Assembly (NCBI GenBank): GCA_021650915.1
Contig: CP091279.1
Coordinates: 720,001-752,000 of the forward strand
Direction of reading: 5' to 3'
Source of the DNA: Candidatus Brocadia sp.
GTDB taxonomy: Bacteria > Planctomycetota > Brocadiia > Brocadiales > Brocadiaceae
DNA: 32,000 nt
A program made the position numbers and the translations under genes. Below are positions 1-32,000 of the stretch, one piece after another (positions within the stretch are counted from its first letter, which is position 1; every line of letters starts with the position of its first letter). The notes below the pieces were generated by a model. That model saw nothing but the letters and a program-made list of their open reading frames with translations. It did no database searches and was not told the origin of the DNA.

Positions 1-590
1 TTGATCGCTTCTCGGATCGTCATCCTATCCCTTAATTAACAATCATCCTATTTTCACCCAGGCCTTTTTGTTTGCATACGACAGGGAAATGGATAATAGA
101 TATATGTCAAAGAGAAAAATACCATACCCCCCTCCCATCACACAAACAAAAATACACCCGCCTTTTTATTCGCTTTCAGCGTTAATAGACGTCAGTATTT
201 CCGTTTTTACAAAAATATTTTCAAGGCATCTTAGCCTTAGCATAAACATCATGATTATGGCTGCCTACGAATATTGTTCGGGCAATTTTTCCTTCATTAA
301 TTTGGCAAGTATTCCTATATTAATGTTAGACATATTCGACAATTTCGGTAACTTTCATGTCGTACTTATGTCGTACCTGATTATAAAAACGTATCATAAC
401 TGGTCAAAAGAGACAAGGGATAAATTGTCCTGGAAGTCCTGAGATTACAGGTTAGGTCAAAGAAAATAAAAAAACATCAAAATCCATAAAAAAGCCTTAG
501 TAATATTTTATTGATATTATATAAAGCAACGGTAAGATAATTGAAAAGAATTGTCCCAGAAACAATGCGGAAATGAGATCAGGAGGCGGC

Positions 591-650
591 ATGCCCGTTG
601 GAAAAATCGTTCACCCGGTAGTTGTTAGCCATACGTTCGGAATGCGGTAA
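591..650 (+). CDS. 19-codon upstream sORF (MPVGKIVHPVVVSHTFGMR); candidate leader or precursor peptide
   Basis: A perfect AGGAGG (581-586) lies 4 nt before the ATG at 591. The TAA stop at 648-650 is 3 nt before the ATG of the radical SAM ORF, which has no Shine-Dalgarno of its own. Too short to test for homology by eye. Confidence 0.25.
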   Translation: MPVGKIVHPVVVSHTFGMR

Positions 651-653
651 CTC

Positions 654-2219
654 ATGTCGGTGATTTTACTGGAACACCCACGTACAAAAAACCCAGAACG
701 GCTTGAGGAAGTGGTTAATGCCCCTCTCTCTGCCTGTCTCTTTACTGGCTATATTGCTTCTGTCTTGCGTAAAAACTTGATAGAAGTTGAAATCGTCAAT
801 GCCCATCTTTGCGACTGGTCGCTAGAGCAAACAGCCGTCTACCTCTCAAATAAATCCTTCCGGCTTCTGTGTGTTCATGCAAGATATCTGTGGGAAAGGA
901 CACAGGACGTTTTTGACTTGCTTTCAACCCTGAGATCTCTGGGGGCAACAGCGCATGTCAACCTCTATGGATACTATCCCACGTTTGCCTATAAAACGAT
1001 CCTCGGACATCTTCCGTTCATTGATTCTGTGACGGTTGGCGAACCTGAAATAACGACCCTTGACCTTGCGCGGTATCTCCTGTCGGAAAAGGATGTCTCT
1101 TCGGAAATGAATATTCCGGGACTCGCCTTCAGAGATAGGGAGGGAAAGGTTGTTTTTCATCCGCGTCCACCGAACAACGATTTGGATCAACTTCCTTTTC
1201 CAGATAGACAGGACATCACCCTTTGTCAGAAAAAGGGTATCGTGACGTATATCCAGGGAAGTCGTGGATGTTACGGGCAGTGCACCTTTTGTTACCTCAA
1301 TTCATTCTATGGGGAAATAAACCAATGGCGTGGCAGAAGCGCAAAAAATATCTTTGAGGAGATTTTTGCATTAAACACAAGACACGCCATTACAAACTTT
1401 TACTTTTCAGATGCTAATTTTTTTGGTCCCGGGAAAGCCGGCCAAGAACGCGCAGTCACCCTTGCAGAACTTATCCTCTCGAATGATCTGGAGATATGCT
1501 TTGGTTTTGAGTGCCGCGCAAATGATGTTGAGGAATATTCCATTTCAAGGCTTGTTATGGCAGGTCTTACCAACGTATTTCTGGGTTTGGAGAGCGGTGA
1601 TCAGGCGTCATTGAGGCGATTGAAAAAGCACATTACCGTTGATGAAAACAAAAGGGCTATCCAGTTGTTGCGAGGGTGTGGAATTGAGCCAACCTTTGGT
1701 TTTATCATGTTTGAACCGTATTCCACCCTGGAGAGTGTGCGAAACAATTTTGAATTTCTGAAGGAAATGAATGTCATGACCACTCCCGCCGTAACGGCCC
1801 ATCTGTTGCATCACCGGCAAACCCTTTTTCAGGGAACACCTGACTATCAGATGATGATACCTGACTCACCCTGTTCTGGTCATGGTGTCTTATGCTCAAC
1901 ATATGAAACCCGCTATACGATGAAAGATCAAAAAGTTGCGGCGTTTTCAGCGGTTATTACCCGGGTATGCAGCGAGGCATTATCGTTAATTCCAACAACT
2001 TTTGATTGTGCAACCAATACGCCTCAGGTAGAAAAGAAAAGTAGTGCGCTGGTATTGGATTCGTTAAATAGTATTCTAATCACAATGTTTGAAAAGACCC
2101 TCTTGCATTTTGAAACAAGCAAAAATTCGCCCCGTCAGGAAATAATTCAGGAAATGAGCGAAAGACTGACGAACGAAATAAAGACGCTGATGAAGGTCTC
2201 TTCCCTGGCGTCTCATTGA
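654..2219 (+). CDS. B12-binding-domain radical SAM protein
   Basis: 521-aa ORF. The N-terminal approx. 150 aa resemble a cobalamin-binding Rossmann-like domain (VILLEHP...). This is followed by the CxxxCxxC cluster motif GSRGCYGQCTFCY and a GLESG-type motif (FLGLESGD). Confidence 0.8.
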   Translation: MSVILLEHPRTKNPERLEEVVNAPLSACLFTGYIASVLRKNLIEVEIVNAHLCDWSLEQTAVYLSNKSFRLLCVHARYLWERTQDVFDLLSTLRSLGATAHVNLYGYYPTFAYKTILGHLPFIDSVTVGEPEITTLDLARYLLSEKDVSSEMNIPGLAFRDREGKVVFHPRPPNNDLDQLPFPDRQDITLCQKKGIVTYIQGSRGCYGQCTFCYLNSFYGEINQWRGRSAKNIFEEIFALNTRHAITNFYFSDANFFGPGKAGQERAVTLAELILSNDLEICFGFECRANDVEEYSISRLVMAGLTNVFLGLESGDQASLRRLKKHITVDENKRAIQLLRGCGIEPTFGFIMFEPYSTLESVRNNFEFLKEMNVMTTPAVTAHLLHHRQTLFQGTPDYQMMIPDSPCSGHGVLCSTYETRYTMKDQKVAAFSAVITRVCSEALSLIPTTFDCATNTPQVEKKSSALVLDSLNSILITMFEKTLLHFETSKNSPRQEIIQEMSERLTNEIKTLMKVSSLASH

Positions 2220-2270
2220 GTCTGTTGAATAAAGGGAATCAGTAAATTTCTCTTTGCGTTCATGATAGTT

Positions 2271-3116
2271 CTATAAAAAGTAAAAATTTCTAAAGAACTC
2301 TCCAAATGGGTGTCTGTAAATTGTATACTTTTTATTCGCCACCCGTGCTTGCATTTCTATCTCCTCGTCTAGATTGTCCCATGTTTGTTCGTAGTGTCCT
2401 TTTTCAGTAAACATCCTGACAATATGCATTCCTCGGTCAGGGCATACACGAGAAATATTCTTTATAATGTCTCGTGTGTTTTTGAGATTGAAGTTCAGAT
2501 ACTCAAATTCAATCCTTTCTGCCTTTGCAAAAGGGGAGAATACAGCCCTGGTGTCCGTTACTCCGGGTATAACTGGCGAATAATACGGTATGACGGAAAT
2601 GCCTGCGTCAAGGAGTACACAAACCGCCTTGTTTCGGTCTGAAAATGCCGGACTCTTGGGTTCCAATACTTCCTTAAAAGTATCGTTGAAATGATTCACG
2701 GTAAAATATATCTTTTTGCAAAATCCCTGGTTGAGTAAAGGAGTATAGTCCACAATAGCCGGGGAACGGGTGAGTATAATGTAAGAGACCCCGTGTTTGT
2801 TCAAAATTTCAAGAATCTTCCTGGTGAGCTGGAATTCCCTTTCCACAGGCTGAAAGCATTCTGTCGTGGAGCCAAGAAGGACGGTCTTTGGACATTTTTC
2901 TAAAATTTCCCTTTCAAGTAAACCGGGGGTGTTGATTCGGATGTCCACATAGTCCCCCCAGGGATCCTTTCTTTTCCCGGTTACCTTATTCGATCGTACA
3001 TAGCAATAGAGGCAAGCAAACTCGCAGCCCACATAGGGATTGATTACGTATTCCCCTAAATTTATGGATGTGGGATTGAGTATCCTGTTTGTCGTAATTT
3101 CATGAATTTCTGGCAT
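2271..3116 (-). CDS. radical SAM protein, SplB/COG1533-like (DNA photolyase-like family)
   Basis: 281-aa ORF with the N-terminal motif INPYVGCEFACLYCYV (CxxxCxxC). Size and layout are typical of the SPL-like radical SAM family. Confidence 0.75.
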   Translation of the reverse strand: MPEIHEITTNRILNPTSINLGEYVINPYVGCEFACLYCYVRSNKVTGKRKDPWGDYVDIRINTPGLLEREILEKCPKTVLLGSTTECFQPVEREFQLTRKILEILNKHGVSYIILTRSPAIVDYTPLLNQGFCKKIYFTVNHFNDTFKEVLEPKSPAFSDRNKAVCVLLDAGISVIPYYSPVIPGVTDTRAVFSPFAKAERIEFEYLNFNLKNTRDIIKNISRVCPDRGMHIVRMFTEKGHYEQTWDNLDEEIEMQARVANKKYTIYRHPFGEFFRNFYFL

Positions 3117-3250
3117 ATTTATGATAGCTCAGGGTGTTCCATGTACCACAATCATGATGAACGATTTTCAATGTAGAGCGACGAGCCTCGCTGCTCTACA
3201 ACCTCATTTTCTCTTCTTTTCCTTTTTCTCTGTGCCCGTTGTGTCTTTGT

Positions 3251-3290
3251 GGTGGATTAGCTGGTAGGAAGGAGGCGAATCGCCTCCAAC
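3251..3290 (+). repeat. REP-like GTAG-leader hairpin (ggtggattagctGGTAGGaaGGAGGCGaatCGCCTCC)
   Basis: GTAGG leader at 3264-3268, followed by a perfect 7-bp stem / 3-nt loop hairpin at 3271-3287. Same layout as the repeat families in the 9-20 kb array. Confidence 0.5.
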
Positions 3291-3298
3291 CCCCAATC

Positions 3299-5259
3299 GT
3301 CGCCAGATACTTTGGACAACGTGACAAAGTATCCTTTTAAACCATACGGCTTTCCCGTAGTTAGCGACCCCATAATGTTGCTCTGGAGCAGAGAAAAGTA
3401 AACTATCATGCCTTTGCACGTGCCTTAAGAAATTCTCTTTCAAATGAGAGTAACCCCATCTTAAAGAATCGGTGTACCGGGAAACGTTTGTTGTCAGTTT
3501 TCCATTTTCTCGAAAACTTGAAACTTCTCAGTCTCATGCGTACCCAGCAGTCTAACGAACGATATACCGTTTGTACATTGCCCAGCCGAAAATAGTTGAC
3601 ATGTCCCCTTATGACAGGATTTAATGTATCAATGACGGCTTGCAGGTTGACGCCTTGTGTGCGTTTGGTGATGTCCCTGACGGCGTCCTTGAGTTTGTCC
3701 AGGGATTTCATGCTTATACCCTTGTTCTTGCCCATGAAATTATATCCAAGAAACCGGAAGCCTCGTTTGAAGTTGGTGAGCCTGGTTTTATCCTCGCGCA
3801 GCTTCATTTCAAGTTTCCCTTCAATGATTTCTTTGACGTACTGAAGGGCGGCAGGGAGTTCTTCTTTTGTTTTAGTCATGACAACGAAGTCATCGGCATA
3901 GCGGACAAATTTATATCCTGCCTTTTCAAGCTCCTTGTCGATGATGTCACCGATAAGGTTTGCAAGCAAGGGAGATATGACGCCTCCTTGCGGAGTGCCT
4001 TGATTTGTCTCATGCACGATGCCGTTCTCCATGACCCCTGCCTTGAGCATGTTCTCGATACTGTTCAAAACCCATCCGTCAGCGATTTTCTCACGCAAGG
4101 AGTTCATGATAAGCTTGTGAGGTATGGTGTCATAGAACGCCTTTATATCGGCGTCCAAAATGTTCCGATACCCTTGCTGCTTATACTGTTCAATCCGTTT
4201 GATAGCATCATGACAGCATCTGTTTGGACGAAATCCAAAGCTGTTATCTGAGAATTCTTTCTCGAATATTGGCTCTATGATTTGTCTGAACGCCTGCTGT
4301 ACTACCCTGTCCTTGACAATGGGAATGCCAAGAGGTCTCTTGTCATGCCTGCCTTTGGGAATGTAGCCCCTTAAGACGGGCGCAGGGTTGTATATGGCGG
4401 TTTTCAGTTCCCTGTGAATAGCTTGTAGATTATTCTCAAGGTCACTTTCAAACTGCTTAATACTTACCCTGTCGAGACCAGCCTTGCCTTTATTCTTCTT
4501 TACGTGCCCAAAAGCCGCATAAAGGTTTCTCAGACTGAATACCTTGTCTCTTAAAGAATGATACTTAAGCATCTCCCGATATGTTCCTTTTGATTGATTC
4601 CGGATAATAGACTTGTCAATCGTGTTTCCTGAGTCGAGATTCCTCCTGACAGAGGCAAAACAAGAGAGGCTCTTGCTACTACTTGCCCATGCAAAGAGTC
4701 TCTTTTCTCATGGAACGTATTCAATCTACCACCTTCATCAACTCCACCACGGTTATGCCCCTTCATTCCTGGTACACACCAGAAACTATTATGAGCACTG
4801 CTGACGACTTCAAAGACAGACCTGTGAGAGCCAGTCGTCCGTCACCATCTCATACAGCTTGGATTTCGGATTTCCCTTATACCTCGCTGTTAGGGAATTT
4901 CTTCCCAAGACGTAAGTCCTCCCCCGGTCATATGGATTACCCCTTTTCCCTTCGTGATGTATGTTCAAACGCATTATCCAGAGATGTTTTCACCAGGTCT
5001 TTTTTTTGACATCTCCAACAGGGACATTGTCAGTGCTTTACTGAGAAAGGGCAGTTGGCACGAACTAACACGCCATACTCATACACCCCAAAAGGTCGTC
5101 TGTACCTCGTACTCCGTCATACCCCTCACGGGAATACGCTATCCTTCTACGCATACGGATTGCTCCTCTGTATACGCATAGGTACAAACTTCTCTACGAG
5201 GATTTAGGCTCGCAGAGGTGATATTTTCAACCACTTAGGTATCCCATACTTCAAGGCAC
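3299..5259 (-). mobile_element. group II intron 1 (5' end fairly well placed, 3' end provisional)
   Basis: Contains the RT/maturase ORF. The 5' end on the minus strand reads GUGCCUUGAAG... and matches the 5' ends of the other intron copies. A short domain-V-like hairpin lies at 3340-3362 and a 9-bp hairpin at 3306-3333 downstream of the ORF. The 3' boundary is guessed from the terminal ...GGCGAC. Confidence 0.65.
3406..4572 (-). CDS. group II intron reverse transcriptase/maturase, no endonuclease domain
   Basis: 388 aa. RT blocks are present: RPLGIPIVKDRVVQQA, FGFRPNRCCHDA, PQGGVISPLLANL, and the catalytic YADDFVV. A maturase X-like tail follows (RGHVNYFRLGN). Confidence 0.9.
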   Translation of the reverse strand: MLKYHSLRDKVFSLRNLYAAFGHVKKNKGKAGLDRVSIKQFESDLENNLQAIHRELKTAIYNPAPVLRGYIPKGRHDKRPLGIPIVKDRVVQQAFRQIIEPIFEKEFSDNSFGFRPNRCCHDAIKRIEQYKQQGYRNILDADIKAFYDTIPHKLIMNSLREKIADGWVLNSIENMLKAGVMENGIVHETNQGTPQGGVISPLLANLIGDIIDKELEKAGYKFVRYADDFVVMTKTKEELPAALQYVKEIIEGKLEMKLREDKTRLTNFKRGFRFLGYNFMGKNKGISMKSLDKLKDAVRDITKRTQGVNLQAVIDTLNPVIRGHVNYFRLGNVQTVYRSLDCWVRMRLRSFKFSRKWKTDNKRFPVHRFFKMGLLSFEREFLKARAKA

Positions 5260-5261
5260 GC

Positions 5262-5326
5262 CCTTCTCCAATATTGAAGCGCTAAACGGACAGCTTAATG
5301 TGTGTTCTATTATGAGACGATTAATA
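5262..5326. repeat. left arm of a perfect 65-bp inverted repeat
   Basis: The reverse complement of 5262-5326 is identical to 6190-6254 (checked base by base). The arm ends 2 nt from the intron 1 5' end. Confidence 0.9.
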
Positions 5327-5372
5327 TAAGGTATAAAATAAAATGCAGACATTTATAGAATAAAGATAAAAA

Positions 5373-6189
5373 GGTTCTTCTCCCAATTAGTCAATAAGAA
5401 TTGAGAAGAAAATCCTTTAAATCATTGAAAAGAGTGGACATTTGGTGTTTCCTATAGATAGATATATACCGTTATAGAAACTATTTACAGGAGACCAGCA
5501 ATGTCCCCATTAAGTATATTACCATATTTTCCTTTTCAGCGGGTAAGAATTACGAAGCAAACTGTTTTTCCTGATGCTGAGATATCTCAGCTTACTGCCG
5601 TGCCCGATGAACGATTTCGCCCAATATGTCATGCGTGTGGCAGCAAAGCACAGCGCATTTACCGCCATGACAAACGATCTTTGCGGGATCTGAATCCTGG
5701 TTCAGTTCGCGTATGGATACATTGTTCGTATCGTAAGATAGCCTGTGAGCCATGCAATCGAATCGTAGTTGAAGACTTGGGTTTTTTTCAACCCTACAGT
5801 CGTGTTACGCATCGTTTAGCAGCGTATATTCACGAATTGTGTAAAGTGTTAGCCGTAACCGAAGTTGCAAAACATTTTGGAATTAACTGGAAAACCGTAA
5901 AAACCATCGATACGTTTTTTCTGGAACGACAATACGCGCAGACAGATTATCAGAATCTTCGCATACTGGCGGTAGACGAAATCTCTGTTAAGAAGGGACA
6001 GCGCTATTTGACCGTTGTTCTGGACTATCTGAGTGGCCGCGTAGTCTGGGTGGGAAAGGAAAGAACAAAAGAAACCCTGGGAACCTTCTTTGCGGGTATG
6101 ACAGAGGAACAAAGGCAGGCGCTTGAGGCCATTGCCATGGATATGTGGGATCCTTATATTCATGCAGTAAAAAAGCACGTGCCTCATGT
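5373..6189 (+). mobile_element. ISL3-family insertion sequence, 3'-truncated
   Basis: The candidate left end GGTTCTTCTCC resembles ISL3-family termini (GGCTCTTC...). The transposase reading frame loses homology exactly at 6190, where the 65-bp repeat arm begins. Confidence 0.65.
5501..6189 (+). pseudogene. ISL3-family transposase, N-terminal approx. 230 aa only
   Basis: Zinc-finger-like CHACG...CEPCN and the ILAVDEISVKKGQRYLTVV and MDMWDPYIHAVKKHVP blocks are typical of IS204/IS1001/IS1165-type transposases. The remainder of the tracked ORF (to 6370) is unrelated read-through. Confidence 0.8.
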
Positions 6190-6254
6190 TATTAATCGTC
6201 TCATAATAGAACACACATTAAGCTGTCCGTTTAGCGCTTCAATATTGGAGAAGG
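6190..6254. repeat. right arm of the perfect 65-bp inverted repeat; part of a approx. 105-bp palindromic unit (6191-6295)
   Basis: Identical to the reverse complement of 5262-5326. Its outer end attaatcgtctcataat also pairs with aattatgagacccttaat at 6278-6295. Confidence 0.85.
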
Positions 6255-6293
6255 AAAGCATACGACGAATCAATACAATTATGAGACCCTTAA

Positions 6294-7592
6294 TATGTTC
6301 TCCACTTGTGTCGTCTCTCAGTCCTTCGCAAACCCTTCAAGCACAAAGCAATAGAGCGTCTATTCGATGATAAGTCAAAATATGTGCAGTTCAGGGATGA
6401 AATGGTAGATCGTTTTCTAATGGAACAGCACAAAAATTGGTTCAGTTTGCACCCAATTGTCCGCGAGATCGGTTTGCAGAAGTTAGCACTGTCTCCTGCG
6501 GATCTTCAACAAGCGCATAGTAGTGTTGCACCTTACTACACGCGTCACTTTGAGGCGAAACAGATCGTGGGTTGGGGAGCTTTAGGTGGTCACTTTGTCG
6601 AAGCACGCTATCATTTAACAAAAGCGGAGAAGGCAGAAGATTTAAGGGATATAGCTTCTCGATTTCAAAGTTATATATTTTCTACGTTGAGTGCGAGTTC
6701 TCCCATCCCCCATAACGCTGAGGAATTAGATGAACGTATCGCAGTTCTTTCTGCCATCCTTGAGTCGCCCGGTCCGAAAAGTCTAGAATATCACCTTGCC
6801 CGCTTGTTTTTGGCACGCAATCAGCGCAATGACCTCCGAAGAGGTCTACACCATGCCCACCGAGCAAAATCCAAAAGTGACAATGTGCAATCTTGGCTAT
6901 TATGCAGTGAAATACTGTCCAAGATGGGAAAGCACGAAGATGCAATAGAGGTACTGAAGCAAGGCATCAACCAGATACCTCCAAACAAAGCTCTGGTCGA
7001 TTTATATGATCGATGTGCTCGATTATTGACTCAATCTGGGCGATGCAATGAAGCAACTTGGACTCTGAATCGAGGTATTGATCGCATACCTCCTGATAAG
7101 GCTCTTGTCATATTGTATGACAACCTTGCCAGATTGTTAGCTCAAATGCAACGGTATAACGAAGCGATTACGATACTGAAGCAAGGCATTGACCGTATTC
7201 CGCCTGACAAAGCACTTGCCGTTTTGTACATTAGCTGTTGTGAGTTGCTTGTTCAGAAGGAAAGGTATGAAGAATCGCTTGCTATATTGAAACAAGGTGT
7301 CGCCTGCGTTCCTCCCAGTAAAGCCGCTGTCGATGTGTATTACCGTTACGGAGAGTTGTTAGCACAAAGAGGGCAATACTCAGATGCAATTGCCGTTCTG
7401 AAGCAGGGTATCGACCGTATTCCTCCCAATAAAGGGGTTTCGCTTATCTATGCTTTTTGTAGTGAGTTGCTGTTTGAAGGTGGTCAGCAGGAAGATGTGA
7501 ATGCCTTATTGAAGGAAGGCATTGATCGTGTTCCTCCTGATAAAGGAGTTGTGTCGATATATTTGAATTTTTGTAACACTTTAGTTCTTTGA
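6294..7592 (+). pseudogene. 5'-truncated STAND-NTPase-type C-terminal region with TPR-like repeats; 3' end also disrupted by an IS
   Basis: The frame opens right after the palindromic unit and has no credible start. A winged-helix-like segment (FSLHPIVREIGLQKL) is followed by helical repeats. The last repeat is cut by the IS TIR at 7573. Confidence 0.55.
6940..7572 (+). repeat. tandem 111-bp (37-aa) coding repeats, approx. 5.7 units
   Basis: The unit LKQGIDRIPPDKALxxLYxxxxxLLxQxxRYxEAIxx recurs at a 111-nt period (for example 6961, 7075, 7186). Confidence 0.8.
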
Positions 7593-8828
7593 AAAATTAA
7601 CAAGCGATTTTGCAAGCAAACCCAGAAGTCGTTTTCACCATAAGGGCATTTTTTGCGCTTGCCAGAAGATTTTCCACTGGATTGATTCTTTGTAATTCAG
7701 CAGAACGAAGCAGAGACATGAGGATGGCCTGTGTCTTAGCGCCATCCTCAGAGCGGTTCTGCTGTGAGACCTTTCTGGTCAATACTGGCTTTCGCATCTG
7801 TTGCTCAGCATGGTTATTATAGGGACTGACATCCTCATGTTCCAGGAACGTAAAGAGTTCCTTCGTCTGGCCATGATACCGATAGGTATTGCCCCGTTTT
7901 GCACTGCCTTTGGTTTTTCCTACACGGAGCCAATTAGCTGCCTGATAGCAAGTGCCTTGAAATCGCGCGGTATCAACAAAGGTCTCCGCCAAATACACGG
8001 GATGTCCGTAGACAGCTTCCCAGTCATCTGACAAACGCTTGAGGGCAAGGGATAATACCTTGGATGCAAGGTGTTTGACCGTAACCCAGGGGGGAATGAG
8101 GAATCGCACGTTACTGGCAATTAAATGCAAGTGGGTGCGTTTGGTGGTCTCATCCCATCCGATGAAACGGTCACGGTCTTTGACCTTCCATGCTGCGCTT
8201 GCCCATCCAAGACAGGCAACGACCTGATTGCCGATATGTACGATGTGCCTGACGTGTTCGCCAACAAGCCGGGGACATCCGAGGTAGTGGTAGTGATAGA
8301 GGAGATAACCCCAGAGGTAACTCTCTTGAGGGTCTTTTACCACCTGGATCGTCGGGATTTCATACCCGGTGATAGTGCCTCCCAGTGTGCTTTTGACAAA
8401 AAGGGGTATCTGATCAAATATCTTAGGTTTCAGATTGTTTTTTGGTCGTATGCGGCCTGGAAGCGCTACCAGGCCCTGTTCTTCCAATCGCAGAAGGAGG
8501 TCTCGTGCCGCGTATTCTTTCAGCTTGCCATTGGGCTGCACCCAGTTCCAACTTTTGCAAAGTTCACGGGAAATATAACTCCGCCCTTTGAGAAAATAAC
8601 TATCAATGAGCGCCTTGATAAAGGCTATATCGTCTGTATGCAGTTTCCGTGAACGGTATTGGAATAGTATAGGCTTCATAAACAGGTTCCTTTTCTCTGA
8701 AGCCTTTTATACCACAAAGGGAAAACTGACGCCAGCTTTTTTTGTATCTTAACGCCCTGATGGTTAAAACGCCTTCTGGGTTTGCTTATAAAATCGCTTG
8801 TTAATTTTTCAAAGAACTAAAGTGTTAC
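7573..8828 (-). mobile_element. IS66-like element bounded by 56-bp terminal inverted repeats
   Basis: 7573-7628 matches the reverse complement of 8773-8828 at 54 of 56 positions. The termini begin GTAA, as in IS66-family ends. No matching direct repeat flanks it (gaattttt versus ctgcaaat). Confidence 0.7.
7597..8679 (-). CDS. DUF4338-like protein fused in frame to an IS66-type transposase C-terminal segment
   Basis: The N-terminal approx. 275 aa (SRELCKSWNWVQPNGKLKEYAARDLLLRLEEQG ... CYQAANWLRVGKTKG) resemble DUF4338. The last approx. 80 aa (NNHAEQQMRKPVLTRKVSQQNRSEDGAKTQAILMSLLRSAELQRINP) resemble the IS66 C-terminal motif. The ORF ends inside the TIR. Confidence 0.6.
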   Translation of the reverse strand: MKPILFQYRSRKLHTDDIAFIKALIDSYFLKGRSYISRELCKSWNWVQPNGKLKEYAARDLLLRLEEQGLVALPGRIRPKNNLKPKIFDQIPLFVKSTLGGTITGYEIPTIQVVKDPQESYLWGYLLYHYHYLGCPRLVGEHVRHIVHIGNQVVACLGWASAAWKVKDRDRFIGWDETTKRTHLHLIASNVRFLIPPWVTVKHLASKVLSLALKRLSDDWEAVYGHPVYLAETFVDTARFQGTCYQAANWLRVGKTKGSAKRGNTYRYHGQTKELFTFLEHEDVSPYNNHAEQQMRKPVLTRKVSQQNRSEDGAKTQAILMSLLRSAELQRINPVENLLASAKNALMVKTTSGFACKIAC

Positions 8829-8843
8829 CTGCAAATTTTATTC

Positions 8844-8872
8844 TTGACAATTATTATCACATATGGCAATAT
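8844..8872 (+). promoter_or_regulatory. sigma70-type promoter candidate for the riboswitch transcript
   Basis: TTGACA (8844-8849), a 17-nt spacer, then CAATAT (8867-8872). Confidence 0.4.
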
Positions 8873-8914
8873 GCCCAGCCAAACGCCGTAATAGCCAGGG
8901 CTACAGAGAAAATA

Positions 8915-9030
8915 TTACGATAAGGGCAAACCCGGAGTGATCCGGGGACGCAAAGTAACAGGGTCTTTTGCAGGGGCGTACTCGTCTGCGTGCACCGCAC
9001 AGACAGATGACATGCGCCCTCTATAATCCC
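8915..9030 (+). promoter_or_regulatory. c-di-GMP-I (GEMM-I) riboswitch aptamer
   Basis: GGCAAACC-CGGA-GUGA-UCCG-GGGACGCAAAG-UAACAGGGUC (8924-8966) matches the two conserved GEMM-I blocks, which flank a hairpin capped by a GNRA tetraloop. A second long hairpin follows (AGGGGCG...CGCCCU). Confidence 0.7.
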
Positions 9031-9038
9031 AAAAAGAC

Positions 9039-9094
9039 AGCCTTACTGCCGAAGATGTTCAAAATGAATATTTTTACAGTAAGGCTTTTTTATT
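9039..9094 (+). terminator. intrinsic terminator / riboswitch expression platform
   Basis: 10-bp stem agccttactg (9039-9048) pairs with cagtaaggct (9077-9086), followed by TTTTTaTTT. The 28-nt loop is long for a simple terminator. Confidence 0.5.
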
Positions 9095-9133
9095 TGCAAA
9101 AATTGAAGGAAGCCGCAGGCTTCAGAGGAAAAT

Positions 9134-9154
9134 GGTGGGCACTGCCCACCCTAC
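9134..9154 (-). repeat. REP-like GTAG-leader hairpin, inverted orientation
   Basis: GGTGGGC act GCCCACC followed by CTAC. On the minus strand this reads GTAG plus hairpin. Confidence 0.5.
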
Positions 9155-9161
9155 CCCTGGC

Positions 9162-9187
9162 TGGTTCAATCGTCCGCGATTGAACCA
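9162..9187. repeat. perfect hairpin (11-bp stem, 4-nt loop) with TGGTTCA arm
   Basis: tggttcaatcg tccg cgattgaacca. Confidence 0.6.
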
Positions 9188-9251
9188 AGATGTTTGGCAA
9201 GATTTCACATTTATTGCACGGGTTCATGCCCAGGCGTGCCATGCGAAACGT

Positions 9252-9278
9252 CTGGTTCAGTCTGCAAGACTGAACCAG
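9252..9278. repeat. perfect hairpin (12-bp stem, 3-nt loop) with CTGGTTCA arm
   Basis: ctggttcagtct gca agactgaaccag. Shares the CTGGTTCA arm start with the hairpin at 9162. Confidence 0.6.
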
Positions 9279-9344
9279 CTTAGAAAATTAGAGTTATAGT
9301 AGACATTCTATGTCAAGCTCTTTTTTTCTTTTAGAAAAAAATGA

Positions 9345-9541
9345 GCCGGGTAGGGTAGGCATCGCCTACCACGTATTTCGAATGCATGCGGGTAATTTAT
9401 ACGGATGTGGAATGAATGAAATGGTTGTGAACGATCTTGGCATGGAACGGATTTTGGTAACGGCGGGTTGTGCTTGCATTACTTCACATTTTGCCGGGTT
9501 TGATCTGGCAGGCGGCGCCATGCCCTACGTAAAAATTGTAT
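9345..9541 (+). repeat. A-type REPIN-like repeat, copy A1
   Basis: gccggGTAGG-GTAGGCatcGCCTAC hairpin, then a approx. 150-nt conserved core, then GGCAGGCggcGCCaTGCC-CTAC and gtaaaaattgta. Confidence 0.85.
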
Positions 9542-9675
9542 TCACAAATTCAAATTCTAACAAAAAGGCACGGGGTCAGGTCTTTATTCTTGCTGTTTGT
9601 GTTAAAAACCTGGCAGATTGGGGTGGGTCGTGGGGTCGCGCCTCGATTTGTGAATATTGCGTTGAAGTGTCTTAA

Positions 9676-9900
9676 TTACAAAAGTTGAAATACTGGCACT
9701 TGAATAGTTTTATATGAGCGATGCCGTTCGATGGCAATTTGGAGTTTGTCAACGGTTTCTGGAGAAAAATATTCTTCATTACAGTTTTCACATACCTCTG
9801 CTGGGACATTTTCCACGGCAACCAATTCCCCATGATACCATTGAGTGTACGTAATATATTTCTGGGTGGTTTTCCCCTGACATACTGAACATGTATTCAT
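9676..9900 (-). CDS. YgiT-type zinc-finger protein (MqsA-like antitoxin N-domain type)
   Basis: 74 aa with CxxC...CxxC (CSVCQG ... VPAEVCENCNEEYF). Lies immediately downstream of a DUF4258-type gene, a recurrent TA pairing. Confidence 0.75.
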   Translation of the reverse strand: MNTCSVCQGKTTQKYITYTQWYHGELVAVENVPAEVCENCNEEYFSPETVDKLQIAIERHRSYKTIQVPVFQLL

Positions 9901-9903
9901 AAT

Positions 9904-10206
9904 CTATTTTCTCCTTATTCTATTATCAATCCATTGCTCCGGGTCTGGTTCATATACAGTTACAATGCTTATAATTGGCAAAAGGGCTATTTGAACGTGT
10001 AGTGCTCTTCCCATAGCTGTTTTTCCATATACAAGGCAACTCGGTCCGTATTTATCGGAGGGGTAATTTTCAATTATTTCACCGGTTAAAATAGCTTGTT
10101 CAATCTCTTCGCCTGTTATATGACGGTTTATTCTTTGTTCCGTACCGTGTTTTGTATAACGAAATTTATTTTCAACAAGAGCTTTACGGATGATAGCAAT
10201 ATTCAC
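9904..10206 (-). CDS. DUF4258-family toxin candidate (start reassigned to GTG)
   Basis: The conserved part starts near NIAIIRKALVENKFRYTKHGTEQ. The tracked ATG at 10356 would add 50 aa that overlap an intron fragment. The GTG at 10204-10206 sits just downstream of a strong promoter. Confidence 0.65.
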   Translation of the reverse strand: MNIAIIRKALVENKFRYTKHGTEQRINRHITGEEIEQAILTGEIIENYPSDKYGPSCLVYGKTAMGRALHVQIALLPIISIVTVYEPDPEQWIDNRIRRK

Positions 10207-10213
10207 AAGATTA

Positions 10214-10242
10214 ATATAACATGGCGTTTTTCTCTGTGTCAA
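10214..10242 (-). promoter_or_regulatory. sigma70-type promoter of the DUF4258/YgiT operon
   Basis: Minus strand: TTGACA (10242-10237), a 17-nt spacer, then TTATAT (10219-10214). The start codon lies approx. 8 nt downstream, so the mRNA may be leaderless. Confidence 0.5.
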
Positions 10243-10291
10243 TGGAGAAAATAAAAGAGAGGAAGTCAGAGGGTCACCCTTAAATGTTAGC

Positions 10292-10520
10292 GTGCCCAGG
10301 AAATGGCACTGCTTTCTAGGGGGTGAAAGTCCCGACATGGTAAAAGCAGGAGCCATGTAGCTTGGATGGCAGGGGGTGATGGAAACATTACCTTCTGAAG
10401 CCCATCGACAAAGTCGGCGTAAGGCCGGTGTGCGAATATCCGGGTCGTAACTTACGTGAACGTAGATGTAGCCTCGTGAAAGTCAAGAACCACTGGCCGG
10501 GCTGGGGCTTGGTGTCACCC
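10292..10520 (+). mobile_element. group II intron 5' fragment (domain I part only)
   Basis: GUGCCCAGGAAAUGGCAC...GGGGGUGAAAGUCCC parallels the 5' end of intron 2 (GCGCCAAGGAAAGUUAGGCAC...GGGGUGAAAGUCCC). No RT ORF or domain V follows. Confidence 0.5.
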
Positions 10521-10555
10521 ATTAGAAGACTTTTGTCAATCGAAAAAGATTTTCT

Positions 10556-10673
10556 GTAGTTGAGTGGGGTGGATTAAGCGACAGCGAATCCACCAATCCG
10601 TCTTTTGTTGGGATATTATTGGTGGATTCGGCGCTAAAAGGCAAGCGCCTTAATCCACCCTACAAAAATTGTA
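10556..10673 (+). repeat. B-type REPIN-like repeat, copy B1
   Basis: GTAG leader, then GGTGGATTaagcgacagcgAATCCACC, a spacer, then GGTGGATTcggcgctaaaaggcaagcgccttAATCCACC-CTAC and aaaaattgta. Confidence 0.85.
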
Positions 10674-10864
10674 GCTCTATAGGTATCGCCTACCACGCAT
10701 TTCAAATGCATGCGGGAAATTTGTGCGGATGTGGAATGAATGAAATGGTTGTGAACGATCTTGACATGGAACGGATTTTGGTAATGGCGGGTTGCGCTTG
10801 CATTACCTCACATGTTACCGGGTTTGATCTGGCAGGCGGCGCCATGCCCTACGTAAAAATTGTA
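10671..10864 (+). repeat. A-type repeat, copy A2 (left hairpin degenerate)
   Basis: Roughly 90 percent identical to A1 across the core and right end (by eye). Confidence 0.85.
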
Positions 10865-10881
10865 TGGATACACAACTTGTA

Positions 10882-11016
10882 GCCGGGTAGGGTAGATTGC
10901 AACGGTACGAATGATTGGTGTTGGGTTTCACTCACGTTTTACCCAACCTACACAATTCGGTATTAAAGCCGGGTAAGATTGGGTTGAATGAAATGAAACC
11001 CAACGGATTTTTCAAT
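10882..11016 (+). repeat. C-type REPIN-like repeats, cluster C1
   Basis: GTTGGGTttcactcacgttttACCCAAC-CTAC, then gccggGTAAGaTTGGGTTgaatgaaatgaAACCCAAC. Confidence 0.8.
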
Positions 11017-11067
11017 GTTTATGAAGAGTTGGTGTTGGATTTTCATATGCCTTACCTGAAGTACCGA

Positions 11068-11490
11068 CTACAAAACGATAATTCCCTCTTTCTCAGCGGC
11101 TTGATTCAATTTTTCATCATTACTTGAAAAATACACCCGTGGCCCGATTTTGTGCTTTAGATTCATAGCTGATGCCAGGTGGATGGAATCAAAACCTCTG
11201 AGGAGGTGCTTTTCAGCAATATCACCTGCTGACCTTATCAATCCGTCGGTAACCTCAATGAGAAAATAGCTTTCCCAATCTCTATTGAAATCCTCTACAA
11301 TTTTTCGGAGTACTTTAGCAGAAAAACCGTCGTCTCTTTGTTTCCTTGCAAAGGCAGACCTTGCTTCTGCATATGCTACTTTTGAAGTTGATAGGACCGT
11401 TGCCTTGTGGACTATTTCTTGTATCGTATCAGAACCGATCTCATCTATATACAATTTAACCAGGTCGCTCGTATCGATGTAAACGATCAT
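11068..11490 (-). CDS. vapC: PIN-domain toxin (VapC-type)
   Basis: 140 aa with MIVYIDTSDLVKLY (acidic D near the N-terminus), GFDSIHLA and SSNDEKL acidic positions. Overlaps the upstream antitoxin gene by 4 nt. Confidence 0.8.
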   Translation of the reverse strand: MIVYIDTSDLVKLYIDEIGSDTIQEIVHKATVLSTSKVAYAEARSAFARKQRDDGFSAKVLRKIVEDFNRDWESYFLIEVTDGLIRSAGDIAEKHLLRGFDSIHLASAMNLKHKIGPRVYFSSNDEKLNQAAEKEGIIVL

Positions 11491-11762
11491 CTTCTATCTT
11501 CTATGACTATCTCAGAAACGGTTTTTCCCTTAACTTTAACGGAATGTATACTTCCCATTGGTTTGCCACCTTTCCATACAGCAAAACCCTCTTTAACCAG
11601 GGAAAGCAGTTTGGAATCCTCACCTACTCTCTCTACGGGAGTAATGGTGGCAATTATTTTCTCCCTTTCGGTAATTGCGATCTTTTCACCTTTCTTGATT
11701 TCCCGAAGATAATGACTCAATCTATTTTTTAATTCTTTTATGCCAACAGTAATCATGGACAC
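11487..11762 (-). CDS. Phd/YefM-type antitoxin
   Basis: 91 aa with N-terminal ITVGIKELKNRLSHYLREIKKGEKIAIT, typical of prevent-host-death antitoxins. Coupled to vapC. Confidence 0.75.
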   Translation of the reverse strand: MSMITVGIKELKNRLSHYLREIKKGEKIAITEREKIIATITPVERVGEDSKLLSLVKEGFAVWKGGKPMGSIHSVKVKGKTVSEIVIEDRR

Positions 11763-11792
11763 ATTGTAAAGTTAAGTAGCTACCTTTGTCAA
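11763..11792 (-). promoter_or_regulatory. promoter with embedded palindromic operator for the phd-vapC operon
   Basis: Minus strand: TTGACA (11792-11787), an 18-nt spacer, then TACAAT (11768-11763). The spacer contains the GTAGCTAC palindrome (11776-11783). The ATG follows almost immediately. Confidence 0.45.
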
Positions 11793-11854
11793 TAATAATT
11801 TAAAGCACAAAAGTAAGAATATTTTATCGGGGGGAGGCTGGGGGTCACACCTTG

Positions 11855-13808
11855 TCGCGCCAAGGAAAGTTAGGCACATTTTGCGGGGTGAAAGTCCCTG
11901 TCGGGTAAGGGATAGCCACCCACCCGTATCGAGTCTTGCGTCCAATGCGGAGCGTGTAAACGCGAACAAGAAGATTGGATGAGGCGTAGACAGAGAATTC
12001 TGTAGGCCGCAGGGGTGGTCACGCACCCTGAAGTGCTGGTACAGCTTCGAGATGACCTAACAAGCGGATGCCGAGGGGTTCAAGGTTTACCGAAGGCAAT
12101 ACAAGAACATCCGAAATGGCGAGGATGCGAAGATCCGCCGGAGTCTTCAGGCCGCGGCATGCAGAAACAGATGTGTCCAAGAACTTGGGAAGCCCCAATA
12201 GCTCCTGGAAGCAGAGCGGAACAGGCAGGCGGTGGAGTACGGTAAAAGGGAAAAAGCCGCTAGAAGCGATTGGGGTGTCTTATCAGGCATAGTACTCAGA
12301 GGTGGGGAAAGCCCGCTACAGGGGGAAGGACTTGACGGAAGTACGTAGCCCGCAAAGGAAACTTGAGCCGGACAATGCAGGGTCGGAAGAACTCAAGCAA
12401 ACCTCACTGCGGGGAATAGCAAACAAGGCGAAAGTCAACAAGCAACATCGGTTTCAGAATCTCAATAGGTGTCTGAATAAGTCACTGTTACGGGAGAGCT
12501 GGCGGGAGCTGAATAAGGATGCAGCCAGTGGCGTGGATAACGTTACAGCAGCAGAGTACGCAGAGCGCCTGGACAGCAACCTCCAAACATTGGCAGAGAG
12601 ACTGAAATCGAAGCGATACCGCGCCAAACTGGTGCGGCGCTGTTACATTCCTAAGGAAAACGGTAAAGAAAGACCCTTGGGCATACCAGCACTGGAAGAC
12701 AAGCTGGTGCAACTGGCCTGCACGAAATTGTTAACAGCAATATACGAGCAGGATTTTCTGGATTGTAGTCATGGGTACCGACCCAAACGCAGCGCGAAGG
12801 ATGCAGCAATAGTCCTGCGCAGGGAGTTACAAGGAGGGAGGTATGGCTACATCGTCGAGGCGGACATAAAAGGATTCTTCGATAATCTGGATCATGACTG
12901 GTTGCTGAAAATGCTGAGTCTTCGTATAGATGATCGGGCATTTCTGCACCTTATCAGCAAGTGGCTGAAAGCAGGAGTGCTTGATACCGATGGAACGGTG
13001 CTTCATCCGGAAAGTGGCTCTCCGCAAGGAGGAATTATCTCCCCGATCCTGGCGAATGTGTATCTGCACTACGCCCTGGATTTGTGGTTTCAGAAGGTGG
13101 TAAAAGCCCATTGTCGAGGTAAAGCGGAATTATGCCGCTATGCCGACGACTTTATCTGTGTGTTTCGTGATAAGCGAGATGCGGAAAGGTTTTATCAGGT
13201 GCTGCCAAAGCGGGTTGGAAAATTCTGCCTTCAGTTAGAGCAGAAGAAGACGCAGATTATGAGATTTAGTCGCTCTGATCCGCGCATGAAACAAGGGTTC
13301 AGCTTCCTGGGGTTTGAGTTTTACTGGAAGAAAGATCGTTGGGGGACACCACGAGTTATGTGCCGCACGTCCCGTAAGAAATTACAAGGGGCGTGTAGGA
13401 GGGTCAAGGAATGGATCAGGCAAAATCGGCATCTGCCAGGAAGTGAATTTTTCAAAGGATTAAACAGTCGGCTGAGAGGACACTACAATTATTATGGGAT
13501 AAAGTATAACTATCAATCGCTCAATCGCTTTTATAAATGGGCTATAGCATGTACCTTCAAATGGCTGAACAGGAGAGGCGGAAAGCGGAACAGTTATACA
13601 AAGGAGACGCTAGAGCGAATCCTGCGTCTCATAGGTATTGCAAGACCTCGAATTACGGAAGCCATTCGTTGAAAAATGTTTGTTTGTTGATGACGTCATG
13701 TACCGTGGAAGCGAGTACGACCGAGGAACCGGATGCGGGAAAACTGCACGTCCGGGACTGTGCGGGGGGTGCTGGGTAACTTACATTCCTACCGCGGAAT
13801 TTGTGATT
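11855..13808 (+). mobile_element. group II intron 2 (boundaries within about 15 nt)
   Basis: 5' GCGCCAAGGAAAG...GGGGUGAAAGUCCC, then the RT ORF. Domain V lies at approx. 13727-13758 (CCGGAUGCGGGAAAACUGCACGUCCGG). A domain-VI-like helix has a bulged A at 13791. Confidence 0.75.
12302..13672 (+). CDS. group II intron reverse transcriptase/maturase, no endonuclease domain
   Basis: 456 aa with RPLGIPALEDKLVQ, HGYRPKRSAKDA, PQGGIISPILANV, YADDFICVF and an X-domain-like RGHYNYYG. Start is a GTG in the track; the true start is uncertain. Confidence 0.9.
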   Translation: MGKARYRGKDLTEVRSPQRKLEPDNAGSEELKQTSLRGIANKAKVNKQHRFQNLNRCLNKSLLRESWRELNKDAASGVDNVTAAEYAERLDSNLQTLAERLKSKRYRAKLVRRCYIPKENGKERPLGIPALEDKLVQLACTKLLTAIYEQDFLDCSHGYRPKRSAKDAAIVLRRELQGGRYGYIVEADIKGFFDNLDHDWLLKMLSLRIDDRAFLHLISKWLKAGVLDTDGTVLHPESGSPQGGIISPILANVYLHYALDLWFQKVVKAHCRGKAELCRYADDFICVFRDKRDAERFYQVLPKRVGKFCLQLEQKKTQIMRFSRSDPRMKQGFSFLGFEFYWKKDRWGTPRVMCRTSRKKLQGACRRVKEWIRQNRHLPGSEFFKGLNSRLRGHYNYYGIKYNYQSLNRFYKWAIACTFKWLNRRGGKRNSYTKETLERILRLIGIARPRITEAIR

Positions 13809-13813
13809 ATTAA

Positions 13814-14005
13814 GCCGGGTAGCCGGGTAGGGTAGGCATCGCCTACCACGCATTTCGAATGCATGCGGGTAATTTATACGGATGTGGAACGGTTCAAATG
13901 AATGGGAACGACTCTGACATTGAACGGTTTCTTGCAATGGCGGGTTGTGCTTGCATTACTTCACATTTTGCCGGGTTTGATCTGGCAGGCGGTGCCATGC
14001 CCTAC
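13814..14005 (+). repeat. A-type repeat, copy A3 (divergent 48-nt internal segment)
   Basis: Same ends as A1. The right end runs directly into a RAYT-like start codon at 14037. Confidence 0.85.
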
Positions 14006-14036
14006 GTAAGATTTGTATGGATGGAAATATACAAAC

Positions 14037-14119
14037 ATGCCTAACTATCGGAGGGTGCGGATACCGGGGATAACCTATTTCTTTACGGTTGTTACCTACA
14101 AATTGAGCGCTCACTCAGC
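14037..14119 (+). pseudogene. 5' relic of a REP-associated tyrosine transposase (RAYT / IS200-like Y1 transposase) gene
   Basis: Encodes MPNYRRVRIPGITYFFTVVTYK, the characteristic N-terminus of RAYT/TnpA(REP) proteins. Homology stops after approx. 22 codons. Confidence 0.6.
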
Positions 14120-14132
14120 CGTGGAATTCTGG

Positions 14133-16119
14133 GTAGAGTAGGGAACTGGCTATCTATAGTTTAGGTTGGCCTATCTGTTTCTGCCCCTTTCGTCTGGCAG
14201 TGCCTCAGTAGCCTCACCATGCTATTTCGCCAGTCCTCCCTCATCAAACCGTGCTTGCGGTTTTCCCGCACACGGCTTTCCGATGCCCTTCACCATAAGG
14301 CATGCGCTATCTCCATACCGCTGTGGTCGGCACTTTGTAAAGACCATATCTCTCATATAACATGCTGTTTGTGTATCGCTTAAGCCCTGTCTTCCTGTCT
14401 CTGATTTTATGACGTCTGTACAGGTGTATCCGAAGCCGGAATTGAGCGTGTTCTCTTACTTGCTTGAGGACTCTGCTGCAATTGCGATAATGGAAGTATC
14501 CTGTCCATCCTATCAGTGCCGTATTCACCTCTTTGACTATCGCTTCAAACGGTAGAGGGGACCTGTTCCTGCTGGTAAGTGCCGTAATGTGGTCTTTTAT
14601 CTTCTTGAGAGATTTCTTCGACGGCTGAACATGGGGATAACTCTTCCCCGTGCGCCAATTCTTCCTCTTTTGAAGTTCAAACCCAAGAAAGGTAAATCCC
14701 TCTTTCATGGCGTCTACTACACGGCTCTTTGCCTCGTTTAACGTCAGTCCCAGTTTGTCCAGCACCCGCTTTGTTATCGCCATTGGCTGTTCAGTTCCTT
14801 GCCTGCACAGTACGACAAAGTCATCGGCAAAGCGTACTAATCTGGCTCCGAGTTTCTTCTCCAGTCGATGTCTCTCCCATATCCTGTCCAGGAGGTGCAG
14901 GTAGAGATTGGCTAGTAACGGTGAGATTACTCCTCCTTGAGGTGTGCCTTTCCGGTTCCCTTTACCTCCGCCGATGTTCCTTTGTTTTCCGTCTCTGCCT
15001 TTTTCTATGACCGGAGCCTTGAGCCACGTCTTTATCAGGTGCAGTATCTCACCGTCACTGATGCGCTCTGCTACCACAGCCATAAGCTTGGCATGGGGGA
15101 TGGTGTCAAAGTATTTGGACAGGTCGGCGTCTATGATTTCGGTATATCCCTTGTTGAGGGTATATGCTACGTCATCTACGGCATCGTGGGCAGATTTCTT
15201 CGGCCTGAACCCGTATGAACATTCGCAGAAATCGGCTTCAAAAATGGGTTCTATGACCAGTTTTACGGCCATCTGCGCTACCCTGTCACGGATGGTGGGA
15301 ATGCCTAACGGGCGTTCCGTTCCGTCCGTCTTGGGTATCATTACTCGTTTTACAGGGCTTGCTTGATAGGTCTTGCTCCTGAGTGCTTCTTGCAGTTCCG
15401 CCAGAAAGGCGGATACCCCTTCTCTTTCCTCGATGGCCTCGAAGGTTACGCCGTCTATCCCGGCGCTCCCTTTGTTGGCACGGACAAGGGTGTAAGCATG
15501 ACTGAGGATGTCTGCCCGGAATACCTTGTCATAGAGGGCGTAGAAGCGGTAGGTTGGTTCTTGCTTGGCCTTTCGGTATAGCTTCCTCTGTAGTATCCTG
15601 ATCTTTTCCGGGGTTGTTAGCATTTCTGCAATCTCCCTTTTCCTCTACTCTTCGGTTGCATGAACAAAGCAGGGTTCCTTTCCTCGAACAGGGTTTTGTT
15701 GTCCCTTGTCCTCAAACGGTATCATGAACCCCTCCGACTCCCTATACAGCCCGCTGTGATTTCGTTTCCTTATACAGAGCGGTTTATGCCCCTCAAACAT
15801 TACTGCATAGGGTCTCCAGCACTGGTCTGTTTATCTTCCACTGCATGCCGCCCCTGCTACCCCGGAAGATATTACAGACTCCTTCCGTTGCCTGAGTCTG
15901 CAATCTTCGGCCTTCCCCACGTGTCCACGGGGTCGGCATCTTCAATTTGTATTGACGAGGCTACTTGTAGGTTCGCTTGCGCTGCGGCCTGCGGTTTTGC
16001 CAATTGGGAACTTACGACCCCTGATTGCTCAGACGCCGCTCCCTTGAACTACCGGGGTGAACGGATAATTCCCCGGACGGGACTTTAACCCGTAAGAATA
16101 AACAAATGTTACTGCGTAC
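14133..16119 (-). mobile_element. group II intron 3, boundaries defined by an intact paralogous target site
   Basis: A 1987-bp insertion relative to the uninterrupted paralog at 16748-16793. The minus strand starts GUACGCAG and ends CUCUAC. Canonical domain V lies at 14246-14278 (AAGCCGUGUGCGGGAAAACCGCAAGCACGGUUU). Confidence 0.85.
14307..15623 (-). CDS. group II intron reverse transcriptase/maturase, no endonuclease domain
   Basis: 438 aa with RPLGIPTIRDRVAQMA, YGFRPKKSAHDA, PQGGVISPLLANLYLH, FADDFVVLC and GWTGYFHYRN. Confidence 0.9.
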   Translation of the reverse strand: MLTTPEKIRILQRKLYRKAKQEPTYRFYALYDKVFRADILSHAYTLVRANKGSAGIDGVTFEAIEEREGVSAFLAELQEALRSKTYQASPVKRVMIPKTDGTERPLGIPTIRDRVAQMAVKLVIEPIFEADFCECSYGFRPKKSAHDAVDDVAYTLNKGYTEIIDADLSKYFDTIPHAKLMAVVAERISDGEILHLIKTWLKAPVIEKGRDGKQRNIGGGKGNRKGTPQGGVISPLLANLYLHLLDRIWERHRLEKKLGARLVRFADDFVVLCRQGTEQPMAITKRVLDKLGLTLNEAKSRVVDAMKEGFTFLGFELQKRKNWRTGKSYPHVQPSKKSLKKIKDHITALTSRNRSPLPFEAIVKEVNTALIGWTGYFHYRNCSRVLKQVREHAQFRLRIHLYRRHKIRDRKTGLKRYTNSMLYERYGLYKVPTTAVWR

Positions 16120-16165
16120 GGACAGCATACTTAATTATTGACATTATTTTTAACGTAACACTTTA

Positions 16166-16210
16166 GCCGGGTAGGTTGGGTTGAATGAAATGAAACCCAA
16201 CGAATTTTTC
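16166..16210 (+). repeat. C-type repeat, single hairpin copy C2
   Basis: gccggGTAGGTTGGGTTgaatgaaatgaAACCCAACgaatttttc. Confidence 0.8.
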
Positions 16211-16221
16211 TTTATGCCAAG

Positions 16222-16494
16222 CTAACGGTAAATATCCTTACGATGGCCTATTCGTATAATGTGAACTACTTTTTGAGGAGAATGTACTTCGTAGATGATG
16301 CGGTAATCCCCACTTCGTAAGGAATAGCAACCTTGTTTTTTACCTTTGAGATGTTTACCTGAATAGGGGTTGAATGAGAGGGAGTCAATAAGCTTAACGA
16401 TGCGTTTGGTAACGGTAGGATTTGCATACTGAAGTTTTTTTATATCACGGCTTGCTTTTGGGTCAACCTTAATTTCAAATTTGCTTGAGCTCAC
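16222..16494 (-). CDS. RelE/ParE-family toxin
   Basis: 90 aa with LRSGDYRIIYEV...VVHIIRIGHRKDIY, the classic RelE/ParE C-terminal signature. Confidence 0.85.
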   Translation of the reverse strand: MSSSKFEIKVDPKASRDIKKLQYANPTVTKRIVKLIDSLSFNPYSGKHLKGKKQGCYSLRSGDYRIIYEVHSPQKVVHIIRIGHRKDIYR

Positions 16495-16684
16495 GCTTCA
16501 AGGTTTCCCATGATATGGACTTGCCTTTACGGAAACGTTCCCTGGCCTGAGTAATTTCACGGTCCAATTTTGGAGTTGGTGTATAGCCAGCTTCTTCAAG
16601 CAGGGTAATATACTCTTCTACAGGAATTAAAACCATTGGTTTGTCAATGGTAAGGGGGTGCATTAAAATTGCTTTTTGAGCCAT
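16475..16684 (-). CDS. antitoxin partner of the RelE/ParE toxin
   Basis: 69 aa. Overlaps the toxin start by 20 nt. Small acidic/basic protein in the antitoxin position; the family was not recognised with certainty. Confidence 0.6.
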   Translation of the reverse strand: MAQKAILMHPLTIDKPMVLIPVEEYITLLEEAGYTPTPKLDREITQARERFRKGKSISWETLKRELKQI

Positions 16685-16747
16685 GGTTTACCTCACAATG
16701 GGATGATATAATTTAACAAACAAATATATAGACTGTCAAGGTAAAAT

Positions 16748-16793
16748 GCGGAATTCCGGGGATACCATACTTAATTATCGACATTATTTTTAG
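16748..16793 (+). repeat. D-type repeat: intact (intron-less) paralog of the intron 3 insertion site
   Basis: gcggaattccggggataccatacttaattatcgacattattttta matches the joined flanks of intron 3 (14119-14132 plus 16120-16152) at about 41 of 47 positions. Confidence 0.8.
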
Positions 16794-16794
16794 A

Positions 16795-16909
16795 GTCTGG
16801 TAGGGTGGATTAAGCGACAGCGAATCCATCAATCCATCTTTTGTTGGGATATTATTGGTGGATTCGGCGCTAAAAGGCAAGCGCCTTAATCCACCCTACA
16901 AAAATTGTA
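16795..16909 (+). repeat. B-type repeat, copy B2
   Basis: gtctgGTAGGGTGGATT...AATCCACCCTACaaaaattgta. Near-identical to B1 and B4. Confidence 0.85.
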
Positions 16910-16911
16910 AC

Positions 16912-17052
16912 CCGATAGGCATCGCCTACCACGTATTTCGAATGCATATTGTGAGCGATCTTGACATGGAACGGATTTTGGTGATGACGGGTTGTGCTTG
17001 CATTACTTTACATTTTGCCGGGTTTGATCTGGCAGGCGGTGCCTTGCTCTAC
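16912..17052 (+). repeat. A-type repeat, copy A4 (36-nt internal deletion, degenerate right end)
   Basis: Aligns to A7 except for loss of gcgggaaatttgtgcggatgcggaatgaatgaaatg. The right end reads gccttgctCTAC. Confidence 0.8.
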
Positions 17053-17103
17053 AAAAATATTTCATTGAGATATCAGTTTATTATATTCAGCATGGGAACC
17101 AAT

Positions 17104-17319
17104 TCAAGACCATACAACAGTATTGCCTTTGTCTAGTCCTGGCGCTCGATATTTTCGGCTTACTCGCACAGACCACAATTTGCGAATCCTTTTGAATTGC
17201 AAGGACGGATGTGCCGAATCTGTTTTGAGAAGTTGGAAATTCTTATCTGCAAGTACTTGAACTTCCTTCGGAAGTTGCTGGTAATAACGCCAAAATTCAG
17301 GAGTCGTGTAATGATTCAA
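17104..17319 (-). CDS. RelE/ParE-superfamily toxin with an in-frame TGA (homology continues to 17062)
   Basis: FWRYYQQLPKEVQVLADKNFQLLKTDSAHPSLQFKRIRKLWSVRV is typical of this toxin type. After VVWS-TGA the frame continues IGSHAEYNKLISQ-stop, which is the expected conserved C-terminus. Confidence 0.65.
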   Translation of the reverse strand: MNHYTTPEFWRYYQQLPKEVQVLADKNFQLLKTDSAHPSLQFKRIRKLWSVRVSRKYRAPGLDKGNTVVWS

Positions 17320-17513
17320 AGTGGCTTACACCGTCCGGATTGAAAGCTTTCCTCCGCCTCTTTGATTATTTTGTCCAGCCGCCCAGCTTCTATATCATTT
17401 TCGATTTGCTTGTCCCACGTTTGTGCTTGATATGCCTCAAACCAGGCAGTAAACTGAGACAATTCCTCAGATGTAAGTCGTGTAATGGCTAATTCAATTT
17501 CTTTAATACTCAT
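17316..17513 (-). CDS. antitoxin (addiction-module component) partnered with the preceding toxin
   Basis: 65 aa: MSIKEIELAITRLTSEELSQFTAWFEAYQAQTWDKQIENDIEAGRLDKI. This is a pattern often seen upstream of this toxin type. 4-nt overlap with the toxin start. Confidence 0.7.
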   Translation of the reverse strand: MSIKEIELAITRLTSEELSQFTAWFEAYQAQTWDKQIENDIEAGRLDKIIKEAEESFQSGRCKPL

Positions 17514-17674
17514 ATATTTATTTTTCTGTGGAAAAGTTCATATATTATAACAAGGTATTACTCTGTTATTAATACAGAAACACTGCTCATAATCAAGTGC
17601 AAAAGAGAAAGGGCAAGAAAGGACAAGGGGTCAAAGATAAATCTGCTTCAACTCTTCTGATAATCTGAGAAATC

Positions 17675-17768
17675 CAGGCAGGTTGGGTTGGATGAAACGA
17701 AACCCAACGAATTTTTCAACGTTACGCATGATTGGTGTTGGGTTTCACTCACGTTTTACCCAACCTAC
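17675..17768 (+). repeat. C-type REPIN (two inverted hairpins), copy C3
   Basis: cagGTTGGGTTggatgaaacgaAACCCAAC, a spacer, then GTTGGGTttcactcacgttttACCCAAC-CTAC. Confidence 0.8.
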
Positions 17769-17778
17769 ATAATTTACA

Positions 17779-17880
17779 GCCGTGTAGCTGGGTAGGGTAG
17801 GCATCGTCCTACCACACATTTTGGATGCACGTGGATAATTTTTGCGGGATAATGTTTCTGACGTTGAACTGATTTTATAT
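17779..17880 (+). repeat. A-type repeat, copy A5 (degenerate, left half only)
   Basis: gccgtGTAGctggGTAGGGTAGGCatcgtCCTACC, followed by a decayed core. Confidence 0.6.
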
Positions 17881-18075
17881 TGGCATTGACAGGGAGAAAA
17901 AAATGATTGCTATCCCTATTTCAAATGAATAATTTGATGATCATGGAGATGATACCGGCAATAACAAAGCCTAGTGTGCAGACATATTAATTACAAATTA
18001 TATATTGTGGACAATTTTAGCTATATCGCGCTGCAAAACAGCATTTATATGTTTCGTTATTAATATGTCTCTACA

Positions 18076-18246
18076 CTAGCATCCACTTAACGAGATTTAT
18101 CTCGATTTTTAATACTTTAATTTCTGCTTTAATGTCTGTCAAATCGGACTCGCTATGCGTAAAGTGTTTATCGTAATCGGCAATAGCTGAGGCCGCTGCC
18201 TTTGCTTTTTCGTCCGAAGTGCCGGCTTCTTTGAGTGCTTCGTAAA
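18076..18246 (-). pseudogene. 5'-truncated fragment of a small coiled-coil protein gene
   Basis: The frame reads ...LYEALKEAGTSDEKAKAAASAIADYDKHFTHSESDLTDIKAEIKVLKIEINLVKWMLV-stop. It has no start and is cut at its 5' end by the partial B-type repeat. Confidence 0.3.
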
Positions 18247-18287
18247 GTCTGGTAGAGGGGATTAAGCGACAGCGAATCCGTCAATTC
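18247..18287 (+). repeat. B-type repeat, partial copy B3
   Basis: gtctgGTAGaGGGGATTaagcgacagcgAATCCgtcaattc. Confidence 0.7.
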
Positions 18288-18379
18288 ACTTGTCCATGCC
18301 GGCCGCCCGCAAAAGGTGCAAGAAGCCGTCTATTGCCGATGTGCCCAAATGCCGCTGTCATGCAAATTTCCCTGACAGA

Positions 18380-18649
18380 TTATTGTTCCTTGCGGAATGT
18401 TAATGGGTATTTTTCCGGATTTTCAAGTGAGTCGGTTTCGAGGTCGATGTCGAGGTCAGGCCAGTAGAGATGGTAGCCGTTAAGTAATTCAACATTGCAG
18501 ATATCTTTTACTTTGGCATCCTCAAACCAAGGGTACTCTTTATATGATAAGAAATATTCCTTTTTGTTTGCATAGAGCCACATACCGTGTGTAGAAATAT
18601 TCAAAACCTCAGCTTTTGAAATAGTTTTCCCACGCTTCTGTAATTTCAT
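18380..18649 (-). CDS. DUF2442-family protein (putative antitoxin-like partner)
   Basis: ISKAEVLNISTHGMWLYANKKEYFLSYKEYPWFEDAKVKDICNVELLNGYHLYWPDLDIDL is the DUF2442 pattern. Start placed at the internal ATG at 18649. Confidence 0.65.
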   Translation of the reverse strand: MKLQKRGKTISKAEVLNISTHGMWLYANKKEYFLSYKEYPWFEDAKVKDICNVELLNGYHLYWPDLDIDLETDSLENPEKYPLTFRKEQ

Positions 18650-18848
18650 CGGCCTTTTCCTTGATAAATTTTTGTATTTCATTTAACTGTTTTGGTGATA
18701 AGCCATAATTGTTTGCCAGTGCAACTATTGGTTCTAGCCAAAACTTTGCCCCACCGTTAGGATATTTCACATGAATATTCACTCTGGCTTCTTCTTTTGA
18801 AAAGAAATAAAGCCAATAGCTTTTGTATTTGAATATTGCAGGACTCAT
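18609..18848 (-). CDS. DUF4160-family protein (putative toxin-like partner)
   Basis: From the ATG at 18848: MSPAIFKYKSYWLYFFSKEEARVNIHVKYPNGGAKFWLEPI... DUF4160/DUF2442 gene pairs are a recurrent two-gene module. Confidence 0.65.
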   Translation of the reverse strand: MSPAIFKYKSYWLYFFSKEEARVNIHVKYPNGGAKFWLEPIVALANNYGLSPKQLNEIQKFIKEKADEITEAWENYFKS

Positions 18849-18941
18849 CTTCTCTCCTTGTTCATCTTTGCTCATTATTTTATCACAATTTAAAAGAATA
18901 GGCAAAGGGTCAATGGTTTTCAGATGTCAAAGGGGCCACAG

Positions 18942-19122
18942 GTAGCCGGGTAGGCACACCTACCACGTATTTCGAATGCATGCGGGAAATTTATGCGGAT
19001 GCGGAATGAATGAAATGATTGTGAGCGATCTTGACATGGAACGGATTTTGGCAATGGCGGGTTGTGCTTGCATTACTTCACATTTTGCCTGGTTTGATCT
19101 GGCAGACGGTGTCATGCCCTAC
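18942..19122 (+). repeat. A-type repeat, copy A6
   Basis: Left hairpin variant GGTAGGCacaCCTACC. Core and right end conserved. Runs into a RAYT-like start codon at 19154. Confidence 0.85.
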
Positions 19123-19153
19123 GTAAGATTTGTATGGATGGAAATGTACAAAC

Positions 19154-19230
19154 ATGCCTAACTATCGGAGGGTACGGATACCGGGGATAACCTATTTCTT
19201 TACGGTTGTTACTTACAAATTGAGCACTCA
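19154..19230 (+). pseudogene. second 5' relic of a RAYT gene
   Basis: MPNYRRVRIPGITYFFTVVTYK again. Homology with the 14037 copy ends at the same point (ctcactcag). Confidence 0.6.
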
Positions 19231-19298
19231 CTCAGAAAGCACGGTGAATCATCAAGGCGAAGTCGCTGTATCTTTGCAGTCGCTGCGGTAAGTTGTTT

Positions 19299-19529
19299 TT
19301 AAATCGTTGCAGTTTCAACTTTCTCAATAGGGAGGTTCTCGATAATTATGTTTGAGAGATCCTTCCGAGACAGTTTTTTGGTTGCATCGAGGATTTCAAC
19401 GCCAATAATGTGCCCTTTTTCATCAATATCAATGGTAACTCCGTCTTCGATGTCAATATTGTCGAATACACGCGTCTCTTTTAGCTGGATATACAAGGCA
19501 TCTGCTTCTTTATCGTATTCTATCCTCAC
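19299..19529 (-). CDS. DUF2283-family protein (antitoxin-like)
   Basis: 76 aa: MRIEYDKEADALYIQLKE...GHIIGVEILDA is the DUF2283 signature. Confidence 0.75.
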   Translation of the reverse strand: MRIEYDKEADALYIQLKETRVFDNIDIEDGVTIDIDEKGHIIGVEILDATKKLSRKDLSNIIIENLPIEKVETATI

Positions 19530-19535
19530 GTTACA

Positions 19536-19772
19536 TTACCTCCATCCTTTCTGTTTTTTCACTGCCGTTATAACCAGTATTGTATCTGTTTCTTCTCTGT
19601 ATGTCACTCGGAGATATTTTTCGAACGTCTTTTTCCATGCATTCAACCTGTTTTCTATCGATGGCTCAACAAAATCAGGTTTCTGTATCGCAAGTTCTAT
19701 CTCAGATTCTGTAATTTCATGCCAACGCATCCTGTTTTTTGCATGGCGCGTATATTGAATACGTTTAGACAT
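19536..19772 (-). CDS. DUF4258-family toxin candidate
   Basis: From the internal ATG at 19772: MSKRIQYTRHAKNRMRWHEITESEIELAI... DUF4258/DUF2283 is a recurrent pairing. Confidence 0.7.
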   Translation of the reverse strand: MSKRIQYTRHAKNRMRWHEITESEIELAIQKPDFVEPSIENRLNAWKKTFEKYLRVTYREETDTILVITAVKKQKGWR

Positions 19773-19855
19773 GTTCTGTATGCTATTGCATAAAAAAAAT
19801 ATTGTCAAGATAAAATGTAATAAAACAATGCAACATGTCAATGCGGCACCTTAAA

Positions 19856-20050
19856 GCCGGGTAGGGTAGGCATCGCCTACCACGTATTTCGAATACATGC
19901 GGGAAATTTGTGCGGATGCGGAATGAATGAAATGATTGTGAGCGATCTTGACATGGAACGGATTTTGGTAATGGCGGGTTGCGCTTGCATTACTTCACAT
20001 TTTGCCGGATTTGATCCGACAGGCGGCGCCATGCCCTACGTAAAAATTGC
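19856..20050 (+). repeat. A-type repeat, copy A7
   Basis: Full-length copy. The ATG of the apparent internal frame is mutated to ATA. Confidence 0.85.
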
Positions 20051-20062
20051 GTGAATACACAA

Positions 20063-20176
20063 GTCTGGTAGGGTGGATTAAGCGACAGCGAATCCCCCAA
20101 TCCATCTTTTGTTGGGATATTATTGGTGGATTCGGCGCTAAAAGGCAAGCGCCTTAATCCACCCTACAAAAATTGT
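20063..20176 (+). repeat. B-type repeat, copy B4
   Basis: Near-identical to B2. Confidence 0.85.
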
Positions 20177-20247
20177 AACCCGATAGGCATCGCCTACCAC
20201 GTATTTCAAATGCATGCGGGTAATTTGTGCGGATGCGGAATGAATGA
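20177..20247 (+). repeat. A-type repeat, copy A8 (left third only)
   Basis: Homology ends after ggaatgaatgaa. Confidence 0.75.
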
Positions 20248-20341
20248 AGATGATTTATTCTGTTAATTTGCAACCATCTTTACCTGCTTCGTTATCCATA
20301 GCGCGGCACAGCCGCAACCAAATTTCCTTTATGAAAGCGGG

Positions 20342-20436
20342 GAGATTGCTTCGGAAAAGGCCCCTCGCAATGACAGCGACCATGCACTTTGATGGCACAC
20401 GGCACGTTGTCATTGCGAGTGAAGCGAAGCAATCTT
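20342..20436. repeat. palindromic element of the gattgcttcg...cgcaatgac / gtcattgcg...cgaagcaatc type
   Basis: Arms at 20342-20374 and 20409-20436 are inverted copies. Same architecture as 26566-26655. Confidence 0.75.
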
Positions 20437-20539
20437 TCACTCATAAAAAACGGTACCTCCTGAAAGAGGTTTGTGAAAAAACTTACAAAAAAAAGAAGTT
20501 TTTATACAGTAATACTATAGCAAGGGATGAACGACCTGA

Positions 20540-23500
20540 TTATACGATAATCCCCTTTTCCGCAATACCAGGATCGTTCTCCAATGCCTTCTTAAACTTA
20601 TGTTCCTTGTGCCAGGCATTCAGGCAAGGAATGATGAATACGCTGACCAATGCCATAGCCATGCCTCCAATAGAGGGAATTGCCATGGGTTTTGCCACCT
20701 CGGCGCCGGCGCCTGTTTCCCATAGGATAGGCATGAGTCCAATAAATGTGGTGGCAGCCGTCATCATACAGGGACGTATCCTTCTCGTGCCTGCCATGAG
20801 GACCGTATCCCGAATGTCCTGAACGCTCCTCATCCTCTTTTCGCCGAAGAGATCGTTGATATACGTGGTAATGAGGACTGAATCGTCGTCCACGATGCCA
20901 AAGATGGAGATGAAACCCACCCAAACGGCGACACTGAAGTTATATCCAAACAGGTATTGAAGCCAGACACCGCCCGCTATGGCCGTTGGAATCCCTGCAA
21001 CGAGGATAAACATGGTTTGTGGAAATGATTTGAATGCTATGAAAATCAGGACAAAACCCACAAACATTGATAAGGGCACAAGAATTTGCAACCGATTTCT
21101 TGCCCTGACCTGGTTTTCGAACTGGCCACTCCACTGGATAAAGTAGCCGTGAGGCAGCATAACCTTTTGTGCCACGACCTTAGATGCCTCTTCAACAAAG
21201 CTTAAGGGGTCTCTGCCACGTACGTTCATGAGAACATACGCCCTCAGGAGGGCATTTTCACTGCTGATCATGGCTGGCCCCATCACGTATCTGACATCGG
21301 CTACCTGAGTAAGAGGGATAAGCGCACCCGTGGAACCGGGGACATAAATCCTTTTCAGTGCATCGAAGTTATCCCTGAGCTCCCGACTATACCTGACCCG
21401 CACCGGGTATCGATGGCGACCCTCTACCGTTGTCGTAATGTTTTCTCCACCGATAGCGGTCTCAATGATATCCTGCACGTCCTTGATATTGACGCCGTAG
21501 CGGGCAATCTCCTCACGTTTGATCTTGAATTCCAGATAGGGCTTGCCAGTAACCCGCTCTGCATAGAGGTCAGCTACCCCAGGCACATCACGCAGCGCCT
21601 TTTCGACATCAAGGGCCAATTGCTGGATAACGTTCAGATCTGGCCCAAAGACCTTGGCTCCCACTGATGTACGGATACCGGTGGCCAGCATGTCAATTCG
21701 GTTTACGATGGGTTGTGTCCATATATTTGCCACGCCCGGTATCCTCATAGCCTCATCCATTTCCTGAATGAGTTCCTGCTTGGTAATCGTCCGTTCATCA
21801 GGCAAAAAGAGGTGGAAAACAGGGTGAAGGAACGAGGGCACATAATTTAAAAATTTGTACTCGATCTTTTTTTTGCGCCATTCTTCCCTTGGTTTCAGGG
21901 CAACGACGGTCTCAAACATCTCGACTGGCGCCGGGTCTGTGGGGGTTTCAGCCCTGCCTAATTTACCAACCACCATGTCGATTTCGGGAAAGGACTTTAT
22001 GATCATGTCCTGTTTCTGCATGACTTTGAGGGCGTCCGTTAAGGCCACGCTGGGCAACATTACCGGCATGAAGAGGATCGAACCTTCATCAAGGGGAGGC
22101 ATAAATTCCCGCCCTAATTTTTTTGCCGCAAAGACGGATGAGACAATAATAGCAAGGGGAATTGCAAGGAATGTCTTCTTATTATTTAATACCCACTTAA
22201 GGACAGGCTGATAACCCTTCAGGAGCATCCTGGAGGAGAAATTCTCTTCCATGGGTTTTAGCTTGCCCTTGATCAGAAAGGCGCAGAGTATGGGCACGAG
22301 GGTAATAGCCATGATGACAGACGAACCGATGGCAATGGTCTTTGTCCAGGCCAATGGCTTAAAAAGTTTCCCCTCCTGGCCGGTAAGTCCAAATACGGGG
22401 AAGAACATACAAATAGTTGTTAAGGCTGCAAAGAATATGGAACCGCCAACTTCTTTTGATGCATCAAGGATGATCTGCGGTCTGCTTTTTTTACCCTTTT
22501 GTTCTATGAGGTTTCGAAAGATATTTTCTGTCATAACGATGGACATATCGCTCACCTCTCCAATGGCAATGGCAATACCCGTGAGGGACATGATATTGGA
22601 ATCGATGCCCATAAAATACATACACAGGAAGGAGATCAGGATGGATATGGGGAATCCCAGACAGCAGATAATGATACTCCGAACATGCAACAGGAAGATA
22701 GCAACAACAAGAGAAGTGATAATGATTTCTTCTATCAGCGCCTCTCTCAGGGTGTCAATAACCCGGTAGATAAGACCCTCTCTATCATAAAAGGGCACAA
22801 TCTTTACGCCCGGTGGCAATCCCGGCTCTATCTCATTAATTTTCGCTTTTACCCTTTTAATCACCTCCAAAGGGTTTTGCCCCTGACGCATGATAACAAT
22901 ACCACCGGTAACCTCTGCACCCTCCTTATCAAGCGCGCCGCGCCGGAAATCTCCTCCAATCTGAACCGTGGCAATATTTTTTACAAATACTGGCACACCG
23001 TTGAAACTGCCTATCGTGATGTTTTCAATATCCGTAACATTCTTGATAAATCCAAGGCCACGGATAATGAACTCCATATTATTGCTTTCCACTACTTTGG
23101 CGCCCACGTCGATATTGCTTCTGCGAACGGCTTCGTATACCATCCCGACGGTCATGTTGTAGGCCAGTAATTTATTGGGGTCAACGTCGACCTGATACTG
23201 TTTGACAAAACCGCCTACCGCAGCCACCTCTGATACACCCTCGACGGCATTCAATTGGTAGCGGATGTACCAGTCCTGAACGGAGCGCAGTTGTCCCAGA
23301 TCGTATCCTTCACCTTCCACGGTATACCAGAAGATTTGGCCAAGTCCTGTGGCGTCGGGACCGAGCCGTGGGGTGACGTCTTTTGGGAGTAATTGCTGGA
23401 TAAAGTTTAATCTCTCCAGCACCCGCGAACGCGCCCAGTAGAATTCAACGTTGTCCTTGAAGATAATAAAGATCATGGAAAAGCCGAATCCTGATTGTGA

Positions 23501-23749
23501 CCGGATGACCTTCACGCCGGGTACGCCAAGGAGATTGACGGTAAGCGGATAGGTAACCTGATCTTCCACGTCCTGGGGGCTGCGTCCCGGCCAATCGGTA
23601 AAGACGATGCACTGGTTCTCACCGACGTCCGGGATGACATCCATATTGATGTTCTTCAATCCGAAGATGCCACCGAATATCACCAGGAGATAGAAGCAGA
23701 TGACAAGGAATCGGTTTCTGAGGCAGAGTTCAATGAGTCTATTGATCAT
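20540..23749 (-). CDS. cusA: CusA-type heavy-metal (Cu/Ag) RND efflux pump
   Basis: 1069 aa, collinear by eye with E. coli CusA. Segments ILFMPVMLP, PVEMFETVV and NRIDMLATGI align with the regions carrying the CusA methionine triad. Confidence 0.9.
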   Translation of the reverse strand: MINRLIELCLRNRFLVICFYLLVIFGGIFGLKNINMDVIPDVGENQCIVFTDWPGRSPQDVEDQVTYPLTVNLLGVPGVKVIRSQSGFGFSMIFIIFKDNVEFYWARSRVLERLNFIQQLLPKDVTPRLGPDATGLGQIFWYTVEGEGYDLGQLRSVQDWYIRYQLNAVEGVSEVAAVGGFVKQYQVDVDPNKLLAYNMTVGMVYEAVRRSNIDVGAKVVESNNMEFIIRGLGFIKNVTDIENITIGSFNGVPVFVKNIATVQIGGDFRRGALDKEGAEVTGGIVIMRQGQNPLEVIKRVKAKINEIEPGLPPGVKIVPFYDREGLIYRVIDTLREALIEEIIITSLVVAIFLLHVRSIIICCLGFPISILISFLCMYFMGIDSNIMSLTGIAIAIGEVSDMSIVMTENIFRNLIEQKGKKSRPQIILDASKEVGGSIFFAALTTICMFFPVFGLTGQEGKLFKPLAWTKTIAIGSSVIMAITLVPILCAFLIKGKLKPMEENFSSRMLLKGYQPVLKWVLNNKKTFLAIPLAIIVSSVFAAKKLGREFMPPLDEGSILFMPVMLPSVALTDALKVMQKQDMIIKSFPEIDMVVGKLGRAETPTDPAPVEMFETVVALKPREEWRKKKIEYKFLNYVPSFLHPVFHLFLPDERTITKQELIQEMDEAMRIPGVANIWTQPIVNRIDMLATGIRTSVGAKVFGPDLNVIQQLALDVEKALRDVPGVADLYAERVTGKPYLEFKIKREEIARYGVNIKDVQDIIETAIGGENITTTVEGRHRYPVRVRYSRELRDNFDALKRIYVPGSTGALIPLTQVADVRYVMGPAMISSENALLRAYVLMNVRGRDPLSFVEEASKVVAQKVMLPHGYFIQWSGQFENQVRARNRLQILVPLSMFVGFVLIFIAFKSFPQTMFILVAGIPTAIAGGVWLQYLFGYNFSVAVWVGFISIFGIVDDDSVLITTYINDLFGEKRMRSVQDIRDTVLMAGTRRIRPCMMTAATTFIGLMPILWETGAGAEVAKPMAIPSIGGMAMALVSVFIIPCLNAWHKEHKFKKALENDPGIAEKGIIV

Positions 23750-23798
23750 AAAATATAGGATGCAGGATCCAAGATACAGGATGCACGATTATTGTATG

Positions 23799-24179
23799 TC
23801 ATGTACGATGGCTTCTTATAACAGCTTCTCTGAAATTAAATAGTTTTGCAAACAATTCTTCATAACCGGGATACATTTCTTCAAATAGGTCCTTTTTAAT
23901 TGATCTCGTTTCGTTTAGCATTTCTAAATGCACCTTGGTTTCATCACAAGAAGCGCTAGCGTACGTCAAATATAAAATAAATTCGTTTTTATATCTTCTT
24001 CGTCCAAATCCCTCAGCGATGTTAGACACGATAGATTTTGAGGAACGCCTTATCTGGCTGCCTTCTTCATACATTTCAAATTTTGGCAAATCTTCTAATG
24101 TCATTTTGTGAACCTTTACAGCAAGATCCTTCGCTAGTAAATATATCTCGAGGTCTTTGTACGATTGCGGCATTTTCAT
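23799..24179 (-). CDS. four-helix-bundle protein (23S rRNA intervening-sequence protein family)
   Basis: 126 aa: YKDLEIYLLAKDLAVKVHKMT...QIRRSSKSIVSNIAEGFGRRRYKNEFILYLTYASASCDE is the family signature. Confidence 0.8.
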   Translation of the reverse strand: MKMPQSYKDLEIYLLAKDLAVKVHKMTLEDLPKFEMYEEGSQIRRSSKSIVSNIAEGFGRRRYKNEFILYLTYASASCDETKVHLEMLNETRSIKKDLFEEMYPGYEELFAKLFNFREAVIRSHRT

Positions 24180-24213
24180 CCTCCGTCTTTCATCCTAGGT
24201 CATGTATTGTGCA

Positions 24214-26304
24214 TCATTTTTCTTCCTTAAACTCCATTGCCCCGCCGTACAGGGCGCTGGCGCCGCCGGTGAGCTGGCTCTGGGAGTCAATAAGGAAGTT
24301 GGCTGATGTAACCACCTTGTCTCCTTCTTCAAGTCCTTCCAGGACAGGGTAGTAATCACCCGCCTTTAGACCAAGAGCGACTTCTTTGCCAATATACTGG
24401 CCGTTACCTTTGTCGATATAAACAATCTTTCGTATGCCGGTATCAAGTACTGCCGTAGCCGGAATTGCAAGCACCTGTGTAGTTTTTTCAAGGTTCATTC
24501 CACATGCACTGCAGTTTCCTGGTTTATCAGAAATTACTTCAGGATGCATGGGGCAGGCGTAAACGCTGCGTCTTTTTGGTTCGATGATTTGTGCCTTTAT
24601 CCCTAATCCTTCTTTAACCTCCCATCTGCCCATCTGCCTTTTACAATCGGGGCATTCTCCGGGCCGCTCAGCGGTCATACACGCCATCGGACACCTATAT
24701 ACAAATTTTTGTTTTTCTTCACCGGTAGGCAAGGTTATCGTTATATTCTTTTGTAACATCATGCCACACATGGGGCACGACCTGGGCGCAAGAGATGGTT
24801 CCCAGTCCTGGGGACAAATGCACGTCACCTTTTCATCGGAAACCTCAATAGGTATTTTCTTTTTTTCGAGTCGCATGCCACATACGGGGCAATCCCCCGG
24901 CTCTTTGGAGGAATAACATTTCATGGGGCATATATATTCGTAATCGGCTTTTTTCGTAACCGGACGCTTTTCGAGTTTCATTCCGCATTCCGGGCAATTC
25001 CCAGGTTCCTTTGCGCTGTGACATTCCATGGGACATACGTATTCGTACCCAATTTCTTTTTGTTGCTGAGCTATGCCGCTTGCAGCAATAAGCCCGATTT
25101 GAGCAGGGGGGGTCTTTACAAAAGGAATATTATCCTCAGGACATACACCAGGCCTGCTGGATTTTATTTGAGGGTGGTTGGGACAGGAGTAATCCAGTCC
25201 ACTTACGTAATGCCCATCTTTCTTTTCAAGCTCTTCAATCGGTATCCTTATCCGGGCATTCACGTACATAGCGGGCTTGAGTTTGAATTGCTGGTTAGGA
25301 ATATCGCAGCGAATTTTCACCGAACGCGTCTTATCGTCAAGGAACGGTTCAATAAATGATATCCTTCCGATAAATGCCTCACCAGGGTATGCAGGGGTCG
25401 TGACTTCCACTTCCTGCCCAACCCTGACCCACGCCATTTCATACTCATAAATATTGGCCTTCATCCAGATATTCGAAAGGTCGGCGACCGTGTACAGCAT
25501 TTCGCCCTGCATCACGTATTGGCCTTCCAGCGCCTTCTTCTCTATGACAATACCGCTGATTGGGGCGTACACAATGGTATGTTGTTTTACCTTCTTGTCC
25601 TTCGTTAGCGCTTCAATCTGTTTTTCCGTCACCCCCCACCACAACAATCTCCTTTTCGAGGCCTCAATAAGTGATTTTGCGCCATTTACTACTTCATCAA
25701 GGGGACTCTGCCTCACTTTTTCAAGGGTTTCCAGCGCCAGCAGATATTCTTCCTGCGTGGATACCAGTTCAGGACTATAGATCCAGACCATTGATTCACC
25801 CTGAATAACCTGTGTTCCGGTAAAATCAACGAAGAGTTTATCGATCCGTCCGGGAATCCATGCCGCGACGGAGGCCCTGAGCCTCTCGTCATATTCAATG
25901 ATTCCCACGGTGTATATATCCTTCGTGAGTGACCGAAAACCGATAGTATCAGTTTTGACCTGCGCCAGCTTGCGGGCACGCTCACTCAGTTCCACCGTGG
26001 CCAAAGCGCCCTCTTCCACGGCGCCAGCGCCCTTTTCATAGACGGGAACGAGGTCCATGGCGCAAATAGGACATTTTCCTGGTTTATCCATTTTTACGGA
26101 CGGATGCATACCGCAAGTCCAGTAAAGAATCTTCTTTTCCTTTCCTTCATCAGCATATGCGGAAAAAAGAAGATGGGATCCCTCTTGTTGCAGCGCACAG
26201 GACAGAATATTAATGCCGTCAGGCATGCCAAAAAGAAGACTAAGGGCAACAATGGCGATTCTTATAAAATGGGTATGGTAAAGAAACTTTTGTTGAGTGT
26301 ACAT
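24214..26304 (-). CDS. cusB: CusB-type membrane fusion protein with seven Cys-rich heavy-metal-binding modules
   Basis: Start moved to the ATG at 26304 (GGAG lies 6 nt upstream; MYTQQKF plus a TM helix). The MFP core is present, plus modules of the form Y-x-CPM-x(8-10)-PG-x-CP-x-CGM-x-L. Confidence 0.85.
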   Translation of the reverse strand: MYTQQKFLYHTHFIRIAIVALSLLFGMPDGINILSCALQQEGSHLLFSAYADEGKEKKILYWTCGMHPSVKMDKPGKCPICAMDLVPVYEKGAGAVEEGALATVELSERARKLAQVKTDTIGFRSLTKDIYTVGIIEYDERLRASVAAWIPGRIDKLFVDFTGTQVIQGESMVWIYSPELVSTQEEYLLALETLEKVRQSPLDEVVNGAKSLIEASKRRLLWWGVTEKQIEALTKDKKVKQHTIVYAPISGIVIEKKALEGQYVMQGEMLYTVADLSNIWMKANIYEYEMAWVRVGQEVEVTTPAYPGEAFIGRISFIEPFLDDKTRSVKIRCDIPNQQFKLKPAMYVNARIRIPIEELEKKDGHYVSGLDYSCPNHPQIKSSRPGVCPEDNIPFVKTPPAQIGLIAASGIAQQQKEIGYEYVCPMECHSAKEPGNCPECGMKLEKRPVTKKADYEYICPMKCYSSKEPGDCPVCGMRLEKKKIPIEVSDEKVTCICPQDWEPSLAPRSCPMCGMMLQKNITITLPTGEEKQKFVYRCPMACMTAERPGECPDCKRQMGRWEVKEGLGIKAQIIEPKRRSVYACPMHPEVISDKPGNCSACGMNLEKTTQVLAIPATAVLDTGIRKIVYIDKGNGQYIGKEVALGLKAGDYYPVLEGLEEGDKVVTSANFLIDSQSQLTGGASALYGGAMEFKEEK

Positions 26305-26565
26305 AGCACGCTCCATTCGTGATTCATTATGAAAGAAGGAAAAAGAGGCGAGGGTGGAGAAGTGGAGAAAAGGCAATTTGTTTTTCTCCATTTCACCCCG
26401 TCTCCCTTTTTTTTGAATTTATTTTTATGTTCATTCGGGTAAATTTTCTCCTGACTGCCGATCTATTACGCTTATAATATTACCGTATAAAATCTTCCTT
26501 TTTTTGCAAGTTTTTTCGCAACCCTATTTACCCCTTATCAGAAGGTACCGTTTATTTATAAGAAA

Positions 26566-26655
26566 AGGATTGCTTCGCTCCGCTCGCAATGACAACGTAC
26601 CGTATATCATCAAAGGCATAGACCAGTGTCATTGCGAGGGTCTTGTCCGAAGCAA
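26566..26655. repeat. palindromic element, second copy, in the cusC-cusB intergenic gap
   Basis: gattgcttcgctccgctcgcaatgac (26566-26591) and gtcattgcgagggtcttgtccgaagcaatc (26626-26655). Confidence 0.75.
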
Positions 26656-26703
26656 TCTCCCGCTTTCACAACGGAAAGTTGGTTGCGGCTGTACTGCGTT
26701 ATG

Positions 26704-28035
26704 TTATTTTGTCAGTTGCATACCGACAACCCGCTCCAGGTATGCCAGGTTTTGTTCGAAGTCGGCCAGCGCTCTTGCGTAAAGCAGTCTTGCCTGTAGC
26801 AGAATTCTCTGGCTATCGATCAGGGCAAGGAAATCCACCCGGTCTGTCTCATATCCAATCCGCGCAGCTTTGAGTGATTGCTCAGCCTGGGGAATTACGC
26901 CTGTTTTATAGAGATTTATCGTACTTTCAGAAGTTTGTATTTTGACGAGGAAGTCTTTTACCTCAAACAAGGTCTTGTTGTTCATAAAACGATAGTCTGA
27001 CTTAGCCGCGTTAAGGTCTTCTCTCGACTCTTTCACTTTTGACCGGTTTTTCGGCCATAGCCAGGGGACATTTATTGTAACGGCAGACGCCCAGGTGTCG
27101 GAACGCCTGTCTTCCTGCATGTATTCCACCATCGGCTCAAAGTCCGAATAGTAATAGTCTTTCTTTGAAAGTTTTAAATTTGCCTCATTTCGCTTAACGG
27201 CATGGTCAAACCTTTTCAGCTCAGGCCGGTTTTTCACGGCAAGGTTTTCCAATTCTTCTATTGATAGCGTCAGGGTATGTTTTTCAAAAGGGCGCGGTTT
27301 TCCCAATAAGCTCTGTGTTGGCCGGTCGAGCAGGACATTGAGTCGGGCAACAACAGATTCCCTTTCCTTGTTCAAAACATTACCGGTGTTTGCCAGGGTG
27401 GACAATTCAACCTGCGCAGCAAGCACATCCCTTTGCGTGGTCTTGCCCACGGCATATTTGGTTTCAGCTACCCTGGCGAATTTGCTTAATAAATCCCGGT
27501 TTTCTCCGGTAACATCAATGGCATTATTCAGGTAATACAGTTCATAAAATGCTGATTTTATCTGGGCGATAATTTCCTGCATCTTTGCCTGCAATTCCTT
27601 TTCTATCATATAATACTCTTCAAGAGCCACTTCACCCCTAAGGCGCAGTTTCCCGGGGAAGGGTATCTTTTGTGAAATACCGTATCGTTGCTGCAGCATC
27701 TCCGTTTGACCGTTGAGATTGACCGGGTTATTGGACATATCGTAAGAACCGGCGCGAACAGAAGGGTCGTCCAGTGACCTCGCCTGTGAAATCCTGGCTT
27801 TCGCGGCACTTAAACGCTTTTGTGACGCAACGATCTCCGGATTGTGTTCCATTGCCTCCTGGATTAACCATGTTAGGTCCAAAGGGGCGTCTGCCTCCTT
27901 CATTTCAGGAACAGCGTTTTTACCGTTCATTTGTTTTTGTGGTTTACTATCACCTTTATCTGCCGCCACTGCAACATCACTCAATGAAATAAGAAGAAGG
28001 CAGCACAGGAATTTTTTTAACGGCATTCTATTCAT
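26704..28035 (-). CDS. cusC: TolC/CusC-type outer-membrane efflux protein
   Basis: 443 aa with a signal-peptide-like N-terminus and two long coiled-coil/beta repeats typical of the OEP family. Sits in operon position with cusB and cusA. Confidence 0.8.
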   Translation of the reverse strand: MNRMPLKKFLCCLLLISLSDVAVAADKGDSKPQKQMNGKNAVPEMKEADAPLDLTWLIQEAMEHNPEIVASQKRLSAAKARISQARSLDDPSVRAGSYDMSNNPVNLNGQTEMLQQRYGISQKIPFPGKLRLRGEVALEEYYMIEKELQAKMQEIIAQIKSAFYELYYLNNAIDVTGENRDLLSKFARVAETKYAVGKTTQRDVLAAQVELSTLANTGNVLNKERESVVARLNVLLDRPTQSLLGKPRPFEKHTLTLSIEELENLAVKNRPELKRFDHAVKRNEANLKLSKKDYYYSDFEPMVEYMQEDRRSDTWASAVTINVPWLWPKNRSKVKESREDLNAAKSDYRFMNNKTLFEVKDFLVKIQTSESTINLYKTGVIPQAEQSLKAARIGYETDRVDFLALIDSQRILLQARLLYARALADFEQNLAYLERVVGMQLTK

Positions 28036-28098
28036 GATAAACTCCGTTCGTTCGATAGAATACGAAACTATCAGGAAGTAAAAAAATGACCTGCCACA

Positions 28099-29073
28099 TT
28101 AAGATTGTGCACACTTATCTGTATGACACACCCTCGCCTTGCAATCGGTTCTATCGATCAACTGAAATAACGGGAAAAACAAGGGGAGGCAAATGACAAC
28201 AACAATAAAAACCGAGGACAGGTACGAAAAGGTCTTGAAAAGGCAGGGGGGGGCAGCCTCTGGTTCCAGTATACGCATTATCCGCTCCTCTATAATCCCT
28301 TGCTCTCTGGAAAACGCTACTGCGGGAGATAAAGCGGCCAGCGTACGGAATCGGGATAATTTCAGGAGTGCGCTCGCAAGTTCTAACGGTTCCCCGGAGA
28401 TTTTTACTGCGGCATCATCTGCAGCTTTTTCAGATAGAGAAGAATAGCGGCCTAGCAGGTGCCGATTGACAGGAAGAAAAAAATTGAGCGCCGACAGTAT
28501 TTGTAAAACAAATAGCTTGAAGGGGGCTTTCTGTCGTATGTGATGCGCTTCATGCAGGATTACGCTTTGAAGTTCCTTCGCCGTTAAATACGAACAAATG
28601 CCCGTGGACAAGTATATTTTCGGTTTCCAAATACCCGATGTAAAGGCATACCGCAACGCAGCATTTTCAAAGAGCACCCACTGGTTTTCAAGATGCGCCG
28701 GAAATGGAGATTCTTTTAATCCGGAACAATTCACGATGAAACGGGGGGTGAGTGAGCGAATAAAGCGGCCATGCATAAATAGCATTTGAACTGCCTTGTA
28801 AATAGCCTTACCTATGCCGGTGAAAAGTATTGCAACGCAGAACCAGGGAAGCGATGTGGCAAGGGTATGCAGGGTAAAAATACATTTTGAACAAATGCCT
28901 CCACAACAGGTGACCGCCTTGTAGGTAAATTTTGTGTCGGATACATACCCCTTGATACCGATCAAAACCCCTGTAACGATTACCGAAAAGATTACAAGGT
29001 TAAGAAACACGATGAGTAAAAAATATGCCCGTTCCTTTTCTTCCTGACCATTGACTTTGATAAAGTATTTCAT
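28099..29073 (-). CDS. BlaR1/MecR1-like M56 metallopeptidase (sensor/anti-repressor type), Cys-rich
   Basis: 324 aa, multi-TM, with the HExxH motif LHEAHHIRQ. Overlaps the blaI-like stop by 4 nt. Cys clusters VTCCGGICSKC and DCKARVCHTDKC. No penicillin-binding sensor domain. Confidence 0.7.
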   Translation of the reverse strand: MKYFIKVNGQEEKERAYFLLIVFLNLVIFSVIVTGVLIGIKGYVSDTKFTYKAVTCCGGICSKCIFTLHTLATSLPWFCVAILFTGIGKAIYKAVQMLFMHGRFIRSLTPRFIVNCSGLKESPFPAHLENQWVLFENAALRYAFTSGIWKPKIYLSTGICSYLTAKELQSVILHEAHHIRQKAPFKLFVLQILSALNFFLPVNRHLLGRYSSLSEKAADDAAVKISGEPLELASALLKLSRFRTLAALSPAVAFSREQGIIEERIMRILEPEAAPPCLFKTFSYLSSVFIVVVICLPLFFPLFQLIDRTDCKARVCHTDKCAQS

Positions 29074-29525
29074 GGTTTTTTACTATTAGTAGTATGTTTT
29101 TTTGAGGATGACAGTCTTTTAGATTCAATCAGTTTAGAAAAGTATTCCATTTTTTCCGGCTCCATCTGTGACATGCAATCCACAAAGTGCACCATTGCTG
29201 ATTTGAGAGAAAATCCGGAAATTCCTTCCACAACTTTTTTTGATACCATCTCAAAAAAATCTTCTTTCGTATACAGGGGTTTATAGAAGTACGCCTTCCC
29301 GACCTTCCGTTTGCTGAGAAGTCCTTTTTTGGTCATTCGATTGGTAACGGTAATGACCGCAGAGTATGAAATATTCCTCTTTGCCGGAAGATCTTCCAAA
29401 ATATCCTTCACTGAAGATTCTCCACGTTTCCATAATGCTTCCATAATATCCTTTTCCAATGTCCCCAAGACATGGTTTAATCCTTCTTTGAAGGGATTGA
29501 AATTAAACTTTAATTCTTTACGCAT
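29070..29525 (-). CDS. BlaI/MecI/CopY-family winged-helix repressor
   Basis: 151 aa with LGTLEKDIMEALWKRGESSVKDILEDL...ISYSAVITVTNRMTKKGLLSKRKVGKAYFYKP, the family fold pattern. Confidence 0.8.
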   Translation of the reverse strand: MRKELKFNFNPFKEGLNHVLGTLEKDIMEALWKRGESSVKDILEDLPAKRNISYSAVITVTNRMTKKGLLSKRKVGKAYFYKPLYTKEDFFEMVSKKVVEGISGFSLKSAMVHFVDCMSQMEPEKMEYFSKLIESKRLSSSKKHTTNSKKP

Positions 29526-29637
29526 ATGCGCCCTTTTTGTTGAAAATTGTGCAATCCCTTTACCGTAATCCTTAGTAAAGGGAAACCTATTTTACACCAC
29601 GCAGTGCAACGATACTGAATGAGATTTGTTAAGGGAT

Positions 29638-29667
29638 ATTATATTCTACATATTGTAGAATATGCAA
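29638..29667 (-). promoter_or_regulatory. promoter with a TACA-N3-TGTA dyad operator for the blaI-like operon
   Basis: Minus strand: TTGCAT (29667-29662), an 18-nt spacer, then TATAAT (29643-29638). The spacer is filled by the perfect 23-nt palindrome atattctacatattgtagaatat (29641-29663). Confidence 0.6.
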
Positions 29668-29798
29668 GCACAATCTATCGTTTATACTTATTGATTAATG
29701 AAATATTTATGCTAAAATGTTCATGACCTATTAGCCAATTTATGGTACTTCGATTTTCTTTGATTCTATAAGAATTTACAAGCCATTCAGGAAAACCC

Positions 29799-30848
29799 AT
29801 GAATAATTCCGATACGGTTATTGTTACCGGCGGCGCCGGCTACATCGGCTCTCACACCATTATTGAACTTCTGGAACAAACTGATTACCGGGTAATTTCC
29901 CTCGACAATTATTCCAACTCCACCGAAGACACCTACAGAAGAATACGCGAGATAACAGGCAAGGGGGACCGCCTGTCGTGGTTCAAAGTTGACCTCTGCA
30001 ACAAAGCTGAACTGATACACACCCTCAAACCAACAGATTCGATAAAGGGCATTATTCACTTTGCCGCATTTAAGTCTGTGCCTGAGAGCGTGGCCGATCC
30101 ATTGTTGTACTATCACAATAACATGGAAAGCCTTGTAAACATCCTTTACTTGTGCAGGGAGAAAAAAATCAGGGATTTTATTTTTTCTTCCTCCTGTTCC
30201 GTGTACGGCAACATTAAAACACTGCCGGTAACTGAGGAAGTTGAACTGCCTGAAGCTGAGTCGCCATATGCTCATACCAAACAGATGGGGGAAGAGATGG
30301 TGAAATCATTCACGAAATACACCCCGGAATTCAAATCTGTTTTACTCCGCTATTTTAATCCTGCCGGCGCTCATCCAAGCGCAAAAATCGGTGAACTGCC
30401 TTTAGGACCTCCGACAAGCCTGGTGCCTGTGATTACCCGAACCGCTGCAGGGCTTATCCCCAAAATGTACGTCCACGGCGGTGATTATGAAACGAGAGAC
30501 GGCTCCTGCATCAGGGACTACATCCACGTCAGCGACATTGCAGATGCGCACATTAAAGCGCTTGATTTTGTGCTGAAGGGTAAAAATCGGGAGGCTTGCA
30601 GTTTATTCAATCTCGGCACCGGCAACGGCATCACGGTTTTTGAAGCGATCAAATCCTTCGAAAAAGTGTCGGGAAAAAAACTGAATTACGAGGTTGGGCC
30701 CAGAAGAAGCGGGGATGTCGTGGCAATTTATGCCAACAACGATCTTGCGAGGAAAGAGCTCGGCTGGCAACCGAAGTACGGATTAGACGACATGATGCTC
30801 TCGGCCTGGAAATGGCAACAGCATATTTCAACAATTACGGCAAAATAA
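29799..30848 (+). CDS. galE: UDP-glucose 4-epimerase
   Basis: 349 aa: VTGGAGYIGSH NAD-binding motif, a YxxxK catalytic motif (YAHTKQM) and overall GalE collinearity. Confidence 0.9.
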   Translation: MNNSDTVIVTGGAGYIGSHTIIELLEQTDYRVISLDNYSNSTEDTYRRIREITGKGDRLSWFKVDLCNKAELIHTLKPTDSIKGIIHFAAFKSVPESVADPLLYYHNNMESLVNILYLCREKKIRDFIFSSSCSVYGNIKTLPVTEEVELPEAESPYAHTKQMGEEMVKSFTKYTPEFKSVLLRYFNPAGAHPSAKIGELPLGPPTSLVPVITRTAAGLIPKMYVHGGDYETRDGSCIRDYIHVSDIADAHIKALDFVLKGKNREACSLFNLGTGNGITVFEAIKSFEKVSGKKLNYEVGPRRSGDVVAIYANNDLARKELGWQPKYGLDDMMLSAWKWQQHISTITAK

Positions 30849-31157
30849 GATGCCGGTTGATGATACGAACAAATCCCCTGGCATAGAGACGTGTCTGAAT
30901 ACCAACCCCGATGCACCTCATCAAACAATGACACGAATACAGTTGATGTCAATCCAGTGTTGCATCAAATAAAGCCTTTTCCAAGGTGATTCTCTGTTAA
31001 ACACGTGCACGTGGATTATGGCCATATCCTTCCAGCCCGAACAAGCCGGAAAAGCGAGTCAACCCTGACAGGGTTATCTCTATTCGCATATTTGCCAAAA
31101 ATGTCAAAATATTTTTCATTAGATACTATGAGGTTCTTATGACAAGAGAAGAGAAGC

Positions 31158-32000
31158 ATGGCTATCAAAAAATCTGAGCTCTACGGCTCCCTCTGGGCAA
31201 GTTGTGACGAACTCCGCGGCGGGATGGATGCCTCTCAGTATAAAGACTATGTGCTGGTACTGTTGTTCATCAAATACATCTCTGACAAATATACCGGGGT
31301 TCCCTATGCGCCTATTACGGTGCCCAAAGGCGCCAGCTTTCAAGACATGGTTGCCCTGAAAGGCAAGCCCACCATTGGCGATGACATTAACAAGAAGATC
31401 ATCGGAAAAATCGCCGAAGCCAACAAGCTTACCGGCACCATCGATGTCGCCGACTTCAACAGCGCCGATAAACTGGGCAGCGGCAAGGAGATGGTTGACC
31501 GCCTCTCCAATCTCATCGCCATCTTTGAAAACCCGGCGCTCGATTTCAGTAAGAACAGGGCAGAAGGGGACGATATTCTTGGCGATGCCTACGAATACCT
31601 GATGCGTCACTTTGCCACCGAGAGCGGCAAGAGCAAAGGACAGTTTTACACCCCGGCCGAGGTAAGCCGGATAATGGCGAAGATTATCACTTTTAACTCA
31701 AAAATAACGCCATCAACAACAGGGTATGATCCCACCTGCGGCTCTGCATCGCTACTGCTCAAGGTGGCCGATGAATCAGAATCGGGTATGACGATTTACG
31801 GGCAGGAGATGGACGTGGCCACCGCCGCCCTTGCCCGCATGAATATGATTCTGCACAACAACCCGACCGCAGAAATCAAACAAGGGAACACCCTTTCCGA
31901 TCCGTTGTTTCTGGACGAAAGAGGCAGGCTCAAGACCTTTGACTTTGTGGTGGCAAATCCTCCCTTCTCATACAAGGCATGGAGTAACGGATTTGCCGTT
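31158..32000 (+). CDS. hsdM: type I restriction-modification DNA methyltransferase subunit M (5' partial, runs off the window)
   Basis: Not in the ORF track because the frame is open at the window end. It reads MAIKKSELYGSLWASCDELRGGMDASQYKDYVLVLLFIKYISDKY...GQFYTPAEV...DPTCGSASLL...VVANPPFS, which covers the HsdM N-domain and the N6-adenine MTase motifs I and IV. Confidence 0.85.
   Translation, partial: MAIKKSELYGSLWASCDELRGGMDASQYKDYVLVLLFIKYISDKYTGVPYAPITVPKGASFQDMVALKGKPTIGDDINKKIIGKIAEANKLTGTIDVADFNSADKLGSGKEMVDRLSNLIAIFENPALDFSKNRAEGDDILGDAYEYLMRHFATESGKSKGQFYTPAEVSRIMAKIITFNSKITPSTTGYDPTCGSASLLLKVADESESGMTIYGQEMDVATAALARMNMILHNNPTAEIKQGNTLSDPLFLDERGRLKTFDFVVANPPFSYKAWSNGFAV

Follow-up and report, generated by a model that had tools for sequence, protein, structure and literature searches.

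The c-di-GMP-I riboswitch Bc2 of Bacillus thuringiensis is located upstream of the collagen adhesion gene cap and was shown experimentally to be an ON switch that, through a terminator/anti-terminator arrangement, de-represses a large adhesin (PMC4933901). The merRNA of Bdellovibrio bacteriovorus is a stand-alone c-di-GMP riboswitch RNA that is massively expressed and has been proposed to act as a sponge (PMC3627812). In addition, a survey of antisense riboswitches attributed transposase-adjacent cases to insertion into formerly canonical loci (PMC9943018). The locus described here lies in a 32-kb stretch of Candidatus Brocadia DNA (hereafter the window, meaning the whole stretch that was analysed), in which a promoter, a c-di-GMP-I aptamer and a terminator are present without a gene behind them. 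The element shares with Rfam family RF01051 the two-helix architecture, the GNRA-capped first hairpin, the GGCAAAC...GACGCAAAG...CUGCC core and the terminator platform; it differs in carrying a 64-nt hairpin in distal P2, in the absence of the 11-nt receptor columns (a feature of all Brocadia copies) and in having no gene. A class I aptamer with an ON platform before a surface protein, as in Bc2, matches by analogy the arrangement suggested for the related Brocadia locus L016 (see below). However, Brocadia belongs to the Planctomycetota, the target in L016 is a 3042-aa RHS-repeat protein reached via a palindromic-repeat leader of 420-650 nt in the Brocadia loci, the ON polarity is a prediction, and the window has no target. 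Like merRNA, the window element is a c-di-GMP-I aptamer with no downstream ORF; whereas merRNA has no conserved ORF across strains, a near-identical Brocadia strain does have the ORF. As in the surveyed antisense cases, changes in the neighbourhood brought about by mobile or variable DNA have left the riboswitch facing convergent genes, but the window copy was probably orphaned by loss of its target gene rather than by a transposase insertion downstream.

A class I c-di-GMP riboswitch with promoter and terminator

The riboswitch and its expression signals comprise the following features of the window.

8844..8872, + strand: sigma-70-type promoter (-35 box TTGACA at 8844-8849, 17-nt spacer, -10 box CAATAT at 8867-8872, extended -10 TG at 8864-8865)
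8915..9053, + strand: c-di-GMP-I (GEMM-I) aptamer, matched by RF01051, with pairing kept across 10 Brocadia copies
8926/8951 and 8927/8950, + strand: outer pairs of the aptamer
8931-8946, + strand: aptamer hairpin P1a, with its GUGA (GNRA) loop at 8937-8940
8954-8965 pairing with 9036-9047, + strand: aptamer helix P2
8969-9032, + strand: 64-nt lineage-specific hairpin insertion in distal P2
9039..9095, + strand: intrinsic terminator serving as expression platform (9039-9048 pairs with 9077-9086, and 9051-9061 with 9065-9075)

When the 32-kb window was searched with Rfam covariance models, RF01051 matched the + strand at 8915-9053 over its full length (model positions 1-87), scoring 58.0 bits where the gathering score is 35 (E = 4.8e-09). 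The original prediction had named the aptamer core as a close match to GEMM-I and proposed a search with this model; the score was well above the gathering score, and the motifs that it quoted were found in the sequence (GGCAAACC, the GUGA-capped hairpin and GGGGACGCAAAG). Pairing was then assessed in an alignment of ten Brocadia copies, the window copy included, with the pairing partners slid along the alignment as the control. In the aptamer helices, 98.3% of pair cells were paired, compared with 28-46% in the slid controls. One aptamer pair showed a compensatory GC to UA change; that covariation in these helices was limited is explained by the close relationship of the Brocadia copies.

The Rfam-consensus columns taken to correspond to the ligand-contacting nucleotides G20, A47 and C92 of the Vc2 structure hold G (8925), A (8952) and CC (9049-9050) in the window; the position that differs in the RF03167 consensus helped to place the Vc2 numbering on these columns. 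From these residues, we infer that the binding-site nucleotides of the window aptamer are those of the canonical class and that its ligand would be c-di-GMP. A cGAMP or variant ligand was rejected on the basis of the canonical residues at the G20-, A47- and C92-aligned positions. The tetraloop-receptor columns (UAAg / uAu; 11-nt motif CUAAG/UAUG) are gapped in all Brocadia copies, and the GUGA loop is present. Loss of the classical 11-nt tetraloop receptor is a known variation within the c-di-GMP-I class, and the receptor is not necessary for membership.

Membership in the c-di-GMP-I-GGC variant family (RF03167) was also considered. The window scored 58.0 bits with this model, just under its gathering score of 59, and the paralogues L012, L014 and L015 passed it with 61-63 bits; several paralogues scored slightly higher with RF03167 than with RF01051. 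These high scores arise because the outer stem and the short P2 fit the model, and the variant-defining nucleotide plays no part in them. The variant consensus is GACGCGAAG, and every Brocadia copy, that of the window included, has the canonical GACGCAAAG. With a score below the gathering score, and with A rather than G at the A47-equivalent position, the window copy was not assigned to the variant. The element is a genuine c-di-GMP-I riboswitch and not a novel kind of RNA.

The promoter was absent from the listing of a simple promoter scan because its -10 box is weak, CAATAT agreeing with the consensus at only 3 of 6 positions. Nevertheless, TTGACA-N17-CAATAT was present as had originally been described, and the same arrangement was found upstream of the riboswitch in the orthologous loci L016 and L019 and in the paralogue L013; in L011b the corresponding sequence is TTGACG-N17-GATAAT. 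Conservation of a promoter among related copies is better evidence than a consensus match.

The stem and U-tract that had been noted after the aptamer were borne out both by folding and by pairing across the ten copies. The terminator stem-loop (9039-9086, with helices of 10 and 11 base pairs) leads into a U6 tract at 9086-9091; for the segment 8870-9100, the computed folding energy was -81.6 kcal/mol, with z = -5.7 relative to shuffled sequences. In the ten-copy alignment, 91.3% of terminator pair cells were paired, compared with 40-56% in slid controls, and CG to UA changes were seen along with many wobble-preserving changes. Moreover, the 5' arm of the terminator (9039-9048) overlaps the 3' strand of aptamer helix P2 (9041-9047) and adjoins the CC aligned with C92. 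Because one strand is common to both, the aptamer and terminator folds are mutually exclusive, so that a bound ligand should keep the terminator from forming. An A-to-G change that L011a carries in the shared strand leaves G-U pairing possible in both alternative helices. The switch is accordingly predicted, from the mutually exclusive pairing only, to be ON at high c-di-GMP. When ligand-free folds were compared, the terminator conformation (-69.8 kcal/mol) was about 11 kcal/mol more stable than the aptamer-enforced one (-59.0 kcal/mol). A more stable terminator fold in the ligand-free state is usual for such switches and is no proof of polarity.

Sequence flanking the riboswitch in the window

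On either side of the riboswitch, the following features were identified.

7573..8828, - strand: mobile element with 78-nt terminal inverted repeats (7573-7650 and 8751-8828) and a 360-aa ORF (7597-8679, - strand)
9109..9150, unstranded: two short G+C-rich leader hairpins (9109-9123 and 9134-9150), shared with L016 and terminator-like on the - strand
9158..9283, + strand: 'B repeat', a palindromic leader unit of ~125 nt, defined by blastn copies in relatives
9284..9302, + strand: last leader stretch common to L016, from pairwise alignment against L001 and L016
9303..9343, unstranded: junction sequence of 41 nt, delimited by comparison with the fetched loci
9344..9541, unstranded: 'A repeat', a non-coding interspersed repeat of ~190 nt; the window has 6 copies, of which this is the first, and from here on L016 is homologous again
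9676..10356, - strand: convergent toxin-antitoxin module, with an MqsA-like zinc-finger antitoxin (9676-9900) and a DUF4258 toxin (9904-10356), both from Pfam

Upstream, the inverted repeats of the mobile element are 92% complementary, and the right one ends at 8828, 15 nt before the -35 box. This distance agrees with the original prediction. The accompanying label 'IS66-like' was only loosely right, since Pfam identified in the ORF a DruA domain and just a 60-aa segment that matched the C-terminus of IS66 transposases. The same insertion was found at the same site in L016; the homology of the window to L019 stops at ~8825.

Downstream of the terminator, the B repeat folds as one long hairpin (z = -5.2) and matched no Rfam family. 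Homology to L016 breaks off at 9302/9303, which corresponds to ~50 nt upstream of the position of the giant gene's RBS and ATG in L016. None of the loci retrieved contains a close counterpart of the 41-nt junction that follows (9303-9343); there is a weak similarity to what lies ahead of this A repeat on other Brocadia contigs (both have TGTCAAGC...AAAAAAT...AGCC). As to the A repeat itself, variability at the three codon positions was 0.081/0.084/0.095 among 13 copies, with no bias in either frame, and its indels were not multiples of three (1 and 2 nt in one copy). Because it has no codon-position bias and carries frame-breaking indels, the A repeat was regarded as non-coding. It was also considered, and rejected, as a structured RNA (unremarkable folds with z = -1.2 and -0.7, a negligible covariation term and no Rfam family) and as an attC site of an integron-like cassette array (~190 nt in length, no R'/R'' boxes [GTTRRRY] on either strand, and no integrase in the window).

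The toxin-antitoxin pair at 9676-10356 is the first of six reverse-strand pairs that lie amid A repeats and group II introns up to ~20250. Between 9095 and 9675, the + strand contains only two ORFs (55 aa at 9132-9299 and 121 aa at 9310-9675), and both lie on the repeats; the window riboswitch is not in the 5' UTR of any same-strand gene. The earlier statement that no credible ORF follows, and that the next genes are on the opposite strand, therefore stands. Coupling to a group II intron, comparable to that of c-di-GMP-II with a group I ribozyme, was rejected: the nearest + strand intron fragment (10317-10455) lies 1.2 kb away, past the reverse toxin-antitoxin pair, and occurs in other contexts.

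Sister loci with the giant gene and the Brocadia riboswitch family

Look-up of the adjacent antitoxin led to WBZR01002968.1, a contig of a sister Ca. Brocadia MAG (stretch L001), and a metagenome scan with the leader hairpin then yielded L016, another stretch of the same contig. The far end of L001 matches window positions 9177-9302 at 97.6%, and shortly after this match begins a 3042-aa gene in the orientation of the window's + strand. The correspondence between L016 and the window, with percent identity, is as follows.

L016 10689-14187: window 9284-5784, 99.0%; TPR gene, the same IS at the same site, promoter, and riboswitch with an identical Rfam score
L016 10509-10653: window 9302-9158, 97.9%; second tandem B unit
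L016, ~50 nt downstream of the B unit: no window match; hairpin GGTGGGCATCGCCCACC, GGAG, ATG
L016 1332-10460: no window match; 3042-aa ORF
L016 ~967-1331: other window copies only (10612-10869 and 13829-14121), 90-93%; D3-type repeat and second A repeat (A#2)
L016 1-966: window 10309-9344, 97.6%; A repeat (A#1, equal to window 9344-9541) and toxin-antitoxin module

The two sequences are thus colinear up to window position 9302 and again from 9344, with the gene missing between. In L016 the riboswitch and the leader are followed by the 3042-aa gene, beyond which lie the repeat and the toxin-antitoxin module known from the window. The 3042-aa ORF has an RBS and a signal-peptide-like N-terminus, and it starts 460 nt after the aptamer in the window's orientation; no promoter-like site was found on the gene strand of L016 between the terminator and the ATG. 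Pfam domains of the giant protein include Laminin_G_3, PKD, FG-GAP, PA14, He_PIG, Big_9 and PASTA, and its C-terminal half consists of RHS repeats. The N-terminus of this gene family reads MIRNWYIRENVKYVS..., and a homologue search with the N-terminal 400 aa of the protein gave only proteins of at most 700 aa and at most 62% identity. A comparison of syntenic loci in relatives had been suggested at the outset, and it is this comparison with the 99%-identical L016 that places the same riboswitch before a gene that is missing from the window between 9302 and 9344. When the whole 32-kb window was searched with the giant protein by tblastn, no match was obtained, so that no intact syntenic gene lies downstream in the window itself.

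A second gene-bearing orthologue, L019 (WBZY01001159.1, from a second MAG), combines a riboswitch of 78% identity (61 bits) with three B units and a gene of 3103 aa, whose product shares 87-89% identity with that of L016. Here too, A repeats and toxin-antitoxin modules come after the gene. In L015 and L017, on further contigs of the MAG that contains L019, B units stand directly before genes with the N-terminus MIRNWY(I/V)RENVKYVS. By blastn, the tandem B repeats that lead from the terminator to the giant gene's start codon numbered one in L015, two each in L016 and L017, and three in L019.

An exact-pattern scan with the aptamer's first hairpin gave matches in Candidatus Brocadia MAGs only, and the family has at least ten members; ten copies, the window copy among them, were compared. 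Seven of the ten precede same-strand genes for secreted or surface proteins, as follows.

L016, L019 and L015 copies: before giant RHS/LamG proteins
L018 copy: before a 623-aa LamG protein
L012 copy: before a secreted S8 subtilase with a fervidolysin-type prodomain
L013 copy: before an NHL-repeat protein
L014 copy: before a 139-aa signal-peptide protein, behind which come a vWA-like protein and an ABC transporter

The other three (the window copy and L011a and L011b, both of Brocadia sp. DTUAMX2) are gene-less and adjoin mobile elements. L011a is flanked by a hicA-like gene, which ends ~10 nt before the aptamer, and by a convergent PIN/antitoxin pair (~50 nt away), and its promoter region has been lost. 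Downstream of L011b are a reverse transposase fragment and then an assembly gap. Orphan status went with mobile DNA in all three gene-less copies.

Brocadia carries near-identical c-di-GMP-I riboswitches, predicted to be of the ON type, which precede genes for exported proteins, among them giant RHS/LamG surface proteins and a secreted subtilase. Aggregation and granulation are the traits for which anammox bacteria are valued, and this riboswitch regulon offers a testable route from c-di-GMP to both. In reviews, c-di-GMP is only correlated with extracellular polymer production in anammox sludge (PMC11224092).

Origin of the gene-less copy

Taken together, these data suggest that the window element is a canonical riboswitch that gated a giant secreted RHS-repeat gene, and that this gene was probably lost here by a rearrangement of ~9.5 kb in a hypervariable island. 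Given that the order of riboswitch, leader and giant gene was seen in two lineages, this order is ancestral on the simplest reading, and we infer that the gene was lost here rather than gained elsewhere. In the intact locus, transcription would start from the TTGACA-N17-CAATAT promoter. Without ligand, strand GCCUUACUG would pair with CAGUAAGGC to form the terminator, and a transcript of ~210 nt would be released. With c-di-GMP bound, GCCUUACUG would be held in aptamer P2 and the terminator blocked; read-through would then cross the leader of 420-650 nt into the giant gene, giving an ON switch. The strain of the window would have lost ~9.5 kb together with one B unit from an island in which repeats are mixed with toxin-antitoxin modules and group II introns. 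What is left consists of the promoter, the aptamer, the terminator and a single leader unit, and read-through would meet only non-coding repeats. The junction at 9303-9343 has no counterpart elsewhere, and deletion and replacement by recombination within the mosaic island are equally possible.

Among the explanations offered originally for the orphan, displacement of the regulated gene is favoured by the synteny with L016, which shows the gene to be missing at 9302-9344. The second, that the element is a relic, is likewise favoured in the sense of a recent leftover, in view of its 99% identity to the gene-bearing L016. The full intactness of the window element would be expected after a recent loss, and equally after a retained function.

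It was also considered that the orphan copies in Brocadia are retained, either as c-di-GMP-gated antisense units against toxin-antitoxin modules or as small c-di-GMP-binding RNAs, which we regard as improbable. If they were, second-messenger levels would be linked to toxin-antitoxin activity in anammox aggregates. For the window in particular, it is quite unlikely that the unit was kept so that read-through at high c-di-GMP yields an antisense RNA against the convergent DUF4258/MqsA-like module. Promoter, aptamer and terminator are intact and the next genes are convergent, as would be needed, and the orphan L011a of a second Brocadia genome lies ~50 nt from a convergent PIN/antitoxin pair; furthermore, c-di-GMP riboswitches were the family most often found in antisense orientation in the survey (PMC9943018). 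However, the same toxin-antitoxin module is already convergent to the giant gene in L016 and L019, so that the geometry was inherited and not selected, and with 99% identity to a cis-acting locus, intactness is uninformative on selection. The terminator and the module are also ~580 nt apart, with hairpin-rich repeats filling the interval, and the survey itself ascribed mobile-element-adjacent cases to random insertion (PMC9943018).

That the orphan state is an assembly artefact, in which a giant repetitive gene was dropped, would fit the difficulty of assembling giant repeat-rich genes and interspersed repeats, as well as the variation in tandem B repeat number between assemblies; moreover, a second assembly with this junction did not come to light when the junction-adjacent ORFs and the IS ORF were looked up. 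Even so, an artefact is unlikely: the junction consists of unique sequence and offers no shared repeat of a length that could produce a false join, and the flanks are colinear on both sides. The window's CusA and radical-SAM proteins, which cluster with proteins of Ca. Brocadia, are encoded on a 4,046,273-nt contig, presumably a closed genome, which makes a crude misassembly less likely.

The original prediction had further offered an autonomous role, in which the terminated transcript of ~210 nt would be a c-di-GMP-binding sRNA or sponge similar to merRNA. A stand-alone unit of promoter, aptamer and terminator would suit such a role, as would the three of ten Brocadia copies that are without a same-strand gene, and merRNA, massively expressed and with no conserved downstream ORF, provides a precedent (PMC3627812). 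Yet the orthologous loci L016 and L019 carry a downstream gene (3042-3103 aa), unlike merRNA, and each orphan copy adjoins mobile DNA, which suggests accident. The L011a copy, moreover, has lost its promoter region, and a single-copy RNA made from an ordinary promoter is unlikely to buffer c-di-GMP. This proposal gained no support and is not needed, and the presence of the ORF in related strains contradicts the defining point of a merRNA-like RNA; we consider it very improbable. Finally, although both exist mechanically, it is scarcely credible that the riboswitch controls the small + strand ORF of 55 aa (9132-9299) or that of 121 aa (9310-9675), since their positions coincide with the B and A repeats (the latter with no third-position bias and with frame-breaking indels), neither has a Shine-Dalgarno sequence upstream, and the 121-aa A-repeat ORF and its in-frame versions of 87 aa and 84 aa are not on record as called genes.

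With recent loss of the target gene as the probable explanation, the apparent anomaly would be removed, and the window orphan should not be counted as evidence for trans-acting riboswitch RNAs. That a riboswitch can outlive its target in islands of fast turnover is also a caution for the prediction of regulons from single genomes. One nucleotide sets the window terminator apart from those of its relatives: a G-to-A change at 9076, present in the window copy only, gives a less stable terminator (-23.7 kcal/mol, compared with -27.7 kcal/mol in L016, a cost of ~4 kcal/mol), and this change may be neutral or may be a first sign of decay.

Orphaned riboswitches beside mobile DNA

Two c-di-GMP-I copies without a gene behind them, 1.1 kb apart, were found at positions 153-277 and 1247-1388 of L011, a locus of Ca. 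Brocadia sp. DTUAMX2 (JAJTXE010000002.1). The first copy begins approximately 10 nt beyond the end of a hicA-like gene, which leaves no room for a promoter, and it opposes a reverse-strand PIN/antitoxin pair. The second copy possesses a promoter, and opposes a reverse-strand transposase fragment and an assembly gap. These two gene-less copies show that the c-di-GMP-I riboswitch family of Brocadia has been orphaned repeatedly beside mobile DNA.

Within the aptamer of the window, a promoter-like sequence (CAGACA-N16-TATAAT, 10/12 matching positions) was detected at 9000-9027 (+), inside the lineage-specific P2 insertion, and is also present in L016, the sister Ca. Brocadia contig (WBZR01002968.1) in which the same riboswitch lies upstream of a giant RHS-repeat protein gene. 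The match is probably due to chance; if the site were active, it would give rise to transcripts lacking the 5' half of the aptamer.

Repeats of the leader and the rearrangement breakpoint

The giant RHS/LamG genes have long 5' leaders that hold one to three tandem copies of the B repeat. The unit of this repeat is a palindrome of about 125 nt with hairpin-forming ends (GGTTCAATCG...CGATTGAACC and GGTTCAGTCT...AGACTGAACC), and its hairpins are terminator-like when read on the opposite strand. In L018, three reverse copies were found with no gene behind them.

Locations of the B repeat
9158-9283, window
10509-10815, L016
13666-14170, L019 (WBZY01001159.1, a second contig with riboswitch and giant gene)
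1-309, L017 (a further contig of the L019 genome)
3889-4551, L018 (Brocadia locus with the riboswitch before a LamG protein gene)

The A repeat is an interspersed, non-coding repeat of about 190 nt (about 280 nt in some copies) with 83-91% identity between copies, and its two ends can pair with each other. Neither codon bias, attC boxes nor an Rfam match was found for this repeat, and covariation was negligible; it is probably MITE-like. In the L016 leader, the hairpin GGTGGGCATCGCCCACC follows immediately after the equivalent of window position 9302, just 5' of the RBS of the giant gene, and its 5' edge falls at the breakpoint. Moreover, when GGTGGGCATCGCCCACC and its preceding bases were compared with the first A repeat hairpin, GGTAGGCATCGCCTACC, 18/20 positions matched. 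The position of the breakpoint at a hairpin edge, combined with this match, hints that such hairpins mark boundaries prone to recombination.

The toxin-antitoxin island and its introns

The reverse strand of window 9676-20250 carries an island of six toxin-antitoxin-like modules of two genes each. Copies of the A repeat stand between these modules, a role that they also have in other Brocadia contigs, and several other short repeat families (D3 and D5-D7) are scattered through the island.

A repeats, toxin-antitoxin-like modules and group II intron copies or fragments in the window
3406-4572 (-), group II intron
9344-9541, A repeat
9676-10356 (-), DUF4258/MqsA-like module
10317-10455 (+), group II intron
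10680-10873, A repeat
11068-11762 (-), PIN/Phd module
11891-13800 (+), group II intron
13821-14121, A repeat
14133-16086 (-), group II intron
16222-16684 (-), ParE and small partner
16949-17073, A repeat
17104-17513 (-), ParE-like and partner
18380-18905 (-), DUF4160/DUF2442 module
18948-19235, A repeat
19299-19841 (-), DUF4258/DUF2283 module
19855-20060, A repeat

Reverse-transcriptase/maturase ORFs were present in three of the four intron copies or fragments in the 32 kb. An isolated D1-D4 fragment makes up the piece at 10317-10455; it overlaps the DUF4258 ORF of the DUF4258/MqsA-like module at the annotated 5' end, and accompanies this module in other contigs. Within 13672-14307, the A repeat copy at 13821-14121 is flanked by the 3' ends of two convergent introns, one with a maturase ORF at 12302-13672 (+) and the other with a domain V-VI match at 14280-14133 (-). 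This sandwiched arrangement suggests that these introns home beside the A repeat.

Mobile elements upstream of the riboswitch and a repeated element around the cus genes

The mobile element at 7573-8828 (1256 bp, with 78-nt inverted repeats), which L016 carries at the identical site, contains one ORF of 360 aa in which a DruA domain (Druantia-type, PF14236) is fused to roughly the C-terminal 60 residues of a transposase of the IS66 type. Such a chimera is unusual in an insertion sequence. Farther upstream, a truncated transposase ORF of the ISL3 family (5501-6370) lies for the most part between two perfect inverted repeats of 65 nt (5262-5326 and 6190-6254, 100% complementary) and overlaps a TPR-repeat gene (6306-7592) at the start of that gene.

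In the heavy-metal efflux operon, a 23S rRNA intervening-sequence protein gene (PF05635; 23799-24179, -) lies between cusA and the cusB-like gene. On either side of these three genes, an element of about 220 nt forms an inverted pair (20297-20519 and 26472-26708). A 95.5% identical copy at L018 1314-1540 stops exactly at the start of another c-di-GMP-I riboswitch (L018 1538-1643), and the element may represent another repeat, either mobile or carrying a promoter, linked to the riboswitch family.

Follow-up and report, generated by a model that had tools for sequence, protein, structure and literature searches.

A toxin-antitoxin island in Candidatus Brocadia, littered with REP-type repeats and probably reshuffled at them

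Closest described systems

Sedentary chromosomal integrons and CALINs of the Vibrio superintegron type are built of small co-oriented modules with similar structured repeats between them. Their toxin-antitoxin (TA) cassettes have their own promoters, and the number and order of modules vary from strain to strain. The pdif (XerC/D) modules of Acinetobacter plasmids, often TA pairs, are discrete units that occur in varied contexts and have short recombination sites at their borders. In REP sequences a GTAG tetranucleotide stands 5' of an imperfect palindrome, and inverted doublets are formed (PMC3333891). Some E. coli strains have hicAB TA genes in place of the tnpA-REP locus, and IS200/IS605 elements have a strand bias linked to the template of the lagging strand (PMC3333891). 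A REP is present in ccdO157, a variable TA locus (PMC3184786).

The stretch analysed here (the window) is 32,000 nt long and covers positions 720,001-752,000 of contig CP091279.1 (assembly GCA_021650915.1, Candidatus Brocadia sp.). It probably holds a hypervariable TA island of a B. fulgida-like chromosome, littered with REPs and shuffled by recombination. Like the sedentary integrons and CALINs, the locus has co-oriented modules with their own promoters, structured repeats, and a number and order that vary by strain; unlike them, it has yielded no IntI, attC architecture or GTTRRRY crossover site, its repeats are of REP type, and exchange looks driven by homology. With the pdif modules it shares discrete TA modules in different contexts, but no dif-like 28-bp sites were found in the repeats, which are far longer, and the setting is chromosomal. 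As in IS200/IS605 elements and the non-autonomous elements derived from them (PATEs, MITE-like), a segment has subterminal hairpins at its two ends, all on one strand, and the transposase family is Y1 HUH. Here, however, the modules neither contain nor adjoin a transposase, the cargo consists of TA operons, and neither a defined left-end/right-end pair nor a target tetranucleotide was found. The REP/BIME/REPIN sequences of E. coli and Pseudomonas, with their RAYT (TnpA-REP) transposases, have the same GTAG plus palindrome and inverted doublets, and in Brocadia relatives these REPs lie on both sides of a Y1 HUH RAYT gene. The differences are that RAYT here is a 27-codon stump, that the copies are clustered and co-oriented in TA arrays and not seen dispersed, that one family (A) has a conserved, unstructured, non-coding linker of about 150 nt, and that copy number is apparently low in public data.

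Toxin-antitoxin operons

Six type II TA operons, all on the minus strand, occupy 9.6-19.8 kb of the window. Families were assigned with Pfam/NCBIfam profiles (E-values in brackets), and coordinates and start codons were rechecked. TA1 (9676..10206) consists of a DUF4258 toxin (9904-10206; 2e-18) and a YgiT/MqsA-like antitoxin (9676-9900; TIGR03831, 1.2e-13), preceded by a promoter-like TTGACA-18-TATATT (10242-10213). TA2 (11068..11756) combines a VapC/PIN toxin (11068-11490; 1e-8) with a Phd antitoxin (11487-11756; 2e-6, and TIGR01552, 1.6e-4), and its promoter-like site at 11792-11763 has 11/12 matches. In TA3 (16222..16684; promoter-like site 16739-16710) a ParE toxin (16222-16494; 1e-15) accompanies a 69-aa antitoxin candidate (16475-16684), and in TA4 (17062..17513) a weakly matching ParE-like toxin (17062-17319; 4.8e-3) accompanies a 65-aa candidate (17316-17513); neither candidate matched a Pfam/NCBIfam family. 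TA5 (18380..18848) is formed by DUF4160 (18609-18848; 7.5e-14) and DUF2442 (18380-18649; 1.4e-15), and TA6 (19299..19772) by DUF4258 (19536-19772; 4.6e-7) and DUF2283 (19299-19529; 2.4e-17), with promoter-like sites at 19841-19814 and 19808-19780. The operons appear to be autonomous, a sequence scan having found a strong promoter-like site for every one.

Repeat families

Fifteen repeat copies (eight A, four B and three C), located by self-BLAST of the window and then alignment, lie between the operons. All are on the plus strand and within the array; self-BLAST found none outside 9.1-20.3 kb. The first-pass annotation had described six co-oriented minus-strand operons alternating with repeats in these numbers and this orientation, and had assigned the repeats REP/REPIN architecture; each of these points is borne out. 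Read from the sequence, each family begins with GTAG plus a hairpin and ends with a hairpin plus CTAC. The repeats are thus REP/BIME-type doublets of three families, the kind made by RAYT (Y1 HUH) transposases. A leader common to the families, YGGGTAGG, occurs seven times in the window (1.05 expected; seven was reached in 0/100 shuffles), always on the plus strand and in the array. Folding z-scores are -7.0 for the B doublet and -2.7 for C/C'.

A1 (9344-9541) is a full REP doublet with its linker. A2 (10671-10869) is fused to B1 (10551-10670; together 10551..10869), A3 (13813-14022) and A6 (18942-19139) are each followed by a RAYT relic (13813..14118 and 18942..19235 in all), and A7 lies at 19855-20056. 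A4 (16907-17061) has an internal deletion and forms, with a D motif (16748-16792) and B2 (16787-16906), the composite 16748..17061. It was also claimed that a repeat comes within 10 nt of a stop codon, and this holds for the full-length ParE-like frame of TA4, which stops at 17062 beside the CTAC of A4 (17049-17052); in the window that gene has a premature TGA at 17104-17106. Only the 5' 70 nt of A5 (17778-17847) and the 5' 72 nt of A8 (20175-20255) are present. B4 lies at 20059-20175, and a partial B3 (18243-18288) interrupts a minus-strand gene remnant (18075-18245; whole span 18075..18288). The C hairpins are C1' (10897-10957) and C1 (10965-11013), spanning 10897..11013 3' of VapC; C2 (16165-16210), 3' of ParE and with a D' motif (16120-16152) spanning 16120..16210; and C3 and C3' (17670-17774), which reach 17670..17847 with the A5 fragment. 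A diverged C-like hairpin has been found at the place equivalent to C2, 3' of ParE, in Brocadia sp. WS118 (L021).

On its left the array is bounded by an orphaned c-di-GMP-I riboswitch-like element (8916..9054, plus strand; Rfam RF03167, scoring 58 bits where the gathering threshold is 59). Beyond it are the F hairpin repeats (9134..9290, plus strand), read from the sequence as GGTGGGCACTGCCCACC-CTAC followed by two GGTTCA-stem hairpins. In L058 (L numbers label the compared loci, mostly other Brocadia assemblies) the F repeats form three tandem copies (13666-14168), and a 3103-aa adhesin-like gene has an RF03167-type element upstream of it; that gene is missing beside the riboswitch-like element of this window. 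The right border, adjoining cusA, is A7 plus B4 plus the A8 5' fragment (19855..20255, plus strand).

The copies are not all independent. The B/A junction is identical in three of them (B1/A2, 16906/16907 and 20175), B2 with the A4 5' end is 98% identical to B4 with the A8 5' end over 154 nt, and the A-plus-relic units are cut at one base; the shared junction and the common truncation base favour block copying, not transposition.

For a REP, the A family has an unusually narrow distribution, with 2 matches among 185,579 species genomes and a further 13 protein clusters out of 5.8 billion. Nearly all A copies whose context was examined lie in TA arrays, which is weak evidence of confinement because MAG assemblies lose repeats. 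In other genomes B-family REPs lie between ordinary housekeeping genes. Within the sampled Brocadia loci 86/90 REP copies are at most 700 bp from a TA gene (such sequence makes up 27%) and each locus has a single repeat orientation, figures that are descriptive only, since TA genes or repeats served to pick out these loci in the first place.

RAYT relics and relatives

The two RAYT gene relics noticed in the first pass are N-termini of 27 codons, relic 1 after A3 (14037-14118) and relic 2 after A6 (19154-19235), both on the plus strand and matching NF047646 positions 1-27 (E = 6.6e-4). Truncation is at one and the same base in every window copy and in 20/20 other loci holding the stump; copying must therefore have followed the death of the gene. 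Neither the window nor any of the roughly 15 array-bearing loci sampled yielded an intact RAYT. Intact RAYT (194 bits) is present in L042, with inverted B REPs on both sides, and likewise in L082 (a Brocadiaceae MAG). The only close longer homologue of the relic, L081, is 95% identical to it over the first 22 residues and is preceded by an A-type hairpin; it has an in-frame stop. In this array the hairpin repeats appear to be leftovers of a now-dead REP-type transposase.

Variation between strains

Presence or absence of repeat-bounded TA units between strains had been set beforehand as a check, and such differences were found among Brocadia assemblies. Beside cusA the number of modules is one, four or six. 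In the one-module allele (L054/L069, L066) window position 16947 is joined to 20062 and three modules are gone; the junction runs through the 154-nt B+A5' unit, 98% identical between its two sites. Four modules are found in L012, L011 and L013. The six-module chain of the window is backed piecewise by independent assemblies: L066 and L070 cross the site of intron 2, L004 connects A3 to intron 1, and L003/L006 connect intron 1 to VapC.

The same modules also occupy another hotspot, located 3' of a giant adhesin gene, in arrays that differ among L001, L071, L072 and L026; exchange involves both hotspots, 3' of cusA and 3' of the riboswitch-controlled adhesin gene. Downstream of Phd/VapC four different neighbours occur, and the switch is always at its C repeat. 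The C1'/C1 hairpins are a breakpoint in L001, L003-L005 and L008-L010, and a hybrid C' joins VapC to TA4 in L003, L005 and L008. Both resolvable recombinant junctions fall within shared repeat sequence and are the expected products of homologous (RecA-type) recombination between direct repeats. Most mapped strain differences begin or end at a repeat; exceptions are the presence or absence of intron 2, the outermost limits of the arrays in L011 and L012, and internal deletions within ParE (L021) and TA4 (L026). From these comparisons the repeats appear to be breakpoints for deletion, duplication and inter-hotspot exchange of modules, not bystanders.

Some junctions do not fit a simple exchange between homologous sequences. 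In L001 a DUF4258 gene is joined, in its middle, to the outer edge of the C REP (..CTACCAGGCT); an unrelated gene in L010 takes its final codons and its stop from the C REP; and in L026 a truncated ParE directly adjoins an A 5' end. Such edge-precise joints would be expected if a nuclease acted at the feet of REPs. Strains that are only 92% identical in the riboswitch region next to the array share array segments at 99% identity.

Origin of the arrangement

The gain, loss and reshuffling of TA operons at repeats among related strains is most simply explained by ordinary recombination rather than a new integron-like machine. A HUH-transposase system of cassette accretion had been proposed in the first pass: a hairpin-bounded TA operon would behave as an IS200/IS605-type element with a passenger, excised by RAYT in trans as ssDNA and pasted beside another REP, so that arrays grow. 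Such a system is unlikely and the proposal unsupported: the RAYT is a 27-codon stump copied after the gene had died, and the resolvable junctions lie inside shared repeats. It would account for co-oriented hairpins on the same strand on both sides of every module, the edge-precise joints to truncated or unrelated genes, the switching of Phd/VapC neighbours at the C REP, the C-type hairpin kept 3' of ParE in another species, the near confinement of the A family to TA arrays, the contrast of 99% with 92% identity, and the PIN TA operon that adjoins the RAYT closest to the relic. It fits poorly with the lack of intact RAYT in the window and the array-bearing loci, the in-frame stop in L081, the single common junction of the B+A composites, and B REPs elsewhere beside housekeeping rather than TA genes; no conserved target motif and no empty-/filled-site pair for a whole REP-TA-REP unit were found.

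The trivial alternative, a permissive region, came closer to the truth, though it is incomplete, the repeats being rearrangement breakpoints. In its strict form, with REPs, introns and TA genes piling up independently and repeats having no role in rearrangement, it is doubtful: the abundance of other mobile DNA (listed below) and the ordinary dispersed intergenic B REPs of other genomes suit it, but repeats mark the start or the end of most mapped differences, two junctions are hybrids that arose inside a repeat, and 15/15 window copies are in the 35% of the window that holds the array. An integron cassette array (CALIN) or Xer/pdif-type array, with a tyrosine recombinase elsewhere and attC- or dif-like sites in the repeats, is very improbable. 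The gene/site alternation and cassette-level polymorphism are formally alike, and the C stems GTTGGGT / ACCCAAC fit GTTRRRY / RYYYAAC, but the order of these boxes is not that of attC and every module has a promoter-like site. No phage-integrase family match (Pfam) was obtained among window ORFs of at least 100 aa outside the array, a heuristic scan of the window for R''/L''...L'/R' sites gave 0 (1.2 in shuffles), and a dif-like scan gave 4 matches against 1.5 expected, none within a repeat. With neither an integrase nor an attC-like site in the window, and none of the dif-like kind in the repeats, such an array is largely refuted, in agreement with the first-pass view that the locus is not an integron despite the formal parallel.

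Under recombination at the repeats, the co-oriented copies would now serve as portable homology. By recombining them, the host's homologous recombination could delete modules, yield tandem duplications or circles, and re-integrate or exchange modules. Direct repeats never give inversions when they recombine, and composites are copied as blocks; both may keep the copies co-oriented. TA addiction would hinder purging, and the region may therefore have become a sink in which REPs, introns and fragments of IS elements collect.

Group II introns and other mobile DNA

The first-pass annotation omitted the group II introns, two complete and one fragment, which make up about 4.3 kb of the 11-kb array. 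The fragment is on the plus strand at 10317-10455 (RF02003, 107 bits). Intron 1 (11842..13803, plus strand, ends approximate; RF02005 at 11891-12153, RF00029 at 13724-13798) contains an RT/maturase ORF with RVT_1 and GIIM (12302-13672), and its 3' end was placed by comparison with L003. Intron 2 (14125..16119, minus strand, 3' end approximate) has its RT/maturase ORF at 14307-15623 and is absent from the alleles in L012, L066 and L070. Other mobile DNA is plentiful in the region, with three group II RT genes, ISL3 and IS66/DruA fragments, and IS110 in L011.

Repeat Architecture

The alternation of toxin-antitoxin (TA) operons and repeats at 9.1-20.3 kb of the window is real and beyond chance. 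Self-BLAST of the window returned eight A, four B and three C/C' copies, all in plus orientation and none outside the array, reproducing the counts and strand of the first-pass annotation. Read from the sequence, each family has GTAG and a hairpin at its start and a hairpin and CTAC at its end, the REP/iREP doublet layout described for the BIMEs of E. coli (PMC3333891). Foot and stem are GTAG-GGTAGGC..GCCTACC in A, GTAG-GGTGGATT..AATCCACC in B and GTAG-GTTGGGTT..AACCCAAC in C. The families also have a leader in common, YGGGTAGG, found seven times against 1.05 expected, in all cases (7/7) on the plus strand and (7/7) within the array. The inverted doublet of B has a folding energy of -29 kcal/mol (z = -6.96), and that of C/C' folds moderately (z = -2.72). 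In A only the inverted ends pair; the fold of the whole element has z = 0.30, which rules out A as a structured RNA or DNA. Coding sequence is ruled out for its linker of about 150 nt, where variable columns are distributed 10/13/13 by codon position and give no coding signal. Rfam matches in the window at E ≤ 1 were limited to parts of group II introns and a c-di-GMP-I riboswitch, with no family over A, B or C. GTAG-footed imperfect palindromes in inverted doublets place all three families, as far as sequence features go, among REP/RAYT elements, and the REP/REPIN architecture claimed for them earlier is borne out by the GTAG/CTAC feet, the doublets and the leader excess. GC skew, used to infer replication direction and explain the repeat orientation, was uninformative at this scale.

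RAYT (REP-associated tyrosine transposase) genes have been found both as relics and in relatives. The 27 codons that follow two of the A copies (14037-14118 and 19154-19235) match the start of NF047646, the RAYT family, with E = 6.6e-4, which upholds the two gene relics noticed at first reading. The relic is cut at the identical base in the window and in 20/20 other loci holding it. As a protein query it gave two short matches only, through which comparison locus L081 was found. The RAYT there is near-intact, with 95% identity to the relic across the first 22 residues and one in-frame TGA; the A-type hairpin GTAGGGTAGGCACCGCCTACC precedes it and a PIN TA operon adjoins. An intact RAYT (194 bits) lies between inverted B-type REPs in metagenome contig L042, and another occurs with B-type REPs in the same arrangement in L082, a Brocadiaceae MAG. 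These three RAYT genes with matching REPs support the identification of the repeats as REP/RAYT.

Toxin-Antitoxin Modules and Other Array Content

Pfam and NCBIfam agree with the earlier description of six co-oriented, two-gene TA modules on the minus strand. In four of the six pairs both partners belong to a known family (DUF4258/YgiT, Phd/VapC, DUF4160/DUF2442 and DUF4258/DUF2283); the other two combine a ParE toxin (90 aa) or a ParE-like toxin (85 aa at full length) with a small partner lacking a family match. By family content all six would belong to type II toxin-antitoxin systems, the DUF pairs as predicted modules. A strong promoter-like site lies directly upstream of every operon in the window. 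The repeat A4 was said to abut a stop codon within 10 nt (17052/17062). This holds for the intact 85-aa ParE-like gene of the Brocadia loci L011 and L012, whose stop at 17062 is 10 nt from the CTAC of A4, but in the window the toxin ends early, at a premature stop (TGG>TGA, 17104-17106) that removes the final 14 residues.

TA modules and repeats are only part of the array. The first-pass annotation described both correctly but missed three stretches of group II intron, two of them complete and encoding an RT/maturase and the third a fragment, which together fill about 4.3 of the 11 kb. Intron 2 (14125-16119) is inserted in a D motif of about 45 nt (D', 16120-16152, adjoins it), an uninterrupted copy of which is present at 16748-16792; intron-less alleles of the site occur in L012, L066 and L070. 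The terminator of a glycosyltransferase operon in L012 has a T-tract that coincides with part of the D motif. An unassigned gene on the minus strand survives as a C-terminal remnant of 59 codons (18075-18245), truncated exactly at the start of a B REP, itself partial, at 18243-18288.

Distribution of the Repeats

In a set of 185,579 species-representative genomes, only two contigs carried the A pattern, although A and B counts from public genomes are likely biased low by assembly, since MAGs lose repeats. ORFs called within A, two of which are spuriously annotated in the window (L3J18_03380 and L3J18_03435), form 13 clusters among 5.8 billion proteins. Brocadia predominates among the named members, a few of which bear the label Anaerolineales, and almost every member with context examined lies in a TA array. 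The B core matched 34 metagenome stretches, five of them Brocadia arrays and the other 29 diverged copies (~80%). The latter are mostly single, with ordinary genes as neighbours (glyQ, mnmE, glycogen phosphorylase) and no TA family among the top matches beside them. Neither the A nor the B pattern matched any IMG/VR viral contig. In the sampled Brocadia loci, 86 of 90 REP copies have a TA gene no more than 700 bp away, whereas such positions make up 27% of the sequence. The figure is descriptive only, the loci having been fetched through TA genes or repeats and overlapping one another. Within each of these loci the REPs have a single orientation.

Variation among Strains

Strain contigs were obtained by exact-protein look-ups, which returned many from Brocadia. 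Next to cusA, the window has six modules, L011 has four with intron 2 and then an IS110, L012 has four followed by the glycosyltransferase operon, and L066 and L054/L069 have one. Shared portions of these arrays are 99.4-99.9% identical. In the one-module allele, window position 16947 is joined to 20062 via a 154-nt B+A5' unit that is 98% identical between the two sites; a junction inside this unit is the product expected from recombination between direct repeats. Presence or absence of single repeat-bounded units between strains, which the earlier reading had asked to be checked, is seen at cusA, and arrays beside an adhesin-like gene vary as well. Mis-assembly of the window across its repeated introns is unlikely given piecewise support by independent contigs. 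Window positions 16063-20356 are 100% identical to contig LAQJ01000223.1 of Candidatus Brocadia fulgida (L024), which marks the window as DNA of a B. fulgida-like anammox planctomycete.

Downstream of the identical Phd/VapC module, one of four different neighbours is found, and the switch point is in every case its C repeat. In the window, L002 and L007 it is followed by A2, B1 and the DUF4258/YgiT module; in L001, L004 and L009 by a truncated DUF4258/DUF2283; and in L003, L005 and L008, through a hybrid C', by the ParE-like module. In L010 an unrelated gene follows, its final codons supplied by the REP. L003 also has a HigB/HigA pair (1-608) beside intron 1 and Phd/VapC, an extra member of the module pool. 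Brocadia sp. WS118 (L021), a different species, has a degraded ParE module between housekeeping genes; the module is flanked left and right by A-type repeats, and at its 3' end is a C-like hairpin that has diverged.

A second hotspot is located 3' of an adhesin-like gene (3042-3103 aa), which is preceded by a c-di-GMP-I riboswitch and hairpin repeats termed F. The array there contains DUF2283, C and VapC/Phd in L001; YgiT/DUF4258 and then DUF5647/DUF7718 in L071; and DUF2283/DUF4258, YgiT/DUF4258 and then DUF5647/DUF7718 in L072, on the same contig as L058. In L026 debris predominates, and seven or more A copies remain along with 3' stumps of a ParE and a ParE-like gene. The DUF7718/DUF5647 pair of L071 (924-1456) is TA-like and a further member of the module pool. 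In L058 the riboswitch (14242-14353) has three tandem F repeats and lies upstream of a 3103-aa adhesin-like gene. Its counterpart in the window (8916-9054, plus strand) is a riboswitch-like element with 58 bits against a gathering score of 59; behind it come a terminator and the array. The adhesin gene is absent from the window and L002, where riboswitch and F repeats directly abut A1. Deletion of the gene in the window accounts for the orphan riboswitch, and the abutment makes the left half of the window array one of the second-hotspot type. L002 2603-2751 is 92% identical to the riboswitch region of the window (8831-8980), compared with 99.1% over array positions 9031-11611; this drop suggests that array segments may be exchanged between diverged lineages.

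Origin of the Arrays

On the best-supported reading, this is a TA island strewn with REP doublets, which a RAYT that later decayed would have left, and reshuffled by homologous recombination that would act between the co-oriented repeats. This reading rests on hybrid junctions located within repeats, on block copying (an identical B|A junction three times, the relic cut at one base in all copies) and on the lack of an intact RAYT in every sampled array. The same evidence weighs against the integron-like interpretation offered earlier, by which a RAYT-type HUH enzyme acting in trans would cut the GTAG/CTAC feet and move TA operons as single-strand cassettes between REP-marked hotspots. In its favour are the few edge-precise joints, in L001, L010 and L026, where a REP foot is fused to a gene interior. 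Such joints count against a purely homologous mechanism and would be explained by a nuclease at REP feet; old REP insertions, then recombination, would explain them too. With junctions and a dead relic favouring homologous recombination, HUH-driven cassette movement is unproven and seems quite improbable. If true, it would be integron-like gene capture built on a Y1 transposase, not a tyrosine recombinase. Passive co-accumulation of REPs and TA loci is an unlikely account of an array in which REP doublets coincide with most of the breakpoints for gain, loss and exchange of individual modules, among near-identical strains and between two chromosomal sites.

Integron or Xer exchange is very hard to credit. 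Cassette-level presence and absence among strains resembles an integron or CALIN, but the array differs from integrons and pdif at their defining sites, attC and the 28-bp XerC-spacer-XerD. Pfam detected no phage-integrase family or IntI among ORFs of at least 100 aa outside the array in the window, and our own heuristic scan of both strands for the attC architecture R''(RYYYAAC)-L''...L'-R'(GTTRRRY) of 50-160 nt gave no site, where shuffled sequences averaged 1.2. Integron or CALIN identity is therefore rejected, in agreement with the first reading, which had found no integron recombinase. The dif-like pattern GCATAA-N6-TTATGTTAA, with up to three mismatches, had four matches against 1.5 expected and none inside repeats; a Xer/pdif array is rejected, as such sites are not enriched and none is in the repeats bounding modules. 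An IS200/IS605-type element with a passenger would have a Y1 transposase, same-strand subterminal hairpins at its left and right ends and insertion 3' of a fixed tetra- or pentanucleotide. The co-oriented hairpins are present here, and the transposase only as a relic. Neither a fixed target motif nor an empty/filled pair for a whole REP-TA-REP unit was found among the loci compared.

REPs have been described beside TA genes at other variable loci. For example, some E. coli strains have hicAB in place of tnpA-REP and its BIMEs (PMC3333891), and the ccdO157 TA locus contains a REP (PMC3184786). REP/RAYT repeats and chromosomal TA islands are already known; the concentration of REP-type doublets inside TA arrays is unusual. 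Literature on Brocadia integrons, REPIN/RAYT with TA systems and anammox TA islands yielded no earlier account of TA arrays separated by REPs, in anammox bacteria or otherwise. The coincidence of doublets and breakpoints assigns a concrete part in genome plasticity to REPs, which would serve as portable homology or possibly as nuclease targets, in an organism important in wastewater nitrogen removal. The array is also a test bed for whether RAYTs can mobilise more than their own REPs.

Other Mobile DNA in the Window

A 223-nt inverted repeat pair (20297-20519 and 26473-26703, 81% identical) surrounds cusA, a 23S-rRNA-IVP gene and cusB. It contains the motif GTCATTGCGAG..GAAGCGAAGCAATC, and more copies occur at array borders in L001, L040 and L054. 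To the left of the array, 78-nt inverted repeats (7573-7650 and 8751-8828, 92% identical) are placed around an ORF (7597-8679) matching DruA (2.8e-36) and the C-terminus of the IS66 transposase; 7573-8828 appears to be either an IS-like unit or a chimeric gene. An ISL3 transposase fragment at 5262-6370 is associated with an inverted repeat of 65 nt without mismatch (5262-5326 and 6190-6254), and 3406-4572 holds the third RT/maturase gene of a group II intron.

Follow-up and report, generated by a model that had tools for sequence, protein, structure and literature searches.

A cluster of probable GTAG-tagged REP elements, mostly head-to-head dimers, tied to RAYT in a Brocadiaceae genome

The 32-kb window (the whole stretch of DNA analysed here) comes from a Brocadiaceae (anammox) MAG, and joins at repeats within it, such as the one at 14121, may have arisen in assembly. 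It holds three multi-copy repeat families, termed A-, B- and C-type, with 3-8 copies per class in 32 kb; a first-pass annotation of the sequence had distinguished the same three classes in the interval 10556-11016. The copies are concentrated between 9.1 and 20.3 kb, in a toxin-antitoxin (TA) and group II intron island, where all of them are extragenic, lying between TA modules, introns and other genes. Three group II introns and a real TIR-type MITE are also present in the window. Canonical copies of A, B and C read GTAG-hairpin ... hairpin-CTAC with perfect stems of 7-8 bp. Divergence between copies of a family is 6-19%, and the tag occurs in the decayed forms GTGG, GTAA, GCAG and TAAG. A strict count (perfect stem >=7 bp, loop 3-30 nt, GTAG or CTAC directly abutting) returned 10 hairpins in the window against a chance expectation of 0.28, the mean of 100 dinucleotide shuffles (maximum 2). 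More than 100 further loci with these hairpins were found outside the window; because one hairpin and its tag were prescribed by the search patterns at each locus, alignments that draw on copies from these other loci carry some bias.

The interval 10556-11016 resolves into the following parts:

10564..10663, + strand: B-type head-to-head REP dimer (ssDNA fold z -6.9; aligns with 22 other copies)
10564-10594, + strand: REP1 of this dimer, tag GTGG, stem GGTGGATT/AATCCACC
10621-10663, + strand: REP2 of this dimer, terminating in CTAC
10664..10673, + strand: AAAAATTGTA tail 3′ of the B element (comparison with other B copies)
10674..10852, + strand: A-type copy, left hairpin decayed, right hairpin intact
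10853..10875, + strand: GTAAAAATTGTATGGATACACAA, remnant of the leader preceding the RAYT1 start codon (compare 14006-14036 and RAYT1 upstream regions in relatives)
10880..10896, + strand: stub of an A-type left leader (GTAGCCGGGTAGGGTAG) that ends before the hairpin (repeat-family match)
10897..10951, + strand: right half of a C-type dimer, spacer and REP2 (93% identical to 17714-17774)
10973..11057, + strand: decayed C-type dimer (nhmmer match 10976-11057)

Only the B copy is complete within 10556-11016. The first-pass annotation had described three hairpin pairs here, each GTAGG-hairpin ... hairpin-CCTAC; that architecture is borne out by canonical copies, and the A, B and C strings quoted for it stand as a consensus from other copies, but in the interval itself the left half of A has decayed and the halves of C are swapped. 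The left end of the A copy (10674-10694) reads GCTCTATAGGTATCGCCTACC, carries no GTAGG and folds as ssDNA to -1.7 kcal/mol (z -0.7), while its right hairpin and CTAC are intact at 10831-10852. The GTAG at 10557-10560 sits 7 nt off the B stem, and the homologous tag is GTGG (10564-10567). The C motifs run hairpin-CTAC (GTTGGGT..ACCCAAC-CTAC, REP2 at 10920-10951) and then GTAAG-hairpin (10973-11004, REP1 of the decayed dimer with tag GTAA, whose eroded REP2 occupies about 11030-11057), so that the pair does not face outward as had been claimed. The canonical C pair lies at 17678-17768, with GCAG as its left tag.

Elsewhere in the window we located these elements:

9134..9154, + strand: single REP GGTGGGCactGCCCACC-CTAC (fold z -3.6; stem as in the RAYT1-proximal hairpin of related loci L101 and L106)
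9350..9528, + strand: intact A-type, GTAG-GGTAGGCatcGCCTACC, 136-nt spacer, GGCAGGCggcGCCaTGCC-CTAC (alignment, fold)
13827..14005, + strand: intact A-type element (repeat alignment)
14037..14118, + strand: truncated RAYT1 start (MPNYRRVRIPGITYFFTVVTYK, then unrelated sequence; NF047646, RAYT HMM)
16171..16204, + strand: single C-type REP1, GTAG-GTTGGGTT..AACCCAAC (fold z -3.1; orthologous copy in L102)
16800..16899, + strand: B-type dimer, both tags intact (fold z -8.9)
16910..17052, + strand: A-type copy, left GTAG absent, internal deletion (repeat alignment)
17678..17768, + strand: complete C-type head-to-head dimer, left GCAG, right CTAC (fold z -3.7)
17792..17847, + strand: partial A-type left end, hairpin broken by a 1-nt insertion (repeat alignment)
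18252..18282, + strand: decayed B-type REP1, GTAG-AGGGGATT..AATCCGTC (repeat-family match)
18950..19122, + strand: A-type copy, 5-nt deletion at the left tag (repeat alignment)
19154..19235, + strand: second truncated RAYT1 start (RAYT HMM; same truncated ORF at the orthologous site of L006)
19861..20039, + strand: A-type element (repeat alignment)
20068..20167, + strand: B-type dimer (repeat alignment)
20178..20250, + strand: partial A-type left part (repeat alignment)

Two single hairpins had been credited with the same design as the pairs. The one at 9134-9154 truly belongs to the series; that at 3264-3287, in which 3 nt separate GTAG from the stem, probably does not, and is most plausibly a group II intron 3′ end. 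We also rejected two further candidates: direct insertion of introns at REP hairpins in the window, where the nearest REP lies ~55 nt from an intron 5′ end, and coding ORFs inside A (for example 9366-9521, minus strand), given non-triplet indels between copies. Neither the gathering score nor a relaxed limit of E 1 brought up any Rfam match to A, B or C.

Folding each unit as single-stranded DNA, a check that the first-pass annotation had proposed, bore out the B and C pairs and failed for the A element as a whole. The B copy folded over 10556-10667 gave -30 kcal/mol (z -6.9 versus shuffles), a second B copy (16797-16899) gave z -8.9 and the complete C copy (17676-17768) z -3.7. The minimum free energy structure of B is one extended hairpin, and the complete C copy also folds as a long hairpin, which makes both REPINs. 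Conversely, the whole A element is no better folded than its shuffles (z -0.15), and RNAalifold on 25 A copies returned exactly the two end hairpins with no structure in the spacer. This spacer is 100-190 nt long, non-palindromic and conserved across species; the loops of B and C are also long, at 11-23 nt. With its two different stems and unstructured spacer, the A-type is thus a head-to-head REP dimer, not a REPIN in the strict sense.

The same annotation had looked to compensatory stem changes and conserved outer tags, and both were found. In the A alignment computed here, 97.7% of stem cells are paired compared with 30-55% when partners are slid, and 4 pairs have changed on both sides, a number reached in 0/500 shuffles; in the B alignment 97.4% are paired, again with 4 double-changed pairs, small counts in either case. 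The right-hand CTAC of the A-type, which the search pattern does not bias, is retained in 21/25 copies. In the A-type right hairpin a 1-nt bulge varies and is missing from some species; in the copy at 18950..19122 this hairpin reads GGCAGAC..GTCaTGCC, a compensated G:C to A:T change.

The classes had been called sequence-unrelated, and this did not hold. The B (GGTGGATT) and C (GTTGGGTT) stems are two compensated pairs apart, and the A hairpins GGTAGGC, GGCAGGC and GGTGGGC fall in the same stem series, and A, B and C are compensated variants of one theme, GGYRGRY. The 3′ tail said to be identical in A and B is genuinely shared, but A carries an extra GT (CCCTAC-GT-AAAAATTGTA in A, CCCTAC-AAAAATTGTA in B). 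AAAAATTGTA stands after each of the three B copies in the window and after an independent one of the same species in L179; it was not present after the B copies of other genomes compared. Matches to the A-left 21-mer across phyla are mostly single, doubly tagged palindromes rather than A-type dimers.

The proposed connection to RAYT was supported in the window itself, where an A-type element followed by MPNYRRVRIPGITYFFTVVTYK, a 22-codon RAYT1 stub, occurs twice (stubs at 14037 and 19154). Against the family references (NCBIfam NF047646, Pfam PF01797), the window fragment matched NF047646 at profile positions 1-21 only (E 1e-3, 18.9 bits, cut-off 80); a RAYT HMM gave E 4e-10, and a 71-aa relative carrying the HUH motif gave E 4e-19. 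Since they cover only positions 1-21 of NF047646, the window fragments are pseudogene stubs, and an intact RAYT is absent from the 32 kb, where only RAYT1 remnants occur. A search with a 45-aa stub for a close full-length RAYT produced just two short fragments, and phmmer against the PDB with a 27-aa stub produced noise. The closest RAYT homologues came from unrelated samples, on contigs of 1-2 kb.

In at least six Brocadiaceae relatives, the A-type precedes an intact or near-intact RAYT1. The full pattern, GTAG-GGTAGGC hairpin ... GGCAGGC/GGCGGGC/GGTGGGC hairpin-CTAC some 20-30 nt upstream of the ATG, was observed at L098, L106, L074, L101 and L044, whose RAYT1 proteins are all 183-186 aa long, and at L099, where the locus end truncates the gene; the proximal hairpin is present upstream of RAYT1 at L054 and L087, and a group II intron takes the upstream position at L057 and L102. 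A hairpin-CCTAC stands just 3′ of the RAYT1 stop at L106, L074, L101, L057 and L087. RAYT1 of the relatives reaches 200.7 bits with NF047646 (cut-off 80), and its match to E. coli TnpAREP (PDB 4ER8) has E 4.8e-46. Across the full-length relatives the NF047646 scores are 200.7, 185.6 and 132 bits, the last for RAYT2, and the alignments to 4ER8 include HIH and YxHFNPVKHG.

The other two classes have RAYT neighbours of their own. C-type hairpins flank a decayed RAYT2, 44% identical to RAYT1, in two Brocadia relatives (a pseudogene at L057 and a remnant at L101). B hairpins lie directly upstream of RAYTs in the metagenome contigs L202, L172, L130, L160, L184 and L151, and additionally 3′ of the RAYT stop in the first four. 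The REPtron arrangement, in which a RAYT is bracketed by its own REP class, was therefore found in relatives and metagenome contigs and not in the window; the flanks of the relatives' RAYT genes are these same hairpins, not the unrelated sequence that would have spoken against the first-pass proposal. We conclude that the interval is very probably a cluster of GTAG-tagged REPs, mostly head-to-head and REPIN-like dimers, tied to RAYT in a Brocadiaceae genome. The proposal had left two alternatives, several co-resident RAYT lineages or a single enzyme, and the direct evidence favours the former: A appears to go with RAYT1, C with RAYT2 and B with a third RAYT set, the RAYT2 and B-flanked genes coming from other genomes or metagenomes.

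Many REP copies in the window are decayed or truncated, and two have counterparts, about 86-91% identical, at the orthologous positions of related species, namely an A-type by the RAYT1 remnant and a C-type REP by ParE; in Ca. Brocadia pituitae (L102) the C-type REP likewise adjoins this ParE module. Together with RAYT1 starts that are all truncated, these observations indicate that most of the window's REPs are an old, partly eroded population, not a recent burst. Four near-identical strains showed no filled-versus-empty REP site, and mobility is therefore something that we infer rather than demonstrate; what did differ among these strains was a TIR-type MITE, the position of an intron and a 34-bp indel. 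The truncated RAYT1 starts, the decay, the two orthologous copies and the lack of insertion polymorphism among the four strains would also be expected if the elements, REPs by origin, were now only host structural elements (terminators, mRNA stabilisers or protein-binding sites) in a lineage that has lost the transposase activity. We regard this as possible, though somewhat doubtful, because several Brocadia relatives do have an intact RAYT1 gene and because RAYT-bearing contigs are typically 1-2 kb, so that a MAG easily misses an intact gene. On origin, this explanation is compatible with the REP/RAYT reading.

Each unit is a hairpin of 7-8 bp that has GTAG at its base, and two inverted units give GTAG-hairpin ... 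hairpin-CTAC. Under the REP/RAYT reading, the elements would be non-autonomous, with a RAYT (TnpAREP; HUH/Y1 enzymes) producing and rearranging them. By the mechanism of the family, which we infer to apply here, the RAYT would bind the folded hairpin on single-stranded DNA, take GTAG as contact and guide, and cut and rejoin the strand at a short site adjoining that hairpin. GTAG is a recognition element and cleavage guide, and GTAG-dependent binding and cleavage of single-stranded REP DNA is known for the E. coli, S. maltophilia and Marinomonas enzymes (PMC8266576). The A-type is the REP dimer on the 5′ side of RAYT1, with a third hairpin-CCTAC past the RAYT1 stop; in this genome, C-type hairpins would presumably belong to a second RAYT lineage and B-type hairpins to a third.

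An unlikely alternative is that one RAYT (RAYT1) reads GTAG plus any well-paired GGYRGRY stem and mobilises A, B and C, the classes being drift variants. Fully paired head-to-head dimers with mixed stems are common (GGCGGAT+GGTGGAT, 7; GGCAGGC+GGTAGGC, 6; GGTAGGC+GGTGGGC, 5; GGTGGAT+GTTGGGT, 1, at L132), and the A-type element is itself heterotypic. RAYTs carrying an identical B hairpin are only 44-56% identical to one another. In Brocadia, A and C have a longer left leader in common, AGCC(G/A)G-GTAG, and A, B and C an A/T-rich right tail. In vitro, moreover, stem swaps have only a moderate effect on group 3 TnpAREP, and TnpAEc accepts a foreign REP for cleavage (PMC8266576). Against a single enzyme, Brocadia relatives have a separate RAYT2 with C hairpins on both sides adjoining a RAYT1 with its own A hairpins, a further RAYT set is flanked by B hairpins, family-specific REPtrons are the published rule (PMC3733652), and for TnpASm the loop base and a perfect stem are important (PMC8266576). 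It is similarly improbable, in our estimate, that the Brocadiaceae hairpin classes are not enzyme-private, one RAYT reading GTAG, a longer shared leader or tail, and any paired GGYRGRY stem. Were this true, stems could drift by compensated changes and dimers could mix classes, near-identical REPs could persist with RAYTs only ~45% identical across phyla, and the system would lend itself as a natural test of the latitude with which an HUH enzyme recognises its hairpin.

The repeats could be taken for MITEs of a DDE-transposase insertion sequence or for group II intron fragments, given the MITE and three introns in the window, the TYCCTAC in which the introns terminate and the imperfect inverted repeat formed by the A ends. 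We consider this very improbable: neither target-site duplications nor matching DDE transposase ends were seen, Rfam gave no intron match on A, B or C, the intron end fits the hairpin at 3264-3287 only, and the hairpins flank RAYTs in many genomes with no intron nearby. Integron attC sites between gene cassettes, suggested by the small TA modules between the repeats and by a C stem (GTTGGGT/ACCCAAC) that by eye fits the core consensus GTTRRRY/RYYYAAC, are scarcely credible and were rejected, since the core order is reversed (RYYYAAC...GTTRRRY in attC, GTTGGGT..ACCCAAC in C), the motif is missing from A and B, the repeats do not occur once per cassette in one orientation, no integrase gene was seen in the window or in a 23-kb related locus (L001), and the same hairpins flank RAYT genes.

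GTAG-tagged REPs with RAYTs are an ordinary known system that is apparently not yet described in anammox bacteria; among the top-ranked full-text literature results, none mentioned RAYT together with an anammox taxon. The principle of several GTAG families with family-specific RAYTs is already published, and the present cluster would extend the system to anammox bacteria. Along with introns, the MITE and TA modules, the REPs mark variable genome regions, and the typical 1-2 kb length of RAYT-bearing contigs suggests that they interrupt assemblies. The compensated stem series, the mixed dimers and the long-spacer A-type provide comparative material on hairpin recognition by RAYTs.

In IS200/IS605 elements, an HUH/Y1 enzyme recognises subterminal hairpins on single-stranded DNA, and a 4-nt guide 5′ of the hairpin selects the cleavage site. 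RAYT1, however, scores 21.7 bits on the IS200 model (cut-off 55) and 200.7 on the RAYT model, and the repeats here far outnumber the gene. In the E. coli REP/BIME-TnpAREP system (PDB 4ER8; Messing 2012, PMC3479197; Corneloup 2021, PMC8266576), GTAG likewise stands at the hairpin foot, and RAYT1 of the relatives matches the 4ER8 chain from end to end, in an alignment that takes in the HUH and YxHxNPVKHG regions. The E. coli enzyme depends on a bulge in the REP stem, whereas the stems here are short and perfect, like those of group 3 REPs, the A-type right hairpin being the only bulged one (a variable 1 nt).

As in the REPIN-RAYT system of Pseudomonas fluorescens SBW25 (Bertels and Rainey 2011, PMC3116915; Bertels et al. 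2017, PMC5581495), two inverted REPs make one long hairpin in B and C. In SBW25 as here, REPs flank the RAYT, each REPIN class has its own RAYT and persistence is long (PMC3116915, PMC5581495). The A-type differs in lacking the doublet hairpin, as does the window in lacking an intact RAYT; RAYT1 fragments are here duplicated with the repeat and the contigs are often short, leaving single-copy status uncertain.

The elements closely resemble the GTAG-tagged REP superfamily (Di Nocera, De Gregorio and Rocco 2013, PMC3733652). In that paper, several GTAG families with family-specific RAYT loci occur per genome, and such REPs are reported from the PVC superphylum and cyanobacteria; anammox Brocadiaceae are not among the genomes named in the text consulted. 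The A-type spacer here is unusually long by comparison (100-190 nt), and the B and C loops are long (11-23 nt). According to PMC3733652, members of the superfamily share with the present elements short perfect hairpins of 6-13 bp, one end of which bears an unpaired GTAG, head-to-head dimers, typically 20-100 bp apart, whose tags point outward, and sub-families set apart by complementary stem changes.

A repeat search of the window returned three families with 3 to 8 copies apiece. Counting only perfect stems of 7 bp or longer with GTAG or CTAC immediately adjacent gave 10; in 100 dinucleotide shuffles the average was 0.28 and no shuffle exceeded 2. Folded as single-stranded DNA, a B element adopted a single extended hairpin (-30 kcal/mol, z -6.9; z -8.9 for a second B copy), and the complete C element reached z -3.7. 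The three GTAG-hairpin ... hairpin-CTAC classes of the first-pass annotation are thus multi-copy with tags above chance, although the strings it gave for 10556-11016 are a consensus from other copies. Copies within the window diverge by 6-19% and many have decayed.

Copies of the repeat classes in the window
9350-9528: canonical A copy
13827-14005: canonical A copy
19861-20039: canonical A copy
16800-16899: canonical B copy
20068-20167: canonical B copy
17678-17768: canonical C copy
10564-10663: B copy of the interval, complete, left tag GTGG
10674-10852: A copy of the interval, left hairpin decayed (-1.7 kcal/mol), without GTAG
10897-10951: C right half
10973-11057: separate decayed C dimer

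The C-type of the interval, previously read as one outward-facing pair, is instead a right half followed by a separate decayed dimer. The single hairpin at 9134-9154 (GGTGGGC..GCCCACC-CTAC) had been rightly assigned to the same design and is a true member of the stem series described below. No REP insertion polymorphism was seen among the four strains compared.

At window 14037 and 19154, an A-type element and a 31-nt leader precede an ATG and the codons MPNYRRVRIPGITYFFTVVTYK, after which similarity to anything stops at both sites. This stretch matches a RAYT HMM (E 4e-10) and positions 1-21 of NCBIfam NF047646 (E 1e-3), and a 71-aa relative that runs on into the HUH motif (LLPDHIH) scores E 4e-19. 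These matches identify the stretch as the N-terminal part of a REP-associated tyrosine transposase (RAYT). The related contig L006 has the same truncated ORF at the orthologous site. It follows that the truncation is old and that A and stub were duplicated together to give the second copy in the window. All RAYT remnants within the window belong to RAYT1.

A scan for GTAGGGTAGGCAYYGCCTACC, with one genome per species, yielded 101 stretches, chiefly from Brocadia, Kuenenia and Scalindua. RAYT1 is intact (183-186 aa) in loci L098, L106, L074, L101 and L044 and is cut by the locus end in L099. Ahead of the gene, all six have GTAG-GGTAGGC..GCCTACC, then ~100-190 nt of spacer and a second hairpin (GGCAGGC, GGCGGGC or GGTGGGC) ending in CTAC ~20-30 nt before the ATG. 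The proximal hairpin is also visible in L054 and L087, and an additional hairpin-CCTAC follows the stop codon in L106, L074, L101, L057 and L087. RAYT1 scores 200.7 bits on NF047646 (cut-off 80) and aligns with 4ER8, the E. coli TnpAREP structure, at E 4.8e-46. Given these flanking hairpins and the family match, the A-type repeat is a head-to-head REP dimer from 5' of RAYT1, copied without the gene, and the proposed tie to RAYTs is borne out both by the two truncated genes behind A-type elements and by the relatives. The Scalindua version of this dimer is compact (~25 nt spacer), with tandem copies ahead of the RAYT.

A second RAYT lineage (44% identity to RAYT1; 132 bits on NF047646) lies ~0.6-1.2 kb from RAYT1 in two Brocadia relatives. 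TAGG-TTGGGTT..AACCCAAC stands upstream of it and, at a deleted remnant in L101, GTTGGGTT..AACCCAGC-CTTAC downstream; the bracketing hairpins are C-type, in inverted orientation. A metagenome scan for GTAGGGTGGATT..AATCCACC listed at least 120 stretches, among which at least six RAYT genes have B hairpins directly upstream and at least four B-flanked RAYTs (e.g. locus L202) also have one after the stop. Six B-flanked RAYTs share 42-49% identity with RAYT1 and only 44-56% with one another. With A beside RAYT1, C beside the second lineage and B beside further RAYTs, a cognate RAYT exists somewhere for every class, the window containing just RAYT1 remnants. RAYT genes are accordingly flanked by these same hairpin classes, not by unrelated sequence.

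In an alignment of 25 A copies, 97.7% of stem cells were paired, against 30-55% with partners slid; in 23 B dimers the values were 97.4% and 32-56%. Compensatory change, on which the REP reading depends, was present in both, with four pairs changed on both sides in each alignment, a number reached in 0 of 500 shuffles for A. Between species the A stem changes from GGCAGGC to GGCGGGC and GGTGGGC, and in the window copy at 19101-19122 a G:C pair has become A:T by a compensated change. An independent RNAalifold prediction contained the two A hairpins and nothing else. The outer tag is likewise conserved: the right-hand CTAC of A, which was left free in the search pattern, survives in 21 of 25 copies.

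The classes had been called sequence-unrelated, which does not hold for B and C: the B stem GGTGGATT/AATCCACC and the C stem GTTGGGTT/AACCCAAC differ at just two compensated pairs. A hairpins have the stems GGTAGGC, GGCAGGC and GGTGGGC, and further members of the series (GGCGGAT, GGTGGGT, GGTGGAC) occur in the loci. Head-to-head dimers of two different stems are common; one of them, L132, has a B stem on one side and a C stem on the other. Such mixed dimers, together with the identical B hairpin carried by divergent RAYTs, speak for one enzyme serving all hairpin classes, which we nevertheless consider unlikely. In published assays GTAG was essential for cleavage, and for group 3 enzymes stem sequence was of moderate importance only (PMC8266576).

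The identical 3' tail claimed for A and B proved partly correct. AAAAATTGTA is present in both, but A reads CCCTAC-GT-AAAAATTGTA, with an extra GT, and this tail begins the conserved leader ahead of the RAYT1 ATG. B reads CCCTAC-AAAAATTGTA in 3/3 copies of the window, as it does in L179, an independent copy from the same species; B copies of other genomes are without the AAAAATTGTA tail. In Brocadia, A and C also agree in the AGCC(G/A)G that stands before GTAG in their left REPs. We infer that the tag is a site of joining or strand transfer between element types.

The hairpin at 3264-3287 reads GGAGGCGattCGCCTCC-TTCCTAC on the minus strand and lies ~140 nt past an intron RT stop at 3406. Every group II intron examined terminates in TYCCTAC, sharing the CCTAC pentamer with the REP tag; among them are two others in the window and those of the related loci L057 and L102.

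TYCCTAC intron ends
3264-3287, minus strand: window (probable intron end)
13786-13792, plus strand: window
14133-14140, minus strand: window
100-117: L057

Rfam gave no score to the 3264-3287 hairpin. In view of the nearby RT stop and the other intron ends, it is most likely a group II intron 3' end. Overall, the REP/RAYT identity stands, but not the unrelated stems nor, probably, this hairpin as an extra unit of REP design. The place upstream of RAYT1 where the proximal hairpin is expected is, in L057 and L102, occupied exactly by a group II intron.

An orphan intron 5' fragment (10317-10455) lies just upstream of the repeat interval. The intron at 14121-16090 is common to the window and strain L001, while the sequence to its left is wholly different (the RAYT stub in the window, an unrelated gene and IS110 in L001 at 19630), the cause being either movement of the intron or a repeat-associated misjoin in the MAG. 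A 33-nt repeat, GGAYAGCATACTTAATTATYGACATTATTTTTA (16120-16152 and 16760-16792; about 5850-5880 in L006), adjoins an intron 5' end once and a B element once.

Every A, B and C repeat of the window falls inside 9.1-20.3 kb, a variable island that also holds two of the three group II introns, one intron fragment and at least six small toxin-antitoxin (TA) modules (PIN/Phd; ParE; DUF4258 with an MqsA-like or DUF2283 partner; DUF4160/DUF2442).

Features in and beside the island
16210-16746: TA module, 86% identical to Candidatus Brocadia pituitae
20540-23749, minus strand: CusA-like protein, identical protein encoded in four NCBI assemblies

These four assemblies are ~99-99.9% identical to the window from 14121 onward. 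The source is an anammox Brocadiaceae MAG, and repeat joins may be assembly artefacts.

Several neighbouring features were also recorded. A MITE of ~109 bp (17971-18079; terminal inverted repeats CTAGTGTGCAGACATATTAAT...ATTAATATGTCTCTACACTAG) has a second copy at 9437-9553 of the 99%-identical strain L001, where the corresponding window site (24196) is empty; the MITE was thus mobile recently. The 34 bp straight after it (18079-18112) are missing in strain L002. A c-di-GMP-I riboswitch (8915-9053, plus strand; 58 bits, cut-off 35) has no obvious downstream gene; after it come a terminator-like hairpin (9039-9086), then a REP hairpin, two hairpins with related 11-12 bp stems (9162-9187 and 9252-9278) and an A-type repeat. 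Six 111-nt repeats (6939-7551) in the TPR-repeat gene 6306-7592 are ordinary repeat-protein periodicity. The minus-strand ORF 7597-8679 matches a DruA (Druantia) domain (E 3e-36) and an IS66 transposase fragment, and is possibly a defence-gene remnant or fusion.

Beyond Brocadia, the A-left 21-mer is found chiefly as the single doubly tagged palindrome GTAGGGTAGGCATTGCCTACCCTAC, in L008, L020 and L103 (Nostoc), L072 (Thioploca) and L007 and L037 (Kuenenia), and in Calothrix (L036) there is a C-type dimer whose stem is the same as in the window. REP stems thus cross phylum boundaries.

What is new is the host group, as RAYT together with an anammox taxon found no mention among top-ranked full-text literature matches; the long-spacer, non-palindromic A-type dimer, kept across Brocadia species; and the clear continuum of compensated stems. 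The repeat cluster itself is an instance of known biology, given the published GTAG-REP families and REPIN-RAYT systems. Di Nocera et al. 2013 (PMC3733652) define a GTAG-tagged REP superfamily of 24 families, known from the PVC superphylum and cyanobacteria, whose commonest arrangement is the head-to-head dimer; several families co-occur in one genome, each with repeat-specific REPtrons (RAYT genes flanked by their own REPs). REPIN-RAYT systems, in which two inverted REPs pair as one long hairpin, were likewise described with several classes per genome by Bertels and Rainey (PMC3116915).
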